From: Thermofilum adornatum
GTDB lineage: Archaea > Thermoproteota > Thermoprotei > Thermofilales > Thermofilaceae
DNA: 32,000 nucleotides
Reading direction: 5' to 3'
Assembly (NCBI RefSeq): GCF_000446015.1
Contig: NC_022093.1
Coordinates: 1,710,001-1,742,000 of the forward strand
Below the pieces are notes generated by a model. The model saw only the letters and a list, made by a program, of their open reading frames with translations. It did no database searches and was not told the origin of the DNA. The position numbers and the translations under genes were made by a program. Of this stretch, positions 1 to 32,000 are shown one piece after another (positions within the stretch are counted from its first letter, which is position 1; every line of letters starts with the position of its first letter).

Positions 1-331
1 ACTCACAGGTTCCACACGTGTGGCCTATCCATGCTACACCAACCCTTTCCCCTACGAGCCCGTCAACGCCGGCCGATTCTACTACCTTGCCTACGATCTG
101 GTGGCCAGGTATGAGTGGGAGCTTGCACCTTATCCTGCCCTCTATGATGTCTATGTCTGTATAGCAGACGCCGCAGGCCTCGATCTCTATAAGGACTTGA
201 CCCTTTTTGGGGGCAGGCATAGGAACCTCTGTGACCTCAACTGGATCCTCCTTTAGGGGCAACGATGGGTACCGCCTAGCTGAGCCCTCTACAAATATCT
301 CGGCGTTTTCATGGACAATGCCAGCCTTCAT
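1..331 (-). CDS. Zn-dependent alcohol dehydrogenase (MDR family), 5' part; the gene runs off the left edge
   Basis: Absent from the ORF track because no stop lies in the window. My minus-strand translation from ATG 331-329 gives MKAGIVHENAEIF..PMPAPKKGQVLIEIEACGVCYTDIDIIEGRIRCKLPLIPGHQIVGKVVESAGVDGLVGERVGVAWIGHTCGTCE. These are MDR/ADH GroES-like domain motifs: ACGVCxTD, PxIPGH(E/Q)xxG and the start of the structural-Zn CGxC. The + strand ORFs 20..256 and 207..395 are its antisense shadows. Confidence 0.85.
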   Translation of the reverse strand, partial: MKAGIVHENAEIFVEGSARRYPSLPLKEDPVEVTEVPMPAPKKGQVLIEIEACGVCYTDIDIIEGRIRCKLPLIPGHQIVGKVVESAGVDGLVGERVGVAWIGHTCGTCE

Positions 332-509
332 TATGGATGCCTCTTTAAGATATGCTTGTAACCATAAAAAAGTAGTGCATTTTACAGAACTATGAATAAT
401 GTCTTAATCACCTTTACCAATTCTTTTTTTGAGATGTACTTGAATCTTTGGGAGCTAGCTGTAGAATTTTTGAGTATCTAAACTAATGATTAGATTTCCA
501 AACCATAAG

Positions 510-517
510 TTTAAATA
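510..517 (+). promoter_or_regulatory. TATA-box candidate for the peroxiredoxin gene
   Basis: TTTAAATA lies 30 nt upstream of ATG 547 in an AT-rich spacer. The spacing fits an archaeal short-leader or leaderless promoter. Confidence 0.45.
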
Positions 518-546
518 TTTCTACATTTTTATTTGTTTGACCAACT

Positions 547-1206
547 ATGAGCGAAATTAGAATGCCATTGTTGGGTGAAAAAGCGCCAGAATTCACAGCT
601 AAGACGACTCACGGCGTTATCCACTTCCCAGACGACTTTAAAGGGAAATGGGTTGTACTATTTAGCCATCCAGCTGACTTCACGCCTGTATGCACGACTG
701 AGTTTGTGGCTTTCCAGAAAAGGTTCGAGGAATTCGAGAAGCTCAACGTCCAGCTGGTAGGTCTAAGCATTGACCAGGTCTTCAGCCACATTAAGTGGGT
801 TGAATGGATAAGGGAGAAGCTTGGAGTTGAGATAAAGTTCCCAATCATTGCGGACGACACCGGGGAGATAGCTAAAAAATATGGAATGATTCACCCTGGA
901 AAGGGCACCAACACTGTTAGGGCCGTCTTCGTTATCGACCCCAACGGGATAGTGAGGGCTGTACTGTACTACCCGCAGGAGATTGGAAGGAACATGGACG
1001 AGATCCTGAGGCTTGTCAAGGCGTTGCAGACCTCTGACAAGTATGGCGTGGCTCTGCCTGCTAACTGGCCGAACAACGAGCTGATTGACGGCAAGGCAAT
1101 TATTCCGCCTGCAAGCGACGAGAAGACTGCGAAGGAGCGCCTAGAGAAGGCAAAGAAGAAGGAGATCGAGTGCTTTGACTGGTGGTTCTGCTACAAGTCC
1201 ATCTAA
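547..1206 (+). CDS. peroxiredoxin (Prx6/archaeal thioredoxin-peroxidase type)
   Basis: The peroxidatic motif [12 protein letters not shown] is present. The C-terminal CFDWWFCYK cysteine pair is typical of Aeropyrum-type archaeal Prx. Thioredoxin-fold length of 219 aa. Confidence 0.93.
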
Positions 1207-1211
1207 AAATA

Positions 1212-1236
1212 TTTTTTCTTTTTCTATCCTATTTTT
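1212..1236 (+). terminator. oligo-T termination tract after the peroxiredoxin gene
   Basis: T6 (1212-1217), T5 (1219-1223) and T5 (1232-1236) begin 6 nt after the TAA stop. Archaeal RNAP terminates at oligo-T runs. Confidence 0.5.
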
Positions 1237-1448
1237 GTTAACTCTTTTATTCTCGAGTAGAAACTCATCTCCTCGCTGTTGGCTAGATGTATTTCGAATG
1301 GGTGAAAGGGAGGTAGACCAGCTAGCTCCTCTATTTTCAGCTTTAGCTCTGCTCTCTCGATGTTGCTTTTTGGGATCATGTCTGACCTTATGAGTAGGTC
1401 TACGTCGCTCCCGCCAACTGCTTCGCCCCTTACGACGCTACCGAACAC
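1224..1448 (-). CDS. nucleotidyltransferase (MNT, Pol-beta fold) of a HEPN/MNT pair; N-terminus unresolved
   Basis: FGSVVRGEAVGGSDVDLLI is the GSx(n)DxD minimal nucleotidyltransferase motif. The same frame stays open and MNT-like (SIENYIEALIERAKILKNWRPYTEKIAEAAKRVLPDAEVY) up to 1568. It contains no ATG/GTG/TTG before the GTG at 1448. Confidence 0.7.
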   Translation of the reverse strand: MFGSVVRGEAVGGSDVDLLIRSDMIPKSNIERAELKLKIEELAGLPPFHPFEIHLANSEEMSFYSRIKELTKIG

Positions 1449-1548
1449 GTAGACCTCTGCGTCTGGGAGGACTCTTTTTGCGGCCTCTGCTATTTTTTCT
1501 GTGTATGGTCTCCAGTTTTTGAGTATTTTTGCTCTCTCGATTAGTGCC

Positions 1549-1934
1549 TCAATGTAGTTCTCGATACTTCAACACCTCGTGTGCTAGTTTTATGGCTTCT
1601 TGTGCTTCTTCTTTGCTGTATTCTCTTGGGAGATACCTTGTAGCTATGTAAGCATCTTCCAAGAATGCTACTAGACGCTTGTTGTTCTGGTAGACATCAT
1701 ATAGGTTTCTGAGCTCCTCAATTTTTGGAGTAGCTGGAATAGATATGTTAAGGAGTGGGTTCTAGGGTAGTCTCCTAGTTCTTCTAAGAGGATAGATTTT
1801 AGATGGAGTTGTATGGCTTGTTCATGGAGGTAAACGGTGAGGTCGTATTCTCCGTCTTGGTAAGCTGTTTCAGCGGTTTTCCGGAAGGCTTTTGCCCTTT
1901 TTCTAAGAATTTTTACTTCGTCTATGTGTGGCAA
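1549..1934 (-). pseudogene. HEPN-domain protein, split by a frameshift
   Basis: The N-terminal part is the track ORF 1671..1934 (..AIQLHLKSILLEELGDYPRTHSLTYLFQLL). The C-terminal HEPN part is in another frame, which I translated: PKIEELRNLYDVYQNNKRLVAFLEDAYIATRYLPREYSKEEAQEAIKLAHEVLKYRELH, with stop at 1549-1551. The frames can only be joined between 1674 and 1761. An A5 run (minus strand, 1722-1726) lies there. Confidence 0.6.
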
Positions 1935-2043
1935 GGCTCGTCCCTCAAATCCTAGTCAATATACAGTAACATAGTTATTTAATTATTCTTGGCCAAAGTC
2001 GTATCTAGGTCTAAGGTTGATGCATTAGACGAATTAACTTTCA

Positions 2044-3396
2044 TTGTTGTTTCTTGGCAATATTTATTTCCGCGTGGATGTTAAAATATCTGTGCCAAGA
2101 TTTGCTGATTTGCTTGTAGAGGAGGTCAGGAGGAAGAGGGAAGAACTTGCACGTGTGATTGGTGGGGAAGGCGACCTCAGGAACTATTACGGCGAGCTTC
2201 TTAGGAGGGTCTGGTTGAGCGACTTGTCTCAGGACAAGGTTGACGGACGGGTTTATGGGGTTGATAGTAGCTGTGACGATATAGATGTTGTTGGGGGCGG
2301 CTCTATTCTTATTTCTAGGGCAATCGCTCTGAGTGTGGGTGGCAACGAGGTTAGGAAGCTGAGACTGGACGCGTTTTTCCCCAGGGATATCCGGGACCAA
2401 GAGGAGCTGAAAAGGCTCATGCGGGAGCACCTCGAGCACCTTGCTGGGCTGGAGGCTGTCGAGAGAGGGGCGGAGACCGTGCTTATTGATGGCTCTCTCT
2501 ATGCGAGGATGACGCATGTACTGCGCGAGATAAATATTGATGGCTACGAGGACTTCATGTTTGAGTATATCGAGACTTATGCGGGTTTTTTAAGGGAGGC
2601 TTTAAAGAGGAATGTAGCGGTAGTTGGTGTAAGTAAGGATTCGAGGTCCACAGTGCTCAAGGAGGAGCTCTTGATGCTTAAGCTCCGAGAATTAGTGGCA
2701 AGCCTTGAGCCTTCTGTTCGGGAGACTGTTCTCGGCCTGTTCGGGGAGATCAAGCGGCGTCCCCGCGAAGCGCTGGAGGGCTTGAGGCACTTGCTGAAGT
2801 CTGGGGTCTCGATGGAAGTATACGAGTTGTTTAGGAACGCTACCAGTGGGGCTCCAGACAGCAAGATTATTTTTTCTGCTGGTCTTGGCAGAGGGCTGAG
2901 CCTGCCTTTGCAGTTGAGCATCGAGAAGGTTTCCGCTAGGGTCTTTGAGCTCGTTCTCTCTGATTCCCACGAGAAGCTCCTAGGCCTCTTGGAGAGGGTT
3001 TTCCCTGCAACCAGGGACAAGTTGGGAGATTCTTTTCAAGAGAAGGCTTCGAGGATGATAGAGGCGTTAAAGAGTTACCCGCCTATAGCTGTTACATATG
3101 TTGTTCTAGAGCAGGGAGACGACCCTATCAGAGTCGATGTTGCACTAAAGGGAAAGTATCCCACGCGTGGCGAGTCTCATTTCCTAGAGGCTATCCCAGA
3201 GGAGATGCTGAAAGGCCTGAAGAGCATAGCTGGCCTCTATGCTGGTCCAAGAAGCTACAATGTACTGTTGCTCGAGGCAGACAAGAGGGTTAGGACTACA
3301 CATGACACGATGGAGATGTACCACAGGCTGATTATGCAGGAGCTTAAAACACTGGTGATGCATTCACGTAGCGATAGAAGATTCTTCTATCCCTAA
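2044..3396 (+). CDS. nurA: NurA 5'-3' exo/endonuclease
   Basis: NurA-type motifs are present: VYGVDSS (catalytic Asp region), VLIDGSLY and VVGVSKDSRS. It sits next to herA-mre11-rad50. The start is uncertain: TTG 2044, GTG 2074 or GTG 2092. An AATATTTATTT TATA-like stretch at about 2059-2069 would favour 2092. Confidence 0.85.
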   Translation: MLFLGNIYFRVDVKISVPRFADLLVEEVRRKREELARVIGGEGDLRNYYGELLRRVWLSDLSQDKVDGRVYGVDSSCDDIDVVGGGSILISRAIALSVGGNEVRKLRLDAFFPRDIRDQEELKRLMREHLEHLAGLEAVERGAETVLIDGSLYARMTHVLREINIDGYEDFMFEYIETYAGFLREALKRNVAVVGVSKDSRSTVLKEELLMLKLRELVASLEPSVRETVLGLFGEIKRRPREALEGLRHLLKSGVSMEVYELFRNATSGAPDSKIIFSAGLGRGLSLPLQLSIEKVSARVFELVLSDSHEKLLGLLERVFPATRDKLGDSFQEKASRMIEALKSYPPIAVTYVVLEQGDDPIRVDVALKGKYPTRGESHFLEAIPEEMLKGLKSIAGLYAGPRSYNVLLLEADKRVRTTHDTMEMYHRLIMQELKTLVMHSRSDRRFFYP

Positions 3397-3586
3397 CCAA
3401 AATGGCATCGACTTTCCAGTAAGTATTCATGCTCGGAGTAGTTCTTCTAGCTGTCAAGTATAGTTTGTTTCTTAACGGCTCTCTGTCTTCCCTTACATGT
3501 TTCACAATTCTTTCGATACTTATAGCCTCCAAAACGTCACGTAGTTTTTCTAGCCCTTTCTTCTTTGTTTCCATTTTAGATTTCAT
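3344..3586 (-). CDS. hypothetical small basic protein (weak call)
   Basis: An 80-aa ORF in the nurA-herA spacer with a K/E/R-rich helical-looking N-terminal half (KGLEKLRDVLEAISIERIVKHVREDRE). Its last ~17 codons overlap the nurA 3' end convergently. The opposite-strand ORF 3429..3662 is S/L-rich shadow. No family recognised. Confidence 0.3.
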   Translation of the reverse strand: MKSKMETKKKGLEKLRDVLEAISIERIVKHVREDREPLRNKLYLTARRTTPSMNTYWKVDAILVRDRRIFYRYVNASPVF

Positions 3587-3740
3587 AGAACAAGCTCGCC
3601 TTTTTTGGATACTTTCGGTTTTATCTTGGTGGAAGCTTAATAAGGACTATAATGTGGGGTAATATTGTGGAAAAAGAGGCTACCAAGAGAATGGGTTATC
3701 CTTTAAGAGATAAGGTGGATTTTTCCCGAGGGAACCAGGC

Positions 3741-5342
3741 ATGGCTGAGTTAAAGCAGGTTGGGAGGATTGTCGAGGAGTCTACGCCTGAGACTTTCATA
3801 TTTGTAACGAGCAAGGATGTGTATCCAGCGAAGTACGAGTATGTCCTTGTCAAGTCCCGGGAGCTCGTTAATGGGGAGGAGAGGGAAGTAGACGTATTGT
3901 GCCAGGTTGTTGGTGTAGTTAGTAGGAGCACCGCATATACTAGCAAGCTGGACTTCGAAAGCCTGGAGAGGATTTACCAGGCAGGGATAGACGACTCTAA
4001 CCTTCTATGTGTTGCCAGGAGCCTTGGGTTTATCGCGGAGGAAAATGGGAGGAAAACGGTTCTCGTGCCTAGACGGGCGTTTTTCCCGGGGAACCCAGTC
4101 TATCTCGCGCCAGACGGGTTTGTGAGGGAGTTTTTCTCTTATCCGTCGGAAGAGGGGATACACATTGGAAGCCTTGTAAGTAGGACAAGTGTAGACGTGT
4201 ATCTCTCAGTGAACGGGTTCAGGAGACACGTAGCCGTCATAGCCCAGACTGGAGCTGGCAAGTCATATACGGTGGGAGTTATTCTTGAGGAACTGCTGAG
4301 GCTCGGGGCGACTGCCGTCGTGATTGACCCGCATGCTGACTATGTTTTCCTTAGCAGGGACAGGGAGATGAGGAGGCACGAGGCTTCAGACAGGGTTCTG
4401 GTTTTTAGGAATCCTAACAGTACTGGTAGATATGACCCCAGCCAGCTAGACAACGTCCACGAGCTCACGGTGAAGTTTGCAGACCTAGAGCCCGAAGATA
4501 TTGCAAGGATCGCCGGGATACCTGAGAAGTGGAGCAACATTAGGAGCGTCATTAGGAGCGCTGTTGGGGAGCTGAGAAAAACCTCTAATAGCTATACATT
4601 GGACGATTTATTAGAAGAGCTACAGAGACTCATGAAGACCGAAAAGGCCAAGAAAGCAGCAAGCGCTGAGGCTGCCTATAGCCGACTAGTTAGGCTAAAA
4701 AAGTTCAAGGTGTTTGGGAGCGTTACGACGTCTGTCAGGGACGAGATCCTGAAGCCGGGGCACATAAGCGTTATAGACCTCTCGGGCCTCAACGACGCTA
4801 GCCAGGACTACATAGTGAGCTGGGTCCTAGAAGAAATATACCGCCTCAGGTATTCGGGCGAATTCAGGTACCCAGTCTTCATAGTAGTAGAGGAGGCACA
4901 CAGGTTTATTCCAAACAAGTCCCTTAACCGTTCAACCATGTCTTCGGACGTCATCAGGATGATTGCCGCCGAGGGCAGAAAGTTCGGGGTATTCTTGATA
5001 CTGGTCACCCAGAGGCCCAGCAAGATAGACGCGGACGCCCTGAGCCAGTGCAACAGCCAGATAATACTGAGGATAACAAACCCAGCGGACCAGAAGGCTG
5101 TCGCAGAGGCAAGCGAGAGGCTTGGGGCAGAGCTCATGAAGGACCTGCCCGGGCTCAATGTTGGAGAGGCTGTTATTGTGGGTGAGCTTACACGTGTTCC
5201 CGTAATTGTCAAGGTTAGGCATAGGCGAACCAGGGAGGGCGGCGCAGACATAGACCTCGTAGAGGAGCTGAGGAAGGCTAGGAGCGAGATAGGGTTAAAG
5301 ATTAGTAGGGGTAGGAGTGAAGACCTGTTCTCAGAGGTCTAG
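3741..5342 (+). CDS. herA: HerA hexameric DNA helicase/translocase (FtsK-HerA superfamily)
   Basis: Walker A AQTGAGKSYT and Walker B VFIVVEEAHRFIP are present. There is an N-terminal HAS-barrel-length region. The gene lies immediately upstream of mre11 with a 3-nt gap. Confidence 0.92.
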   Translation: MAELKQVGRIVEESTPETFIFVTSKDVYPAKYEYVLVKSRELVNGEEREVDVLCQVVGVVSRSTAYTSKLDFESLERIYQAGIDDSNLLCVARSLGFIAEENGRKTVLVPRRAFFPGNPVYLAPDGFVREFFSYPSEEGIHIGSLVSRTSVDVYLSVNGFRRHVAVIAQTGAGKSYTVGVILEELLRLGATAVVIDPHADYVFLSRDREMRRHEASDRVLVFRNPNSTGRYDPSQLDNVHELTVKFADLEPEDIARIAGIPEKWSNIRSVIRSAVGELRKTSNSYTLDDLLEELQRLMKTEKAKKAASAEAAYSRLVRLKKFKVFGSVTTSVRDEILKPGHISVIDLSGLNDASQDYIVSWVLEEIYRLRYSGEFRYPVFIVVEEAHRFIPNKSLNRSTMSSDVIRMIAAEGRKFGVFLILVTQRPSKIDADALSQCNSQIILRITNPADQKAVAEASERLGAELMKDLPGLNVGEAVIVGELTRVPVIVKVRHRRTREGGADIDLVEELRKARSEIGLKISRGRSEDLFSEV

Positions 5343-5345
5343 GAC

Positions 5346-6515
5346 ATGATTAGGGTCGTCCACACGGCTGACAATCACTTGGACCCAAAGTTCAGCTTCC
5401 TCGGCGCTAAGAGGTTTGAGCGTAGACAGGACTTCTTCAACTCTTTCCGCAGAGTTGTAGAGTTTGCCCTAGAGAGAAAGGCCCACATTGTTCTGGTTTC
5501 GGGAGACCTCTTCGACTCTGTCAATCCGAGAAACCCGATAAGGACGCAGGTCATAAGGCTATTCAGGAGGCTGTCCAGCGAGGGCATCAGGGTCTTCATG
5601 ATTGCTGGCAACCATGACATGCCGAGGAGCCTGGAGGAGGGAATGTCTCCACTACAGGAAATAGAGGCCGCCGGCTATGCGAGGTTCTTCTCGAAGACCA
5701 GCGAGGTCGAGGTCGAGCACCTCTACATTGAGGGTTTAGACGTAGCTATAACAGGCCTGAGCTATGACCACACTGTTGGGCTAGACGAGAACCCGCTGAA
5801 AAAGAACAATGTAAAGCTTCCAGATGAGGGCGACGTCGCGATAGCCATGCTTCACTACAACTTTAGCGGGATAAGTGTACCGCCGAGCTGGAGGGCCCCC
5901 AAGGTTTCATGGGAAGACATCCCAGAAAACTACCGCTACGTTGCTCTTGGACACGTGCATACAAGCATGACCCTTCCACTCAGGGGAAAGACCCTTGTAG
6001 CTTATCCTGGAAGCACAGAGAGGAGAAGCTTCCAAGAAGAGGGAGACGAGGCAAAGGGCTTCCTATATGTAGAGCTAGGCCATGACTCTCTGCCAAGGGC
6101 AGAGTTTGTCCCAGTGCCAACGAGGCCAATGAAGACTGTAAAGGTAACGCTGAGCGAAGAAACGGAGGACCCGTTGAGAGAAATCGTGTCCAGGCTACCG
6201 GCACCCAACAAAGACCTTTTGCTTCGACTCGTCGTTGACGGAACGCTTCCCTTAAACAAGGTGTCTAGGTACAACAGGGCGGCACTGCTTAGAGAACTCG
6301 AGGAAAGGTTCTTCGCCGCCACAATTGATGATATTGACCTCAAGTGCACCATGCAGAAAATAGTCAGCATGGGCAACGAGGTGAAGAGCCCGATAGAGGC
6401 CTTTGAGGAAGCAGTAAGGGAGCTACTTTCTAAGGCGGAGGGCGAAGAAAGGGAAGTCTTCAACTTGGCGCTTGAAATTGGTAGAAAGGTTCTAGAGGAG
6501 AGCGGGGCATGGTGA
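5346..6515 (+). CDS. mre11: Mre11 nuclease (calcineurin-like phosphoesterase)
   Basis: Phosphoesterase motifs HTADNHLD, VSGDLFD, IAGNHD and GHVH are present. The stop overlaps the rad50 start (ATGGTGA). Confidence 0.92.
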   Translation: MIRVVHTADNHLDPKFSFLGAKRFERRQDFFNSFRRVVEFALERKAHIVLVSGDLFDSVNPRNPIRTQVIRLFRRLSSEGIRVFMIAGNHDMPRSLEEGMSPLQEIEAAGYARFFSKTSEVEVEHLYIEGLDVAITGLSYDHTVGLDENPLKKNNVKLPDEGDVAIAMLHYNFSGISVPPSWRAPKVSWEDIPENYRYVALGHVHTSMTLPLRGKTLVAYPGSTERRSFQEEGDEAKGFLYVELGHDSLPRAEFVPVPTRPMKTVKVTLSEETEDPLREIVSRLPAPNKDLLLRLVVDGTLPLNKVSRYNRAALLRELEERFFAATIDDIDLKCTMQKIVSMGNEVKSPIEAFEEAVRELLSKAEGEEREVFNLALEIGRKVLEESGAW

Positions 6516-9022
6516 CAATAATAAGTTTAAAGGCAAACAATTTCCGTAGACTGAACTTCAAGGATCCCCTCTACTTCCCAAAAGGCCTAACCATAATTAG
6601 GGGCAGAAACGAGGCCGGAAAATCAACAATACTTGAGGCTATCCTCTTTGGGATCTACGGCGACTTCAACATCCTTAGGGAGATCCGCGGAGACCGCCAA
6701 GCCAAGCTACTCGACGTGGTAAACCATGCCTCGAACCGTGCAAAAGTAGAAGTAACATTCGAGGTCGAGGGTAGAAAGTTTAGGGTTGAGAGGATTATAG
6801 AGAAAGTGGGAGAAAACGCTAGGCAAGTTGACGCAAAACTCTTCGACGTAACAAGCGGCAACGAAAGGCTATTGGCGTCGGGAACGCAGAAAGTCAACGA
6901 AGAGATAGTCAAGCTCATCCGTGTAGATTGGAGGGAAATGATTGCCTCCAACGTTATAGCCCAGAAGGACCTCGAGAGGCTTATACGTCTAGGGAAAACC
7001 GACAGAGAAAAAATCATAAACATGTTCATGGGGCTTGAAAGCTACAACAAGGCGATCGAGACACTTCAAGAAGAAAAAAGAACAAAAAAAGCTGAACTCG
7101 AGAAAAAAGAGACAGAAAAGAAGGCTCTAGAAGATTATTTAAGGACACTGATGAGCCTAGAAGAGGAACTGAAAAAGCATAGGGAAGAGCTCCAAGCTAT
7201 TGAGCAGATTTTACCCAGCCTTGAAGAAGAAGAGAAGAGGCTAAGCGAGACGGTAAAATATCTCGAAGACCTATACAAAAAGCTTCGTGAAAGGAAAAGT
7301 CTGCTCGAGAAGAAAAAATACCTAGAAGAGAACCTGAAAAGAAATGAAGAAGAACTCTCGGAGACAAGGAAGAAAATTGAATTAGCAAAGCAGGGGCTTG
7401 CAGAAGCAGAAGAAAAGCTTAAGCAGCTCCAGCAAGAAAAAGAAGTGCTCGAAAAAGAACTTACCCAGACAGAAAAAGAGTATGAAAATGGGCAGAGCCT
7501 ACTAGCCAAGATAAGCGAATTGTGGAATACTCTTGAAGAGTCGAAAAGGGAACTAGAGAACCTTGAAGATGAGATCTCGATTATTTCCGAGAAGCTTAAA
7601 ACGATCGAAAAAGTAAACACAGAAATAGTTCAAATAAGCGAAGAGCTGAAGAACACCGAGGAAAAAATACGAAAAGTAAGGATACCACCCTTATACATTT
7701 ATGCCTCAATCGGGATAGCTCTTCTGGGACTCTTCTTATCTATATTCAGTTTGCCAGCCGGCCTGGCCATACTTTTTTCAAGCTTGGTACCTCTATTCGT
7801 TGGCCAACAAAACAAGCAAAAGGCTTTACTATACCTGCAGGACAAAAAATCAAAGCTTCTGAGCCAGAGAAGCGCCATGGAAGGTGAACTCAGGCTTTTA
7901 GAAAGAGAAAGAGAAGAATACGAGAAACTACTAAAGAGAAAGGCTGAATTAGAGGAAAAGCAGAAACAGATCCTCGGCCAGCTCAAAAGCGTGGCTAAAC
8001 TTGAAGACGCAGTGGGCCTCGAACAATATGTTGCTAGGCTACAGGAAGAGGTAGAAAAGCTCCAGGAAAAAACCGAAGAAGTGAGAAAACACTATCAACA
8101 AATATTGTCTGAGACATCAAAAACAGACCAAAACATACATAATCTCAAGAAAACTCTAGAAGACCTTTCTATAAACGAAAACGCTAGGAACAAAGACATA
8201 GCAAACATACGCGAACAACTCAAAGCAGTCGAAGAACAATATGCATCTATTCACGTCCCGCAACCACCATTCGAGATAGAGGGTCTCTTGATGCCCGTAA
8301 GCGAGAACGATGTCGAAGACGTGGAAGCACTCTTGCATGTCTACCATCGAGAATACGAATCTAAGACACGTGAAGTTGCAAGCAAAAAAGCCGAGAAAAA
8401 CAGGCTTGAACAATATATTAGACAAGCAGAGGAACAGCTGAAAGAGCTTCCAAAAATAAAGGAAGACCTAGACAGGCTCGAAAAAGATGTCAAAAACCTT
8501 AAGATAGAGGTCGAGGCCCGTGAAAAAGCCATACAAGTTTTGAGGGACATATCCTCGAAGAGGAGGAGCATGTTTGCGCCAAGCGTAGAGCAAAACATGA
8601 ACTGGATCGTTTCATACGTGACTGGAGGAAGATACAAGGCAGTAAAGATAAACCCAGACAACTACGACATAGAGGTCTACGACGCGGAGGCAGGCAGGTG
8701 GATGCGCCGCGACATATACAGCGGCGGCACCAATGACCAGATGCTTCTCGCAATGAGAATCGCATTTACGCTGGCTCTTCTACCCTCAGCGAAGGGAACC
8801 TACCCCCGGTTCTTGTTCCTAGACGAGCCGCTCGGCTCCTCTGACCAGGAGAGACGCCAACAAATAGTTAAACTCCTCGCCAACGAGCTGACCCGTGTAT
8901 TCGACCAAGTCTTCCTAATTACACACGTCGAGATAGAGGAGCCTCCAAACTCCACTTTGATCGAGCTTGTAGACGGCAAAGTGGCAGAAACAAGAAGGAT
9001 AACCTCACAAGAAGAAGGCTAG
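6509..9022 (+). CDS. rad50: Rad50-like SMC-type ATPase with an atypical apex (no zinc hook)
   Basis: N-terminal Walker A GRNEAGKST. C-terminal signature-like YSGGTNDQ, Walker B FLFLDEPLGSSD and H-loop ITHV. Two long K/E/L heptad-rich arms. No Cys anywhere; a hydrophobic segment occupies aa 395-432 at the midpoint. Confidence 0.88.
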   Translation: MVTIISLKANNFRRLNFKDPLYFPKGLTIIRGRNEAGKSTILEAILFGIYGDFNILREIRGDRQAKLLDVVNHASNRAKVEVTFEVEGRKFRVERIIEKVGENARQVDAKLFDVTSGNERLLASGTQKVNEEIVKLIRVDWREMIASNVIAQKDLERLIRLGKTDREKIINMFMGLESYNKAIETLQEEKRTKKAELEKKETEKKALEDYLRTLMSLEEELKKHREELQAIEQILPSLEEEEKRLSETVKYLEDLYKKLRERKSLLEKKKYLEENLKRNEEELSETRKKIELAKQGLAEAEEKLKQLQQEKEVLEKELTQTEKEYENGQSLLAKISELWNTLEESKRELENLEDEISIISEKLKTIEKVNTEIVQISEELKNTEEKIRKVRIPPLYIYASIGIALLGLFLSIFSLPAGLAILFSSLVPLFVGQQNKQKALLYLQDKKSKLLSQRSAMEGELRLLEREREEYEKLLKRKAELEEKQKQILGQLKSVAKLEDAVGLEQYVARLQEEVEKLQEKTEEVRKHYQQILSETSKTDQNIHNLKKTLEDLSINENARNKDIANIREQLKAVEEQYASIHVPQPPFEIEGLLMPVSENDVEDVEALLHVYHREYESKTREVASKKAEKNRLEQYIRQAEEQLKELPKIKEDLDRLEKDVKNLKIEVEAREKAIQVLRDISSKRRSMFAPSVEQNMNWIVSYVTGGRYKAVKINPDNYDIEVYDAEAGRWMRRDIYSGGTNDQMLLAMRIAFTLALLPSAKGTYPRFLFLDEPLGSSDQERRQQIVKLLANELTRVFDQVFLITHVEIEEPPNSTLIELVDGKVAETRRITSQEEG

Positions 9023-9028
9023 CCCTTT

Positions 9029-9400
9029 CTAGGCTGTCTCTAGTTTTTTCTTTATGTCTCTTAGTGTGTATAGTAGTACTCCTAGACGTGTGTCTTTGTT
9101 GAATAGGACTGCTAGGTATCCTATTTGGCCTAGCTTGGTGTATATTATTCCCGAGCCGTCTGGGGCGTTGACCGTGATCCATTCTGCCTCACCCTTTCCC
9201 AGCTCCGTGCTAGCCCTGTTGCCCACCTCGCTCAACACAGCTGTCAGCGCTACAACCTTCTCCTCCAGCTCCTTGTCAGCCAGACTACTAAACAAAGGCA
9301 AACCATCACTACTCGAAACAACAAAACCCTCAACACCACCAACCCTAGCCACGCCTTCAACAACACGCCTAACCTCCTCAACACTCACATAAACCACCAT
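9029..9400 (-). CDS. Roadblock/LC7 (MglB-like) domain protein
   Basis: 123 aa with the Roadblock pattern GVEGFVVSSSDGLPLFS..., then a helix, then ITVNAPDGSGIIYTKLGQIGYLAVLFNKDTRLGVLL. The start overlaps the upstream gene's end by 16 nt. Confidence 0.75.
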   Translation of the reverse strand: MVVYVSVEEVRRVVEGVARVGGVEGFVVSSSDGLPLFSSLADKELEEKVVALTAVLSEVGNRASTELGKGEAEWITVNAPDGSGIIYTKLGQIGYLAVLFNKDTRLGVLLYTLRDIKKKLETA

Positions 9401-9939
9401 ACTTTTAGCTCCTTGGCCAATTCGTTTAAGAATGTCCTGGTGTATATGTCGACTAGCCTGTTATAGACCTCTTCACTGATCCCTGTGGCTTTCTTGAAAA
9501 CTCTCTGCCTTATTATTTCGTAGCTGAGAATCATGACGGCGAGATTCCACCCAAAGACCTTTGCAAGCATAACTATATGGCTCGGTTCACCGTCGCTTGT
9601 CTTCAGAGTCTCAGATAGAAAAACAGAGACCAAGGGAGATAGAGAGTGCAAGGGGAAACCTCCCCTAACAAGCAATAGGCCAATCCTAGCGACATCTAGG
9701 CAGTGACGCTCGCCGTAATCACTCTGGAAAATAGTTGTGAACCAATATTCAAAAAGCCTCTTGGATCTTGTCTCGTCTAGCCCGGCCTTTTTCAAGGCTT
9801 CTGACAAATCATTGTTTTTTGATATCGAGTCTAGTGCTGTCCTCACTATTTCTTCTTTCCTTGCAGAAATTGCTTTGTATATTTCCTTTAAGTTTTTCTT
9901 AACGTCTTCTGTTATACCCAAGAGAAGAGAACTCTTCAC
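9385..9939 (-). CDS. sensor-globin-fold (globin-coupled-sensor/protoglobin-like) single-domain protein, apparently haem-less
   Basis: LLLGITEDVKKNLKEI..., then FQSDYGERHCLDVARIGLLLVRGGFPLHSL, resembles the GCS pattern LGLTeeD....F.G.yDe.y...R.rIG..H.riGlP..wy. The His position reads Leu in my by-eye alignment. GTG start. Confidence 0.5.
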   Translation of the reverse strand: MKSSLLLGITEDVKKNLKEIYKAISARKEEIVRTALDSISKNNDLSEALKKAGLDETRSKRLFEYWFTTIFQSDYGERHCLDVARIGLLLVRGGFPLHSLSPLVSVFLSETLKTSDGEPSHIVMLAKVFGWNLAVMILSYEIIRQRVFKKATGISEEVYNRLVDIYTRTFLNELAKELKVWWFM

Positions 9940-10135
9940 AGCCAGAAACTAGAATGGTTCTTAGAGATTCCTCATGCGCCACAACATCCAACCGTAATGA
10001 TTGAATATAACTCTAGAGGTAAACTATGTTTTACTATTAACTAATCCAGCTACTTCACAAACTTTCCTACGATTTGAAACAGTGCTTGGAAAGGGGAAGC
10101 TAACCTATTAGCTATTTAGCCTGTCAAGGCCACGT

Positions 10136-10717
10136 CTAAGCCAGTTCTTTGTCTATATTCCTGTAAATTTTCTCAGCTGTAAGCTTCAATAGACGATCAT
10201 AACTTCCACTAGTGATACCTAGGCTGTTCGCGAAAACCTCTTCATCTATCGTAAAGTAACTCTCCATCATGTTTGACAGCAACCATCCACATGCTTGTAT
10301 GATTGCCTTTACCTGATTGGAATTTGAATGGCTATGCCTTACAATTTCTTGAGAAAGAATGAACATAAGCATGATAAGCATCCTAGGCGGGATGCCTATC
10401 TTTATTAGATCAAAAGTCAACCTGGCGATTCTAACTGTATGTTCTTCGCTGAAGTCTCCTTTAAACATCTCATCTAATATGTTTTCCAAAATACCTCTAA
10501 CGTATCCAGGTTCAAGCCCCCTCTCGCGAAATATTCGGGCTAACTCAGAGTTCTGCAGAAGGGAATACATACAGGCATGAACAATTTCATCCTTACTTAA
10601 ATTGACCATATGAGACATATCGTGGAGAGTTGTCTTAGTCTGATTATTTATCCCGAGTAGAAGACTCGAGTATAACCCATTTTTTAGTATTTTCTCTCGC
10701 AAACTCATGAATCTCAC
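10136..10717 (-). CDS. sensor-globin-fold protein, paralogue of 9385..9939
   Basis: It shares blocks with its neighbour: SLLLGI, F(K/Q)(G/S)D(F/Y)xEEH..(V)RIARL....I(K)IGIPP, CGW..SNMMESY, and LGITSGSYDRLLKL versus TGISEEVYNRLVDI. No His at the position I align with the proximal His. Confidence 0.5.
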   Translation of the reverse strand: MRFMSLREKILKNGLYSSLLLGINNQTKTTLHDMSHMVNLSKDEIVHACMYSLLQNSELARIFRERGLEPGYVRGILENILDEMFKGDFSEEHTVRIARLTFDLIKIGIPPRMLIMLMFILSQEIVRHSHSNSNQVKAIIQACGWLLSNMMESYFTIDEEVFANSLGITSGSYDRLLKLTAEKIYRNIDKELA

Positions 10718-10804
10718 TATAAATTATTTTTACAATCATATAAACTTTTTAGATATTAAACCTTTAGAAAAAATCCATTTTCTTGTGCAAATTTGCCTAT
10801 ATCC

Positions 10805-10834
10805 AAAAAAATAAGAACTACCAAGTAGGTTCTT
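10805..10834 (-). terminator. weak hairpin plus T7 tract downstream of the AbrB-like gene
   Basis: The minus strand reads AAGAAC-CTACTTGGTA-GTTCTT-A-TTTTTTT. This is a 6-bp stem with a 10-nt loop followed by T7, about 80 nt after the stop at 10915. Confidence 0.45.
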
Positions 10835-10914
10835 TAGTACCTATACCTTGAAACAATACGAATGTGTTGCCAGCGTGATATTCCACGTTAAAATAGCTCA
10901 TATAGCAAATGTTT

Positions 10915-11169
10915 CTATAACCAAGCATTTTCAGTGCGTCTTTCCAGCCATTTCTCTTCATTCTCATCTAGCTCCCTCTCAAACATGTCAACATCAAACT
11001 TTGGGCCCTCACCCCTCGCCCTAAGCTCAGCCCATAAGTCTCTCGCCCTCAAAACAAGTTCATCACCTTTAACCTCTAGCTCGAGAACCATGCCCTCCTT
11101 GAGCCCAAGTCTCTCTCTAACAGCCTTGGGGACAACTATGACGCCCCTCTTGCCCATCCTAACCTTCAT
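10915..11169 (-). CDS. AbrB/SpoVT (looped-hinge helix) DNA-binding protein, VapB-antitoxin-like
   Basis: MKVRMGKRGVIVVPKAVRERLGLKEGMVLELEVKGDELVLR is the SpoVT/AbrB motif. I trimmed the 126-aa track ORF to the internal ATG (cat at 11167-11169). The upstream extension is low-complexity and runs into the promoter. No PIN partner is adjacent. Confidence 0.75.
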   Translation of the reverse strand: MKVRMGKRGVIVVPKAVRERLGLKEGMVLELEVKGDELVLRARDLWAELRARGEGPKFDVDMFERELDENEEKWLERRTENAWL

Positions 11170-11275
11170 ACTATTTGATTCTATTTTCTTCTGAGGAAAT
11201 AAAAAGCTTCTGCAAAAACATCGATGGTTATAGTAAAGGAAACGAGCATTTACGAAAATGGCAGCCCGACTCTTT

Positions 11276-12094
11276 TTATAGTAGTTGTTCTGCAATCATT
11301 ATTATCCCTAGGGCTATGAATACTATTCCTATTATCTTTGAGAGGGAGGCTTCGGGAACCTTGTTTGCATATACTGCGCCTATCCTCCCACCCACAATAC
11401 TTCCTGCACCTACCAAGATGAAGGCTAATGGCGACACATATCCGTTGAGGGCATAGCCAATAGCTCCTGATAGAGCAGTCAGAGTCATCATCAATGTGGA
11501 GGTTCCGACTGCCTTGTGTAGCGGATACTTAAGGAGAACTATGAGCGTTAGAAGAAACATTATACCGCCTCCTGCGCCGAAGATGCCGCTGATTATCCCT
11601 AAGAGGAAACCCAAAACAAGTGAGACCGCGACCTGTATAGGCCCGACCTTTATGCTATTATTTTGGCCCGAAACATTCTTGGTGTCCATGCTTTGAGGGG
11701 AGTGCTGGGAGCTTAGTAGCCCGATTAGTCCTTTTCCGCTTAGTCTTCCTGCACCAATGATGACTAAAAAGATGCCAAAGCCCCTGCCTAAATTTGCGCT
11801 TGGTATGTATTTAGCAATCCTGCTTCCCACCTGTGCCCCAACCACTGCGCCAAGTGCAAGCCCCAGGCCTGATCTTAGCTCTACATTTCCCATCCTATAG
11901 TAAACAATTGACACGATTATAGAGGCTATCACGTCTACTGCGAGGCTCGTCCCAATAGCTGTGTGAATTGGAAGACCAAACAAGAGCGTTAGCGCTGGAA
12001 CGACGATTAGGACGCCGCTTGATCCTATCAGCCCTGTAACGCCTCCCGAGCAAAGCCCCAAAGCTATAAGACCTAGAAGTGACAGCGAGTCCAT
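11276..12094 (-). CDS. TauE/SafE-family anion (sulfite/organosulfonate) exporter-like membrane protein
   Basis: 272 aa and highly hydrophobic, with two internally repeated Gly-rich halves (GxxGGxxGxGGG.. twice) typical of TauE/SafE (DUF81) permeases. Confidence 0.7.
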   Translation of the reverse strand: MDSLSLLGLIALGLCSGGVTGLIGSSGVLIVVPALTLLFGLPIHTAIGTSLAVDVIASIIVSIVYYRMGNVELRSGLGLALGAVVGAQVGSRIAKYIPSANLGRGFGIFLVIIGAGRLSGKGLIGLLSSQHSPQSMDTKNVSGQNNSIKVGPIQVAVSLVLGFLLGIISGIFGAGGGIMFLLTLIVLLKYPLHKAVGTSTLMMTLTALSGAIGYALNGYVSPLAFILVGAGSIVGGRIGAVYANKVPEASLSKIIGIVFIALGIIMIAEQLL

Positions 12095-12164
12095 CTGTCT
12101 CGCCAGACTTACCTATAACAAAACGCATAAATGACTTGCTATTATAAAGTTAGGAAGATTAAGG

Positions 12165-12170
12165 AAAAAA
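12165..12170 (-). terminator. T6 tract directly after the livF-like stop
   Basis: The minus strand reads TAA-TTTTTT immediately after the last gene of ABC operon 1. Confidence 0.45.
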
Positions 12171-12884
12171 TTATTTTCCAAAGAAGAGCTTCTCTATCTC
12201 TATGTGCCTAAATTCTTCGGCTGAGCCTTCTCTGAGTATTCTCCCGCCCACAAGGACAGAGGCTTTGTCTGCTACCTCGAGGGCTCTCGCAACGTTTTGC
12301 TCCACGACTAGAACGGCTATGTTCATTGTTTCCTTTATTTCTCTGACCTTTCGCATAAGAGTTATCCCGGCTTTTGGCGAAAGACCGGCTGTAGGCTCGT
12401 CTAGTAGTAAGACCTTGGGGTTCGTCATGAGTGCGCGGGCCACTGCAAGCATCTGCCTCTCTCCGCCGCTCAGTGTCTTTGCTTTTTGGTGTCTTCTCCT
12501 CTTTATCTCGGGGAAGAGCTCGAAGATGTTCTCGATGTCTTCCTTGATTTTTGGGTCTCTGCCCCTTATAAAGGCGCCGACGTAGAGGTTTTCCTCTACG
12601 GTGAGGTTTGGGAAAACGTTGTCTAGCTGTGGAGAGTAGCTTACCCCTAGCTTGACTATTTCTGATGGCTTTTTGCCAGTTATCTTTGTGCCGTCGAGAT
12701 AGATATCTCCACTATGTATGGTCGCTATCCCAAAAACCGAGTTTAGGAGCGTGGTTTTCCCTGCACCGTTTGGGCCAAGGATAGCCAGTATTTCTCCCTT
12801 TGAAAGCTCGAGGCTTACCCCCTGGATAACCCTCATTTTGCCGTATCCAGAGTATAGTTCGCTTATTTTAAGCATTGGCATCAC
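12171..12884 (-). CDS. livF: LIV-type (HAAT family) ABC transporter ATP-binding protein, LivF-like
   Basis: Walker A GPNGAGKTT, signature LSGGERQML, Walker B LLLDEPTAGLSP. 17-nt overlap with the upstream ATPase gene. Confidence 0.9.
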   Translation of the reverse strand: MMPMLKISELYSGYGKMRVIQGVSLELSKGEILAILGPNGAGKTTLLNSVFGIATIHSGDIYLDGTKITGKKPSEIVKLGVSYSPQLDNVFPNLTVEENLYVGAFIRGRDPKIKEDIENIFELFPEIKRRRHQKAKTLSGGERQMLAVARALMTNPKVLLLDEPTAGLSPKAGITLMRKVREIKETMNIAVLVVEQNVARALEVADKASVLVGGRILREGSAEEFRHIEIEKLFFGK

Positions 12885-13653
12885 CTAAATACGCCTCGAT
12901 AACCCTCTTATCTGACACAACTTCGTCCGGCTTCCCCTCTGCCAATAGCTGGCCGTTGTGGAGGACATAGACGTAGTCCACGTACTGCATCATCACCTCT
13001 ATTCTATGCTCCACTATTAGGAATGTGTAGCCGTTAGCATTAAGCTCCCTCACAAGCCTAAACAGGTTGTGTGCCGCTGTGGCCTCTACGCCGGCTGCCG
13101 GCTCGTCTAGCAAGAATACTCTTGCAGGCGTCATAAGGCCCCTAATGGTTTCTATGAGCTTCATGTGTGCCCCGCTCAGCTCTGAAACCCTTACGTTTGC
13201 ATATTCTAGGAGGCCAAACCTATTTAGTAGTTCGATGGCCTTTTTTGCAAGCGCTTTCTCTTCTTCCTGCCAAGTCTCAGGGTTGATAGCTTTCAATGGA
13301 TGCTCGCCTTTCTGGCCGAAGGGGGTCAACAGGAGGTTTTCGAGGACTGTTAGGGACTTGAACAAGCGTGGTATCTGGAAGGTCCTCACTATGCCCTTTG
13401 CAAACACCTCGTTGGGGTTTAGGCCGTCTATCCTCTCGCTGTTGCCTCCATTGTGGTACCAGACCTCCCCCTTGTCAGGCACATAGAAGCCAGAGACCAC
13501 GTTGAAGAGTGTCGTCTTTCCACTGCCGTTGGGGCCTATAAGGCCGACAACGCCTCTCTCTGGCACGCTTATACTTACATCTTGCAAAGCTACGATCCCT
13601 CCAAAAGTCTTAGTTACATTGTCTACCTCTAGGATGTTAGCCACTTTTCTCAC
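12868..13653 (-). CDS. livG: LIV-type ABC transporter ATP-binding protein, LivG-like
   Basis: The TKTFGGIVAL motif, Walker A GPNGSGKTT, Walker B FLLDEPAAGV and C-terminal VIEAYLG are typical of LivG. Confidence 0.9.
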   Translation of the reverse strand: MRKVANILEVDNVTKTFGGIVALQDVSISVPERGVVGLIGPNGSGKTTLFNVVSGFYVPDKGEVWYHNGGNSERIDGLNPNEVFAKGIVRTFQIPRLFKSLTVLENLLLTPFGQKGEHPLKAINPETWQEEEKALAKKAIELLNRFGLLEYANVRVSELSGAHMKLIETIRGLMTPARVFLLDEPAAGVEATAAHNLFRLVRELNANGYTFLIVEHRIEVMMQYVDYVYVLHNGQLLAEGKPDEVVSDKRVIEAYLGDANA

Positions 13654-14683
13654 CCTTTACCTCTTCTTCATATACCTTCCATGCAGGTGTCTCTATCTTT
13701 CCCTCCTTCAGGATTCCCTGAGGACGGAAAAGGAGGACAACAACGATCAAGAAGCCTACCAGGAATCCTCTGATATAGTCGGGTGAGATAATTGTTATGC
13801 CGAGCTGTGGCGTCACAAAGGCGAGGAGCCTGTCAAAGAGAGTAAAGATAGCGGCACCTAGAAGCGAACCTTCAAGGTTGCCCATACCTCCAAGAATTAT
13901 CATTGCCCAAACATTGAATGTAACTGCAGGAACAAATATGTCTGGATTAATTGAGCTATAGTAAAAGGCTAAGAGTACACCGGCCATACCAGCGAAACCC
14001 GACCCAATAAAGAGAACCATTGCCTTAAGCCTTGGTACGTGTTTGCCTAGGCACAGTGCAGCTATCTCGTCATCTCTTACTGCCCTTAGTGTTCGCCCGA
14101 GTGGCGAATTGTAGAGACGGCGAAATACAAAGTAAGTAAGTGCTAGAAGAGCCAATACGATAAATAGGTAGAGCAATGCCCTCAGCGTTGGATTAGGTAC
14201 CCAGGCAAATGGGTGCGGAATAGACATTATGCCCTTGCTTCCTCCTAGTGGCTCATAGTGTTGGACAAAGATCCTGAAAAGCTCGCCTGTACTAAGTAAT
14301 GTGAAGCCTACAAATGCCGGTCCAACCCTTATAATTGGATAGCTAAGGAGATACCCTACTATGCCGGCTACCAGAAAAGCTAAAACCAATGATGCTACCA
14401 GTAGTCCTATATCGAGAATAGGATTCTTCGTAGCTAGTTCGCCTAGAAGCACAATTCCCTCGATATCAAAGGGTGAAACTTTAGATGTATCTACACCGCT
14501 AAGCAAAAGGAAAAGGTAAACCGTCAAAGCTGCACCGATATAGGCTCCGAGGCCATAGAAAAACACCTTTCCAAAGTTTGTCACACCGCTAGTGCCAGAC
14601 TCGAAGTTCAGGCTTACAGCGAGTATACCATATATCCCTAAGAACGTAAGCCAGCTTATCAGGAAACCAACCACATCTATCAT
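13637..14683 (-). CDS. livM: LIV-type ABC transporter permease, LivM-like
   Basis: A polytopic membrane protein of 348 aa. It holds the LivM position in the operon and has the TNFGKVFFYGLGAY-type N-terminal block. Confidence 0.85.
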   Translation of the reverse strand: MIDVVGFLISWLTFLGIYGILAVSLNFESGTSGVTNFGKVFFYGLGAYIGAALTVYLFLLLSGVDTSKVSPFDIEGIVLLGELATKNPILDIGLLVASLVLAFLVAGIVGYLLSYPIIRVGPAFVGFTLLSTGELFRIFVQHYEPLGGSKGIMSIPHPFAWVPNPTLRALLYLFIVLALLALTYFVFRRLYNSPLGRTLRAVRDDEIAALCLGKHVPRLKAMVLFIGSGFAGMAGVLLAFYYSSINPDIFVPAVTFNVWAMIILGGMGNLEGSLLGAAIFTLFDRLLAFVTPQLGITIISPDYIRGFLVGFLIVVVLLFRPQGILKEGKIETPAWKVYEEEVKGEKSG

Positions 14684-14689
14684 CTGGCT

Positions 14690-15655
14690 TCACCCCCTTT
14701 TTCTCCTATACCTGAATGGTAAACCACCAGCTGCGCCAAGAGGTGGAAAAGCAATCAAGATAACAATCAATGTTACAAATGTCAAGAAGGTTCTAAAGCT
14801 AGTTGGGACACCGAACCAAGCATTCAGGAAACTAATGCCGACATTCTCTATGAGGGCAATCACGAATGCTCCAATGCCTGTCTTAACCAATGAGACCAGC
14901 CCCCCGATAAATGCAACGGTGAAGACTTGTAGAATCATAGCGTCGCCGGTTGTAGGCGTGACTGTTCCCGAGAAACTTGTCCAAATTGCTCCACCTATCC
15001 CGACTATGCCGCCCGTTATCAGCCATGTAACAGTTATTACCTTGTTCCTGGGTATCCCAGAAATCTCGGCCAAGACCGGGTTGTCTGCAACGGCGCGCAT
15101 CGCTTTTCCCAGCGAGGTTTTATTCAGGAAAAAGTAGAGAAATACAACCATGCCGACAGCTGCCACAAGAACCGCAATGAAGCCGCCAGACAACCTTAGG
15201 CCCCCTATCGTGATTTCTGGTACGTCATTATAGAGTATTCTCCCATACGAGACAAAGTTGACCCCGCTAAGTGCGTGTGCTATGTCAGCCAACATGTAGA
15301 GGACATAGTTGTACATTATCCAGAGACCCATCGACGCTATCATTATGAGAGACATTGAAGCTCCTCTATCACTAAGGGGTTTAAAGACAAAAATGTGACT
15401 AGCAACAGCAAGCGTCCCAGAAACGAGGAACGCCAGTAGGCACGATAAGAGAAGGCTCTGGTTGCCAAGCAAGCCATTAAGAAATACGGCTACATAGGCT
15501 CCGTAGGTTATAAAATTGGCGTGGGCAAAGTTCATGACCCGCGTCGTTCGATAGCTAAGGGTAAGGGGTACGGCAAAGAGTAGATAGAAGAAAGAGTAAA
15601 AAAGAAAATTTATTATTGTGTTTTGGTCAAGTGGTAGCATATATTGTTGCTTCAC
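14690..15655 (-). CDS. livH: LIV-type ABC transporter permease, LivH-like
   Basis: A polytopic membrane protein with VMNFAHANFITYGAY (LivH-type N-terminal block). It follows the binding-protein gene by 1 nt. The start could instead be the internal Met (MLPLDQ). Confidence 0.85.
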   Translation of the reverse strand: MKQQYMLPLDQNTIINFLFYSFFYLLFAVPLTLSYRTTRVMNFAHANFITYGAYVAVFLNGLLGNQSLLLSCLLAFLVSGTLAVASHIFVFKPLSDRGASMSLIMIASMGLWIMYNYVLYMLADIAHALSGVNFVSYGRILYNDVPEITIGGLRLSGGFIAVLVAAVGMVVFLYFFLNKTSLGKAMRAVADNPVLAEISGIPRNKVITVTWLITGGIVGIGGAIWTSFSGTVTPTTGDAMILQVFTVAFIGGLVSLVKTGIGAFVIALIENVGISFLNAWFGVPTSFRTFLTFVTLIVILIAFPPLGAAGGLPFRYRRKRG

Positions 15656-15656
15656 C

Positions 15657-16949
15657 CTATGGGTATGGTTTCTCGGTGAATATTATTTGTCCATTCTGGT
15701 AGAAGCCGACGTCTTTGAAGTCGTAGCCAGCGCCAGTCTTTACTATGGCCCATACGCCGTAGTCCTGGTTTGCCTTGTCACCAGCGCTGTCAAAGATCGT
15801 CCAGCCACTTACACCGTAGTAGTGCTTTGCAACTTCCACCAGGGCGTTCCTAATTGCATTGCCGTCGTTGCTTCCAGCCCTAAGGATTGCCCAGCCCGCA
15901 ACCTGGACTGCGTCGTACAAGTTGTCACAGAAGACTGTGGCATCTACCCCATACTTCTCCTTAAGTTTCTGTTTGAACTCTTCATAGAGAGGATTCGCTA
16001 CAAAAAGCGGACGTGTTCCCAGAAGCTTAACCTTTGCAGCAAAAGCTCCAACGGCAGGTGTCTTAAGCTCTGCTGCTCCATGCGGGCCCTCCGATAGGAA
16101 CCATCTAACACTAGAGAGAATAGACGACTCTGCAGCGTGGGAAAGTATGTTTCCGCCGTCCGTGTCGAATGAGATTAATACAACAGCATCGGCTTGCTCA
16201 GTCTGAACCTTGCTCGCAAGGCTGTTAACGTCCGCCGCATAGTCAGAAAGGTCTGGCTGATAAGGCATGTCGACAACTTTCCCGCCAAATTGCGTAAATG
16301 CCTTTGAAAAGAAGTCGGCAAACGCGTTTCCATACTCGTCGTTCCTGTGGAAGACTATTACTTTTCTTGCACCCTCCTGGAAAGCAAGGGTTGCGAGGAC
16401 TTTTGCTTGGCCAGCGTCAGAACCGACGGTCCTGAATATAAAATCGTTGGGTATCGCGAGTGTTGGCGCGGTCGAGGATGGAGAAATTATTACTATCTGG
16501 TTGCTGTCTGCAAAGCTTTTTACTGCTTTGACCTGAGAGCTTGCAGCTGGCCCGATGACCACCTTTATTCCTTGCTGTGCAAGCGTCTGGACATTTGATA
16601 CGGCCTTGTCAACAGATGTGCCATCATCCAATATAACAGCCTTAAACTCGACATTGAAGCCGTAGGCCTGCACCTCCTTGTTCAAGTCCTCTATAGCCAT
16701 CTGTGCAACTTTTTCCCAGATTTTACCTATAGATGAAAGAGAGCCAGTGAGTGGGAGAGTGAAGCCTATCTGTATAACTTTTTTAGATGCCGAGGGTTGT
16801 CCTCCAGCGGGTTGCTGGGGCTGTCCTTGCTGGGGACCAGCGAAGAATCCCGAGGCGGCGAAGCCAATGGCCATTCCAACTATAAGTGTAACAATAACTG
16901 CGGCGATGAACTGTACGCTAAACTTAGATTTTCCTGCTTGTTGTGTCAT
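15657..16949 (-). CDS. LIV-type periplasmic-binding-fold substrate-binding protein, N-terminally membrane-anchored
   Basis: Type-I PBP (LivK/Peripla_BP_6-like) body. I trimmed it to ATG 16949 (MTQQAGKSKFSVQFIAAVIVTLIVGMAIGF..), which is preceded by GGGGGAG. A TM anchor is followed by a Q/P/G linker (GPQQGQPQQPAGGQPSASKK). Confidence 0.8.
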   Translation of the reverse strand: MTQQAGKSKFSVQFIAAVIVTLIVGMAIGFAASGFFAGPQQGQPQQPAGGQPSASKKVIQIGFTLPLTGSLSSIGKIWEKVAQMAIEDLNKEVQAYGFNVEFKAVILDDGTSVDKAVSNVQTLAQQGIKVVIGPAASSQVKAVKSFADSNQIVIISPSSTAPTLAIPNDFIFRTVGSDAGQAKVLATLAFQEGARKVIVFHRNDEYGNAFADFFSKAFTQFGGKVVDMPYQPDLSDYAADVNSLASKVQTEQADAVVLISFDTDGGNILSHAAESSILSSVRWFLSEGPHGAAELKTPAVGAFAAKVKLLGTRPLFVANPLYEEFKQKLKEKYGVDATVFCDNLYDAVQVAGWAILRAGSNDGNAIRNALVEVAKHYYGVSGWTIFDSAGDKANQDYGVWAIVKTGAGYDFKDVGFYQNGQIIFTEKPYP

Positions 16950-17169
16950 GTGTTCTCCCCCTTGGGGGATGTAGTACAGCGATATGTAGGCTATATATGT
17001 CTTTGCCAAATATCTTCGCAGAAAATTGCAAAACAAAGGTAAGAATTTTGAAAAAAGTGTCAAGAACATCTTTGAATATGTGTAAAACTTACCATTAGAA
17101 TATGCATATCAGTAATGCTTATAAAAGAGCCCCTAAAATTGCCGATAAATATATTTAGCGAAACTTTAT

Positions 17170-18132
17170 TTAATACTCTCTTGATTTGGTCAATACGTTT
17201 AGAGGTTTTTCTCCTCTAAGGTATCTTGCTATGTTTTCTGCAGCGAACCTGAGGCATTTCTCCCTGGATTTCTTTGTCCATCCTGCCTTGTGGGGCGTAG
17301 CTATAACATTTGGGAGCCTGTGGACACCTATACTTGAGGGGTAGCCTTGGCTTGGCGGATAGGTCCACCATACGTCTATGCCTGCCCCGGCTATCCAGCC
17401 TTGTGTCAGGGCTTTGTATAATGCGTGTTCGTCTATAACGGGGCCCCGGCCTATGTTTATGATATAGGCTGTTTTCTTCATTGACTTTAGTTCTTCTTCT
17501 CCTATGAGGCCTCTCGTCTCTCGTGTCAGCGGGAGAGCTATTACTGCATAGTCTGCCTGGGAGAGAGCCTCTTTGAGCTTGTCTTGTCCGTAGCATTCGT
17601 CGCAGTACTCGTCTCTTTCTGGGTTCTTCTTGACAGCTACTACTTTCATGTTGAATGCCTTTGCTATCCTCGCTATCTCTCTGCCGATATTGCCGTATCC
17701 AACGATGGTTAGTGTTGAGCCTTCAAGGTCTAGTAAGAAGTTTTCCTCTGTGTAGCTTCTCCACTTGCCGTTCTTTACCTCGTAATCCTGCTCTACAATT
17801 TTCTTGGCAAGTGAAAGCATGAGTGCGAAGGCGTGCTCTGCTACTGCCCTGGCGTTACAGCCCTTGGCCGTGGCAACCATGACGTTTCTATCGAACAGGG
17901 CCTCTAGGTCTAAGTTGTCTGCGCCAGCCGCGGGAACCTGGACAAACTTAAGTTTTCCCGCTCTCTTGATTGCCTCCCTTGGCAAGGTAACAGCCATAGC
18001 TATGGACGAGTCTTCTAGGCCAGAAAAGTCGGCACCGCTCCAGTAGAGAATCTCGATTTTTCCGCCTAGAACGTCCTCAATTATCCTCTTTTCCCACTCG
18101 GCAAGCCTCAAATAAACAAACAACCTCTCCAC
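17170..18132 (-). CDS. D-isomer-specific 2-hydroxyacid dehydrogenase (NAD-binding)
   Basis: Rossmann motif VGYGNIGREIARIA, then NIGRGPVIDEHAL, DVWWTYP and TPHKAGWT (catalytic His region). GTG start. Confidence 0.88.
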   Translation of the reverse strand: MERLFVYLRLAEWEKRIIEDVLGGKIEILYWSGADFSGLEDSSIAMAVTLPREAIKRAGKLKFVQVPAAGADNLDLEALFDRNVMVATAKGCNARAVAEHAFALMLSLAKKIVEQDYEVKNGKWRSYTEENFLLDLEGSTLTIVGYGNIGREIARIAKAFNMKVVAVKKNPERDEYCDECYGQDKLKEALSQADYAVIALPLTRETRGLIGEEELKSMKKTAYIINIGRGPVIDEHALYKALTQGWIAGAGIDVWWTYPPSQGYPSSIGVHRLPNVIATPHKAGWTKKSREKCLRFAAENIARYLRGEKPLNVLTKSREY

Positions 18133-18298
18133 AAAAAAGGAATGTGTGATGCAGGGATAATAAAGTTACGCAAATCTATGGGAGAAAGGGGCGGCATGAA
18201 ATTTATATGTCTGTCTGCACATTTATATATTGATCCGGTAGGATCGCGCCTCGACTGCCCCGTATGTGGGCTGGATGAAAAGGCGCCCGGGAAAACAC

Positions 18299-18305
18299 AA
18301 AAAAA
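18299..18305 (-). terminator. T7 tract after the second binding-protein gene
   Basis: The minus strand reads TAA-ATTTC-TTTTTTT, 5 nt after the stop at 18311. Confidence 0.45.
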
Positions 18306-18310
18306 GAAAT

Positions 18311-19840
18311 TTATTTTTTGGGCTTTCTCCTAAGCAGTAAAACTGTAGCTAACACTATCACTAATACAATTATAGCCAGGACAATGTACAGAGTAAAGTC
18401 TTGTGCAGGCTGTTGTGGCTGAGCGGGTTTCGTGGGCTGTGTTGGCTGTTGTTGTGCTGGTTGTTGTGGCGGATACAGGTTGACCTCTACTGGGGGTGTA
18501 ACGCTTTTAACTGTGTCTATGTATTGTGGAGCAAACATTCCAATTTTGAGGAGGGGCTTGTAGAGGTCTGGTAGATCCTGCTCGGTATAGTATTTGGCAA
18601 GAGAGGTTGTATCCCACACTATTTGTGCAATATACATGTCCTGTACTGTTCTGTGGTCTTCTTTTCTTATCTTTATGTCTCCCTTCACAGATGTAAATGT
18701 GAGGCCTTCAAGCGCGTTGATTAGTTTTTCAGAGTCTGTTGAGCCGCCGGTCTTCTTTAATGCTAGTCCAAGCGCATGGCCAGCCACGAATCCCTCGCCG
18801 ACAAAAAGGTCTGGCAAGGGGAAGGCTATGAGGACTGAGCCCATCGTTGGAAGTGCTTTTTTCTTGTAGAGTTCAACATACTTTGAGACAAGCCAGTCGT
18901 TGACTGGGTTATTCTGTGGTAGGTTCCAAGCATACTTCATCATTCCCTTGTAGTTGGGCAGGTATAGGCCCATTTTTAATAGGTTCAGGGTTGCTAGGTC
19001 TGGTATGCCTGAGGTGACTTTCATCTTTTGGTAAACTCCTGAAGCGTTTATCTGTTGGTAGAGTGTTAGAGCTGTTGCTCCACTCCATACGGGAATGAAT
19101 ACCTCTGCCTTTGAGGCCAGGAGAGACTGGATGTAGGGCGTAAAGTCAGTGGTTGTTACGGGGGCATATATTGCGGCGACAACGCTTCCTCCTTTCTGTT
19201 GAATGATTGTTGACCAGGCATCGACAGTAGAGCGTCCCCAGGAGTTGCTCGGTGCTAGGAATGCAACTGTTTTGCCGAGGGTGGTGGCAAATGTTCCACC
19301 TGCAATTGCGTCGTGCCAAGTTGTACTTGAAATCTGGAAAACGTACCTGTTTAGGTAGGTCTTGGTTATCTCGTGGTCAGCGGCAGGGACAACCAAGAAT
19401 ACGACCTTGTATTTTTGGGCTATCTGTGTGAGGGCGATAGCTGACGGGCTGTCTGAACAGCCTACGAGTATCTCGGCTCCCTTGTTTTGTATCAAGTCCT
19501 CTGCTGCTTTTGTAGCTGTGGCTGGGTCTGGGATTTGCTGGCCGGCTGGAACATTGGTTGCCGCTATGATGTGTATTGTTTTGCCTTGCCAGTTAAGTTT
19601 CCATTCTAGGTTTGGCGTAACTGTCTCGAAGCTCGGTATCTCTAGCGCGTACATGAGTCCAAGAATGAAGCCGTTAATTGACATGTCGCCATAGTAGCTT
19701 AGTGCACCTGTCCTGTCGGTAACGATGCCTATAACGATTTCATTGGGGTTCTGGGCCTTGACGTTTATTGGTACAAAGGCTAGTGCTATTAGTGCTATCA
19801 AGAGGAGGGAGAGACTTTTAGCTCGTTCTTTTGTTGTCAT
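18311..19840 (-). CDS. LIV-type substrate-binding protein with signal peptide and C-terminal Q/P linker plus TM anchor
   Basis: N-terminal signal-like LSLLLIALIALAFVPINVKAQNP and a type-I PBP-sized body. The C-terminus is PPQQPAQQQPTQPTKPAQPQQPAQDF, then TLYIVLAIIVLVIVLATVLLL, then RRKPKK. Confidence 0.8.
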   Translation of the reverse strand: MTTKERAKSLSLLLIALIALAFVPINVKAQNPNEIVIGIVTDRTGALSYYGDMSINGFILGLMYALEIPSFETVTPNLEWKLNWQGKTIHIIAATNVPAGQQIPDPATATKAAEDLIQNKGAEILVGCSDSPSAIALTQIAQKYKVVFLVVPAADHEITKTYLNRYVFQISSTTWHDAIAGGTFATTLGKTVAFLAPSNSWGRSTVDAWSTIIQQKGGSVVAAIYAPVTTTDFTPYIQSLLASKAEVFIPVWSGATALTLYQQINASGVYQKMKVTSGIPDLATLNLLKMGLYLPNYKGMMKYAWNLPQNNPVNDWLVSKYVELYKKKALPTMGSVLIAFPLPDLFVGEGFVAGHALGLALKKTGGSTDSEKLINALEGLTFTSVKGDIKIRKEDHRTVQDMYIAQIVWDTTSLAKYYTEQDLPDLYKPLLKIGMFAPQYIDTVKSVTPPVEVNLYPPQQPAQQQPTQPTKPAQPQQPAQDFTLYIVLAIIVLVIVLATVLLLRRKPKK

Positions 19841-19877
19841 ACGGTTGTAATAATAATTTCTTATTCAATAAAAAAAG

Positions 19878-19884
19878 GGTTAAC
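19878..19884. promoter_or_regulatory. GGTTAAC half-site abutting the TATA-like tract of the binding-protein gene promoter
   Basis: The minus strand reads GTTAACC-CTTTTTTTATTGAATAAG.. with ATG at 19840, 38 nt from the motif end. Confidence 0.5.
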
Positions 19885-19910
19885 TACTATTTCTGGGCTC
19901 TATCTGCCTT

Positions 19911-20927
19911 TTATATCCAGCGGAAGATTGCGCTTGCCATGACGAAGCCTACTCCAGAAGTGATGAACTGTATGTAGTCTCCCTTCTTAATCTTGCCCTG
20001 TGTTAGAGTATCGTGTAGAGCCATGAATACGCAGGCAGATCCAGTGTATCCATATTTCTCCATGATGGTTGGGGCCTTCTCGATTGGCTGTCCAAGTAGC
20101 CTCATCAGCTGGTGGATCATCTCTCTGTTTACCTGTGTGACGAAGTAGTAGCTTATGTCGTTGGCTGTTAAATTTGCCTTTTTCTGTACCTCTTGTGCGA
20201 GTCCTGGCCAGTGGCGAAGGTTTATGTCGGGTGGATACCTTTTAAGGTACCTCAGCTTGTGCCATCCCTCCTTTACGACGTTCTCGTTTACTGGTCTTGC
20301 ACCCCCTATGTATATGCCCCAGTAGTCTGTATAACTACCATCCGCAATTATTTTTCCAGTAATGTAGCCAGGTTCACTTGATGGGCCAAGAATGACGGCT
20401 CCAGCTCCGTCAGAGAAAATGGAGGCAGTCACGTCTTGTGGGTCAATAAATTTGGTCATCGTGTAAGGTGAAACTACCAAGACATAGTTGACGTCTTCGT
20501 TGAGCATGATGTTCTGTGCCGCAAGCATGAGGGCTATTGTGTTGTCTGCACAGGCCGCGTTTATGTCGAAGCCTCCCGTTTTTAGTTTTGCGCCTAGCTT
20601 CTGGTGAACTGCACAAACTGTTGGTGGGGTCTGGAAGTCTGGGGTATCTGTTGCGAATATGATAAGGTCGATATCGTCTATAGTGAGGTTGGCGTTTTGA
20701 AGAGCCATTCTAGCGGCTTCTGCGGCTAGATCCGAGGGGGCCTGGTCTGGCGCAGAGACGTATCGGTGTTTGATGCCTATGCGGTTTTCTAGTGCATTTC
20801 TCCATGCATCGGGGAGCTTGAGACCAAAGAACTTTTCATAGTCATCGTTAGTTACTAGTGTTTTTCCAAGGGCTATGCCCGTGCTCACTATCCTGGCATA
20901 TTTTTTTATTTCAGGCTTCGTAGCCAT
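19911..20927 (-). CDS. KAS III (FabH)-like thiolase-fold enzyme with atypical catalytic residues
   Basis: FabH-like blocks ATDTPDFQTPPTVCAVHQKLG, FDINAACADNTIAL (active-site Cys retained), SDGAGAVILG and the C-terminal GVGFVMASAIFRW. The start is ATG 20927, or TTG 20930 as in the track. Confidence 0.75.
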   Translation of the reverse strand: MATKPEIKKYARIVSTGIALGKTLVTNDDYEKFFGLKLPDAWRNALENRIGIKHRYVSAPDQAPSDLAAEAARMALQNANLTIDDIDLIIFATDTPDFQTPPTVCAVHQKLGAKLKTGGFDINAACADNTIALMLAAQNIMLNEDVNYVLVVSPYTMTKFIDPQDVTASIFSDGAGAVILGPSSEPGYITGKIIADGSYTDYWGIYIGGARPVNENVVKEGWHKLRYLKRYPPDINLRHWPGLAQEVQKKANLTANDISYYFVTQVNREMIHQLMRLLGQPIEKAPTIMEKYGYTGSACVFMALHDTLTQGKIKKGDYIQFITSGVGFVMASAIFRWI

Positions 20928-20963
20928 CAAAATACTCTGGGAAAAATCCTATAAAATAAAAAC

Positions 20964-20970
20964 GGTTAAC
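20964..20970. promoter_or_regulatory. GGTTAAC half-site abutting the TATA-like tract of the KAS III-like gene promoter
   Basis: The minus strand reads GTTAACC-GTTTTTATTTTATAGG.. with ATG at 20927, 37 nt from the motif end. Confidence 0.5.
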
Positions 20971-20983
20971 TATTTCCCGAAAC

Positions 20984-22213
20984 CTAAAAGATGCTTTCGA
21001 TCTTTCTCTTGAGCTTCCAGCCTTTAAGCAACCATGTACCGTATATACCGTAAGGTAATGCCAGGACAACTATTATGTAGAGGAGTCCGAGAATAAAGCT
21101 GGGGAAGAGTTGCAGTTGTTGGAGTGACAGGAAGCCTAGTGATATGAGTGCTGGAGTTATCGTTGAAAGGTAGTCTCTAAGGAAGCCAGCAAGGATACCG
21201 CCAATAGCTGGTCCAACGAATGTGCCGAGACCACCCAGTATAGCACCAGTCATGGCAATGAAGGTCTTATCGGTTGCGAAGACGTCTGGCTGGATTGTAG
21301 GTATGCAGGCGACGTACACGCTTCCGGCTACCCCTGCAAAGACGCCTGAAATAAAGAAAGCTATTAACTGGTGGAGAAAAACGTTGTAGCCTATAACAGA
21401 TGCCCTTACCGGATTCTCCCTTATTGCTATAAATGTGCTTCCCAGAGGGGATGTGATGATTCTCTTAATCAACAGATATGATATGTAGAGGCTAAGGAGA
21501 GAGACTAGGTACACGTTAAGAGGATATACAAATCGCAGGATTCTTACATAAGGAAGACCTGAACCTACTTCATGGAGGAATGTTGCCGAGGAGCTAAAGA
21601 TTACGTACCCACTATAACCTAAGAAGATAAAGAGCAATAAGACAATCAGTGTTTTGAGAACTTTCTGGCGTTTCCGCTTTGTGCTAATGATGTCTATCAT
21701 CCCGGTCACAAGTGATAGAGCAAGAAATATTGTGAAGAGGGCGAGGTAGAGGTACAGCCCTTCAAGTGAAGCCATCTCAGGTATCGTACCTACCGTCACA
21801 GCAACAGTGGTTTGGGCAGAGTACTCAATAGTAGCTCTAATGGCTTCCGAAATAGCAAGCGTTAAGATACCATAGTACAGTCCCCTAACACGGTAGCCGG
21901 GAAGACCCATGCCGACATAAACAGCTCCCGAAATAAGTGCGGCGGGAATAAGAGATAGAAGGAACGGGACACCCTGCTTGAGAAGCACCGCCGTAATAAA
22001 GGCAGCAACACCGAATGGAACTGCGTGCCCGAAGCTTGGGATTCCCGCGAAACCCAAAACTATGTTGTAGCTTAGTGCAAGTAGAGCCCATACAAATGTC
22101 AGGGGAATGCCTGTAGCCAGTGACCTGTCTAGCCATGGAATGGCAAGGAGTATTGTTAAGGACAAGTATCCAAGAAACCTATTAGGCAACAAGTAGTTCC
22201 TTAGTTTCTCCAT
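20984..22213 (-). CDS. livM: LIV-type ABC transporter permease, LivM-like (long form)
   Basis: A polytopic membrane protein of 409 aa in the LivM position of operon 2. The conserved C-terminal half reads SPLGSTFIAIRENPVRASVIGYN... Confidence 0.85.
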   Translation of the reverse strand: MEKLRNYLLPNRFLGYLSLTILLAIPWLDRSLATGIPLTFVWALLALSYNIVLGFAGIPSFGHAVPFGVAAFITAVLLKQGVPFLLSLIPAALISGAVYVGMGLPGYRVRGLYYGILTLAISEAIRATIEYSAQTTVAVTVGTIPEMASLEGLYLYLALFTIFLALSLVTGMIDIISTKRKRQKVLKTLIVLLLFIFLGYSGYVIFSSSATFLHEVGSGLPYVRILRFVYPLNVYLVSLLSLYISYLLIKRIITSPLGSTFIAIRENPVRASVIGYNVFLHQLIAFFISGVFAGVAGSVYVACIPTIQPDVFATDKTFIAMTGAILGGLGTFVGPAIGGILAGFLRDYLSTITPALISLGFLSLQQLQLFPSFILGLLYIIVVLALPYGIYGTWLLKGWKLKRKIESIF

Positions 22214-22217
22214 TTTC

Positions 22218-23090
22218 TCACCTCTTGAATAATCCTTCTGGTTTAACCACTAGGACAACTATCATGACTATGAGATCTATCGCAAAGCCCAGTTGGGGTA
22301 TAAAGTAGGCTACAAGCCTGTCGACAAATCCTATCAGTAGACTCGCATAGAAGGCTCCCGAATAACTTTTCATGCCTCCTACCACGGGGATAGCGAATGC
22401 TAGAAGTGAAAAGTGGACAGGGAGCTCTATGGTTGCATGCGTCAGTGGAGCAACTAGTGCGCCACCCAGTAGTGCCAGGGCGACGCCAAATGTAAATGCA
22501 GACGTGAAGAGCATCGAGATATCTACACCGAAGACTGTAGCGAGCTCTCGGTTCTCTGTCCCCGCCCTAAGCTTTATACCAATCATGGTTTTTGAAAGAA
22601 GTGTACTCATGGTGCCGAATAGGACAAATCCAATCGCTATAAGAACAAACTTATAGATCCTTATCCTGACATCTGCTAGCTGTATATATCCTGACAACAA
22701 GAAGTTTTGAGTCTCCGGAAATACGAGCCCTGTTGGCCATATTAGTTGCATAAAGGTATACAATAGAGTCATTAGTCCCATGGTAAGTAGTAATTGTGCT
22801 AATGGATTCCCGTATACCGGCCGTATTATTGCTCTCTCGGTTAGAAGACCAAGGACTATCCCTATAAGAAAAGTTAACAATAGGCTCAACAGGAAGTTAT
22901 TCGTCATGTAATAAAACGTCACAAAGAGATATGCTCCTAGTCCAAAAAAGGCGCCCTGTGCTAGGTTAAAGACATCCATTAAGCCAAAAATAATCACAAG
23001 TCCTATGGCTGCAAGGTAGATCATTGATGAATAAGTCAACCCGTCTATAACTGCGCTTAGAATCAATTCAGGTGAAACCATATCCACCAC
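22218..23090 (-). CDS. livH: LIV-type ABC transporter permease, LivH-like
   Basis: A polytopic membrane protein of 290 aa with the FNLAQGAFFGLGAY block. It directly abuts the livF-like gene. Confidence 0.85.
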   Translation of the reverse strand: MVDMVSPELILSAVIDGLTYSSMIYLAAIGLVIIFGLMDVFNLAQGAFFGLGAYLFVTFYYMTNNFLLSLLLTFLIGIVLGLLTERAIIRPVYGNPLAQLLLTMGLMTLLYTFMQLIWPTGLVFPETQNFLLSGYIQLADVRIRIYKFVLIAIGFVLFGTMSTLLSKTMIGIKLRAGTENRELATVFGVDISMLFTSAFTFGVALALLGGALVAPLTHATIELPVHFSLLAFAIPVVGGMKSYSGAFYASLLIGFVDRLVAYFIPQLGFAIDLIVMIVVLVVKPEGLFKR

Positions 23091-23852
23091 CTATAAGCTT
23101 ACACCCAGGATTCTCCTTATTACATGATTGTTTTCTTCTATTTTTTCCGAGGGAAAACCTGTCACCACAACACCTTTATCCATCAGGTAAATGTAATCTG
23201 TTATTTCGCGGGCGTAAGCAAAGTTCTGTTCAATCAATAGTATTGTCTTCTTATTTTCAAGCATGTAGTGCCTCAGCTGCCTGTAGAAGTTTTTAACATA
23301 AGCTGGGCTTAGACCCTCAGATGGCTCATCTAGTATGAGAAGATCATGCTCCCTTACCAGTCCACATGCAAGTGCAAGCATTCTTTGCTGACCGCCGCTA
23401 AGTTCTCCTGCTAGGAGGCCAGAGAACCGTTTAAGCTCTGGGAAAAGATTCATTACCATTTCAAGCTTGTCGTCGAATTTTTCCTTTGGGCCATTATAGG
23501 CTAGCTTAAGGTTCTCAATGACGGTAAGGTTTGCAAATACATTTTTCTCTGCTGGGACAAAACTTATTCCCCTCTTGACTATGCTATGCGTTGGGAAATT
23601 AGTGATGTTCTCTCCTTTGAAAAACACTTCTCCCCTAGCTGCCTTATATATTCCCATTATTGTTTTTAGAGTTGTTGTTTTTCCCACGCCATTTCTACCT
23701 AGAATGGCCGTGAGCTTGTATTCTTCCGCTTCGAAGTTTACTCCTTGAAGTATATGGAAGCCGCCTATATATGCATGAAGATCCTTTACTTTCAGAATTG
23801 GAGACGCCACATCATTCACCCAGGTAGATTTTCTGAACCTCCCTATTCTCAA
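23091..23852 (-). CDS. livF: LIV-type ABC transporter ATP-binding protein, LivF-like
   Basis: Walker A GRNGVGKTT, signature LSGGQQRML, Walker B LILDEPSEGLSP. The start is uncertain: ATG 23852 gives a 41-nt overlap with livG, while in-frame GTGs at 23819 or 23810 give a short or no overlap. Confidence 0.88.
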   Translation of the reverse strand: MRIGRFRKSTWVNDVASPILKVKDLHAYIGGFHILQGVNFEAEEYKLTAILGRNGVGKTTTLKTIMGIYKAARGEVFFKGENITNFPTHSIVKRGISFVPAEKNVFANLTVIENLKLAYNGPKEKFDDKLEMVMNLFPELKRFSGLLAGELSGGQQRMLALACGLVREHDLLILDEPSEGLSPAYVKNFYRQLRHYMLENKKTILLIEQNFAYAREITDYIYLMDKGVVVTGFPSEKIEENNHVIRRILGVSL

Positions 23853-24564
23853 CTATCTCTTTGGGAGACCCTTCCGCGAGAATACTTCCCTGATTCATTA
23901 CGCTGACTTTGTCTGCTACTTCGAGAACAACATCTATTTTGTGCTCGATCACTACAACTGTTTTCTTCATTTCGTCTCTCAGCTTTTTAATGAGACGTAC
24001 AATTGGTGCTACCTCCTCTAGAGATACGCCGGCCGTGGGCTCATCTAATGCTATGAGCTTTGGGTTTCCAGCAAGGGCAATAGCGATTTCTAGTTTCCGT
24101 TTGTCGCCTGGGGTGAGGCTACTTGCCAAAATGTTTGTCTTGCCGTAGAGGCCAGTTATGGAGGCAATCCGCATGGCTTCCCAGACAACATCTTTGTAAT
24201 GGCTTGTTGGATGAATGAAGTCCCATCTCACGTTTTTCCATTTTGCTTGGACAGCAAGCCTTATGTTTTCGAGAACAGTAAGGTTTGGGAAAATCGAATA
24301 TATTTGGAAAGACCTTGTTAGACCCAGGGAGCTAATGTAGTGAGGGGGTTTACCAGTTATATCTCTGTCCTCAAAATACACTTTACCACTTGTAGGTTTG
24401 AGGACTCCAGTAATCAAGTTAAATAGCGTTGTTTTCCCAGCACCGTTGGGACCTATTATAGCATGAACCGTGCCCTGCGCCACCTTCAGGTTAACATTGC
24501 TGACAGCTACGAGTCCACCGAAGCTCTTTGTGAGATTTTCTGTGCGTAGAATTATGCCTGACAT
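23812..24564 (-). CDS. livG: LIV-type ABC transporter ATP-binding protein, LivG-like
   Basis: TKSFGGLVAV, Walker A GPNGAGKTT, Walker B LIALDEPTAGV and the C-terminal QKIYLGE. Confidence 0.9.
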   Translation of the reverse strand: MSGIILRTENLTKSFGGLVAVSNVNLKVAQGTVHAIIGPNGAGKTTLFNLITGVLKPTSGKVYFEDRDITGKPPHYISSLGLTRSFQIYSIFPNLTVLENIRLAVQAKWKNVRWDFIHPTSHYKDVVWEAMRIASITGLYGKTNILASSLTPGDKRKLEIAIALAGNPKLIALDEPTAGVSLEEVAPIVRLIKKLRDEMKKTVVVIEHKIDVVLEVADKVSVMNQGSILAEGSPKEIVENREVQKIYLGE

Positions 24565-24565
24565 G

Positions 24566-25345
24566 TTAGATGCCCCTGAAAAATTCTAGCAATAATTGGT
24601 TGTATTCTTCGGGTCTTTCCCTGTGGGGCATGTGTCCTACGCCTTTCATTATGTGCGCCTTTGAGGTAGGCACCATGGCGTGCATTTCTTCGACGACCTC
24701 TGGTGGGGATATGTAGTCTAGCTCTCCAGAAATGAAGAGAACAGGGTTCCTAAGTGATCTGATTATGTCTCTGTAGCTTTTTTCTGTCGCAGCTTCAGCG
24801 CTCTGTATGTAGACACGTTTATCAGTTCGTGAGATTATCTCATAGATTTCTCGTTTTAATTCGGTAGATGCGTATGGCGACACAGCGAACTCAGCTACTT
24901 GGCTGGCTATTTCATGCATAGACATGTTTTCAAGAACTTCTGTCATTGCTGGTGGGTATTCAGGTGCAATGGCTTCGAGGACAATCTTCTCAAATCTTTG
25001 TAGATACAAGCGGTAAAGCTCTAGCAGGACTAGGCCGCCCATTGAGTAGCCTACCATGAGCGCTTTCTCTATCTTTTCGGCTTCGAGGACGCTTTCTACG
25101 TCTCTAGCAAAATCCTCCATTGATATCCTTTTTGGGGGAATCTGGCTTTCGCCGTGCCCGCGAAGGTCTAGTGCTAATACCCTGTACCCCCTAGCTGGGA
25201 AGAACTCTAACTGGGGTTTCCATGTAAGATGGCTTTCGCCCAAGCCGTGTACGAAGATTATTGGTGTTCCATTTCCTTCAGCAACATAGTGTATCTTTAT
25301 ACCGTCTTTTGATTTTGCATACCTGTGCTCTAATCCCTGCGACAT
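24566..25345 (-). CDS. alpha/beta-fold hydrolase
   Basis: HGLGES oxyanion region, nucleophile elbow GYSMGG, then a late Asp (GELDYI) and His (GVGHMP). 1-nt gap to livG. Confidence 0.85.
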   Translation of the reverse strand: MSQGLEHRYAKSKDGIKIHYVAEGNGTPIIFVHGLGESHLTWKPQLEFFPARGYRVLALDLRGHGESQIPPKRISMEDFARDVESVLEAEKIEKALMVGYSMGGLVLLELYRLYLQRFEKIVLEAIAPEYPPAMTEVLENMSMHEIASQVAEFAVSPYASTELKREIYEIISRTDKRVYIQSAEAATEKSYRDIIRSLRNPVLFISGELDYISPPEVVEEMHAMVPTSKAHIMKGVGHMPHRERPEEYNQLLLEFFRGI

Positions 25346-25347
25346 TT

Positions 25348-26145
25348 TTATTTCACCTCTCCCTTAAGAAAATTCGACACCAGTACATTAATTTCGCCCG
25401 GTTTTTCCCAAATAGAGACATGCCCACTTTCAACTTCAGCATATTTTCCATTGGGAAGCTCCTCAACTATCAACTTGGAGTATCTAGGCGGGAAGAATCT
25501 GTCATGAGTGCTGGCAACAACAAGAGTTGGCATTGTTAGTTTGGAGAGCTTTCCCCTCAGATCGAGCCTAAGAAAAGCTTTAATCATCTCTTCGAATGCT
25601 ACCATGTCTACAAGCTCGAAGTTAGGTGCCAAAGAAGAAATAAAGGAGAAACTGTTATTGATGAACTCGTCTGAGAATATGTCCGGAATCATTACTTGCC
25701 ACAGGAATCTACCTGACTTAAGCCGTGCCGCCAAAATCCACCTGTCGGCACGCAGTCTCAAGGCCTTGTCTACGGTGTGCGACGAATTTAGAATTACGAG
25801 TTTTTCGACTTGCTCGGAGAAGGCTAGCGCAGTAGCCAATGCTACTTTTCCGCCATAAGAGATGCCTGCAAGCGTAAAAGTGTTAATGCCCAAGTAATCT
25901 AACAGTTCCTTCAAGTCAGAAACATGTCTATCAATACTATAACCTGTCCTCGGCTTATCACTTTGTCCCTGACCACGCATATCATGTAGAACTACCTTAT
26001 AGCCTAGGTTCCTCAGATATTCTGCTTGAAGCCTCCATCCTACAGTATTCATCGTTATGCCATTGAGTAGCACTACCGTCTTTTCCCCTTCACCTTCGAC
26101 CTCGTAATAGATCTTTATACCGTCCGTTGTAGTGAAATACGCCAT
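25348..26145 (-). CDS. alpha/beta-fold hydrolase (distant tandem paralogue)
   Basis: Nucleophile elbow GISYGG, Asp region STHDRF, His region ESGHVS. It shares the N-terminal DGIKI(H/Y)Y block with its neighbour. Confidence 0.85.
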   Translation of the reverse strand: MAYFTTTDGIKIYYEVEGEGEKTVVLLNGITMNTVGWRLQAEYLRNLGYKVVLHDMRGQGQSDKPRTGYSIDRHVSDLKELLDYLGINTFTLAGISYGGKVALATALAFSEQVEKLVILNSSHTVDKALRLRADRWILAARLKSGRFLWQVMIPDIFSDEFINNSFSFISSLAPNFELVDMVAFEEMIKAFLRLDLRGKLSKLTMPTLVVASTHDRFFPPRYSKLIVEELPNGKYAEVESGHVSIWEKPGEINVLVSNFLKGEVK

Positions 26146-26150
26146 GGATC

Positions 26151-27722
26151 CTACACCTCTAACTTGTCTTCAGGTTTTCCATAAAGGATTTTAAGAGGCT
26201 GGCGAGCCACCTTCCCAGTCTCCGTGTAGACAAGTTGGGGAACAACTTCTACATACTTTGGTATTTTGTATTTCGCGAGCTTGTCTTTCAAGAAATCTAT
26301 GACTTCTTCTTTCGTTATCTTTTCTCCCTCCTTAAGTACAATCAATGCCTTTGGAACCTCCCCCCACTTGGGGTCAGGGACTCCTATAACCACTGCATCC
26401 TTAATCTTTGGATGCATAATCAAAAGCCTCTCAATTTCTTCTGGATACACGCTCTCTTCACCACTCCTAATGATGTTCTTAATTCTCCCAGCTATCCAGA
26501 AATAGCCTTCCTCATCTACCCTAGCAACGTCTCCCGTAGCCAGCCATCCATCCTTTATAATAGACTTCATCTCTTCCTCGTTTTTCAGGTATCCTGAAAA
26601 CACGCTTGGACCCCTTAGGTACAGCTCGCCCTCAACACCTCTGGGAGCCTCACTTCCATCTGGAAGAACAACCCTGGCCTCTATCAATAGGTTCGGTTTC
26701 CCAATCGACCCCATTTTCCTCTTAGCGTCCCATGGATCGAGAGCAAAAATACCTGGACCCATCTCGGTCATCCCAAAACCTTGTTTCTGGACAACACCCT
26801 TCTCAAATATTTTCTCGATGATGTCTGGCGTTAACGCTCCCCCGCCGCTTGTAAACCACCTAACGGATGAAAAGTCTGCGTCCTTGAAACGGGGCGAAGC
26901 AAGCAACATCCTAAGTTGCGTCGGAACCAGGAAGAGAAATGTTGGTCTCTCCTCTTCTACGAGGTCAATAAACCTATCAACATTCCATCTTCGCATTAGA
27001 ATACTTGTCCCTCCAAACATTAATAGAGGGATTAGATATGTGAAGGCACCAATGTGGAAGAGAGGTAACGTGTTGATTGTGACGTCGCCAGGTATAACCA
27101 AGTCCCTAACAGTGTTCAAGGCGTTCCAGAGAATCATCCTGTGACTTACTATTGTAAATTTTGGCTTTCCAGTTGTTCCACCAGTTTGTAGTATTAGGGC
27201 GGGGTCTTCGAGGCAACACGCCGTCGAGACATCATTGGAAGAGTATTTCTCATAATTAAACTCGTTTGGACAGTCATAGCACACTTTCTTCGTCTCTATG
27301 TTAGAGACGGTTTCTGAAAATTCTTTTTCATATAGGAGAACTTTTGGATTGACTTTATCAACAAACTCTTGAATTTCACGTGAAGTGTACCTCGTGTTTA
27401 TAGGAGCTAGGACACAGCCAATCTTGAAACATGCAAGAAGCGTGGCAACAAACTCTATGCGGCTCCACGAAAGAATAGCTACATAATCTCCCTTGCTTAT
27501 TCCGAAATTTTCCCGAAGAAAATTAGCAATCTTGTTGGACATCTCGTTTAGCTGTGCAAAGGACACCGTACGTAAGGGTATCGTTAGGTCGTCCTTGAGT
27601 GCTATCCAATTACCACTTATATCTGCTCTACGAGCTATCCAGTTGTTGACCCATTTTCCACACGTATAGATTCTCTCCAGAGACATATAATGCATGTTAA
27701 TAGGTGAAATCGTGTTATACAT
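26151..27722 (-). CDS. AMP-forming acyl-CoA synthetase/ligase (ANL superfamily)
   Basis: AMP-binding motifs TGGTTGKPK, GFGMTE, WLATGDV and GRIKNIIRSGEESVYPEEIE. The start is ambiguous between Met1, Met10 and Met13 (see findings). Confidence 0.9.
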   Translation of the reverse strand: MYNTISPINMHYMSLERIYTCGKWVNNWIARRADISGNWIALKDDLTIPLRTVSFAQLNEMSNKIANFLRENFGISKGDYVAILSWSRIEFVATLLACFKIGCVLAPINTRYTSREIQEFVDKVNPKVLLYEKEFSETVSNIETKKVCYDCPNEFNYEKYSSNDVSTACCLEDPALILQTGGTTGKPKFTIVSHRMILWNALNTVRDLVIPGDVTINTLPLFHIGAFTYLIPLLMFGGTSILMRRWNVDRFIDLVEEERPTFLFLVPTQLRMLLASPRFKDADFSSVRWFTSGGGALTPDIIEKIFEKGVVQKQGFGMTEMGPGIFALDPWDAKRKMGSIGKPNLLIEARVVLPDGSEAPRGVEGELYLRGPSVFSGYLKNEEEMKSIIKDGWLATGDVARVDEEGYFWIAGRIKNIIRSGEESVYPEEIERLLIMHPKIKDAVVIGVPDPKWGEVPKALIVLKEGEKITKEEVIDFLKDKLAKYKIPKYVEVVPQLVYTETGKVARQPLKILYGKPEDKLEV

Positions 27723-27726
27723 TTTA

Positions 27727-27743
27727 GGTTAACATTGTTAACC
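27727..27743. promoter_or_regulatory. perfect 17-bp palindromic operator candidate GGTTAACATTGTTAACC
   Basis: 7-3-7 inverted repeat in the divergent spacer between the acyl-CoA synthetase operon and the HTH_10 regulator gene. A near-identical copy lies at 30853..30868. Confidence 0.65.
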
Positions 27744-27880
27744 TTTGACATAATATTAATGACCGGGGTGCCATTCTTATCGTTGCTACAAGGATATTTC
27801 CTTCTCAACGATTAAAAGGTATCTCTTTTTCTATAGTTTTTACGACAGTAGGCTACATTATAAAAACACACTACAGAAAA

Positions 27881-27888
27881 TTTAAATA
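27881..27888 (+). promoter_or_regulatory. TATA-box candidate for the regulator gene
   Basis: TTTAAATA lies 29 nt upstream of ATG 27917. Confidence 0.45.
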
Positions 27889-27916
27889 GTTGTTTTCGTA
27901 ATATTTTGCATGGATA

Positions 27917-28651
27917 ATGATGTACATTGGAGTGTTCGACATTGAGCAATATGATTGCCCCGTTGTTAAATTGACCGAGAAAAGAGAAGGCGTTACAACA
28001 ACAGTTCTATCAGTAAATGTATCTGAACTTTCAAGGGGAGTAGAGCAGATCTTTTTAACAATTAAGAGTTCCGAGCAGGACAAGCTTAAGGACATTCTAG
28101 AAGTCGCGCAAACAATTCCCGAAGTAAAGAACTGTAAAGTACTTGGGAAGTCTGACGATGCATGGAGAATACTCATGAACATTAAAAAGACACATACAAT
28201 GGAGGCTAGTGTAAATCTTGGTGCAATGTTTGTTTCTCCGTGGATTGCGAGAAGCGGCGTTGAGAGGTGGACCCTAGGCTTCATAAGTAAGAAACAGTTC
28301 TACGATTTTCTGTCTTTGATCAGGGAAAGAGACCATGTAAAGAAATACTACTTGACAGAGGTAAAGGAGGAGGACTTTGTAACTGTTTCTGCAAACTATC
28401 TATCTATACTTAAATTGGTTTCGCAACTGAACAAGCTGACCCCCAATCAGCTGAACATGTTAAAGCTGGCTTTGTCTAAGGGATATTATTCGTGGCCGAA
28501 GGGGGTTGATAGCGTTGAACTATCAAGAATGCTAGGCGTTTCTCGTGTGAGTATAATTAAGTCGCTTAGGAAAGCTGAATACAAGGTGCTAGGTCCCGTT
28601 GTAGAATTTGTGTCAATGGTTAAGAAAGATTGGGAGAAAAACTACACTTAA
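27917..28651 (+). CDS. HTH_10 (bacterio-opsin-activator-type) transcription regulator
   Basis: The C-terminal LTPNQLNMLKLALSKGYYSWPKGVDSVELSRMLGVSRVSIIKSLRKAEYKVL matches the HTH_10 pattern LTxrQrevLxxAyexGYFexPRxxxxxeLAexLGisxstxxehLRrAexKl. The N-terminal ~165 aa are unassigned. Confidence 0.75.
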   Translation: MMYIGVFDIEQYDCPVVKLTEKREGVTTTVLSVNVSELSRGVEQIFLTIKSSEQDKLKDILEVAQTIPEVKNCKVLGKSDDAWRILMNIKKTHTMEASVNLGAMFVSPWIARSGVERWTLGFISKKQFYDFLSLIRERDHVKKYYLTEVKEEDFVTVSANYLSILKLVSQLNKLTPNQLNMLKLALSKGYYSWPKGVDSVELSRMLGVSRVSIIKSLRKAEYKVLGPVVEFVSMVKKDWEKNYT

Positions 28652-28655
28652 ATAA

Positions 28656-28669
28656 TTTTTTTATTTTTT
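28656..28669 (+). terminator. oligo-T tract after the regulator gene
   Basis: T7 (28656-28662) and T6 (28664-28669) begin 5 nt after the TAA stop. Confidence 0.5.
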
Positions 28670-28671
28670 CT

Positions 28672-29646
28672 CTAAGCCAGTGGAGATGCAATAGTGGTTC
28701 CTAGGTCTATGGGTATCACTATTCCTGTGAGTGCCTCGTTTTCCACCACGTGGTATGCCAATTTAGCAATTTCTTCCGGCTCGACGAGTCTCGCTATTGG
28801 AATCCTCCTTAAGTATTCTTGGAGGATCGGTGAAGGCACTGCGAGAGCCATCCTAGTCTTGGCGAATCCTGGAGCTATAGCTACGACTCTGATACCGTAG
28901 GGGGCAAGCTCCTTTGCAAGCGTCTTAGTGAGACCTATGAGTCCCGCCTTAGAAGCCGCATAATTTGCCTGGGCAATGTTTCCAAGCAATCCTACAATTG
29001 ACGAAATATTGATGATTACTCCCCCGCCGTTCCTTTTCATTATTGGGAAAACAGCTTTTGAGCATAGGAAAGCTCCCTTTAGATTCACATTTAATACGCT
29101 GTCCCAGTCTTCGTCCTTCATTCTCTCTAGATAAGTGTCACGTGTTATGCCAGCATTGTTTACCAATACATCGATCCGGCCGGCCAGCCGTAAAGCCTCT
29201 GATATGCCCTTAGAAACACTCTCACTCTTGCTGACGTCCATCTCTACGAAGTATGCCTCTACACCTAGGTTCTTTATAGCTTCGAGAGTTTTTTCTGCTT
29301 CCTGATCTCTCACTATATCCGCAATGACGACGTTGTAACCGTGCCGAGCAAACTCTAGTGATATTGCCGCTCCTATGCCTCTGCTTCCCCCGGTAACAAG
29401 GACGACTTTTCTTGGCTGATCGACACGCGGGATAAATACTGGGATTTTGCCGAAGACTGTCAATTCTTCTGTGAGTTCTCCTTCAGCTCCCTCCTTTACA
29501 AGCCCCATGTATTTTTGAGGTATTCTCGCGATTCTTTTTTCTCCATTTCCATTCTCAACTATGGCGACGATGTACGTAGACTTGTAGGGCTCTACAGGGG
29601 TCAGCAATTCGGTAAATATTCTTACTTTCCACGCCATTCCCTTCAC
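28672..29646 (-). CDS. fusion protein: DUF35-like OB-fold domain + FabG-type short-chain dehydrogenase/reductase (3-oxoacyl reductase-like)
   Basis: The C-terminal 245 aa form a classical SDR: TGGSRGIG, NNAG and the S..YAASK triad. The N-terminal ~78 aa (AWKVRIFTELLTPVEPYKSTYIVAIVENGNGEKRIARIPQ..GELTEELTVFGKIPVFIP) look like the OB-fold half of DUF35/acyl-CoA-associated proteins, without the Zn ribbon. GTGA start/stop overlap with the thiolase gene. Confidence 0.75.
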   Translation of the reverse strand: MKGMAWKVRIFTELLTPVEPYKSTYIVAIVENGNGEKRIARIPQKYMGLVKEGAEGELTEELTVFGKIPVFIPRVDQPRKVVLVTGGSRGIGAAISLEFARHGYNVVIADIVRDQEAEKTLEAIKNLGVEAYFVEMDVSKSESVSKGISEALRLAGRIDVLVNNAGITRDTYLERMKDEDWDSVLNVNLKGAFLCSKAVFPIMKRNGGGVIINISSIVGLLGNIAQANYAASKAGLIGLTKTLAKELAPYGIRVVAIAPGFAKTRMALAVPSPILQEYLRRIPIARLVEPEEIAKLAYHVVENEALTGIVIPIDLGTTIASPLA

Positions 29647-30818
29647 CTCTCAAAAACGATAACTACTGAAGTTGCCCCAGTCCCACCATGATTCTCAACT
29701 AAGCCTCTTTCTGCATCTTTCACTTGCCTGGCCCCGGCCTCACCCCTTAGCTGCCAGTATACCTCTGCGACCATGCCTACACCCGTTGCACCAATGGGGT
29801 GTCCCTTAGCCTTCAACCCACCACTTGGGTTTACTGGCTTAGATCCTGTGAATGCTGTTACCCCGTCCCTAATCAGCTTGTAGCCTTCGCCTCTCTGTGC
29901 AAGCCCAAGCATCTCGTAGAGAATTATCTCAGCGATTGTAAAGGCGTCGTGGACTTCGAAAAGGTCTATCTTTTCTGGGCCATATCCACTCATCTTGTAA
30001 GCTTCTTGGGCGGCTTGCCTGGCCGCCTCGATAGCTGACATGTCTTTTCTTTGGTAGACCCCTGAATAATCATGCTTCATAGCTATGCCGCTGATGTAGA
30101 CGGGTGTATCAGTATACTTTTTAGGCTCCGAGCTCATGAGAAGGGCTACGGCCCCATCGGAGAGTGGCGAGGCATCAAATAGTTTTAGGGGCGGTGATAT
30201 GTATGGAGACTTCAAGACGTCTTCAACTGTGATCTTCTTCTGAAACTGGGCGAGCGGGTTTCTTGTAGCGTTTTCATGGTTCTTTACGGCGACCAAGGCT
30301 AGGTCCTCTTCCTTTGCCCCGTAGCGGTTCATGTATTCTCTAGCTATTAAAGCATAGAGGCTTAGAAATGGAGCCCCCACTTTGTACTCTTCTGGCGCAC
30401 TTGTACGCATCAAGATCTCATTCGACTTTGCAGACGTCCCCACAGTGCTCATTTTTTCAAAGCCAACAATCAGGGCGTTTTTAAAGAAGCCAGCACTGAG
30501 AAGCTTGTGTGCAAGATAAACAGCTGTTGTACCAGCTGCACAGGCATTTTCAACCCTGAAGCCCGTAGCGTTTAGGTTCCCAATGTAGCTTGCTACAAGG
30601 GGGGCTGTATGCAGTAAGCCCCCGAAGGAGTCACTGTAGTTGGAGACTATGATTAGGTCTATTTCCTGCGGAGAAATCCCCTTCTCAACGCTTTTCAGGG
30701 CTCCCTCGACAGCTTCACGTATCATTTCGTGTGTCTCCTTTTGACTCCTGGCCTCATACTTTGTGCTATAGGCTCCTACAACGCCTATTCTACCGTTTTG
30801 GGGCGTTAGTGTCACCAA
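29643..30818 (-). CDS. thiolase-like acetyl/acyl-CoA C-acyltransferase (archaeal SCP-x/DUF35-associated type)
   Basis: Thiolase blocks RVENACAAGTTAVYLA (nucleophilic Cys), GHPIGATGVGM and NHGGTGAT. TTG 30818 or GTG 30815 start. Confidence 0.85.
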   Translation of the reverse strand: MVTLTPQNGRIGVVGAYSTKYEARSQKETHEMIREAVEGALKSVEKGISPQEIDLIIVSNYSDSFGGLLHTAPLVASYIGNLNATGFRVENACAAGTTAVYLAHKLLSAGFFKNALIVGFEKMSTVGTSAKSNEILMRTSAPEEYKVGAPFLSLYALIAREYMNRYGAKEEDLALVAVKNHENATRNPLAQFQKKITVEDVLKSPYISPPLKLFDASPLSDGAVALLMSSEPKKYTDTPVYISGIAMKHDYSGVYQRKDMSAIEAARQAAQEAYKMSGYGPEKIDLFEVHDAFTIAEIILYEMLGLAQRGEGYKLIRDGVTAFTGSKPVNPSGGLKAKGHPIGATGVGMVAEVYWQLRGEAGARQVKDAERGLVENHGGTGATSVVIVFER

Positions 30819-30852
30819 ATAGGAAATTTCAACACTTGCCTAAAAGCGGAGA

Positions 30853-30868
30853 GGTTAACATTGTTACC
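30853..30868. promoter_or_regulatory. second copy of the operator candidate (GGTTAACATTGTTACC)
   Basis: Identical to 27727..27743 except for one missing A in the right arm. It lies 35-38 nt upstream of the thiolase start and is followed on the minus strand by TCTCCGCTTTTAGG. Confidence 0.6.
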
Positions 30869-30881
30869 TAGATAGAAATAG

Positions 30882-30887
30882 AAAAAA
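30882..30887 (-). terminator. T6 tract directly after the secreted-enzyme gene stop
   Basis: The minus strand reads TAA-TTTTTT immediately after the stop at 30888. Confidence 0.45.
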
Positions 30888-31502
30888 TTAGAAGCCCAGG
30901 TCGCTTAGCCAGAGGGTGTATACATCTGAATCAGCCACTATTTCTCCTGGAAGAACGCCGTACCAGTTTTGCGGCAACCAGTAGTACGCGTCGATATCGA
31001 CGCCTGTCGTAGCCTTGTATGCCGCCCAGACAAGCTCAGAGCAGTAATAGGATGGGCCATATACTTGTTTGTAGTATCCGTTATAGTCGTATGTATAGCC
31101 AAGCTTGGAGTACGCCCAGTTGGCGGCACTTAGGGCTTGTGAGTCTGTCACGCCTTTGACCCTCAGAATTATGACAGCACTATAACGGGACATGAATTCG
31201 CTTAGAGTGTTTATTCTTACACCCTCGAATAGTGCCTCTACAACCAGCCAGTCGCCAATTGTTGGATCATATTTGTATAAAATGCCCGCATGGGACCAGT
31301 AGCCCACTATGGTATATTCCTGTCCAGGGTAATGACCAATTACGATGTCGCCTGGTCTAAGCGAGACGTTTGGATAGGGGTGCACGAAGTAGCCGTATGG
31401 GTGATAACTGTCGCTCGAGGAAGCCTGGAGCACAGGCATAGTAAAAGCCAGGAAAAACAGTAGCATGAAAAATGGTGCTGTGAATTGTTTCTTTTTTATC
31501 AT
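30888..31502 (-). CDS. secreted permuted papain-fold (NlpC/P60 superfamily, YiiX/YaeF-like) enzyme
   Basis: N-terminal signal-like FTAPFFMLLFFLAFTMPVLQASS. Block order is GDIVIGH.., then WSHAGILY (His), VVEALFEGV and YDYNGYY, and finally YYCSELVWAAY (Cys). His before Cys is the circular permutation of the YiiX/YaeF family. Confidence 0.6.
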   Translation of the reverse strand: MIKKKQFTAPFFMLLFFLAFTMPVLQASSSDSYHPYGYFVHPYPNVSLRPGDIVIGHYPGQEYTIVGYWSHAGILYKYDPTIGDWLVVEALFEGVRINTLSEFMSRYSAVIILRVKGVTDSQALSAANWAYSKLGYTYDYNGYYKQVYGPSYYCSELVWAAYKATTGVDIDAYYWLPQNWYGVLPGEIVADSDVYTLWLSDLGF

Positions 31503-31546
31503 TTGTCGATCAATATCTAGCCTTTTAAGATAAATAAAAGCATGTT

Positions 31547-31554
31547 GGTTAACC
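31547..31554. promoter_or_regulatory. GGTTAACC (self-complementary) motif in a divergent promoter spacer
   Basis: It lies between TATA-like tracts for the minus-strand gene (start 31502) and the plus-strand gene (start 31601). The right flank TTGGTTAACC resembles ATTGTTAACC of the main palindrome. Confidence 0.45.
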
Positions 31555-31600
31555 TATATTACAAAGCAAATAAAAATGTTATCCCAAATAACTTAAACTG

Positions 31601-32000
31601 ATGAGCAAAGAAAAACCTAAACTAGACAAAAAGCTGTTAGCCGCAGTAATACTTCTCGTCCTCTCAGCCCTGCTAGCCTTATCGGGCTCTTTCACCGCTA
31701 AGACACTACTCTACCAAGGCGTCCAGACAGAAGAAGTCTGGATAACGGGTCTCGACGGAGCCAAACTTAGGGCAGTGATCTATAAGCCTTCTAATGCTCA
31801 AGGGAAGCTACCAGCAGTCATTGTTGTCCACGGGCTAGGTGCCTCATCAGATACAATGAATGCTATTTCCACGGAGCTTGCAAGAAACGGCATCCTAGTT
31901 TTATCACTGAACTATAGGGGACACGACGGTAGCGAGGGCGGGGTAAACTATATCGGCGACCCAATAGCGGCGCCAAACATCTCAAACGACCTCTACGCTT
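31601..32000 (+). CDS. membrane-anchored alpha/beta hydrolase (dienelactone-hydrolase/S9-like), 5' part; runs off the right edge
   Basis: Absent from the ORF track. My translation from ATG 31601 gives MSKEKPKLDKKLLAAVILLVLSALLALSGSF..GLDGAKLRAVIYKPSNAQGKLPAVIVVHGLGASSDTMNAISTELARNGILVLSLNYRGHDGSEG. This is an N-terminal TM helix followed by the HG-oxyanion start of an alpha/beta hydrolase. Confidence 0.6.
   Translation, partial: MSKEKPKLDKKLLAAVILLVLSALLALSGSFTAKTLLYQGVQTEEVWITGLDGAKLRAVIYKPSNAQGKLPAVIVVHGLGASSDTMNAISTELARNGILVLSLNYRGHDGSEGGVNYIGDPIAAPNISNDLYA

What the first reader, a model, noticed from the sequence alone, without database searches (positions are those of the whole stretch)
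7691..7804. Rad50 without a zinc hook: the coiled-coil apex is a hydrophobic helical hairpin and the protein has no cysteine
The 837-aa protein has Rad50 head motifs and two long heptad-rich arms, and it sits in the canonical mre11-rad50 coupling. Established Rad50 biology places a CxxC zinc hook at the midpoint of the arms to join two complexes. This protein contains no Cys at all. At the exact midpoint (aa 395-432) it reads LYIYASIGIALLGLFLSIFSLPAGLAILFSSLVPLFVG, two hydrophobic helices separated by an SLPAG turn. Basic residues flank the segment (KIRKVR before, QQNKQK..KKSK after). That is the signature of a membrane-inserted or re-entrant hairpin, or else a zinc-independent hydrophobic dimerisation apex. 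A membrane-tethered Mre11-Rad50 beside the FtsK-like HerA pump and NurA would imply end resection or DNA handling at the membrane. I do not know of a described precedent.
Basis: partly seen in the sequence, partly recalled or inferred. Interest (0 to 1): 0.8.

Follow-up and report, generated by a model that had tools for sequence, protein, structure and literature searches.

The report
Membrane-anchored Rad50 lacking the zinc hook
This Thermofilum Rad50 DNA-repair ATPase has no zinc hook at the tip of its coiled-coil arms but a two-helix hydrophobic hairpin that looks like a membrane anchor, and the same swap defines a large, almost unstudied Rad50 subfamily in many archaea and some bacteria.

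Summary
Window 6509-9022 (+) encodes an 837-aa, cysteine-free Rad50. Residues 392-435 are a 44-residue stretch without any charged residue, in a protein that is 36% charged. The stretch sits at the midpoint, exactly where relatives carry the CxxC hook.

It is not a one-off. About 68 homologue clusters, 69 GTDB loci, 119 Chloroflexota relatives and 123 of 127 full-length top representatives carry a hydrophobic centre. None has a hook. Head-domain similarity alone separates this group from hook-bearing Rad50s, so it is a distinct subfamily. Record titles place it in Thermofilaceae, Bathyarchaeia, Asgard, ANME-1, Aenigmarchaeota, Chloroflexota and Dictyoglomus.

mre11 lies directly upstream wherever upstream DNA is held and reads as mre11. 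nurA-herA often precede it.

Membrane-hairpin hallmarks are present family-wide:
- net positive flanks on both sides;
- an aromatic belt at both ends;
- a central Pro/Gly turn;
- conserved hydrophobicity with poor sequence conservation;
- a helix-turn-helix apex in AlphaFold2 models.

Best reading: a two-helix membrane hairpin replaces the hook and tethers Mre11-Rad50 to the membrane. This is inferred, not shown.

The closest precedent is B. subtilis SbcE/YhaN, which has a hydrophobic, insoluble central domain and no CxxC. Whether Thermofilum also has a hook-bearing Rad50 remains unresolved.

The parts
2044..3396 (+). nurA, the first gene of the cluster. The start codon is uncertain: TTG at 2044 or GTG at 2077.
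   Evidence: Pfam NurA PF09376, E = 2.3e-12. The same position is occupied by nurA in L001-L006 and many GTDB loci.
3741..5342 (+). herA, a HAS-barrel plus FtsK-like hexameric ATPase.
   Evidence: Pfam DUF87/HerA, E = 9.6e-46. NCBIfam helicase_HerA 223 bits, below the curated cut-off.
5346..6515 (+). mre11 nuclease. It overlaps rad50 by 7 nt.
   Evidence: Pfam Metallophos, E = 2.4e-14. NCBIfam Mre11_Sulfo 102 bits. The phosphoesterase motifs DNH, GDLFD, GNHD and GHVH are visible in the translation.
6509..9022 (+). rad50 of the hookless subfamily with a hydrophobic apex: 837 aa, no Cys.
6509..7036 (+). N-terminal lobe of the ATPase head (aa 1-176). It holds Walker A GRNEAGKST (aa 32-40) and the Q-loop Q152.
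   Evidence: Invariant columns G32, G37, K38 and Q152 in A1 and A2. PDB Rad50 heads match aa 10-197, E = 2e-14.
7037..7672 (+). Ascending coiled-coil arm (aa 177-388), about 31 nm if fully helical.
   Evidence: AlphaFold2 helices 177-363 and 366-388.
7682..7813 (+). Hydrophobic apex (aa 392-435), 44 residues without D/E/K/R. It replaces the zinc hook.
   Evidence: It aligns with the CxxC hook of relatives.
7688..7744 (+). Predicted transmembrane helix 1 (aa 394-412).
   Evidence: AlphaFold2 helix 394-412. Hessa 19-mer dG is -1.05 kcal/mol.
7745..7756 (+). Tight turn FSLP (aa 413-416). It would face the outside of the membrane.
   Evidence: Non-helical in the model. Pro or Gly lies in the central 12 residues in 58 of 64 family members.
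7757..7813 (+). Predicted transmembrane helix 2 (aa 417-435). It is continuous with the descending arm and only marginally hydrophobic in this protein.
   Evidence: AlphaFold2 helices 417-424 and 426-496. Hessa 17-19-mer dG is +2.5 to +3.0 here, but the family median for the second half is -1.8.
7814..8620 (+). Descending coiled-coil arm (aa 436-704).
   Evidence: AlphaFold2 helices 426-496, 501-580, 599-644 and 647-704.
8249..8302 (+). Conserved non-helical break in the descending arm (aa 581-598, HVPQPPFEIEGLLMPVSE).
   Evidence: Non-helical in the model. P584 is nearly invariant and the consensus reads PxPP....GL.
8621..9019 (+). C-terminal lobe of the head (aa 705-837): signature YSGGTNDQ (737-744), Walker B FLFLDE (768-773), D-loop PLGSSD, H-loop H806.
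   Evidence: Invariant S738, G739, G740, D772, E773, D779 and H806. PDB Rad50 C-lobes match aa 651-809.

Best explanation
The gene encodes a genuine Mre11-partnered Rad50 ATPase of a distinct subfamily. In this subfamily the CxxC zinc hook at the coiled-coil apex has been replaced by a helical hairpin of two hydrophobic helices joined by a 3-5-residue Pro/Gly turn.

Proposed mechanism:
- The hairpin inserts into the cytoplasmic membrane with both ends on the cytoplasmic side.
- The two roughly 30-nm arms hang into the cytoplasm and carry the ATPase head and Mre11.
- The hairpins of the two Rad50 protomers, held in the plane of the membrane and rich in Gly/Ala/Ser, probably pack into a four-helix bundle. 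That bundle would supply the constitutive apex linkage that zinc normally provides.
- The Mre11-Rad50 clamp, with the co-encoded HerA-NurA resection motor, would then work on DNA ends lying within a few tens of nanometres of the membrane.

Shown: Rad50 identity, absence of a hook, position and conservation of the hydrophobic hairpin, and operon linkage.

Inferred: membrane insertion, topology, dimerisation in the bilayer, and the biological purpose of the tether.
For: Identity:
- All catalytic head motifs are intact and invariant.
- phmmer finds P. furiosus, T. maritima and M. jannaschii Rad50 heads.
- The Foldseek top hit of the AlphaFold2 model is Chaetomium Rad50, 7zr1.
- The best NCBIfam match is Rad50 PRK03918.
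- mre11 overlaps the gene by 7 nt.

Apex:
- The hydrophobic hairpin sits in the hook columns of the alignment.
- The AlphaFold2 model (pLDDT 82) gives helix 394-412, turn 413-416, then a helix from 417 onwards.
- A Chloroflexota member, P0066, gives the same helix-turn-helix with the turn at residues 451/452.

Membrane hallmarks:
- The 44 uncharged residues have P of about 3e-9 per site in this protein.
- The family median is 41.5 uncharged residues.
- Net charge is about +2 within 6 residues on both flanks.
- Pro or Gly is central in 58 of 64 members.
- Trp+Tyr make up 12% and 7.4% of the two ends, against 1.5% in the middle and 2.7% in the whole proteins. Gly+Ala+Ser make up 33%.
- Both halves have a Hessa 17-mer dG of 2 or less in 225 of 249 distinct apexes. 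The medians are -1.3 and -1.8.
- Only hydrophobicity is conserved, not sequence.

A subfamily, not an accident:
- One search shows a clean split between a hydrophobic centre and a CxxC hook.
- Head-only scores are 107-370 bits for hydrophobic-apex proteins with one outlier (P0108, 24.6 bits), against 104 bits or less for every hook protein.
- None of about 55 adequately complete GTDB loci has a hook.
- 119 of 119 Chloroflexota relatives have the hydrophobic centre.
- 123 of 127 full-length top representatives have it, and none has a hook.
- The nurA-herA-mre11-rad50 order is kept in distant archaea and in Dictyoglomus-like bacteria.

Outside support:
- SbcE/YhaN has a hydrophobic central domain. 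The protein is insoluble in E. coli and localises to the poles of competent cells (PMC2811018).
- The zinc hook acts as a constitutive dimerisation module that can be exchanged for an SMC hinge (PMC6969161, title and abstract).
Against: - No experiment and no dedicated topology predictor was available. Hydropathy scales and monomer AlphaFold2 cannot prove insertion.
- In this particular protein the second helix is only marginally hydrophobic (dG +2.5 to +3.0; it contains P429, S424 and S425). A half-spanning or re-entrant geometry is therefore possible.
- pLDDT at the apex is only 68-78.
- A membrane tether is hard to reconcile with access to breaks anywhere in the nucleoid if this is the cell's only Rad50.
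- SbcE-YFP foci in B. subtilis also form on the nucleoid and move from pole to pole within a minute. That is not obviously the behaviour of an integral membrane protein.
- Four close representatives have neither a hook nor a hydrophobic centre, so the apex is evolutionarily dispensable in some lineages.
Confidence: 0.68

Rival explanations
1. The segment is a peripheral, re-entrant (monotopic) hairpin. It dips into one leaflet, or into half of the tetraether monolayer, without crossing it. The tether would still form, but no loop would be exposed outside.
For: The second helix of the window protein is marginal on the Hessa scale (+2.5 to +3.0). Some family members have only 35 uncharged residues or fewer, and 67 of 316 distinct apexes have fewer than 33. 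The turn is only about 4 residues long.
Against: The family median of about 42 uncharged residues fits two 19-residue helices plus a turn. Both halves have negative median dG. Both predicted helices are 19 residues long. Aromatic residues concentrate at the two cytoplasmic ends and not at the turn.
Confidence: 0.14
2. The segment is a soluble, zinc-independent hydrophobic dimerisation or oligomerisation apex. Hairpins of two or more Rad50 molecules bury each other in a cytosolic helical bundle or micelle-like cluster, with no membrane involved.
For: The hook's job is dimerisation, and another dimerising module can do it (PMC6969161). Gly/Ala/Ser richness suits tight helix packing. SbcE foci lie on the nucleoid as well as at the poles.
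Against: About 40 consecutive residues carry no charge on any helical face, so a four-helix bundle would still expose a fully apolar surface. The sequence is hardly conserved while hydrophobicity is, which is the opposite of a specific protein-protein interface. Positive flanks on both sides and an aromatic belt are membrane-interface features. SbcE and its central domain are completely insoluble when overproduced.
Confidence: 0.1
3. The structural reading is right, but this is a specialised paralogue and not the housekeeping Rad50. It would be a membrane-tethered Mre11-Rad50-HerA-NurA module dedicated to DNA entering or leaving the cell (uptake, exchange, or destruction of invading linear DNA). 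A hook-bearing Rad50 elsewhere in the genome would do general break repair.
For: B. subtilis has both SbcC (with a hook) and SbcE. SbcE acts in transformation and sits at the uptake pole. Ted DNA-import loci of Pyrobaculum and Vulcanisaeta include rad50 and herA-like genes, and the authors propose that HerA-NurA make the transferred ssDNA (PMC9905601). All four proteins score far below the NCBIfam equivalog cut-offs, or in the case of NurA not at all.
Against: The gene sits in the one canonical nurA-herA-mre11-rad50 cluster. No Thermofilaceae hook-type Rad50 appeared among the 120 best hits, although hook-type proteins from unrelated phyla did. No second paralogue showed up in any MAG; the double hits are split genes. 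No DNA-transfer or defence genes flank the operon. Only one weak match was found in viral contigs.
Confidence: 0.2
4. The feature is an artefact: a frameshift, an insertion of foreign sequence or a mis-assembly that creates a spurious hydrophobic stretch in an otherwise normal Rad50.
For: None found.
Against: The reading frame is continuous over 837 codons. The identical architecture is present in hundreds of independent sequences from genomes and metagenomes. The protein length and the midpoint position match hook-bearing relatives.
Confidence: 0.01

Closest known systems
Canonical Rad50/SbcC of the Mre11-Rad50 (SbcCD) complex, for example P. furiosus Rad50 or E. coli SbcC
   Same: It has a bipartite ABC-ATPase head with all catalytic motifs and a long antiparallel coiled coil. 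The overall length is similar (about 800-880 aa in archaea). An Mre11 nuclease gene lies immediately upstream, clustered with herA and nurA. The closest sequence and fold matches are Rad50.
   Different: There is no CxxC zinc hook and no cysteine at all. A hairpin of about 42 uncharged hydrophobic residues occupies the hook position. The head carries subfamily-specific motifs: NEAGKST instead of NGAGKST, N[VI][VI]AQKDLE, IYSGGTNDQ and LDEPLGSSD. Scores fall far below the NCBIfam Rad50 equivalog cut-offs (134 against 700 bits).
Bacillus subtilis SbcE (YhaN) with its nuclease partner SbcF (YhaO); Krishnamurthy et al. 2010, PMC2811018
   Same: SbcE is an SMC-like, SbcC-like ATPase with arms of about 300 aa and no CxxC. 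It has a 'unique central domain' with a hydrophobic first half and a conserved proline, and that domain is completely insoluble when expressed. It pairs with a metallophosphoesterase nuclease. It acts in double-strand-break repair and transformation and localises at the cell pole of competent cells.
   Different: Homology of the apex, or membership of the same subfamily, was not tested because no YhaN sequence could be obtained. The sbcE locus is described with sbcF/yhaO and yhaM, and no nurA-herA is mentioned. B. subtilis also keeps a hook-bearing SbcC. The paper never interprets the central domain as transmembrane.
Other archaeal SMC-like ATPases without a hook: ASRP (archaea-specific SMC-related proteins) and arcadin-4
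   Same: They share the SMC/Rad50-type head and coiled coils. Weak NCBIfam matches were found: ASRP 91.8 bits and arcadin-4 53.5 bits.
   Different: Both matches are far below the cut-offs of 300 and 860 bits and weaker than the Rad50 match. Those families are not defined by an adjacent mre11, which this gene has.
Lamassu LmuB, a Rad50-derived SMC-like sensor of an anti-phage system
   Same: It is the best PADLOC match, 112 bits over the C-terminal half. It is a Rad50-like head on a coiled coil.
   Different: No LmuA or LmuC effector genes are present. The neighbours are Mre11, HerA and NurA. The family is chromosomal, with only one weak match in viral contigs.

Membership tests
Rad50 (ATPase of the Mre11-Rad50 complex) | ABC-ATPase head motifs: Walker A, Q-loop, signature SGG, Walker B D-E, D-loop, H-loop | tested here: met
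   GRNEAGKST 32-40, Q152, YSGGTNDQ 737-744, FLFLDE 768-773, D779 and H806. All are invariant in A1 and A2.
Rad50 (ATPase of the Mre11-Rad50 complex) | Head split into N and C lobes by a long antiparallel coiled coil | tested here: met
   The AlphaFold2 model has helices 177-388 and 426-704 joined by an apex hairpin. The Foldseek top hit is Rad50 7zr1, E = 5e-23.
Rad50 (ATPase of the Mre11-Rad50 complex) | Sequence similarity to experimentally characterised Rad50 heads | tested here: met
   phmmer against PDB gives P. furiosus, T. maritima and M. jannaschii Rad50, E = 2e-14 to 1e-11.
Rad50 (ATPase of the Mre11-Rad50 complex) | Co-encoded Mre11/SbcD nuclease partner | tested here: met
   mre11 at 5346-6515 overlaps rad50 by 7 nt. 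mre11 is directly upstream in related loci with enough upstream DNA, apart from the weak bacterial matches L075 and L077.
Rad50 (ATPase of the Mre11-Rad50 complex) | CxxC zinc hook (Pfam PF04423) at the coiled-coil apex | tested here: not met
   The protein has 0 Cys and no PF04423 hit. A hydrophobic hairpin occupies the hook columns.
Rad50 (ATPase of the Mre11-Rad50 complex) | Score above the NCBIfam equivalog cut-off | tested here: not met
   The best match is PRK03918 at 134.5 bits against a cut-off of 700. The matched stretches stop at aa 390 and resume at aa 434.
Two-helix transmembrane hairpin anchor (both ends cytoplasmic) | Two apolar helices of about 17-22 residues separated by a short turn | tested here: met
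   Model helices 394-412 and 417-435 with the turn FSLP. The family median is about 42 uncharged residues. The second helix is marginal in this protein.
Two-helix transmembrane hairpin anchor (both ends cytoplasmic) | Positive-inside charge bias on the cytoplasmic flanks and an aromatic belt at the interface | tested here: met
   Net charge is +2.2 and +1.8 within 6 residues of the two ends. Trp+Tyr are 12% and 7.4% at the ends against 1.5% in the middle.
Two-helix transmembrane hairpin anchor (both ends cytoplasmic) | Physical integration into the membrane | not testable with these tools
   This needs fractionation, accessibility or imaging experiments. No dedicated topology predictor was available.
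SbcE/YhaN family (B. subtilis) | SMC-like ATPase without CxxC, with a hydrophobic central domain and a conserved proline, paired with a phosphoesterase nuclease | tested here: met
   The architecture matches the published description (PMC2811018).
SbcE/YhaN family (B. subtilis) | Sequence homology to YhaN beyond the generic head | not tested
   No YhaN sequence was retrievable. The supplement is not held. Searches from the bacterial members P0066 and P0322 reached Chloroflexota and Dictyoglomus only. Pfam AAA_27 gives 22.8 bits against a cut-off of 22 over aa 23-50 only, and hook-type proteins hit it too.
Anti-phage SMC-like systems (Lamassu, Wadjet, Dnd/Pbe) | Cognate partner genes (LmuA/C, JetABD, DndE-H/PbeABD) adjacent | tested here: not met
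   PADLOC gives only generic head and coiled-coil matches (LmuB 112 bits). The neighbours are Mre11, HerA and NurA.

The most novel reading that the evidence does not exclude
In whole lineages the only Mre11-Rad50 complex, and with it the HerA-NurA end-resection machine, is physically anchored in the cytoplasmic membrane through the Rad50 apex. By record titles these lineages are Thermofilaceae, Bathyarchaeia, Asgard archaea, ANME-1, Chloroflexota and Dictyoglomota. Homologous-recombination end processing would then be a membrane-proximal process there, or would be mechanistically coupled to DNA crossing the membrane (import, export, or interception of invading linear DNA). The zinc hook, regarded as a universal Rad50 feature, would be dispensable and replaceable by dimerisation within the bilayer.
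Probability: 0.3. Interest if true: 0.85.

Novelty: new variant of a known kind. Interest (0 to 1): 0.68.

Why it matters
The CxxC zinc hook is treated as a hallmark of Rad50/SbcC. Current models of DNA-end tethering and of the ring-to-rod switch depend on an apex joined by zinc.

A large, phylogenetically coherent subfamily replaces the hook with what looks like a transmembrane hairpin. That shows the apex only needs to be held together, not how. It also implies a membrane-tethered double-strand-break machine in many archaea, including Asgard relatives of eukaryotes, and in several bacterial phyla.

It makes concrete questions testable. Where in the cell does end resection happen? Is resection coupled to DNA uptake or exchange systems? 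What is the unexplained 'central domain' of B. subtilis SbcE?

Cultured carriers exist: Thermofilum pendens, T. adornatum, Infirmifilum and Dictyoglomus turgidum. The natural absence of cysteine makes the protein convenient for accessibility mapping.

Tried and rejected
1. Literature. Ten full-text searches found no description of an archaeal Rad50 with a transmembrane or hydrophobic apex. Only SbcE/YhaN is a partial precedent. The ABC-ATPase classification by Krishnan et al. 2020 (PMC7544218), which might mention it, is not held.

2. Link to YhaN.
- The supplement with the SbcE central-domain alignment is not held.
- A homologue search from the bacterial member P0066 returned only Chloroflexota relatives.
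- tblastn of P0322 against plasmids found hook-type Rad50s in Bacillaceae megaplasmids, not YhaN.
- Three cluster look-ups gave no Bacillota names.
- Homology to SbcE is therefore untested.

3. A second, hook-bearing rad50 in the Thermofilum genome. No tool reaches a whole genome. The single genome-contig scan did not return the cultured Thermofilum genomes. Only indirect evidence against a second copy exists.

4. Gene order as a marker. The order nurA-herA-mre11-rad50 is not specific to the hydrophobic-apex type. The hook-type P0078 and the Pontibacillus locus L082 have it too.

5. Defence-system reading. PADLOC hits are generic, and a viral-contig scan gave one weak hit.

6. ASRP or arcadin-4 membership. 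The scores are far below the cut-offs.

7. The nurA-herA intergenic region. It has no tRNA, no Rfam family and no stable fold.

No query could be devised that would place a hypothetical Thermofilum hook-type Rad50 among the 120 best hits.


Full report
**Observation**

The window carries four genes on the + strand:
- nurA, 2044-3396;
- herA, 3741-5342;
- mre11, 5346-6515;
- an 837-codon ORF, 6509-9022.

The last ORF overlaps mre11 by 7 nt. It contains no cysteine.

The uncharged stretch is slightly longer than reported: aa 392-435, 44 residues, centred at 0.49 of the protein. The protein is 36% Asp/Glu/Lys/Arg, so such a run has a per-site probability of about 3e-9. The Kyte-Doolittle 19-residue mean peaks at 2.29 there and never exceeds 1.34 elsewhere. 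The best Hessa-scale 19-mer is -1.05 kcal/mol at aa 395, against +6.2 outside the apex. Both flanks are basic (KIRKVR before, QQNKQK...KKSK after).

**Identity of the protein**

Pfam finds AAA_23, SMC_N and SbcC_Walker_B. The best NCBIfam model is Rad50 PRK03918. It scores only 134 bits against a cut-off of 700, and the match breaks at aa 390 and resumes at aa 434, on either side of the hydrophobic stretch. phmmer against PDB chains returns the Rad50 heads of P. furiosus, T. maritima and M. jannaschii.

An AlphaFold2 model built on 49 homologues has mean pLDDT 82. It shows a bipartite head and a long antiparallel coiled coil. Its best Foldseek match in the PDB is the Rad50 of the Chaetomium MRN complex. 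Walker A, Q-loop, signature motif, Walker B, D-loop and H-loop are all present and invariant in alignments.

The closest database proteins (96-97% identity) are Rad50 of Thermofilum adornatum, so the window comes from a Thermofilum. The protein is a real Mre11-partnered Rad50 that fails one defining Rad50 feature, the zinc hook.

**Position of the hydrophobic segment**

I aligned 23 hydrophobic-apex proteins with 9 hook-bearing relatives. The hydrophobic hairpin falls in the same columns as the CPxC...RPL hook. Total lengths and midpoints agree: CxxC lies at about residue 405 of about 800, and the hairpin at about 392-435 of 837.

In the model the ascending arm ends at 388. A 19-residue helix (394-412) is followed by a four-residue turn (FSLP). 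A second helix starts at 417 and runs straight into the descending arm. pLDDT at the apex is 68-78.

A second model, for a 1004-aa Chloroflexota member, gives the same helix-turn-helix at its centre, with the turn at residues 451/452.

**A subfamily, not an oddity**

- The 120 best homologues fall into two exclusive classes. P0001-P0068, plus P0074 and P0108, have a hydrophobic stretch at the midpoint, 35-50 uncharged residues in most, and no CxxC. Nearly all the others have a midpoint CxxC and no hydrophobic stretch. P0101 has neither.
- Scoring only the two head lobes, hydrophobic-apex proteins reach 107-370 bits, including bacterial ones of 985-1269 aa. One outlier, P0108, scores 24.6 bits. 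No hook protein exceeds 104 bits. Apex type therefore follows head phylogeny.
- The subfamily has its own head signatures: NEAGKST, N[VI][VI]AQKDLE, IYSGGTNDQ and LDEPLGSSD.
- A scan of one genome per GTDB species returned 69 loci. All of the roughly 55 with an adequately complete gene have the hydrophobic centre and no hook.
- A search from a bacterial member gave 119 Chloroflexota relatives, all with the hydrophobic centre.
- A profile search of 1.84 billion representatives gave 2,622 hits at E <= 1e-30. Of the best 150, 127 are full length. Of these, 123 have the hydrophobic centre, none has a hook and 4 have neither.

Record titles and source names place the subfamily in:
- Thermofilaceae and Infirmifilum;
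- many Bathyarchaeia;
- MAGs labelled Nitrososphaeria;
- Asgard archaea (Thor-, Odin-, Baldr- and Promethearchaeota);
- ANME-1;
- Aenigmarchaeota;
- Chloroflexota, Dictyoglomus and a few other bacteria.

MAG labels should be read with caution.

**Genomic context**

mre11 is immediately upstream in related loci that hold enough upstream DNA, apart from the weak bacterial matches L075 and L077. The order nurA-herA-mre11-rad50 recurs in distant Thermoprotei, in Asgard MAGs and in Dictyoglomus-like bacteria.

Many soil Bathyarchaeia show only mre11-rad50 at the sensitivity used. The order is not specific to this subfamily, since hook-type genes have it too.

Nothing near the operon in the window suggests DNA transfer or defence. 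The neighbours are:
- a peroxiredoxin;
- a Roadblock/LC7 protein;
- two protoglobin-like ORFs;
- a TauE exporter;
- branched-chain amino-acid ABC transporters.

PADLOC gives only generic SMC-like and HerA matches. A viral-contig scan found one weak hit.

**Membrane hairpin or soluble apex?**

Across 64 family members with a long uncharged stretch:
- the median stretch is 41.5 residues;
- the six residues on each side carry a net charge of about +2;
- the central 12 residues contain Pro or Gly in 58 cases.

Across 100 distinct apexes:
- Trp+Tyr make up 12% and 7.4% of the first and last seven residues, against 1.5% in the middle and 2.7% in the whole proteins;
- Gly, Ala and Ser together make up a third of the segment.

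In 249 distinct apexes of at least 33 residues, the best 17-mer of each half has median dG of -1.3 and -1.8 kcal/mol. Both halves are at 2 or below in 225 of them. The sequence itself is barely conserved.

These are the properties of a helical hairpin in a bilayer with both ends in the cytoplasm. They are not those of a specific soluble interface.

One caveat applies to this particular protein. Its second helix is only marginally hydrophobic (+2.5 to +3.0), so a re-entrant geometry cannot be excluded.

**Mechanism proposed**

The hairpin anchors the Rad50 apex in the membrane. The two arms are about 210 helical residues each, roughly 31 nm. They hold the ATPase head and Mre11 in the cytoplasm.

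Two hairpins, confined to the membrane plane and rich in small residues, would pack together. That packing would give the constitutive apex linkage normally made by zinc. This is plausible because the hook acts as a constitutive dimerisation module that an SMC hinge can replace (PMC6969161, title and abstract).

The purpose of the tether is unknown. The candidates are:
- handling of DNA ends at the membrane during DNA uptake or exchange;
- interception of entering linear DNA;
- a different spatial organisation of repair.

Two published observations make a membrane-proximal role conceivable. SbcE and SbcF sit at the DNA-uptake pole of competent B. subtilis. Ted DNA-import loci of Pyrobaculum and Vulcanisaeta include rad50 and herA-like genes (PMC9905601). 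All of this is inference.

**Comparison with what is known**

The nearest described case is B. subtilis SbcE/YhaN. It lacks CxxC and has a 'unique central domain' whose first half is hydrophobic and which contains a conserved proline. That domain, and the whole protein, are completely insoluble in E. coli. SbcE partners the nuclease SbcF (PMC2811018). That paper never proposes a membrane span.

I could not obtain a YhaN sequence, so membership of the same subfamily is untested. I found no paper describing the archaeal proteins or the breadth of the subfamily. One relevant classification paper is not in the library, and automatic database annotation may already flag the helices.

I therefore rate this a new variant of a known kind. 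It is a Rad50 by every test except the hook.

**Open point**

I could not determine whether Thermofilum also has a hook-bearing Rad50. The indirect evidence against it is weak:
- no such Thermofilaceae protein appeared among the 120 best hits, although hook-type proteins of unrelated phyla did;
- no paralogue appeared in any MAG.

This decides between 'the housekeeping resection machine is membrane-tethered' and 'a specialised second system'. It is the first thing to check.

Noticed in passing
window 8249-8302 (Rad50 aa 581-598); partner position about aa 234-238 (window 7208-7222): There is a conserved non-helical, proline-rich break (HVPQPPFEIEGLLMPVSE; family consensus PxPP....GL, P584 nearly invariant) in the descending coiled-coil arm. 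It lies roughly opposite a conserved LPxLE in the ascending arm and may be an elbow or joint of the arms.
   Followed up: partly
window 3397-3740; minus-strand ORF 3344-3586: A 345-bp gap separates nurA from herA here, whereas the two genes overlap in related loci (L001-L005). An 80-aa antisense ORF (MKSKMETKKKGLEKLRDVLEAISIERIV...) lies in the gap and overlaps the nurA end. It has no Pfam or PADLOC hit, and the RNA has no stable fold (z = +1.5).
   Followed up: partly
Rad50 head, window 6602-6628 (Walker A) and 8717-8845 (signature motif to D-loop): Subfamily-specific head motifs travel with the hydrophobic apex: NE[AS]GKST instead of NG[AS]GKST, N[VI][VI]AQKDLE, IYSGGTNDQ and LDEPLGSSD. They work as a sequence tag for the subfamily, since the genome scan built on two of them returned only hookless genes.
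   Followed up: yes
representatives P0342, P0343, P0349, P0365 (987-995 aa): Four close relatives with the NEAGKS Walker A have neither a CxxC hook nor a hydrophobic centre. Their midpoint is ordinary charged helix. This is a third apex state within the subfamily.
   Followed up: partly
window 9029-9400 (-); also L003 385-771: A Roadblock/LC7 (MglB-like) gene lies immediately downstream of rad50 on the opposite strand. Another lies about 3 kb upstream of nurA in a distant archaeal locus. This may be coincidence.
   Followed up: no
window 9385-9939 (-) and 10136-10717 (-): Two neighbouring ORFs give weak protoglobin matches (E about 1e-5, near the Pfam cut-off).
   Followed up: no
L027-L051 and other soil Bathyarchaeia loci: In many soil Bathyarchaeia the hookless rad50 is preceded by mre11 only. 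No nurA or herA was detected upstream with the window proteins as phmmer queries at 1e-5.
   Followed up: partly
L081 (Priestia megaterium pFDU301A) and L082 (Pontibacillus plasmid): Hook-type Rad50 genes sit on roughly 1-Mb Bacillaceae 'plasmids'. L082 is annotated as a full nurA-herA-mre11-rad50 cluster. L081 has no annotation. This is an archaeal-style resection module in Bacillota.
   Followed up: partly
window 2044-9022: All four proteins score far below the NCBIfam equivalog cut-offs, or not at all: Rad50 134 against 700, Mre11 102 against 500, HerA 223 against 970, NurA no hit. The whole module, not only Rad50, is a divergent lineage.
   Followed up: partly
window 12171-17069 and 18311-24564 (-): There are two separate Liv-type branched-chain amino-acid ABC transporter gene sets (binding protein, two permeases, two ATPases each). 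Between and after them lie a 2-hydroxyacid dehydrogenase, a FabH-like gene and two alpha/beta hydrolases.
   Followed up: no

Follow-up and report, generated by a model that had tools for sequence, protein, structure and literature searches.

FadR, a TetR-type protein of Sulfolobus, is the only regulator of fatty-acid/lipid metabolism characterised in Archaea (PMC6449355). The Sulfolobus acidocaldarius protein, FadR(Sa), represses the Saci_1103-1126 lipase/beta-oxidation cluster and binds four sites with a 16-bp semi-palindromic motif, all but one of which lie more than 130 bp from promoters (PMC6449355). Archaeal activators bind just upstream of the BRE and are paired with a weak BRE or TATA (PMC5512572; PMC4706686). 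At the promoters served by EarA, TFB-RF1, the ara-box factor and Ptr2, the BRE is off consensus and recruitment of TFB or TBP has been proposed (PMC5512572; PMC4706686). For TrmBL1 and SurR of the Thermococcales, binding upstream of the BRE/TATA leads to activation and binding downstream leads to repression (PMC4706686).

The present analysis concerns a 32,000-nt stretch of the genome of the hyperthermophilic archaeon Thermofilum adornatum (the window), in which the heptamer GTTAACC precedes the genes of an acyl-metabolism cluster. The cluster covers ester/lipid hydrolysis, Liv-type uptake, CoA activation and thiolase/KAS-III/3-oxoacyl-reductase chemistry, and acyl-CoA dehydrogenase and enoyl-CoA hydratase genes are absent from it.

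Results

Counted exactly on both strands of the window, GTTAACC occurs eight times (Table 1). All of the coordinates listed in an earlier note on this DNA were recovered, with the addition of one copy at 24489 (minus strand), within an ABC ATPase gene; the many overlooked intragenic copies for which that note had allowed came down to this one. The total is only about twofold above chance, as shuffled sequences had 3.4 copies on average and three out of 100 shuffles reached eight. With gene calls mapped from L022/L001, 8.0% of the window was non-coding, close to the roughly 7% estimated by eye in the note, and its figure of seven non-coding hits out of eight was reproduced, against 0.36 expected under a first-order Markov model of non-coding DNA (P ~1e-7, or ~4e-5 when five independent loci are counted). 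The spacers of the acyl-metabolism block (526 nt) hold all seven of these hits, where 0.07 would be expected. This enrichment, together with the conservation described below, excludes a chance origin of the pattern. The shorter GTTAAC occurs 11 times in the 32 kb and is not depleted overall, so restriction-site avoidance is not involved.

Table 1. Motif copies, putative operators, core promoter elements and genes of the T. adornatum acyl-metabolism cluster, with related elements from distant orders.
Feature	Coordinates	Strand	Remarks
GTTAACC copies	19878-, 20964-, 24489-, 27727-, 27737+, 30853-, 31547-/31548+		exact count
Putative operator, single GTTAACC	19878..19884	-	promoter of substrate-binding-protein gene 18311-19840
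Putative operator, single GTTAACC	20964..20970	-	promoter of FabH/KAS-III-like gene 19911-20927
Putative bipartite operator GGTTAAC-ATT-GTTAACC	27727..27743	.	perfect 7+3+7 dyad; promoter of acyl-CoA ligase (ACS) operon
Putative bipartite operator GGTAAC-AAT-GTTAACC	30853..30868	-	promoter of thiolase-SDR (THL) operon
Self-complementary GGTTAACC	31547..31554	.	between divergent C92 amidase and alpha/beta hydrolase genes
TATA-like element CTTTTAGG	30839..30846	-	6 nt downstream of proximal half-site (thiolase-SDR promoter)
Equivalent T-rich blocks after other sites	within 19866-19877; within 20948-20963
Candidate cognate regulator, HTH_10 protein	27917..28651	+	divergent gene inside cluster
KAS-III-like gene (19911-20927) and Liv-type substrate-binding protein gene (18311-19840)	18311..20927	-
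AMP-forming acyl-CoA ligase, two alpha/beta hydrolases, two ABC ATPases, two Liv-type permeases	20984..27686	-	Pfam, NCBIfam
Thiolase-domain protein and FabG-like 3-oxoacyl reductase (SDR) operon	28672..30815	-
C92 permuted-papain amidase gene	30888-31502	-
alpha/beta hydrolase gene	31601 to window end	+	589 aa in L001
Distant-order bipartite elements ahead of thiolase-SDR, examples			GGTAATCACAGGTAACC, GTAAACATAGGTAACC, TAAACATTGTTTACC

Seven transcription units of the cluster carry GTTAACC, including the ADP-forming acyl-CoA synthetase (ACD) operon, which is preceded by a further conserved site just past the window (L001 17666). The restriction of the motif to the block had been recognised earlier, but only five promoters had been assigned to it. 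The ligase, hydrolase and ABC transporter genes are separated by spacers of 1-9 nt and were therefore treated as one transcription unit; the KAS-III-like and substrate-binding protein genes are monocistronic, each with a motif-bearing promoter. The self-complementary site at 31547..31554 is common to two divergent promoters, with start gaps of 44 nt (ATG 31502) and 46 nt (ATG 31601). At the other promoters in the window the distance from motif end to start codon was 37 nt (ATG 19840), 36 nt (ATG 20927), 37 nt (GTG 30815) and 40 nt (ATG 27686, the start chosen by the gene caller). The gap previously given as 37-38 nt is close to the values for ATG 19840, ATG 20927 and GTG 30815, and the full range across the cluster promoters is 36-46 nt.

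A second half-site was found 9 bp further upstream of the proximal GTTAACC, giving a consensus of G[GT]TA[AT][AC]-N3-GTTAACC, with GGTTAAC-N3-GTTAACC as the full form. The bipartite or dyad form is present at the ACS, THL and ACD promoters, and three promoters show no more than a weak distal half-site. At the thiolase-SDR promoter the distal half faces no gene and so is not an element of a second promoter. The sites at 27727-27743 and 30853-30868 were already on record, but their bipartite nature had been overlooked. The promoters have the order distal half, proximal half, 7-nt slot and TATA, the centre of the TATA being ~26.5 nt from the start codon. This geometry is compatible with leaderless transcripts at predicted transcription start sites, and the bipartite site would lie at about -54 to -38 relative to such predicted, rather than mapped, starts. 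Between promoters, a T-rich block is kept at +14..+18 from the motif G, and it behaves as the TATA box. With a gap of about 7 nt between this block and the motif, the motif is located just upstream of the BRE and not directly on the TATA, contrary to the earlier description of a TATA-like tract immediately after it. At the thiolase-SDR promoter, TCTCCG fills the BRE slot between the half-site at 30853 and the TATA-like element. The CC end of the motif was promoter-proximal in 20 of 25 aligned sites, and an EM motif search started from a TATA-like seed converged on T[GT]TTAACC. BRE slots at the cluster promoters contained 1.74 purines out of six, compared with 3.72 in controls (p=3e-6); in this comparison the TATA was called heuristically, the orthologs are not independent of each other, and no BRE consensus is established for Thermofilum.

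Phylogenetic footprinting was performed on five Thermofilaceae genomes, T. adornatum and four diverged ones. GTTAACC was present at orthologous promoters in L018-L021, where the regulators are 67-83% identical to that of the window. For orthologous promoters across the five genomes, identity in the motif columns was 0.95 versus 0.48-0.59 in the flanks, and when non-homologous promoters were compared the values were 0.93 and 0.33, respectively. The site at 20964..20970 reads taGTTAACC in each of the five Thermofilaceae loci, and that at 19878..19884 is kept as gtaGTTAACC in L001, L018 and L020 with diverging flanks. The dyad at 27727..27743 is kept in L018 and L019 and has one substitution in L020 and L021, and the operator-like site at 30853..30868 is kept in L018-L021. 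For the divergent site at 31547..31554, L018 and L019 retain the sequence, L020 has GTTTACC/GTAAACC and L021 has GGTTAACA.

The exact motif was found in 23 of 32 cluster promoters (30 of 32 with no more than one mismatch) and in none of 42 unrelated promoters sampled from this genome and its relatives, among them that of the paralogous Liv-type ABC operon. GTTAACC is consequently not a generic promoter element, and the occurrence at unrelated promoters that the earlier note had considered as a challenge to its claim was not seen in this sample. For T. adornatum alone, the motif was present in 7/7 cluster promoters versus 0/20 controls. The controls were drawn from ~60 kb of a genome of 1.75 Mb, which leaves room for a larger regulon or a more global factor. 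Inspection agreed with the note that the peroxiredoxin and first ABC-operon promoters lack the motif; the degenerate CGTAAC that it had placed before the 2-hydroxyacid dehydrogenase gene has three mismatches and found no support. The analysis shows that the site is real and maintained by purifying selection, that it has a fixed position, and that the remaining sampled promoters do not carry it.

The cluster contains a single regulator gene, encoding an HTH_10 protein, and each of the five Thermofilaceae loci has this gene within the cluster. A gene-specific factor had been proposed before, and that part of the proposal is supported, but this divergent gene had been overlooked. The C-terminus of the protein matched PF04967 HTH_10 at residues 174-225 (Pfam; 52.2 bits versus a cut-off of 23.1, E=5e-14), and the N-terminus is annotated (precomputed) as PF24279 HVO_2525_N, a tandem beta-alpha-beta-beta, ACT/ferredoxin-like domain. 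No Pfam hit to GAF or PAS sensor domains was obtained for the regulator. In the structure model (pLDDT 86.5) the HTH resembles sigma-70 region 4. The promoter of the regulator gene itself has an A-rich BRE and TTTAAATA, and lacks GTTAACC.

Homologs of the regulator with 36-43% identity adjoin the thiolase-SDR genes in 14 Desulfurococcales/Sulfolobales MAGs, and KAS-III, hydrolase and Liv-type ABC genes are also present at 9-10 of these 14 loci, where the contig extends upstream. The thiolase and SDR proteins are 63-68% identical in these distant orders, with the regulator homolog always adjoining, so that the linkage of regulator and target genes is kept across orders despite rearrangement. 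Related bipartite elements were found at the distant thiolase-SDR promoters, ~6 nt upstream of a TATA-like tract. The recognition helix varies by clade together with the operator variant, a relationship that covers three clades and is confounded with phylogeny. Judged by conserved linkage only, GTTAACC is most likely the docking site of the cluster-encoded HTH_10 regulator.

Discussion

The interpretation that we favour, and consider reasonably probable from the comparative data, is that GTTAACC is the operator of the HTH_10 regulator of the cluster and that binding activates transcription through recruitment of TFB to a probably weak BRE. The heptamer would be the promoter-proximal half of an operator that immediately precedes the BRE slot and TATA in seven transcription units. 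The regulator would occupy the site as a dimer whose subunits contact one half-site each, about one helical turn apart, and the bound protein would most likely act as an activator by assisting the binding of TFB (or TBP) to weak core promoters. Activation is proposed because the site lies upstream of a BRE that is pyrimidine-rich and apparently off consensus. The probable role of the N-terminal ACT/ferredoxin-like domain is to sense a ligand of the acyl or acyl-CoA type. The earlier suggestion of a factor site at the upstream edge of the BRE/TATA gains support from the specificity of the motif, the footprinting and the distant-order element.

The same site, occupied by the same or another factor, might instead serve repression, with a protein at -54 to -38 overlapping or adjoining the BRE and sterically blocking TFB/TBP until an acyl ligand releases it, much as local repressors of the classical type control catabolic clusters (Sulfolobus FadR, or TrmB on the TM promoter). 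We regard this main alternative as rather unlikely. The 3' ACC of the motif reaches the BRE slot, where a bound protein might just as well keep TFB out, and extra GTTAAC copies in L019 and L021, near the ACS start and at +41, are at positions typical of repression. FadR, which has no other characterised counterpart among archaeal fatty-acid regulators, is a repressor that acyl-CoA releases (PMC6449355), and TrmB represses by overlapping the BRE/TATA (PMC4706686). However, no overlap of the site with the TATA box or start region was observed in T. adornatum, and its distance and orientation are unusually fixed, as is usual for activators that need contact with the basal machinery. The BRE slots are apparently non-consensus at the targets and canonical at the promoter of the regulator itself, and the published positional rule favours activation from upstream of the BRE (PMC5512572; PMC4706686).

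It is improbable that a factor encoded elsewhere (e.g. of the Lrp/AsnC, TrmB or TetR type) binds the motif while the HTH_10 protein has another role. The HTH_10 protein is tied to the motif by gene linkage and not directly, its own promoter is motif-free, and a small fraction of the genome was inspected; against this, its gene is the single regulator gene of the cluster, its linkage to the targets persists across orders, and operator variants track regulator clades, with the phylogenetic confounding given above. That GTTAACC is an unusual BRE for an alternative TFB paralog, marking a promoter class, or in a weaker form a generic element or chance, is very improbable: the motif is near the BRE position, and GTTAAC has what we take to be a loose similarity to the Sulfolobus BRE consensus RNWAAW, but the BRE slot (~7 nt) lies between the motif and the conserved T-rich block, the motif does not adjoin the TATA, a BRE does not need the upstream second half-site, and 42/42 control promoters lack the motif.

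With activation by the HTH_10 regulator as the preferred reading, the locus would provide a compact testable system, with seven promoters, a rigidly placed bipartite site and natural operator variants in other orders. To our knowledge, very few archaeal activators are understood mechanistically, and this system would be suited to telling TFB recruitment from BRE occlusion. It has a single candidate regulator from an uncharacterised family (HTH_10 plus an ACT-like sensor domain, with no solved structure), and could clarify the role of a hydrolase/uptake/CoA-activation/thiolase-KAS-reductase module in organisms with isoprenoid membranes. More tentatively, the HTH_10/HVO_2525_N protein might be the first characterisable representative of an unstudied crenarchaeal regulator family and activate, from a rigidly placed bipartite UAS next to the BRE, an ancient and dedicated regulon for ester/lipid/fatty-acid scavenging and processing, with an operator co-evolving across Thermofilaceae and Desulfurococcales/Sulfolobales. 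Thermofilaceae require lipid fractions or cell components from other Crenarchaeota (PMC6965361), and such a regulon, if real, might underlie this dependence.

Comparison with known systems

FadR(Sa), whose host is likewise a crenarchaeal thermophile, is similarly encoded inside an esterase/acyl-CoA ligase/thiolase/SDR cluster with several dyad operators (PMC6449355). In contrast to FadR, the regulator here is of the HTH_10 type and the seven sites all lie close to their promoters at a fixed position; a FadR-type (TetR) regulon was rejected on these two grounds. TrmBL1 with its TGM, and SurR, in the Thermococcales also act through a palindromic bipartite motif common to the promoters of one metabolic regulon, but their regulators are of another family (TrmB, winged-helix), and the TGM is found both upstream and downstream of promoters, unlike the T. 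adornatum sites, which are all upstream. The bop UAS of Halobacterium is presumably located at about -52 to -39, matching the position here. The activator Bat shares with the present protein an HTH_10-type C-terminal domain and has its UAS 5' to a small co-regulated set (PMC1447603). It differs in having GAF/PAS sensors in place of the HVO_2525_N ACT-like domain, and motif, phylum and pathway are unrelated.

Close parallels are the EarA boxes of the Methanococcus fla promoter, the TFB-RF1 site of pf1089 in Pyrococcus, the ara-box of Saccharolobus and the Ptr2 sites of Methanocaldococcus, in all of which a short specific site likewise lies immediately upstream of the BRE/TATA. Compared with these, the T. 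adornatum system has its own motif and a regulator combining HTH_10 with an ACT-like N-terminal domain (Ptr2 is Lrp-type), and it is found in the Thermoproteota at seven acyl/ester units, where activation is proposed. The outcome is a solid regulon prediction from comparative genomics, in which the predicted regulon is new and the type of mechanism is already known.

Placement of the GTTAACC motif

An exact search of the window on both strands returned eight matches to GTTAACC (see the table). The total is unremarkable, with a shuffle mean of 3.4 and 3 of 100 shuffles reaching 8; the signal is one of placement, not of total number. Gene calls were transferred from near-identical public contigs, which gave a non-coding share of 8.0% of the window. 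Seven of the eight matches were non-coding, compared with 0.36 expected from the non-coding composition (P ~1e-7, or ~4e-5 if the matches are taken as five independent loci), and all seven were held by 526 nt of spacers within the acyl-metabolism block (19.8-31.6 kb), for which 0.07 was expected. The coordinates, count, non-coding fraction and start-codon distances that the earlier note had read by eye agreed with the exact search, the mapped gene calls and the measured gaps.

The split of the exact count by coding and non-coding DNA, which had been proposed as a check, left a single intragenic copy in the window, ~70 nt into an ABC ATPase gene. This copy was not kept in the syntenic loci of four diverged Thermofilaceae genomes (L018-L021) and was treated as chance. 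Chance as the origin of the whole pattern was ruled out by the enrichment in spacers and by the conservation described below, and avoidance of the HpaI site was dismissed because the window holds 11 GTTAAC, 5 of them coding, and is not depleted.

Features of the window and of the adjoining operon. The gap runs from the motif end to the start codon, read along the downstream gene; signs after motif positions are strands.
Feature	Position	Strand	Motif	Start codon	Gap (nt)
Liv-type substrate-binding protein		-	19878-	ATG 19840	37
FabH/KAS-III-like condensing enzyme		-	20964-	ATG 20927	36
Acyl-CoA ligase operon (AMP-forming acyl-CoA ligase, two alpha/beta hydrolases, two ABC ATPases, two permeases)		-	27727-, 27737+	ATG 27686 (per gene caller)	40
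Thiolase-SDR (FabG-like) operon		-	30853-	GTG 30815	37
C92 permuted-papain amidase		-	31547/31548 (self-complementary)	ATG 31502	44
Alpha/beta hydrolase, 589 aa		+	31547/31548 (self-complementary)	ATG 31601	46
ADP-forming acyl-CoA synthetase operon	just past window end		~35582 (L001 17666-17672)
Intragenic copy, ABC ATPase gene	24489-24495		24489-
HTH_10 regulator gene	27917-28651	+
Spacer, acyl-CoA ligase operator to regulator TATA	27744-27880
FabG-like SDR (N-terminal extension)	28672-29637 (~29413-29637)	-
Element CAAGTGTTGAA	30828-30838	-
Nucleotidyltransferase (MNT) gene	1224-1934	-
NurA-HerA-Mre11-Rad50 operon	2092-9022	+

Conservation and specificity

The four diverged loci, which include Infirmifilum and another Thermofilum, encode regulators 67-83% identical to that of the window, and orthologous promoters in all four genomes carried GTTAACC. 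The motif was present with at most one mismatch in 30 of 32 orthologous promoters at a gap of 36-46 nt, apart from three gaps outside that range which probably reflect start-codon calls. In motif-anchored comparisons of orthologs, the seven motif columns were 0.95 identical and the flanks 0.48-0.59; for pairs of non-homologous promoters the values were 0.93 and 0.33. Past the window end, the ADP-forming acyl-CoA synthetase operon (ATP-grasp_5 and CoA_binding/Succ_CoA_lig) has a seventh promoter with the motif, tGTTATaattGTTAACC. There the motif was kept in L019 and L021, and L020 had instead an inverted GGTTAAC near the start.

Additional copies of GTTAAC(C) were seen in some relatives. One lies in L019 (8746), downstream of the TATA and ahead of the start codon of the acyl-CoA ligase gene, where T. 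adornatum has ATTAAC, and others lie at +41 within the coding region of this gene in L019 (8696) and L021 (8696); these copies could have an auxiliary or repressive role. The thiolase coding region of L020, a Thermofilum sp. MAG, held three GTTAACC (11792, 11902/11903 and 12494), one of them within the palindrome GGTTAACC, and the other genomes lacked GTTAACC at these three places.

Forty-two promoters served as controls. They came from the 10 kb that precede the window (near-identical contig L022), from the window's left half with its paralogous Liv-type ABC operon, and from the flanks of L001 (the contig extending past the window end) and of L018-L021; the regulator's own promoters were also among them. 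In the 42, no exact GTTAACC lay at 80 nt or less from the start, and a one-mismatch word occurred somewhere in 7, near the chance expectation. For T. adornatum alone, the motif was carried by 7/7 cluster promoters and 0/20 others in a sample of ~60 kb of the 1.75-Mb genome. An EM motif search of the pooled promoters, started from a TATA-like seed, converged on T[GT]TTAACC and thereby recovered the motif de novo, which had not been its aim. The site is conserved and positioned, and among the sampled promoters it was limited to those of the cluster. A generic promoter element, which the earlier note would have accepted had the motif stood before unrelated genes, was rejected for the promoters sampled, as was a BRE, on the control count and on the 7-nt slot between motif and TATA.

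The degenerate CGTAAC-TTTATTATCC formerly placed before the 2-hydroxyacid dehydrogenase gene (18133-18310) has three mismatches to GTTAACC and no orthologous promoter with which to compare it, and was dropped. A one-mismatch GTTATCC in the HerA promoter, 39 nt from the start, was judged to be chance. A structured RNA was discarded as an explanation, as the Rfam search of the window returned no structured RNA match. The left part of the window carries a peroxiredoxin gene, a nucleotidyltransferase/HEPN pair and the canonical archaeal NurA-HerA-Mre11-Rad50 operon for DNA-end resection. The nucleotidyltransferase gene adjoins HEPN-domain genes, one of which is apparently split into 37-aa and 87-aa ORFs; a HEPN/MNT toxin-antitoxin module in which one copy carries a frameshift is the probable identity.

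Structure of the site and promoter geometry

The site at the acyl-CoA ligase operon is the perfect dyad GGTTAAC-ATT-GTTAACC (27727-27743), and that at the thiolase-SDR operon, read along the gene, is also bipartite (GGTAAC-AAT-GTTAACC, 30853-30868). Position counts gave the distal half-site as G(-9)-K-T-A-W-M(-4), strong at the acyl-CoA ligase, thiolase-SDR and ADP-forming acyl-CoA synthetase promoters and weak elsewhere. Back-to-back elements of divergent promoters were considered as the source of the second half-site at 27727-27743 and rejected, since the dyad stays with the acyl-CoA ligase promoter in L019 and L021 despite an extra gene between it and the regulator. The distal half at the thiolase-SDR promoter also speaks against this origin, since it faces the 3' end of a convergent-side gene.

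A T-rich block at +14 to +18 from the motif G was conserved between promoters and is read as a putative TATA box. With the block so taken, the order is distal half, 3 nt, GTTAACC, 7-nt slot and TATA. The TATA centre lies ~26.5 nt from the start codon in promoters with a 36-37-nt gap, a spacing that would be the one required for leaderless transcripts; leaderless mRNAs are prevalent in Crenarchaeota. The motif had been described as lying immediately upstream of the TATA-like tract: the upstream placement stands, but not the direct contact, since the motif is one BRE-length from TATA. A T-run spans the slot at two T. adornatum promoters, and slot purines numbered 1.74/6 in cluster promoters versus 3.72/6 in controls, values based on a heuristic TATA call and on non-independent orthologs. 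The orientation is fixed, with a C at +6 in 20 of the 25 aligned sites.

Between the TATA-like CTTTTAGG and the thiolase GTG start, CAAGTGTTGAA was near-invariant in five Thermofilaceae loci. This conservation exceeds the expectation for a leader or initiation region, and the element may act as a second regulatory site or else as an initiator/5' element.

The candidate regulator and its linkage to the cluster

The sole regulator gene of the cluster is divergent. Its 244-aa product, 100% identical to a T. adornatum protein encoded on a 1.75-Mb contig, carries HTH_10 at the C terminus (E=5e-14, membership by Pfam criteria) and the domain PF24279 (HVO_2525_N) at the N terminus. In the AlphaFold model (pLDDT 86.5), the N-terminal part is a tandem beta-alpha-beta-beta (ACT/ferredoxin-like) fold and the HTH resembles sigma-70 region 4. 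Sequence and fold searches of the PDB gave no informative solved relative of the whole protein, and the literature search found no paper on HVO_2525 or on regulation in Thermofilum. The regulator gene was inside the cluster in 5/5 Thermofilaceae loci, and its own promoters have an A-rich BRE beside TTTAAATA-like boxes and lack the motif. The ~140-nt spacer before its TATA (AAATTTAAATA, ~27873) has no ORF and no Rfam match; its sequence is not kept in L018 or L020, and in L019 and L021 an extra hydrolase gene occupies the region.

Homologs of the regulator, 36-43% identical, were present in 14 Desulfurococcales/Sulfolobales MAG contigs (L004-L017), adjoining thiolase-SDR genes (63-68% identical). 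On contigs with enough upstream sequence, KAS-III, hydrolase and Liv-type ABC genes are neighbours as well (9-10 of the 14). The linkage of regulator and cluster is conserved, and in these distant orders it persists despite changed gene order and orientation: the whole cluster is co-directional with the regulator, and a family-III CoA-transferase takes the place of the AMP-forming ligase (e.g. L010 7733-9022). A long inverted repeat, AATAAACAATT...AATTGTTTATT, lies upstream of the regulator gene in L004. The distant thiolase-SDR promoters have related bipartite elements ~6 nt upstream of a TATA-like tract (e.g. GGTAATCACAGGTAACC, GTAAACATAGGTAACC, GTAAACAGTAGTAAAC and TAAACATTGTTTACC). The recognition helix SRVSIIKSLRK is found with the operator variant GTTAACC, SRAAVTKLLRR with GTTTACC, and SRVAVAKTLRR with GGTAACC; this parallel variation of helix and operator across three clades is suggestive and is confounded with phylogeny.

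Functions encoded by the module

Besides hydrolases and Liv-type uptake, the module provides for CoA activation by a ligase or CoA-transferase; its further enzymes are a thiolase, a 3-oxoacyl reductase, a KAS-III-like enzyme and an ADP-forming acyl-CoA synthetase. The module contains no acyl-CoA dehydrogenase or enoyl-CoA hydratase gene, and is therefore not a complete beta-oxidation set. Its role may be to break down esters or short acyl compounds, or else to assemble acyl chains. An ACP-independent archaeal fatty-acid synthase made up of a thiolase, an SDR, a dehydratase and a DUF35 protein is described in a study whose coverage lies outside Thermofilum and KAS-III-like genes (bioRxiv 10.1101/2024.07.05.601840).

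The FabG-like SDR has an N-terminal extension of ~75 aa with no Pfam match, and the full-length protein including this extension is 61-66% identical in the distant orders. By analogy with the DUF35 protein of the Sulfolobus fatty-acid synthase complex, the extension might be a docking or scaffold domain. Thermofilaceae need cell components, culture broth or lipid fractions from other Crenarchaeota (PMC6965361), and a tie between the regulon and this dependence is pure speculation.

Proposed mechanism and known systems

The HTH_10 protein would bind the GTTAACC site, probably as a dimer that places one subunit on each half-site in a 9-10 bp register. Archaeal activators (EarA, TFB-RF1, the ara-box factor and Ptr2, and TrmBL1/SurR when upstream) sit just upstream of the BRE at promoters with a weak BRE/TATA, and repressors overlap the BRE/TATA or sit downstream (PMC5512572, PMC4706686). 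It is on this published positional rule that the direction of control was judged. Activation through TFB recruitment is the reading to which we lean, because of the rigid distance upstream of the BRE slot, the fixed orientation and the pyrimidine-rich slot. Repression through occlusion of the BRE is a serious rival, which we hold to be possible rather than likely: the ACC of the motif touches the slot, the only archaeal fatty-acid regulator so far characterised acts as a repressor (PMC6449355), and the extra GTTAAC copies of L019 and L021 are near the acyl-CoA ligase start. That the ACT-like domain would bind an acyl or acyl-CoA ligand is guesswork based on context.

The earlier suggestion of a factor acting beside the BRE on this block holds with refinements, namely a bipartite site, its distance of one BRE-length from TATA, a seventh promoter and the HTH_10 candidate. 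A new regulon and operator are predicted for an uncharacterised regulator family, a prediction well supported by the comparative sequence data. These would make a clean experimental system in which to study archaeal activation and the control of acyl metabolism in Archaea, and suggest no new principle.

The site was not filed with the EarA, TFB-RF1, ara-box and Ptr2 group, since the regulator family differs and activation is a prediction here. The Sulfolobus FadR regulon is similar in gene content and likewise has a local regulator. However, FadR is a TetR-family protein with a 16-bp operator and sites mostly >130 bp from promoters (PMC6449355), defining features that the Thermofilum site does not share. 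Bat has GAF/PAS domains, which the candidate regulator lacks although both belong to HTH_10. The bop UAS, at about -52 to -39, occupies the same position as the Thermofilum site.

Follow-up and report, generated by a model that had tools for sequence, protein, structure and literature searches.

What does a KAS III (FabH)-like protein do in an archaeon that would be expected to lack ACP, when its gene sits in an importer/CoA-ligase cluster? We addressed this question in a window of 32,000 nucleotides from Thermofilum adornatum (NC_022093.1, positions 1,710,001 to 1,742,000), for which an initial annotation had proposed a "Cys-only" KAS III with unusual acyl-CoA chemistry. The open reading frame it had placed at 19911-20930 is genuine and lies on the minus strand. 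Read from a TTG it encodes 339 aa; the next codon is an ATG (20925-20927) that yields a protein of 338 aa and agrees with close homologues and with the ESM Atlas record. The motif found upstream of the gene also lies ahead of the binding-protein, ligase and thiolase genes.

19911..20927, minus strand: KAS III (FabH)-fold gene of the Cys/Asp/Tyr ("CTY") clade (Pfam, phmmer, AlphaFold model, Atlas record)
20964..20970, minus strand: GTTAACC motif ~37 nt ahead of the start codon, abutting the upstream end of a T/A-rich TATA-like tract

The likeness to FabH, claimed for the whole length of the protein, was borne out. Pfam assigned ACP_syn_III (1.3e-15, 57.5 bits) and ACP_syn_III_C (4.2e-25, 88.2 bits), phmmer yielded full-length alignments with solved FabH structures (6.8e-41 for 4dfe and 2.7e-36 for E. 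coli 1hn9), and the AlphaFold model (pLDDT 94.5) gave TM values of 0.87-0.93 against FabH structures. However, the protein scored below both curated FabH cut-offs (200.3 vs 249 for NF006829 and 185.7 vs 292.1 for TIGR00747), and the ESM Atlas placed it in generic "ketoacyl-ACP synthase III" clusters only.

To see which active-site residues are present, we aligned the protein by MAFFT with E. coli FabH and 24 canonical relatives and counted residue conservation over 202 non-identical relatives. In this alignment, C112 of E. coli FabH corresponds to Cys127, H244 to Thr265, and N274 to Tyr295. The phmmer alignments likewise placed FVTQVN under xPHQAN and GYTGSAC under GNTSAAS. The nucleophilic Cys is thus kept, and the His of VPHQAN and the Asn of GNTSAAS are lost, as had been read from the sequence by eye. 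Six positions characterize the clade, and all six residues (Asp/Glu95, Cys127, Tyr156, Asn237, Thr/Asn265, and Tyr295) are found in the Thermofilum protein.

20550..20552, minus strand: Cys127 codon, nucleophile, at the E. coli FabH Cys112 position (Cys in 202/202 relatives)
20646..20648, minus strand: Asp95 codon, in the column of the HMG-CoA synthase catalytic Glu and E. coli FabH Thr81 (acidic in 202/202)
20136..20138, minus strand: Thr265 codon, replaces FabH His244 (alignments, relatives)
20046..20048, minus strand: Tyr295 codon, replaces FabH Asn274 (alignments, relatives)
20220..20222, minus strand: Asn237 codon, family-specific, at the E. coli Ala216 position in the pantetheine tunnel (198/202)
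20463..20465, minus strand: Tyr156 codon, family-specific, two residues before the acyl-pocket position Leu142/Met158 (199/202)

Position 265 is Thr in 177 and Asn in 21 of the 202 relatives (together 198/202), position 295 is Tyr in 198 and His in 4, and the Asp at position 95 gives way to Glu in 4. A paralogous subgroup switches jointly to Glu95, His295, and Leu/Ile265, which suggests that these three positions work as one set. Asp95 precedes Cys127 by 32 residues and shares its column with the catalytic Glu, both in an alignment with the HMG-CoA synthase encoded by the same genome and in one with 15 archaeal HMG-CoA synthases (the latter by hhalign profile-profile, probability 99.2%). The same 32-residue Glu-to-Cys spacing occurs in VirC (Glu82/Cys114; PMC11522927) and in the PhlA comparison (PMC6392133). 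By homology, both Asp95 and Tyr295 are predicted to lie near Cys127. The swaps are conserved across the relatives, a pattern that fits neither chance nor decay. Hence "Cys-only" is not an apt description, since a conserved replacement set of Asp95, Tyr295, Thr/Asn265, Asn237, and Tyr156 stands in its stead. The initial annotation had allowed for an ordinary FabH with His and Asn supplied from shifted positions. This was ruled out: we found no universally conserved His column across the 202 relatives, and the column in which His is most frequent, position 287 (177/202), holds Pro in the Thermofilum protein, so a shifted position supplies no catalytic His here.

The relatives form one clade apart from canonical Cys-His-Asn FabH (support 97). 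The family is no archaeal peculiarity: it is mostly bacterial and patchy in archaea, and was exchanged between the two domains. Within Thermofilum's class the gene is carried by only 2 of 120 genomes and is therefore an accessory, transferred trait. As expected for this archaeon, a search for a PP-binding (ACP) domain in the complete 1.75-Mb genome found none, with the control positive in 11 of 14 genomes. With the triad replaced and no ACP to work with, the enzyme would not be able to perform a FabH-type malonyl-decarboxylating condensation, and its residues argue that it is no ordinary malonyl-decarboxylating FabH. To this extent the proposal of unusual acyl-CoA chemistry holds, while its comparison with KAS III-like acyltransferases proved to be analogy only. 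Fused forms that might reveal a partner were absent among proteins of 595-2000 aa, and a literature search found neither a characterized member nor a description of the Cys/Asp/Tyr clade. The family is thus a distinct, widespread, and apparently unstudied clade of the KAS III fold.

As had been noted, the gene is embedded in an importer/CoA-ligase cluster, with the ABC importer, its binding protein, and the ligase in the same minus-strand run.

18311..19840, minus strand: Liv-type (Peripla_BP_6) substrate-binding protein (Pfam; the closest solved structures are of R. palustris binding proteins, 4ey3, 4f06, and 4evs among them)
20984..24564, minus strand: ABC importer core (profile matches, as for its four genes below)
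20984-22213, minus strand: LivM-like permease
22218-23090, minus strand: LivH-like permease
23091-23852, minus strand: LivF-like ATPase
23812-24564, minus strand: LivG-like ATPase
24566..25345, minus strand: alpha/beta-hydrolase A, serine nucleophile in G-Y-S-M-G
25348..26145, minus strand: alpha/beta-hydrolase B, serine nucleophile in G-I-S-Y-G
26151..27722, minus strand: AMP-forming acyl-CoA ligase, found with the KAS III-like gene more constantly than any other partner
27917..28651, plus strand: divergent HTH_10 regulator, candidate regulator of the cluster

The three solved R. palustris proteins we take to be aromatic-acid binders. The closest matches of both hydrolases are esterases and the enol-lactonase PcaD, and those of the ligase are true CoA ligases (8weu/8wev, FadD13, and MenE). 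The operon has no SDR within the window. A congener keeps the nine-gene order, and the best conserved proteins between the two are the KAS III-like protein (87.6% identity) and the binding protein (88.5%). We rejected a menaquinone (MenE/MenH/MenB-like) reading of the cluster, as the MenE and MenH matches of the ligase and hydrolases fall far under the cut-off and the context is one of uptake. Breakdown of PHA or oligoesters was demoted to one candidate substrate class; the hints are weak PHA-depolymerase matches and PhaC-like and MaoC neighbors in two Blastocatellia loci.

We then surveyed 63 loci, drawn from both domains and at least 7 phyla; they are not phylogenetically independent, many being from Pyrinomonadaceae. 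A ligase gene lay within 5 kb in 44 of the 63 loci and immediately downstream in 25, and the hydrolase family of the Thermofilum cluster was present in 41. Further neighbors were TetR regulators, outer-membrane barrels, MFS or Liv-type importers, MaoC, SDR, and thiolases. The same partners, namely two serine alpha/beta-hydrolases, an acyl-CoA ligase, and an importer, recur across two domains.

Taken together, the protein most likely works as a non-decarboxylating acyl-cysteine enzyme that depends on CoA and serves a module for importing and breaking down an organic acid or ester. In such a module, an organic acid or its ester would enter through the binding-protein-dependent ABC importer and pass to the two serine esterase-type hydrolases and then to the CoA ligase. 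The ligase would make an acyl-CoA thioester, from which the acyl group would be loaded onto Cys127. We infer that Asp95 acts as general base/acid and that Tyr295 and Thr265 donate hydrogen bonds to the oxygen of the thioester or keto group. On this view the enzyme would make or break C-C bonds without decarboxylation, in the manner of thiolase and HMG-CoA synthase; the likeliest reaction would be thiolytic (retro-Claisen) cleavage of a 3-oxoacyl-CoA, or the same step run backwards. For this explanation as a whole, including covalent catalysis by Cys127 and the type of reaction, we consider the chances to be about even. Several observations weigh against it. Some of the loci contain true thiolases or have them close by, and a second thiolytic enzyme would be partly redundant there. 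An SDR or hydratase to supply the 3-oxoacyl-CoA occurs within 5 kb in no more than 17 and 14+5 of the 63 loci, respectively, and the loci are not independent of one another. HMG-CoA synthase also needs a His, and this residue is absent from the KAS III-like protein.

Other fates of a Cys-bound acyl group had to be considered. The enzyme could pass it from acyl-CoA via Cys127 to a hydroxyl, amine, or thiol acceptor with no C-C change. KAS III folds can act as acyltransferases (DpsC, CerJ, and ChlB6 type in actinomycete secondary metabolism), and they share with our protein the fold, the retained nucleophile, and the abandonment of decarboxylative condensation; the loss of His and Asn and the adjoining acyl-CoA ligase gene would also fit. 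The known enzymes of that type, however, keep a His (Cys/Ser-His-Asp) and use ACPs in PKS clusters, whereas the Thermofilum protein lacks the His, its genome lacks an ACP, and its neighborhood is not that of a PKS. Ester or amide synthesis is also hard to rationalize among importers, TetR regulators, esterases, and beta-oxidation-type neighbors, and a universal carboxylate at the HMG-CoA-synthase base position would be superfluous for simple transfer. This makes an acyltransferase doubtful, although it is the strongest competitor. Less likely still is a thioester hydrolase, in which Asp95 would activate water to release the free acid of a CoA-bound intermediate from the Cys127 acyl-enzyme. The Asp/Cys pair occupies the HMG-CoA-synthase positions, and the Glu of that enzyme also supports acyl-enzyme hydrolysis. 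Yet hydrolysis straight after an ATP-consuming ligase would be futile, the module already holds two serine hydrolases that are possible thioesterases, and the strong conservation of Tyr295, Tyr156, and Asn237 points to a more demanding reaction.

The gene content also resembles that of OleABCD (KAS III-like protein, alpha/beta-hydrolase, AMP-ligase family, and SDR), for which non-decarboxylative acyl-CoA chemistry would be expected as well, and the SDR-KAS-ABH-LIG order of some Acidobacteriota loci mirrors OleD-A-B-C. An OleA-type head-to-head condensation followed by an SDR, a beta-lactone synthetase, and a decarboxylating hydrolase would lead to olefins, ketones, or beta-lactones. We regard this pathway as very unlikely. 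OleA matches reach ~49 bits versus 143 for FabH; OleA keeps Cys-His-Asn and receives a Glu from the other subunit near FabH Phe87, a position that is Thr/Ser here; both hydrolases use Ser, whereas the OleB nucleophile is Asp; the ligase is nearest to CoA ligases; and the context is dominated by importers and TetR regulators, with no SDR in the operon. Equally remote is a catalytically dead FabH relic or structural subunit. There is precedent in PhlA, a KAS III/HMGCS-like subunit of the PhlACB complex that can be non-catalytic (PMC6392133), and thiolase and DUF35 genes adjoin the KAS III-like gene in some Thermotogae loci. PhlA, though, has lost both residues of the pair, while Cys127 and an acidic residue 95 are each found in 202/202 relatives, and most of the 63 loci lack the thiolase/DUF35 pair. 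This conservation, together with the identity to the congener copy, which is among the highest in the operon, led us to reject a pseudo-enzyme or decaying gene.

In the thiolase superfamily, a few active-site residues decide whether the reaction is a decarboxylative Claisen, a reversible Claisen, an aldol-type one, or an acyl transfer. The fixed, undescribed Asp-Cys-Tyr-Thr set of a large clade spanning two domains points to either a new reaction or a new way to a known one. Tentatively, and with less confidence than in the role proposed above, we suggest a new catalytic type, in which a FabH-derived scaffold with an independently acquired, HMG-CoA-synthase-like carboxylate-Cys pair and a Tyr proton donor would carry out non-decarboxylative C-C cleavage or condensation on CoA thioesters. 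Such a reaction may define a catabolic route, undescribed and horizontally mobile, by which Acidobacteriota, Chloroflexota, Thermotogota, Myxococcota, Asgard archaea, Bathyarchaeia, and Thermofilum use an ester or organic acid that they take up. That importers, esterases, and a CoA ligase so constantly accompany the gene points to a nutrient-salvage pathway that has gone unrecognized. The database name "3-oxoacyl-ACP synthase III" does not suit organisms that lack ACP, where it is wrong, and it leads to overprediction of archaeal fatty-acid synthesis, also in Asgard and Bathyarchaeia genomes. The Thermofilum proteins are expected to be thermostable and easy to handle.

Among known systems, FabH is the closest in sequence. 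It shares with the KAS III-like protein the full-length two-domain fold, the nucleophilic Cys in an N-A-A-C motif, the G-x-G oxyanion loop, and the Trp at the Trp32 position, where adenine stacks. The two differ in that His244 is replaced by Thr, Asn274 by Tyr, and Thr81 by an invariant Asp, and in that Arg151, Lys214, and Arg249 are lost (Lys214 is Asp and Arg249 is variable); Arg249 and Lys214 of FabH are the basic residues of ACP docking. The sub-threshold scores, the genome without ACP, and the separate clade set it further apart. HMG-CoA synthase has the acidic residue in the same column, 32 residues before Cys, and its use of CoA rather than ACP substrates and its non-decarboxylative chemistry are what we propose here. 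It differs in having Glu rather than Asp, and in the His and the next Asn that are Thr and Tyr in our protein. The HMG-CoA synthase cut-offs lie far above the scores obtained (TIGR00748, 66.2 bits vs 244; NF003274, 37.8 vs 353), and the genome carries a true HMG-CoA synthase elsewhere. For thiolase (Cys-Asn-His-Cys), the sequence similarity is marginal (Thiolase_N 25 bits, under the cut-off), the second catalytic Cys is missing from the thiolase position, and Tyr takes the place of the thiolase His. Nevertheless, 21 of the 202 relatives carry Asn, in N-Q-V-E/D motifs, where FabH has His244 and thiolase has Asn316. Both proteins belong to the same superfamily, and the reversible, non-decarboxylative Claisen chemistry proposed here is the thiolase reaction.

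The KAS III-like gene is a single ORF on the minus strand at 19911-20930, counted from a TTG. The ATG is the codon right after it and is where the Atlas record and near homologues begin, so the product is likely 338 aa. Pfam found both FabH-type domains, and phmmer against solved structures aligned the protein along its full length with FabH enzymes (4dfe, 6.8e-41; E. coli 1hn9, 2.7e-36), placing T-Q-V-N beneath H-Q-A-N and G-Y-T-G-S beneath G-N-T-S-A. The AlphaFold model, built on 36 relatives, was confident (pLDDT 94.5, pTM 0.93), and its top structural matches were all FabH, BioZ or PqsD (TM 0.84-0.93). Together these bear out the FabH-like fold and full-length alignment read by eye in the initial annotation. 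Two NCBIfam FabH models matched end to end, yet under their curated cut-offs (200.3 vs 249; 185.7 vs 292.1), and no curated model in the NCBIfam search claims the protein. Neither phmmer nor the structural matches of the model returned a solved structure from its own subgroup.

To map the active site, we aligned the protein and 36 relatives with E. coli FabH (from NC_000913) and 24 canonical FabH representatives.

Correspondence of E. coli FabH residues with the KAS III-like protein
Cys112: Cys127, nucleophile retained
His244: Thr265
Asn274: Tyr295
Thr81: Asp95; Asp in 36/36 relatives, Ser/Val/Cys/Ala in canonical FabH
Ala216: Asn237, invariant across the family in this alignment
Leu142: Met158
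Phe87: Thr/Ser
Gly305/Gly307: retained (oxyanion loop)
Trp32: retained (adenine stacking)
Arg151: not retained
Lys214: Asp
Arg249: variable

The earlier reading that the Cys is kept and the His-Asn pair lost was therefore correct. Lys214 and Arg249 of FabH presumably serve in ACP docking. In BioZ, Arg39 and Arg153 contact CoA (PMC12625853); we equate them with Arg36 and Arg151 of E. coli FabH, a mapping that PMC12625853 does not make.

These active-site substitutions are a conserved state. Cys and Tyr occurred in all 120 best matches of a 90%-identity database, where Thr (109) or Asn (12) took the place of the His. Among 50%-identity cluster representatives, Cys-Thr-Tyr matches scored about 165-276 bits at 32-49% identity, and canonical Cys-His-Asn FabH appeared only below about 160 bits, a clean break. 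Pooling 202 non-identical relatives in one alignment, we found Cys127 in every sequence (202/202) and residue 95 always acidic (Asp 198, Glu 4). Tyr295 was present in 198, the remaining 4 having His; residue 265 was Thr in 177 and Asn in 21; and Asn237, Tyr156 and Trp241 were found in 198, 199 and 199, respectively. A FastTree phylogeny separated the whole family from canonical FabH by a branch with support 97. Archaeal members were interspersed with bacterial members at three or more distinct points, and the family has spread horizontally.

We also considered whether a His and an Asn reach the active site from shifted positions, which would make this an ordinary condensing enzyme. This was ruled out, since no His is common to all members of the 202-relative alignment and the commonest His column, position 287 (window 20070-20072; 177/202), which precedes Tyr295 by eight residues, has Pro both here and in the closest relatives. 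Within its own clade the position is Pro, Tyr, Val or Ile, so this His is common but dispensable.

The description "Cys-only" did not survive, because Asp95 occupies the position of the HMG-CoA-synthase Glu, accompanied by Tyr295 and Thr265. When the genome's own HMG-CoA synthase was added to the alignment, the Glu of its G-S-E-S fell on Asp95, and profile-profile comparison aligned A-T-D-T with G-T-E-S of 15 archaeal HMG-CoA synthases at 99.2% probability. As judged by these alignments, the protein has a carboxylate-cysteine pair, plus a tyrosine and a threonine that replace the His-Asn pair. Four paralogues that keep Cys127 (L031:281 and L037:1468 in Thorarchaeota; L056:3873 and L076:6413 in Chloroflexota) switch jointly to Glu95, His295, Leu/Ile265, Ser237 and Asp300. 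This joint switch suggests that positions 95, 295, 265, 237 and 300 act as one functional set. This subgroup is paired with its own ligase; the L076 paralogue lies beside a Cys-Asp-Tyr copy, and those of L031 and L037 lie beside a Liv-type importer.

As anticipated for an archaeon, ACP is absent: the T. adornatum genome (one 1.75-Mb contig, 99.96% complete) contains no PP-binding domain, and the identical search was positive in 11 of 14 control genomes. The gene is the sole full-length KAS III-like gene of the genome, whose other matches were the true HMG-CoA synthase, the thiolase adjoining it and a thiolase in the window. It is an accessory gene, the family being found in 2/120 genomes of the class, T. 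adornatum and one congener.

The predicted importer/CoA-ligase cluster was likewise confirmed, with all of the following on one strand.

Genes around the KAS III-like gene, in minus-strand order
26151-27722, minus: acyl-CoA ligase
25348-26145, minus: alpha/beta-hydrolase B
24566-25345, minus: alpha/beta-hydrolase A
23812-24564, minus: LivG homologue, importer ATPase
23091-23852, minus: LivF homologue, importer ATPase
22218-23090, minus: LivH homologue, importer permease
20984-22213, minus: LivM homologue, importer permease, followed by the KAS III-like gene
18311-19840, minus: Liv-type binding protein, after the KAS III-like gene

The ligase is closest to true CoA ligases (8weu/8wev fatty-acyl/feruloyl-CoA synthetases, 309 bits; then FadD13 and MenE). 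Both hydrolases have a serine nucleophile elbow, and their nearest relatives are metagenomic esterases (5jd6, 4q3l) and the enol-lactonase PcaD, all under family cut-offs. For the binding protein, the closest matches are binding proteins of R. palustris, 4ey3, 4f06 and 4evs among them, and we take these to bind acids of the benzoate type. A spacer of its own precedes the KAS III-like gene, and in it GTTAACC stands immediately ahead of a T/A-rich tract; the motif is also found in front of the binding-protein, ligase and thiolase genes (8 sites in total vs 3.4 expected). The congener (L102) has an identical nine-gene order. When window 19911-27722 was compared with L102, identity was highest for the KAS III-like protein (87.6%) and binding protein (88.5%) and lowest for LivM (58.7%) and hydrolase B (64.9%), reflecting either unequal constraint on the genes or mosaic exchange inside the operon.

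Several other genes were observed along the window. A second complete Liv-type importer lies directly downstream, in a stretch (12171-18132) that also includes a dehydrogenase gene.

Second importer and adjoining gene
12171-12884 and 12868-13653, minus: ATPases
13637-14683 and 14690-15655, minus: permeases
15657-17069, minus: binding protein
17170-18132, minus: D-2-hydroxyacid dehydrogenase, beside the importer

At 28672-30818 (minus), the stop of an archaeal-type thiolase gene (Thiolase_N + Thiolase_C_1) overlaps an SDR gene. The adh_short domain of the SDR begins only at residue 80, leaving an unassigned N-terminal extension in which Pfam reported no DUF35-type OB domain; GTTAACC lies upstream of the pair at 30853. 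A permuted papain-like amidase (Peptidase_C92, YaeF/YiiX family; 30888-31502, minus) has the self-complementary GGTTAACC upstream at 31547-31554. Consecutive NurA, HerA, Mre11-like phosphoesterase and Rad50-like ATPase genes (2044-9022, plus) form an archaeal DNA end-resection operon. At 9029-10717 (minus), a Roadblock/LC7 protein is followed by a pair of paralogous ORFs whose protoglobin matches are weak, lying at the cut-off of 25 bits or slightly below it (24.0 and 25.7 bits).

Beyond Thermofilum, too, the gene is partnered by a CoA ligase, hydrolases of esterase type and importers. A scan of species-representative genomes, in which the best 80 of at least 600 matches were analysed, yielded the homologue in 63 loci, ORF calling having missed the gene in 17 high-GC loci. 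Within 5 kb in these 63, we counted the window's ligase family in 44 (directly downstream in 25), its hydrolase family in 41 (directly upstream in 22), SDR 17, TetR 17, an outer-membrane barrel with a carboxypeptidase-regulatory domain 16, MaoC hydratase 14, MFS 11, Liv-type binding protein 10, thiolases 6 plus 3, enoyl-CoA hydratase 5, class-2 lipase 3, DUF35 2 and PhaC-like 2, counts that overstate independence because many loci are from related Pyrinomonadaceae. Bathyarchaeia, Thorarchaeota, Acidobacteriota, Chloroflexota, Gemmatimonadota, Thermotogota and Bipolaricaulia share a recurring core unit made up of hydrolase, KAS III-like gene, ligase and hydrolase, in that order. A different cassette occurs in L007 and L010 (Thermotogota) and L002 (Chloroflexota), with TetR, thiolase, DUF35, KAS III-like, three SDRs, enoyl-CoA hydratase, hydrolase and binding protein; L002 apparently carries P0063, an Asn265-type protein (N-Q-V-E, G-Y-A-G-S-A-S).

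With malonyl decarboxylation excluded and the context catabolic, we lean towards a reversible, thiolase-like Claisen reaction or one of the HMG-CoA-synthase kind, a prediction to which we give an even chance. Cys127 would be acylated from the CoA thioester that the ligase makes, the Asp95 carboxylate would serve as base or acid, and Tyr and Thr may donate hydrogen bonds, if the active-site geometry holds by homology. Judged by the hydrolases, ligase and binding protein, a candidate substrate is an aromatic or aliphatic acid in ester or lactone form. Simple acyl transfer by the enzyme seems unlikely and thioester hydrolysis less likely still, while an Ole-like pathway and a purely structural role both strike us as very improbable.

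We found no description of the family in the open-access literature. Newly added here are the mapping of Asp95 onto the Glu of HMG-CoA synthase, the paralogues in which Glu and His co-vary, the lost FabH residues Arg151, Lys214 and Arg249, the complete genome without ACP and the 2/120 distribution in the class. Among known systems, HMG-CoA synthases have a Glu-Cys-His triad, as described for VirC (Glu82/Cys114/His250; PMC11522927), and equivalent Glu and Cys positions, likewise 32 residues apart, are discussed for PhlA (PMC6392133). Asp95 and Cys127 have this same 32-residue spacing, so that the protein resembles HMG-CoA synthase in placing an acidic residue 32 before the Cys, but uses Asp where the synthase has Glu. 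The thiolase-DUF35-KAS order of L007, L010 and L002 in turn resembles the archaeal thiolase/HMG-CoA-synthase/DUF35 complex.

Follow-up and report, generated by a model that had tools for sequence, protein, structure and literature searches.

To our knowledge, few archaeal transcription factors have a defined operator, and activators are especially rare among them. The haloarchaeal HTH_10 regulator Bat, which carries an N-terminal GAF/PAS sensor, is an activator that works from an upstream site. NarL-type proteins, which carry an N-terminal receiver domain, read units of 6-7 bp that can be inverted, direct or single. In the Sulfolobales, the Ara-box AACATGTT is needed for activation of the pentose regulon by the nearby-encoded XylR (Saci_2116) (PMC7264815), and in saci_2122, whose mRNA is leaderless, 41 nt separate the end of the box from the ATG (PMC11627041). 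FadR_Sa of S. acidocaldarius, a repressor of the TetR family, recognises a dyad motif of 16 bp that occurs at a few sites within a 30-kb cluster of esterase, ligase and thiolase genes (PMC6449355). TrmBL1 of the Thermococcales activates from upstream of the BRE/TATA elements and represses from downstream of them (PMC4706686). Activator boxes, the Ara-box among them, precede weak BREs; strong BREs of Sulfolobus are marked by A at -3 and a purine (R) at -6 (PMC5817253). The literature that we searched contains no published operator for an HVO_2525_N-domain protein, crenarchaeal HTH_10/HVO_2525_N proteins included, and no paper on HVO_2525-type regulators or on regulation in Thermofilum.

Here, we analysed a stretch of 32,000 nucleotides from Thermofilum adornatum (the window), in which a local regulator gene lies within a cluster of esterase, acyl-CoA synthetase and thiolase genes. 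This arrangement resembles that of FadR_Sa, although control of the cluster by a single regulator is a prediction in the present case. FadR_Sa also uses a dyad motif at a few sites of its cluster, one of which is intragenic. However, FadR_Sa belongs to the TetR family, whereas the regulator in the window combines HTH_10 with HVO_2525_N and Pfam finds only HTH_10 in it, and the 16-bp motif of FadR_Sa is a different one. The FadR_Sa sites are variable in position and include sites downstream of the TSS, whereas the sites described here are fixed upstream of BRE/TATA; FadR_Sa is autoregulated, whereas the promoter of the present regulator has no such site. The TGM of TrmBL1/Tgr is likewise a palindrome with a variable centre that activates from upstream of BRE/TATA (PMC4706686), but it is read by a TrmB-family protein, has the sequence TATCAC-N5-GTGATA and serves a global regulon of sugar metabolism with many sites downstream of TATA. 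The HTH_10 regulator here is uncharacterised.

A palindrome and its near copy

The first-pass annotation of the window had reported a perfect 17-bp palindrome with 7-3-7 symmetry and a near-identical second copy upstream of a thiolase gene. Direct checking of the letters reproduced the coordinates and sequences of both copies exactly, GGTTAACATTGTTAACC at 27727-27743 and GGTTAACATTGTTACC at 30853-30868. The palindrome is indeed perfect, but its length had been given too short, as positions 27726-27744 read AGGTTAACA-T-TGTTAACCT, a perfect 9-1-9 palindrome of 19 bp. The second copy is the same palindrome minus one base, and the 35-38 nt that had been counted from it to the thiolase start agree with the TTG at 30818 and the GTG at 30815. 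A single palindrome with 7-bp arms had been judged to be at about chance level, and we found 22 of them in the window against 20.4 +/- 5.5 in dinucleotide shuffles. The recurrence of the sequence, on the other hand, had been held not to be chance. This is borne out by five strand-matches to the first site at three or fewer mismatches, where 0.03 were expected in the window, and by two exact occurrences of the shared 14-mer. The similarity among the copies is limited to 14-17 nt, and their flanks are unrelated.

Two further matches were rejected as chance. A third partial copy (24489-24505) is located inside an ABC ATPase gene, where it encodes the conserved peptide VSNVNL, while conservation of the DNA itself is absent from the orthologues, even in the closest relative. 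A match to GGATAACATTTTTA at 31571-31584 is not conserved in locus L001.

GTTAAC hexamers at the promoters of one gene cluster

Each double site is built from hexamers of the GTTAAC type (Table 1). GTTAAC occurs 11 times in the window, and six of these occurrences fall within the non-coding DNA, which amounts to about 8-10% of the window and for which about one would be expected from base composition. All six lie inside the gene cluster, in the interval from 19.8 to 31.6 kb, immediately ahead of genes on the minus strand. GTTAAC was also the most intergenically enriched of the 64 six-bp palindromes in the window, and the half-site GGTTAAC occurs six times. A GTTAAC at 1237 was discarded as an intergenic site, as it falls within a small ORF of 74 aa. 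When six other non-redundant Thermofilaceae loci were pooled, 19 of 39 GTTAAC hexamers were found in the 7.8% of non-coding DNA (P ~1e-11).

Table 1. Genes, hexamer sites and promoter elements of the cluster (window positions; a dot marks features without a strand)
Feature	Positions	Strand	Remarks
Candidate regulator	27917..28651	+	244 aa; HVO_2525_N (PF24279) and HTH_10 (PF04967)
Target operon 1	20984..27686	-	acyl-CoA synthetase, two alpha/beta hydrolases, two ABC ATPases, two Liv-type permeases (Pfam, NCBIfam)
Target operon 2	28672..30818	-	thiolase and SDR (3-oxoacyl reductase / 3-hydroxyacyl dehydrogenase type)
Target 3, KAS-III-like gene	19911-20930	-	own hexamer promoter
Target 4, periplasmic binding-protein gene	18311-19840	-	own hexamer promoter
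Target 5, permuted papain-like enzyme	30888..31502	-	Peptidase_C92, YiiX/YaeF-type
Putative full operator, ligase-operon promoter	27726..27744	.	hexamers 27728-27733 (promoter-proximal) and 27737-27742 (distal)
Ligase TATA-like box TGTATAAC	27714..27721	-	A-rich TAAAA before it; block kept in orthologues; putative role
Probable true acyl-CoA synthetase start	27684..27686	-	codon 13 of the mechanical ORF
Putative thiolase-SDR operator	30853..30868	.	proximal GTTAAC 30854-30859 perfect; distal GTTACC 30863-30868 one base short
Thiolase TATA-like box CTTTTAGG	30839..30846	-	7 nt after hexamer+C; ~25 nt before start
Single GTTAACC, KAS-III-like gene	20964..20970	-	8 nt before TTTTATAG (20949-20956)
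Single GTTAACC, substrate-binding-protein gene	19878..19884	-	T-rich box TTTTATTG next
GGTTAACC, divergent spacer	31547..31554	.	between C92 amidase (-) and 589-aa esterase (+)

The hexamer is present at five promoters of the window, namely those of the ligase/ABC operon, whose genes abut or overlap, of the thiolase-SDR pair, of the KAS-III-like and binding-protein genes and of the C92 amidase gene. The first-pass annotation had linked the ligase/importer operon with the thiolase-reductase operon; the shared element extends this link to three more promoters in the window and to one outside it. The latter became visible in two loci, L023 (same species) and L028, which reach beyond the right edge of the window and contain a sixth site with the same geometry, GTTATA-ATT-GTTAACC or GTTATC-CCT-GTTAACC and a T-rich box (L023 17662; L028 17678). 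It precedes a two-gene operon for an ADP-forming acyl-CoA synthetase (ACD) with the beta (ATP-grasp_5) and alpha (CoA-binding/Succ_CoA_lig) subunits.

Since the host is a crenarchaeon, the promoters were read as archaeal BRE/TATA promoters. On the gene strand, the ligase promoter reads GTTAAC-AAT-GTTAACC-TAAAA-TGTATAAC, and the thiolase promoter reads GGTAAC-AAT-GTTAACC-TCTCCG-CTTTTAGG followed by ~25 nt to the TTG/GTG at 30818/30815. On the C92 strand, the hexamer is 7 nt ahead of CTTTTATT. The geometry common to the sites is thus GTTAACC or GTTAAC, 6-8 nt, a T/A-rich TATA-like box and then the start some 25-35 nt on. Three promoters, including those of the ligase and the thiolase, bear a second hexamer 9 bp further upstream, and three have only one. 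The spacing at the thiolase gene would fit a leaderless mRNA. With TATA and TSS assigned from sequence and conservation, the proximal hexamer would fall within about -37 to -43, and its distal partner within about -46 to -52.

For the ligase, the ATG of the ORF caller at 27722 overlaps the TATA-like box. Orthologue alignments start at residues 12-13, which makes the ATG at 27686 the probable real start; the called acyl-CoA synthetase orthologues have 497-511 aa. A third hexamer-like element, ATTAAC at 27696-27701, is located near the predicted ligase TSS; it is GTTAAC in L028 and L003, GGTAAC in L007 and absent in L025, L027 and L029. In the thiolase promoter, the TATA-like box is followed, ahead of the start, by an invariant block. 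The TSS-proximal hexamer of the ligase and this block of the thiolase occupy classical repressor positions.

Conservation of the sites in close and distant relatives

The comparison covered loci in synteny with the window from genomes and metagenomes of Thermofilum and Infirmifilum; their regulators share 67-83% identity with the one in the window. In these close relatives, the ligase double site, the thiolase site and the single hexamers of the KAS-III, binding-protein and C92 genes were all found at orthologous positions. In the alignments of the thiolase and ligase promoters, the hexamers and the TATA-like boxes form conserved islands, while the upstream flanks are unalignable. The ligase palindrome of the orthologues is either GTTAAC-N3-GTTAAC or GCTAAC-N2-GTTAGC, and the centre of the palindrome varies in the promoter alignments (AAT, ATT, GTT, ACT, AGT). 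The second form, found in L025 and L027, has a mirror-image change in both arms, by which the inverted symmetry is kept even though the arms are not self-complementary. The proximal hexamer of the thiolase promoter is kept in six of eight aligned Thermofilaceae (GTTACC in L026 and L030), and its distal arm is imperfect or variant in all eight; the TTTAGG of the thiolase box is invariant in eight relatives. The KAS-III hexamer is kept in L024, L028 and L029, the binding-protein hexamer in L024 and L028, and the C92 site reads GTTAACC, GTTAGCC or GTTTACC across nine orthologous loci.

The first-pass annotation had placed the palindrome at 27727-27743 next to the regulator gene. This description needs correction, as the site follows the ligase promoter when the two genes are separated. 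In L003, L007, L025 and L027, an extra hydrolase gene or several kilobases lie between ligase and regulator, and the palindrome is kept with the ligase, which identifies it as an element of the ligase promoter and not as a feature of the regulator gene. The promoter of the regulator itself carries no hexamer in any relative examined, so that autoregulation through the hexamer was rejected.

The distant set comprised 28 loci from Desulfurococcales-type MAGs with regulators of 36-47% identity. Their thiolase promoters contain related elements, ATAAAC-ATT-GTTTACC, GTAAAC-ACA-GATAACC, GGTAATC-ACA-GGTAACC and GTTAAG-CTCT-GTTAACC, with a TATA-like box 6-7 nt further on in each case, and their KAS-III promoters contain single GTAAAC or GTTAAC hexamers. 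The two hexamers of some distant relatives resemble direct repeats more than inverted ones. Altogether, more than 10 genomes have kept both the sequence of the element and its placement with respect to the TATA-like boxes. The earlier view of the palindrome as operator-like agrees with the conserved arms, the variable centre, the unalignable flanks and the covariation of the arms in L025 and L027. We consider it very likely that the GTTAAC sites are cis-regulatory protein-binding sites.

The neighbouring HTH_10 protein as candidate regulator

The adjacent HTH_10 protein had been named as the obvious candidate for binding the palindrome. It is encoded by the only transcription-factor gene in the cluster, and both its linkage to the target genes and a related element persist at 36-47% identity. 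The protein is 100% identical to a T. adornatum entry, its HTH_10 match scored 52.2 bits against a Pfam cutoff of 23.1, and the PF24279 assignment, which was precomputed, covers the regulator and all relatives. An exhaustive search at E<=1e-30 returned eight cluster representatives, which makes the subfamily small within the large HTH_10 superfamily. The AF2 model (pLDDT 86) consists of two beta-alpha-beta-beta-alpha-beta units, a linker and a C-terminal HTH, and the linker between the tandem ACT-like N-terminal part and the LuxR/sigma-4-like HTH is flexible (pLDDT ~71). Foldseek returned partial relatives only, namely Ta1207, the ACT-like regulatory subunit of acetohydroxyacid synthase, and domains of the LuxR and sigma-4 types. 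We found no solved structure related by sequence and no match to an NCBIfam model.

The thiolase-SDR pair adjoins the regulator gene in every relative examined. In 28 of 28 distant loci, the regulator gene lies directly upstream of thiolase-SDR and downstream of ABC-ATPase, KAS-III and hydrolase genes, with the orientation of thiolase-SDR relative to the regulator inverted compared with the Thermofilaceae. The case for this regulator as the reader of the element relies chiefly on the co-occurrence of the two across orders, which is circumstantial evidence. For the clade-specific variants of the hexamer, we found no matching change in the recognition helix. On these comparisons, the neighbouring HVO_2525_N/HTH_10 regulator is the probable binding protein of the sites.

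The palindrome had further been ascribed to a dimeric factor. The dyad and the mirror-image covariation of its arms support this part of the claim, whereas the single hexamers, which suffice at three promoters, and the direct-looking repeats of some distant relatives weaken a strict model of a dimer on a palindrome. We suppose that one sigma-4/LuxR-like HTH would bind per hexamer and that a dimer would occupy the double sites. Flexible tethering of such an HTH to a sensor or dimerisation module could account for the single hexamers, the spacer of 2 or 3 nt and the direct-looking repeats. The regulator has in common with Bat/HTH_10 and LuxR/NarL-type proteins a C-terminal DNA-binding domain of the HTH_10 or sigma-4-like type, as reflected in the Foldseek matches to LuxR-type and sigma-4 domains, and the mixed unit arrangements of NarL-type proteins would fit the mixed arrangements of hexamers here. 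The N-terminal sensors differ, being tandem ACT-like units in the present regulator as opposed to GAF/PAS in Bat and a receiver in NarL. The tandem beta-alpha-beta-beta-alpha-beta domains probably sense a small-molecule effector.

Activation, repression or a promoter element

Thermofilum species are known to depend on external lipids. The predicted regulon would take an acyl or ester substrate through uptake, CoA activation and conversion at the thiolase/reductase level. Import would be served by the Liv-type ABC system and its binding protein, ester hydrolysis by the alpha/beta hydrolases and the C92 enzyme, and ATP could be recovered at substrate level through the ADP-forming acyl-CoA synthetase. 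The hexamer, usually followed by C, would lie ~7 nt upstream of the TATA-like box and thus just upstream of the BRE. From there, the bound regulator may help TFB/TBP onto promoters whose BREs are mostly weak, which would amount to activation. By the Sulfolobus rule, five of the six target promoters (thiolase, C92, KAS-III, SBP and ACD) have poor BREs, and the hexamer-less promoter of the regulator has a canonical and conserved AGAAAA-TTTAAATA. The hexamers that abut but do not overlap the BRE, their fixed spacing, the better-kept proximal hexamer and the poor BREs favour activation, presumably by recruitment of TFB/TBP. The full reading, in which the sites belong to a local acyl-CoA regulon, are read by the HTH_10 regulator and serve activation, appears to us somewhat better than an even bet. 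Taken by itself, net activation by the regulator stands at about even in our estimate.

The foremost alternative keeps the same sites and the same HTH_10 protein but assigns it the role of a FadR-style repressor, which, bound beside or across the BRE and at the extra hexamer of the ligase TSS, would block TFB/RNAP until an acyl-CoA-type effector releases it. Its closest functional analogue is FadR_Sa, which represses a lipid cluster and is released by acyl-CoA (PMC6449355), and such a role would suit the good A-rich BRE of the ligase promoter, the third hexamer-like element near the ligase TSS and the invariant block ahead of the thiolase start. However, a gap of 6-8 nt separates each conserved hexamer from the TATA-like box downstream of it, with no overlap between the two, and strict spacing with a better-conserved proximal hexamer is typical of activator sites. 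The poor BREs of five of six target promoters also argue against repression, and the TSS-proximal hexamer is not kept in L025, L027 and L029. We regard repression as unlikely, although it deserves to be taken seriously, and a dual mode of activation and repression as less likely still.

The element could also mark a class of promoters and be read by a transcription factor encoded elsewhere, a TFB paralogue or a TFB-associated factor. In its fixed distance to the TATA-like box, it is indeed similar to an extended core-promoter element, a single hexamer is enough at three promoters, and a non-palindromic hexamer upstream of the BRE, the UV-box, governs the UV-inducible promoters of S. acidocaldarius (PMC5817253). 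However, no intergenic GTTAAC was found at the promoters of about 20 further genes of the window, nor in the flanks of L028, and across orders the element is present wherever the regulator gene occurs, always at the neighbours of that gene. The dyad double sites and the mirror-image covariation fit a dedicated dimeric transcription factor, and we hold a promoter-class element to be quite improbable. Absence of any regulatory function, with the copies being a chance repeat, a DNA or RNA hairpin (terminator, cruciform) or what is left of a mobile element, is hardly credible. The first site, as single-stranded DNA, can fold into a hairpin of 8 bp (-5.4 kcal/mol, z = -3.3), and the second lies 20 nt past the C92 stop codon. 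However, the second folds no better than shuffles (z = -0.7) and Rfam gave 0 hits, which excludes a hairpin, terminator or structured RNA, while unrelated flanks and a similarity of only 14-17 nt exclude a dispersed repeat or mobile-element end, and the conservation in more than 10 genomes and the chance expectation of 0.03 speak against coincidence.

Comparison with the Ara-box of Sulfolobales

The present sites resemble the Ara-box system in several respects. In both, a palindromic box lies upstream of the core promoters of genes, an ABC importer among them, that are co-regulated and mostly leaderless (in T. adornatum, by prediction), and the regulator gene is nearby but is not itself regulated through the box. 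The targets differ, as the Ara-box serves pentose uptake and degradation, whereas the genes here encode an acyl-CoA synthetase, hydrolases, a Liv-type ABC system, thiolase, SDR, a KAS-III-like protein and ACD. Because of this difference between pentose and acyl-CoA or lipid targets, the locus falls outside the Ara regulon.

A common origin of the regulators is a more speculative matter. The papers describing XylR and the Ara-box do not name the protein family of XylR. Its primer-derived termini (MMHVYKVEL..., ...KILSQLFINSQA) give a hint of resemblance to HTH_10-like proteins. They had no match among 232 retrieved proteins, including the 150 best matches of the profile search, and a chimeric query with the XylR termini returned only HTH_10 proteins of DPANN. 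We can only tentatively suggest that the HVO_2525_N/HTH_10 regulators of Thermofilaceae and Desulfurococcales form one crenarchaeal activator family with XylR, a relationship that we consider doubtful. Members of such a family would bind (G)TTAAC-N2-3-GTTAA(C) boxes immediately upstream of the BRE, and their tandem ACT-like sensors would wire them to different catabolic modules, pentoses in one and, in this lipid-dependent genus, a route for scavenging and fermentation of acyl or ester (possibly 3-hydroxyacyl) compounds.

If the single-family reading were correct, it would describe a general and portable activator-UAS architecture for Thermoproteota. A true link to the Ara-box would join an expression tool in wide use for Sulfolobus to a broader family of regulators and help to predict inducible promoters in uncultured Thermoproteota; if that link fails, a routine regulon prediction by comparative genomics remains. 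The predicted regulon itself is compact, with one regulator, six promoters, a 6-bp recognition unit and a fixed geometry.

At the level of the boxes, the likeness is close. Rebuilt from published mutagenesis primers, the saci_2122 promoter reads ACG-TTTAACATGTTAAA-ATAAATAC... with the core TTTAACA.TGTTAAA, and its box is a 14-bp perfect palindrome around TTAAC-AT-GTTAA. This core is nearly the same as GTTAAC-AAT-GTTAAC in the window and GCTAAC-AT-GTTAGC in L027, and it occupies the same promoter zone. The flanks of the Sulfolobus box, TTTAACATGTTAAA, extend the likeness. Compared with the Ara-box core AACATGTT, the window sequences AACATTGTT and AACAATGTT are one base longer, the central spacer being 2 nt in the Ara-box and 3 nt in T. 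adornatum. In L025 and L027, the spacer has 2 nt, and L027 contains the exact Ara-box core AACATGTT within GCTAACATGTTAGC.

Hexamer-like elements at the ligase and thiolase promoters

The first ATG of the mechanically called ligase open reading frame, at 27722, falls within the TATA-like box of the promoter. Orthologues and alignments indicate that the acyl-CoA synthetase (ligase) starts at the ATG at 27686 instead, giving a product of 511 aa. Near the predicted transcription start of this operon lies a third hexamer-like element (see the table), which has as its counterpart a perfect GTTAAC in the syntenic Thermofilaceae loci L028 and L003 and GGTAAC in L007; no hexamer-like element was found at the equivalent position in L025, L027 and L029. 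The element may be a repressive site.

At the thiolase promoter, the alignment of eight Thermofilaceae relatives shows no change in the block TTTAGGCAnnTGTTGA (30822-30845), which extends from the TATA-like box in the direction of the thiolase start; this block is much more conserved than the corresponding zone of the ligase promoter. In the thiolase promoters of the distant loci L010, L011 and L013, an extra GTTAACC lies some 45 nt further upstream than the AAACATTGTTTACC element, suggesting that three hexamers may be present there.

Candidate sites beyond the five promoters

The sixth hexamer site is located upstream of the operon for the beta and alpha subunits of the ADP-forming acyl-CoA synthetase (ACD). 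The locus L023 belongs to the same species, and its copy of the site would map to about 35.6 kb in window coordinates, outside the window.

The element at 10019-10035 (see the table), upstream of the protoglobin-like ORF at 9385-9939, reproduces the spacing of the regulon promoters, namely hexamer-C, 7 nt and a TATA-like sequence. Judged by this arrangement, it could be a seventh, weaker site of the regulon. Separately, the protoglobin-like gene at 10136-10717 (minus strand) is followed, about 25 nt past its stop codon, by a 6-4-6 palindrome, AGCTAACCTATTAGCT, at 10098-10113.

Features of the predicted regulon and its surroundings (window coordinates unless a locus is named)
Feature	Position	Strand	Remark
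Third hexamer-like element, ATTAAC on gene strand	27696-27701		close to predicted start of ligase operon transcript
Sixth hexamer site, GTTATA-ATT-GTTAACC + TTTTTTTAGA	L023 17650-17680; L028 17665-17700		upstream of ACD beta/alpha operon
GTAAAAC-ATA-GTTTACC, 7 nt (tctagag), TTATATTC	10019-10035	minus (gene strand)	
Protoglobin-like genes, two in tandem	9385-10717		
Second complete Liv-type ABC transporter set	12171-17069	minus	adjoins regulon
2-hydroxyacid dehydrogenase	17170-18132		adjoins regulon
NurA-HerA-Mre11-Rad50 operon	2044-9022	plus	DNA-end resection
Peroxiredoxin gene	547-1206		
Nucleotidyltransferase-like (MNT-like, 74 aa) ORF and HEPN-like partner	1224-1934	minus	small ORFs; resemblance judged only by reading translations

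Gene content and neighbouring genes

The genes of 17170-31502 together with L023 encode esterases, the ligase, an SDR, thiolase and ACD, and this set contains neither acyl-CoA dehydrogenase nor enoyl-CoA hydratase. Its two hydrolases show weak similarity, below the cutoff, to a PHA depolymerase (NF050089). Such a gene set, together with this similarity, would, speculatively, fit a route for the fermentation of 3-hydroxyacids or oligo-esters rather than full beta-oxidation.

The GTTAAC hexamer is absent from the spacers upstream of the second Liv-type transporter set and the 2-hydroxyacid dehydrogenase. The MNT-like and HEPN-like ORFs, as judged from their translations, likely constitute a toxin-antitoxin pair, and a copy of GTTAAC at 1237 sits in the 3' end of the MNT-like ORF.

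Follow-up and report, generated by a model that had tools for sequence, protein, structure and literature searches.

A thiolase gene of Thermofilum adornatum runs directly into a gene for an SDR-type reductase with an N-terminal extension. Does this extension join the two enzymes into one working unit and, if so, in which direction does the unit run? We analysed the locus within a stretch of 32,000 nucleotides, here called the window. In our view it is probably a translationally coupled bicistron of a DUF35-class thiolase and a ketoacyl-CoA reductase tagged with a "mini-DUF35" domain, the two proteins being docked and channelling their intermediate, with the oxidative/thiolytic direction somewhat likelier.

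The gene pair and its two enzymes

Two open reading frames on the minus strand were confirmed: the thiolase at positions 29643–30818 (391 aa) and a downstream frame at 28672–29646 (324 aa), the longest one, starting from a GTG. The sequence-only reading had placed the junction at an overlap of stop and start, and such an overlap is present, the GTG and the thiolase TGA sharing GTGA (29646–29643), but the homologues point to a different start. About 45 full-length homologues of the fusion protein begin with M(V/A)WK, which matches an ATG at 29637–29635, 5 nt past the TGA, and we therefore favour this codon, giving a fusion gene at 28672–29637 (minus strand) with a product of 321 aa. A Shine–Dalgarno-like GAGGTGA (29643–29649, minus strand), read from the sequence, overlaps the thiolase stop 5 nt upstream of this ATG and probably serves as the ribosome-binding site of the fusion gene. 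In orthologous loci, the spacer between thiolase and fusion gene is 4–6 nt, and the coupling of the two is tight with either start, GTG or ATG. Full-length homologues of the fusion form about 50 clusters, 57–98% identical.

The thiolase is of the SCP2/archaeal ACAT type, with matches to the Pfam families Thiolase_N and Thiolase_C_1. Its best relatives in the PDB include 7yvy (1e-80) and 6esq_A (2e-64), as well as BbsB, PhlC, and Ltp2, and an alignment to 6esq_A placed the nucleophile Cys (VENACAAG) and the motifs EVHDAFT and KGHPIGATG, all retained. Judged by these motifs and relatives, the protein belongs to the class of thiolases that partner with DUF35 proteins, and its catalytic motifs are intact. 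Thiolases of this DUF35-dependent class are insoluble or inactive without DUF35, as reported for Saci_1121/1120 (bioRxiv 10.1101/2024.07.05.601840) and elsewhere (PMC12960953).

The claim that the downstream protein contains a complete FabG-type SDR held up well. The domain (28675–29409, minus strand) is a classical SDR resembling FabG and (3R)-hydroxyacyl-CoA dehydrogenases, with Pfam adh_short matching residues 80–267 of the fusion protein at E = 3e-63, and TGGSRGIG, NNAG, and the residues S216, Y229, and K233 (S...YxxxK) are invariant in the OB–SDR family. Foldseek returned FabG structures with TM scores of 0.88–0.92, and the domain is 45–47% identical to FabGs; its score for the NCBIfam FabG equivalog was below the cut-off (267 vs. 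298). Archaea lack ACP, and the substrate of the SDR must therefore be a CoA ester. An Asp at the end of β2 (VVIAD; D110) is near-invariant in the family; its aligned counterpart in the NAD+-dependent MFE-2 (3R)-hydroxyacyl-CoA dehydrogenase (2ET6) is likewise Asp, whereas the NADPH-dependent FabG (2uvd) has NY/TA. Because of this alignment, the enzyme is predicted to use NAD(H).

The N-terminal OB domain and its thiolase neighbours

The extension, taken earlier to be about 78 residues long, comes to about 72–76 aa when counted from the homologue-supported ATG, and it contains an OB-only domain of ~72 aa (29422–29637, minus strand) that we propose to be a thiolase-docking module. On their own, residues 1–79 of the window protein matched no Pfam family, and not DUF35 even at E ≤ 1; a word-indexed search for homologues of the isolated 87-aa N-terminus also gave no match. 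A profile of 38 such N-terminal domains, searched against the PDB, gave three matches at E ≤ 10, all of them DUF35 proteins: 6esq_E (3.1e-7), 6ok1_B (ChsH2-DUF35; 0.0016), and 7pxp_A (BbsA; 1.6), the last being weak. DUF35 chains in the PDB were also matched by a narrower profile. Individually, 15 of the 38 members matched PF01796 (OB_ChsH2_C; best 4.4e-5), every one of them below the gathering score, and judged by these scores the family is invisible to Pfam.

The single-sequence AlphaFold model of the fusion protein was poor (pLDDT 54), and we used an alignment-based AlphaFold2 model instead (pLDDT 89, pTM 0.88). This model shows the order β1-β2-β3-short helix-β4-β5, followed by a Rossmann fold; with the full two-domain model, Foldseek against the PDB returned FabG/SDR chains only. 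The profile matches and the predicted topology bear out the proposal of the sequence-only reading that the extension resembles the OB half of DUF35 proteins, and they indicate a DUF35-type five-strand OB domain without zinc ribbon, a resemblance that is real at the level of the family.

The lack of an N-terminal zinc ribbon, likewise proposed before, agrees with all that we found. The window domain contains no Cys and the family no conserved one, none of the 38 members matched the zinc-ribbon family PF12172 (DUF35_N), and no frame of positions 27000–32000 contains CxxC...CxxC; a separate zinc-ribbon peptide near the operon was looked for and not found. The domain moreover begins at β1 of the OB fold, and the N-terminal helix is absent. 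In solved DUF35 complexes, both the ribbon and this helix contribute to partner contacts (PMC12960953, PMC12329534), and in Shy–Sal it is chiefly by its OB subdomain and N-terminal helix that DUF35 contacts the thiolase-fold enzyme (PMC12329534). An OB domain that has neither could have a binding mode differing from those of the solved complexes.

A survey of how common proteins with this domain are, as suggested earlier, found them to be rare, with 39 representatives of the OB-only domain among 1.84 billion (1.84e9) proteins. Some of these proteins join the domain to an SDR and others to the unrelated 3HCDH fold (P0130, P0134, and P0140), and in still others it makes up a standalone protein of 70–90 aa directly behind thiolases. 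In all nine independent contexts inspected (the window and loci L001/2, L003/4, L028, L029, L005, L026, L006/7, and L027), a thiolase with Thiolase_C_1 lies immediately upstream of the OB domain. In other lineages, the 3HCDH fusions and the standalone versions sit within glycosyltransferase clusters, a setting that suggests a biosynthetic use there. Two proteins considered as further fusions, P0053 and P0070 (335–336 aa), turned out to be internally duplicated SDRs without the OB domain, and a search of genome contigs (GTDB) with the full fusion protein gave only bacterial SDRs that do not have the OB part.

From the homology of the OB domain to DUF35, the DUF35 class of the thiolase, and the adjacency of the two conserved across contexts, together with the binding of an SDR ketoacyl-CoA reductase by a KT/DUF35 complex in Sulfolobus acidocaldarius (bioRxiv 10.1101/2024.07.05.601840), we infer that the reductase docks onto the thiolase via the OB domain; this is the best reading of the sequences and a well-supported one. 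The OB module would bind the thiolase dimer the way DUF35 does in the solved complexes and, once docked, would hold the SDR beside the thiolase. An unstable and thermodynamically awkward 3-ketoacyl-CoA would be handed straight between the two enzymes, and the unit would interconvert acyl-CoA plus acetyl-CoA and 3-hydroxyacyl-CoA. The module may also keep the thiolase soluble.

Conceivably, the OB domain is instead an appendage of the SDR, binding acyl-CoA or another ligand or mediating oligomerisation, and the adjacency of the thiolase reflects a shared pathway only. Acyl-CoA binding was proposed for DUF35 by Krishna et al. (2010, PMC2954200), and the short linker and the pTM of 0.88 for the two-domain monomer suggest a fixed intramolecular arrangement; the missing ribbon and helix, being parts of the known interfaces, also fit such a role. 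Yet all solved DUF35 complexes show DUF35 on a thiolase-fold protein, the fusion of the domain to two unrelated dehydrogenase folds argues against a function tied to the SDR, and the standalone proteins behind thiolases cannot be SDR appendages at all. We regard this explanation as improbable and retain docking on the thiolase.

Operator, neighbouring genes, and direction of the pathway

A palindromic motif, GGTAACAATGTTAACC, lies in the thiolase promoter region at positions 30853–30868, 35 nt upstream of the TTG start, and is a putative operator. The same palindrome, GGTTAACAATGTTAACC, is found at 27727–27743 in the intergenic region between a divergent acyl-CoA ligase gene and a regulator gene, 4 nt upstream of the ligase ATG. 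These two promoter copies are the only matches with at most one mismatch in the 32-kb window. Both are kept in locus L003, as GGTTACAGTGTTAACC on the thiolase side and GGGTTAACGTTGTTAAC on the ligase side, and the thiolase operon thus carries the same operator as the importer/ligase cluster, as the sequence-only reading had stated. The regulator gene (27917–28651, plus strand) encodes a transcription regulator of the HTH_10 family (HVO_2525_N-type; Pfam HTH_10, 5e-14) that is kept beside the pair in L001, L003/4, and L028 as well. Presumably this protein binds the palindrome (GGTWACANTGTTAACC), and it is the regulator that we would pair with the motif.

Under the second operator copy lies a co-conserved gene set (18311–27722, minus strand; Pfam and NCBIfam matches) comprising the acyl-CoA ligase, two PcaD-like α/β hydrolases, a Liv-type ABC transporter (two ATPases, two permeases, and a substrate-binding protein), and a FabH-like protein. 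L001, L003/4, and L028 have the same set, with a CoA ligase or CoA_transf_3. The matches of the hydrolases, both PcaD-like and PHA-depolymerase-like, are all below cut-off and too weak to identify the substrate. The FabH-like protein (19911–20930) has a degenerate KAS III triad, with Cys/Thr/Tyr instead of Cys/His/Asn. We considered it as a paralogue of HMG-CoA synthase and rejected this assignment, as it matches FabH (7e-41) far more closely than it does the HMGCS models.

The pair shares the putative palindromic operator, and presumably the adjacent HTH_10 regulator, with the ABC importer, the acyl-CoA ligase, and the α/β hydrolases, and its SDR has the marks of an NAD(H)-dependent enzyme. 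From this genomic context and the sequence rule for the cofactor, we consider the oxidative/thiolytic direction somewhat more probable than the elongation of fatty acids. The route would lead from an imported acid through its CoA ester and the 3-ketoacyl-CoA to acetyl-CoA.

The opposite direction, proposed earlier as the first two steps of an ACP-independent fatty-acid elongation, is weakened by the same observations. The pair would then be the condensation–reduction half of a reverse-β-oxidation-like fatty-acid synthase that works without ACP, an equivalent of the KT/DUF35–ACR system of Sulfolobus acidocaldarius, but one whose scaffold has become part of the reductase. Such a synthase would further call for an (R)-specific MaoC dehydratase and an NADPH-dependent MDR enoyl-CoA reductase, and neither was found in the 32-kb window (scanned over about 29 of its 47 open reading frames of at least 100 aa, in most cases the longest one per position) or in the orthologous clusters of L001, L003/4, L028, and L029, although both may be encoded elsewhere in the genome. 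While the S. acidocaldarius KT/DUF35 complex does make fatty acids with an SDR reductase, and the SDR domain here is FabG-like, that reductase, Saci_1104, is a strictly NADPH-dependent, R-specific ketoacyl-CoA reductase (bioRxiv 10.1101/2024.07.05.601840), and the SDR of the fusion carries an Asp of the kind seen in NAD(H) enzymes. The biosynthetic look of the glycan clusters that hold the 3HCDH fusions and the standalone OB proteins implies that the module can serve synthesis; at this locus, its regulation is presumably shared with that of an importer, a CoA ligase, and hydrolases. Overall, we judge a synthase unlikely.

The FabH-like protein brings in another possibility, a tripartite assembly like HMGCS/ACAT/DUF35 or PhlABC, with this protein as the third member and a non-canonical acyl transfer or C-acylation, not simple thiolysis or condensation, as its chemistry. 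Four lineages keep the gene within this cluster, always with Cys/Thr/Tyr, and in the DUF35 complexes known so far the thiolase is joined by a KAS III/HMGCS-like subunit that often no longer has its catalytic residues (PMC12960953); PhlA and PhlC are detectable relatives. Against this stand the position of the gene, about 9 kb away within the transporter operon, and locus L029, which has the pair without a FabH-like gene. The thiolase moreover retains its HDxF motif, and the parts of DUF35 reported to touch the second enzyme, the zinc ribbon and the helix, are absent here. We give a tripartite complex little credence, and a two-enzyme unit of thiolase and OB-tagged reductase stays our preferred reading.

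Implications and relation to known systems

A bolder generalisation would make the ribbon-less OB domain of ~72 aa a distinct, unannotated subfamily of DUF35 that acts as a minimal and portable "thiolase-docking tag", was attached independently to the SDR and 3HCDH folds, and also exists as a free mini-protein; among the Thermofilaceae and part of the Sulfolobales, the tag may also recruit the Cys-only FabH-like protein into a new thiolase-superfamily complex acting on an imported substrate. We put this forward speculatively and with more doubt than confidence. If this is true, no smaller unit of two enzymes that channels the thiolase/ketoreductase step would be known. Docking may need no more than the OB fold, and the resulting minimal tag of some 70 residues could then serve in engineering thiolase–reductase channelling for reverse β-oxidation or for the production of 3-hydroxyacids and PHA precursors. 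As Pfam-based mining of thiolase/DUF35 systems overlooks the OB-only subfamily, the numbers of archaeal thiolase/DUF35 pairs are underestimates. From the covalent fusion of a DUF35 element and a reductase, the archaeal complexes of thiolase, DUF35, and reductase that were proposed recently also gain independent "Rosetta-stone" support.

The underlying idea is not new: an enzyme complex of this kind is on record from other archaea, and the locus represents its compact, fused form. With the S. acidocaldarius complex reported in 2024 and DUF35–SDR fusions known since 2010, its novelty is lower than the sequence-only reading implied. The S. acidocaldarius complex consists of the KT Saci_1121 and the DUF35 protein Saci_1120, together with the SDR reductase Saci_1104 and the MaoC protein Saci_1085 (Schmerling et al. 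2024, bioRxiv 10.1101/2024.07.05.601840). It is crenarchaeal too, and it shares with the pair a DUF35-class thiolase, a FabG-like SDR acting on CoA esters, and independence of ACP; its association is mediated by DUF35, as we propose for the pair. Unlike there, the T. adornatum locus has an OB-only element covalently attached to the SDR, no separate DUF35 gene, and an SDR predicted to use NAD(H), and the surroundings are those of an importer, ligase, and hydrolases with no MaoC or enoyl reductase nearby.

The thiolase/HMG-CoA synthase/DUF35 complex of Methanothermococcus thermolithotrophicus (6ESQ/6ET9) supplies both the best PDB match of the OB domain (6esq_E) and a chain closely related to the thiolase (6esq_A), and it couples an unfavourable Claisen condensation to the next enzyme, a principle that we propose for the pair too. 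There the partner is HMGCS, whereas here it is a reductase, and the DUF35 of that complex is a free protein of 130 aa with helix and zinc ribbon. A fusion of DUF35 to the enzyme of an adjacent step, tethering it to a thiolase-fold enzyme, is known from the steroid side-chain complexes ChsH1–ChsH2(DUF35)–Ltp2 and Shy(DUF35)–Sal (6OK1, 9MYR; PMC12329534, PMC11321319), in which the OB subdomain is the main interface; ChsH2 (6ok1_B) was the second PDB match of our OB profile. In contrast to the pair studied here, these complexes are bacterial, their DUF35 is fused to a MaoC hydratase and keeps the zinc finger, and their thiolase-fold enzyme is a retro-aldolase.

Architectures with DUF35 (PF01796 and PF12172) and an NAD(P)-binding Rossmann/SDR-like domain on one polypeptide were noted by Krishna et al. 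(2010, PMC2954200). They resemble our fusion in combining a DUF35-type domain with an SDR-type dehydrogenase but were recognised by the canonical two-domain DUF35, whereas the domain described here is Pfam-invisible and ribbon-less and occurs also as a standalone protein of ~75 aa and in 3HCDH fusions. The SDR half finally compares with FabG and MFE-2 (2UVD, 4JRO, 2ET6): with FabGs it shares 45–47% identity and a TM score of 0.9, and its cofactor-loop signature is that of the MFE-2 dehydrogenase domains. It differs from both in having an additional N-terminal OB domain, in its inferred CoA-ester substrate, and in its putative thiolase partner.

The thiolase/OB::SDR gene pair and its N-terminal domain

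The thiolase gene (29643-30818, minus strand; 391 aa, Pfam Thiolase_N and Thiolase_C_1) is followed on the same strand by an ORF of 324 aa (28672-29646), in which Pfam recognises adh_short at residues 80-267 (E=3e-63) and no significant family in residues 1-79. The sequence-only reading had the thiolase stop overlap the downstream start. This GTGA overlap exists, and the tight coupling of the genes is real, with spacers of 4-6 nt in orthologous loci, but the OB::SDR gene probably starts at the ATG (29637) 5 nt past the thiolase TGA and not at the GTG: the N-terminus M(V/A)WK of ~45 full-length homologues corresponds to this ATG, and GAGGTGA stands ahead of it.

The 87-aa N-terminal fragment alone retrieved no homologues as a query. 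The full-length query retrieved ~50 clusters of 320-327-aa proteins at 95-100% query coverage, named Thermofilum, Infirmifilum or "Sulfolobales archaeon", and ordinary SDRs (~245 aa) at just 73-75%. The extension is kept across the family, with the consensus MxWxLxxYTELYxPVEPYKSTYAIGIVENExGER..VRID.KYFG.L..G..GEV.EEWTVFG....F.P. We built profile alignments from 27 extensions and then from a broader set of 38 domains. Against the PDB, the top match of the first was 6esq_E (E=0.006), which is DUF35 from the thiolase/HMGCS complex of M. thermolithotrophicus; the second matched 6esq_E at 3.1e-7, 6ok1_B (ChsH2(DUF35)) at 0.0016 and 7pxp_A (BbsA) at 1.6, and nothing else at E<=10. The 6esq_E alignment spans residues 52-101 of its 130 aa, that is, the OB half. 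Individually, 13 of the 27 and 15 of the 38 members matched PF01796 (best 4.4e-5), and none in either set matched the ribbon family PF12172. Cysteine is absent from the OB domain of the window protein, and no CxxC...CxxC was found in any frame of 27000-32000. The AlphaFold2 model of the OB::SDR protein (65-sequence alignment; pLDDT 89.3, pTM 0.88) has five strands, the third and fourth separated by a short helix, and then a Rossmann fold; Foldseek with the whole model returned FabG-type SDRs only. Profiles and predicted structure together identify the N-terminal extension as an OB fold of the DUF35 type that lacks the zinc ribbon, as had been proposed from the sequence.

Association of the domain with thiolase

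Searched exhaustively with the OB profile HMM, 1.84 billion representative proteins gave just 39 matches (E<=0.001), in three architectures: OB::SDR (~320 aa), the same domain on a 3HCDH-type dehydrogenase (OB::3HCDH; P0130, P0134 and P0140 carry 3HCDH_N and 3HCDH) and standalone proteins of 70-92 aa. In every retrieved context a Thiolase_C_1 thiolase lies directly upstream of the OB gene, be it OB::SDR (loci L001/2, L003/4, L028 and L029), OB::3HCDH (L005 and L026) or standalone (L006/7 and L027). That a single small domain is fused to two enzymes which catalyse the same reaction without being homologous, and in each case follows a thiolase, indicates a link to thiolase, and these sequence patterns give strong Rosetta-stone evidence that the OB domain links 3-hydroxyacyl-CoA dehydrogenase/ketoreductase to it. 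Two further candidate OB fusions, P0053 and P0070 (335-336 aa), were rejected, as their extra length consists of internally duplicated SDR segments with no OB domain; an error of assembly or gene modelling probably accounts for them.

The best solved relatives of the window thiolase are 7yvy, 4yzo, 6esq_A (2e-64), SCP2-thiolases, BbsB, PhlC and Ltp2, among which every bacterial or archaeal one is a DUF35-partnered enzyme. Its nucleophilic Cys (VENACAAG), HDAF and GHPIGATG all align with 6esq_A. Thiolases of this class are reported to be insoluble or inactive without a DUF35 partner (bioRxiv 10.1101/2024.07.05.601840; PMC12960953), and the sole DUF35-like element near the thiolase gene is the OB domain on the SDR. 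Docking of the OB::SDR reductase onto the thiolase appears likely. Such an arrangement has precedents. In S. acidocaldarius, the SDR reductase Saci_1104 is bound by the KT/DUF35 pair (bioRxiv 10.1101/2024.07.05.601840), and DUF35 fused to MaoC hydratases tethers these to Ltp2 and Sal, aldolases with a thiolase fold (PMC12329534). The primary interface of the Sal complex comprises the OB subdomain and an N-terminal helix that is missing here.

Cofactor, operon context and role

With FabGs the SDR domain shares 45-47% identity, and its top-scoring PDB sequence match is 2et6, the NAD+-dependent (3R)-hydroxyacyl-CoA dehydrogenase of Candida MFE-2. At the end of beta2, the window SDR (VVIAD) and 2et6 (VVVND) have Asp where NADPH-FabG has NY; this Asp (D110) is near-invariant across the OB::SDR family and, by the usual SDR rule, predicts NAD(H) as cofactor.

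Next to the pair lie an HTH_10 regulator gene and an operon encoding an acyl-CoA ligase, two PcaD-like hydrolases, a Liv-type ABC importer and a FabH-like protein. Infirmifilum-like contigs carry this neighbour set too, as does one Sulfolobales MAG, in which the ligase gives way to a family-III CoA transferase; L029 has the pair alone. The palindrome GGTWACANTGTTAACC, with two GTTAAC half-sites, has one copy at 30853-30868, upstream of the thiolase, and another at 27727-27743, 4 nt ahead of the ligase ATG, with no further match at <=1 mismatch in the window. It is kept at both equivalent promoters in the Infirmifilum-like L003 and is not recognisable in the Sulfolobales MAG L001; the sequence-only reading was right in assigning the pair and the importer/ligase cluster a common putative operator. 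An HTH_10/HVO_2525_N regulator (27917-28651, plus strand) is encoded between the palindromes, divergent from the ligase operon.

The predicted NAD(H) cofactor, the absence of any MaoC dehydratase or enoyl reductase among the window ORFs scanned (~29 of 47 of >=100 aa), the importer/ligase neighbours and the common palindrome lead us to favour substrate utilisation, in which import and CoA activation would be followed by oxidation and thiolysis. For the same reasons the fatty-acid-type elongation suggested earlier is unlikely. The pair could possibly serve instead as a two-step supply of 3-hydroxyacyl-CoA; in other lineages OB::3HCDH and standalone forms lie among glycosyltransferases, an aminotransferase and an acetyltransferase. 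In L005 (2358-4585) and L026 (2525-4747), thiolases directly followed by OB::3HCDH (FadB/Hbd-like) genes cluster with glycosyltransferases, a DegT aminotransferase and methyltransferases, and these pairs may provide the 3-hydroxybutyryl-CoA with which amino sugars are N-acylated. Standalone OB proteins (78-84 aa) immediately follow thiolases in L027 (232-3426), adjoining a two-subunit family-I CoA transferase (AtoDA-like), and in L006 (1-1047), where a hexapeptide-repeat (NeuD/PglD-like) acyltransferase comes next.

The FabH/KAS III-like protein (19911-20930, minus strand; E=7e-41 to FabH structures), encoded inside the ABC-transporter operon, keeps the active-site Cys (AACA), with Thr in place of the catalytic His (TQVN vs HQAN) and Tyr in place of Asn (GYTG vs GNTS). 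Neither substitution varies among four orthologues with 39-88% identity (the others at L001 4669-5661, L003 19720-20739 and L028 4485-5510), all co-clustering with the thiolase/OB::SDR pair. The protein could be an acyltransferase, or else a non-catalytic partner as in PhlA/MucA.

Several other genes were seen in the window. Just upstream of the thiolase promoter lies a C92 (YaeF/YiiX) permuted papain-like amidase (30888-31502, minus strand) with an N-terminal hydrophobic signal-like segment, kept at the same position in the Infirmifilum-like loci L003/L004. At 12171-18132 on the minus strand, next to the first importer, a D-2-hydroxyacid dehydrogenase gene (17170-18132) precedes another set of Liv-type ABC transporter genes (SBP, two permeases, two ATPases); this suggests that 2-hydroxy/2-oxo acids or amino acids are taken up. 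The plus strand carries a complete archaeal DNA-end-resection operon at 2044-9022 (NurA, 2044-3396; HerA, 3741-5342; Mre11-like phosphoesterase, 5346-6515; Rad50, 6509-9022). Two adjoining weak protoglobin-like genes (9385-9939 and 10136-10717, minus strand) and a neighbouring Roadblock/LC7 gene (9029-9400, minus strand) form an unusual, sensor-like trio (9029-10717).

Relation to known DUF35 systems

Neither the concept nor the architecture class of the pair is new to the literature. The thiolase/HMGCS/DUF35 channelling complex (PDB 6ESQ) and the KT/DUF35/ACR/MaoC "archaeal FAS" (bioRxiv 10.1101/2024.07.05.601840) are known, and DUF35 fused to SDR-like Rossmann domains, thiolases, SCP2 and hot-dog dehydratases is on record (PMC2954200). 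The 2024 preprint (bioRxiv 10.1101/2024.07.05.601840) does not mention a fusion, and none of the literature searched connects DUF35 with Thermofilum. The new elements are a ribbon-less, OB-only subfamily below Pfam thresholds, the three architectures in which it occurs and the conserved regulon that it has in Thermofilaceae.
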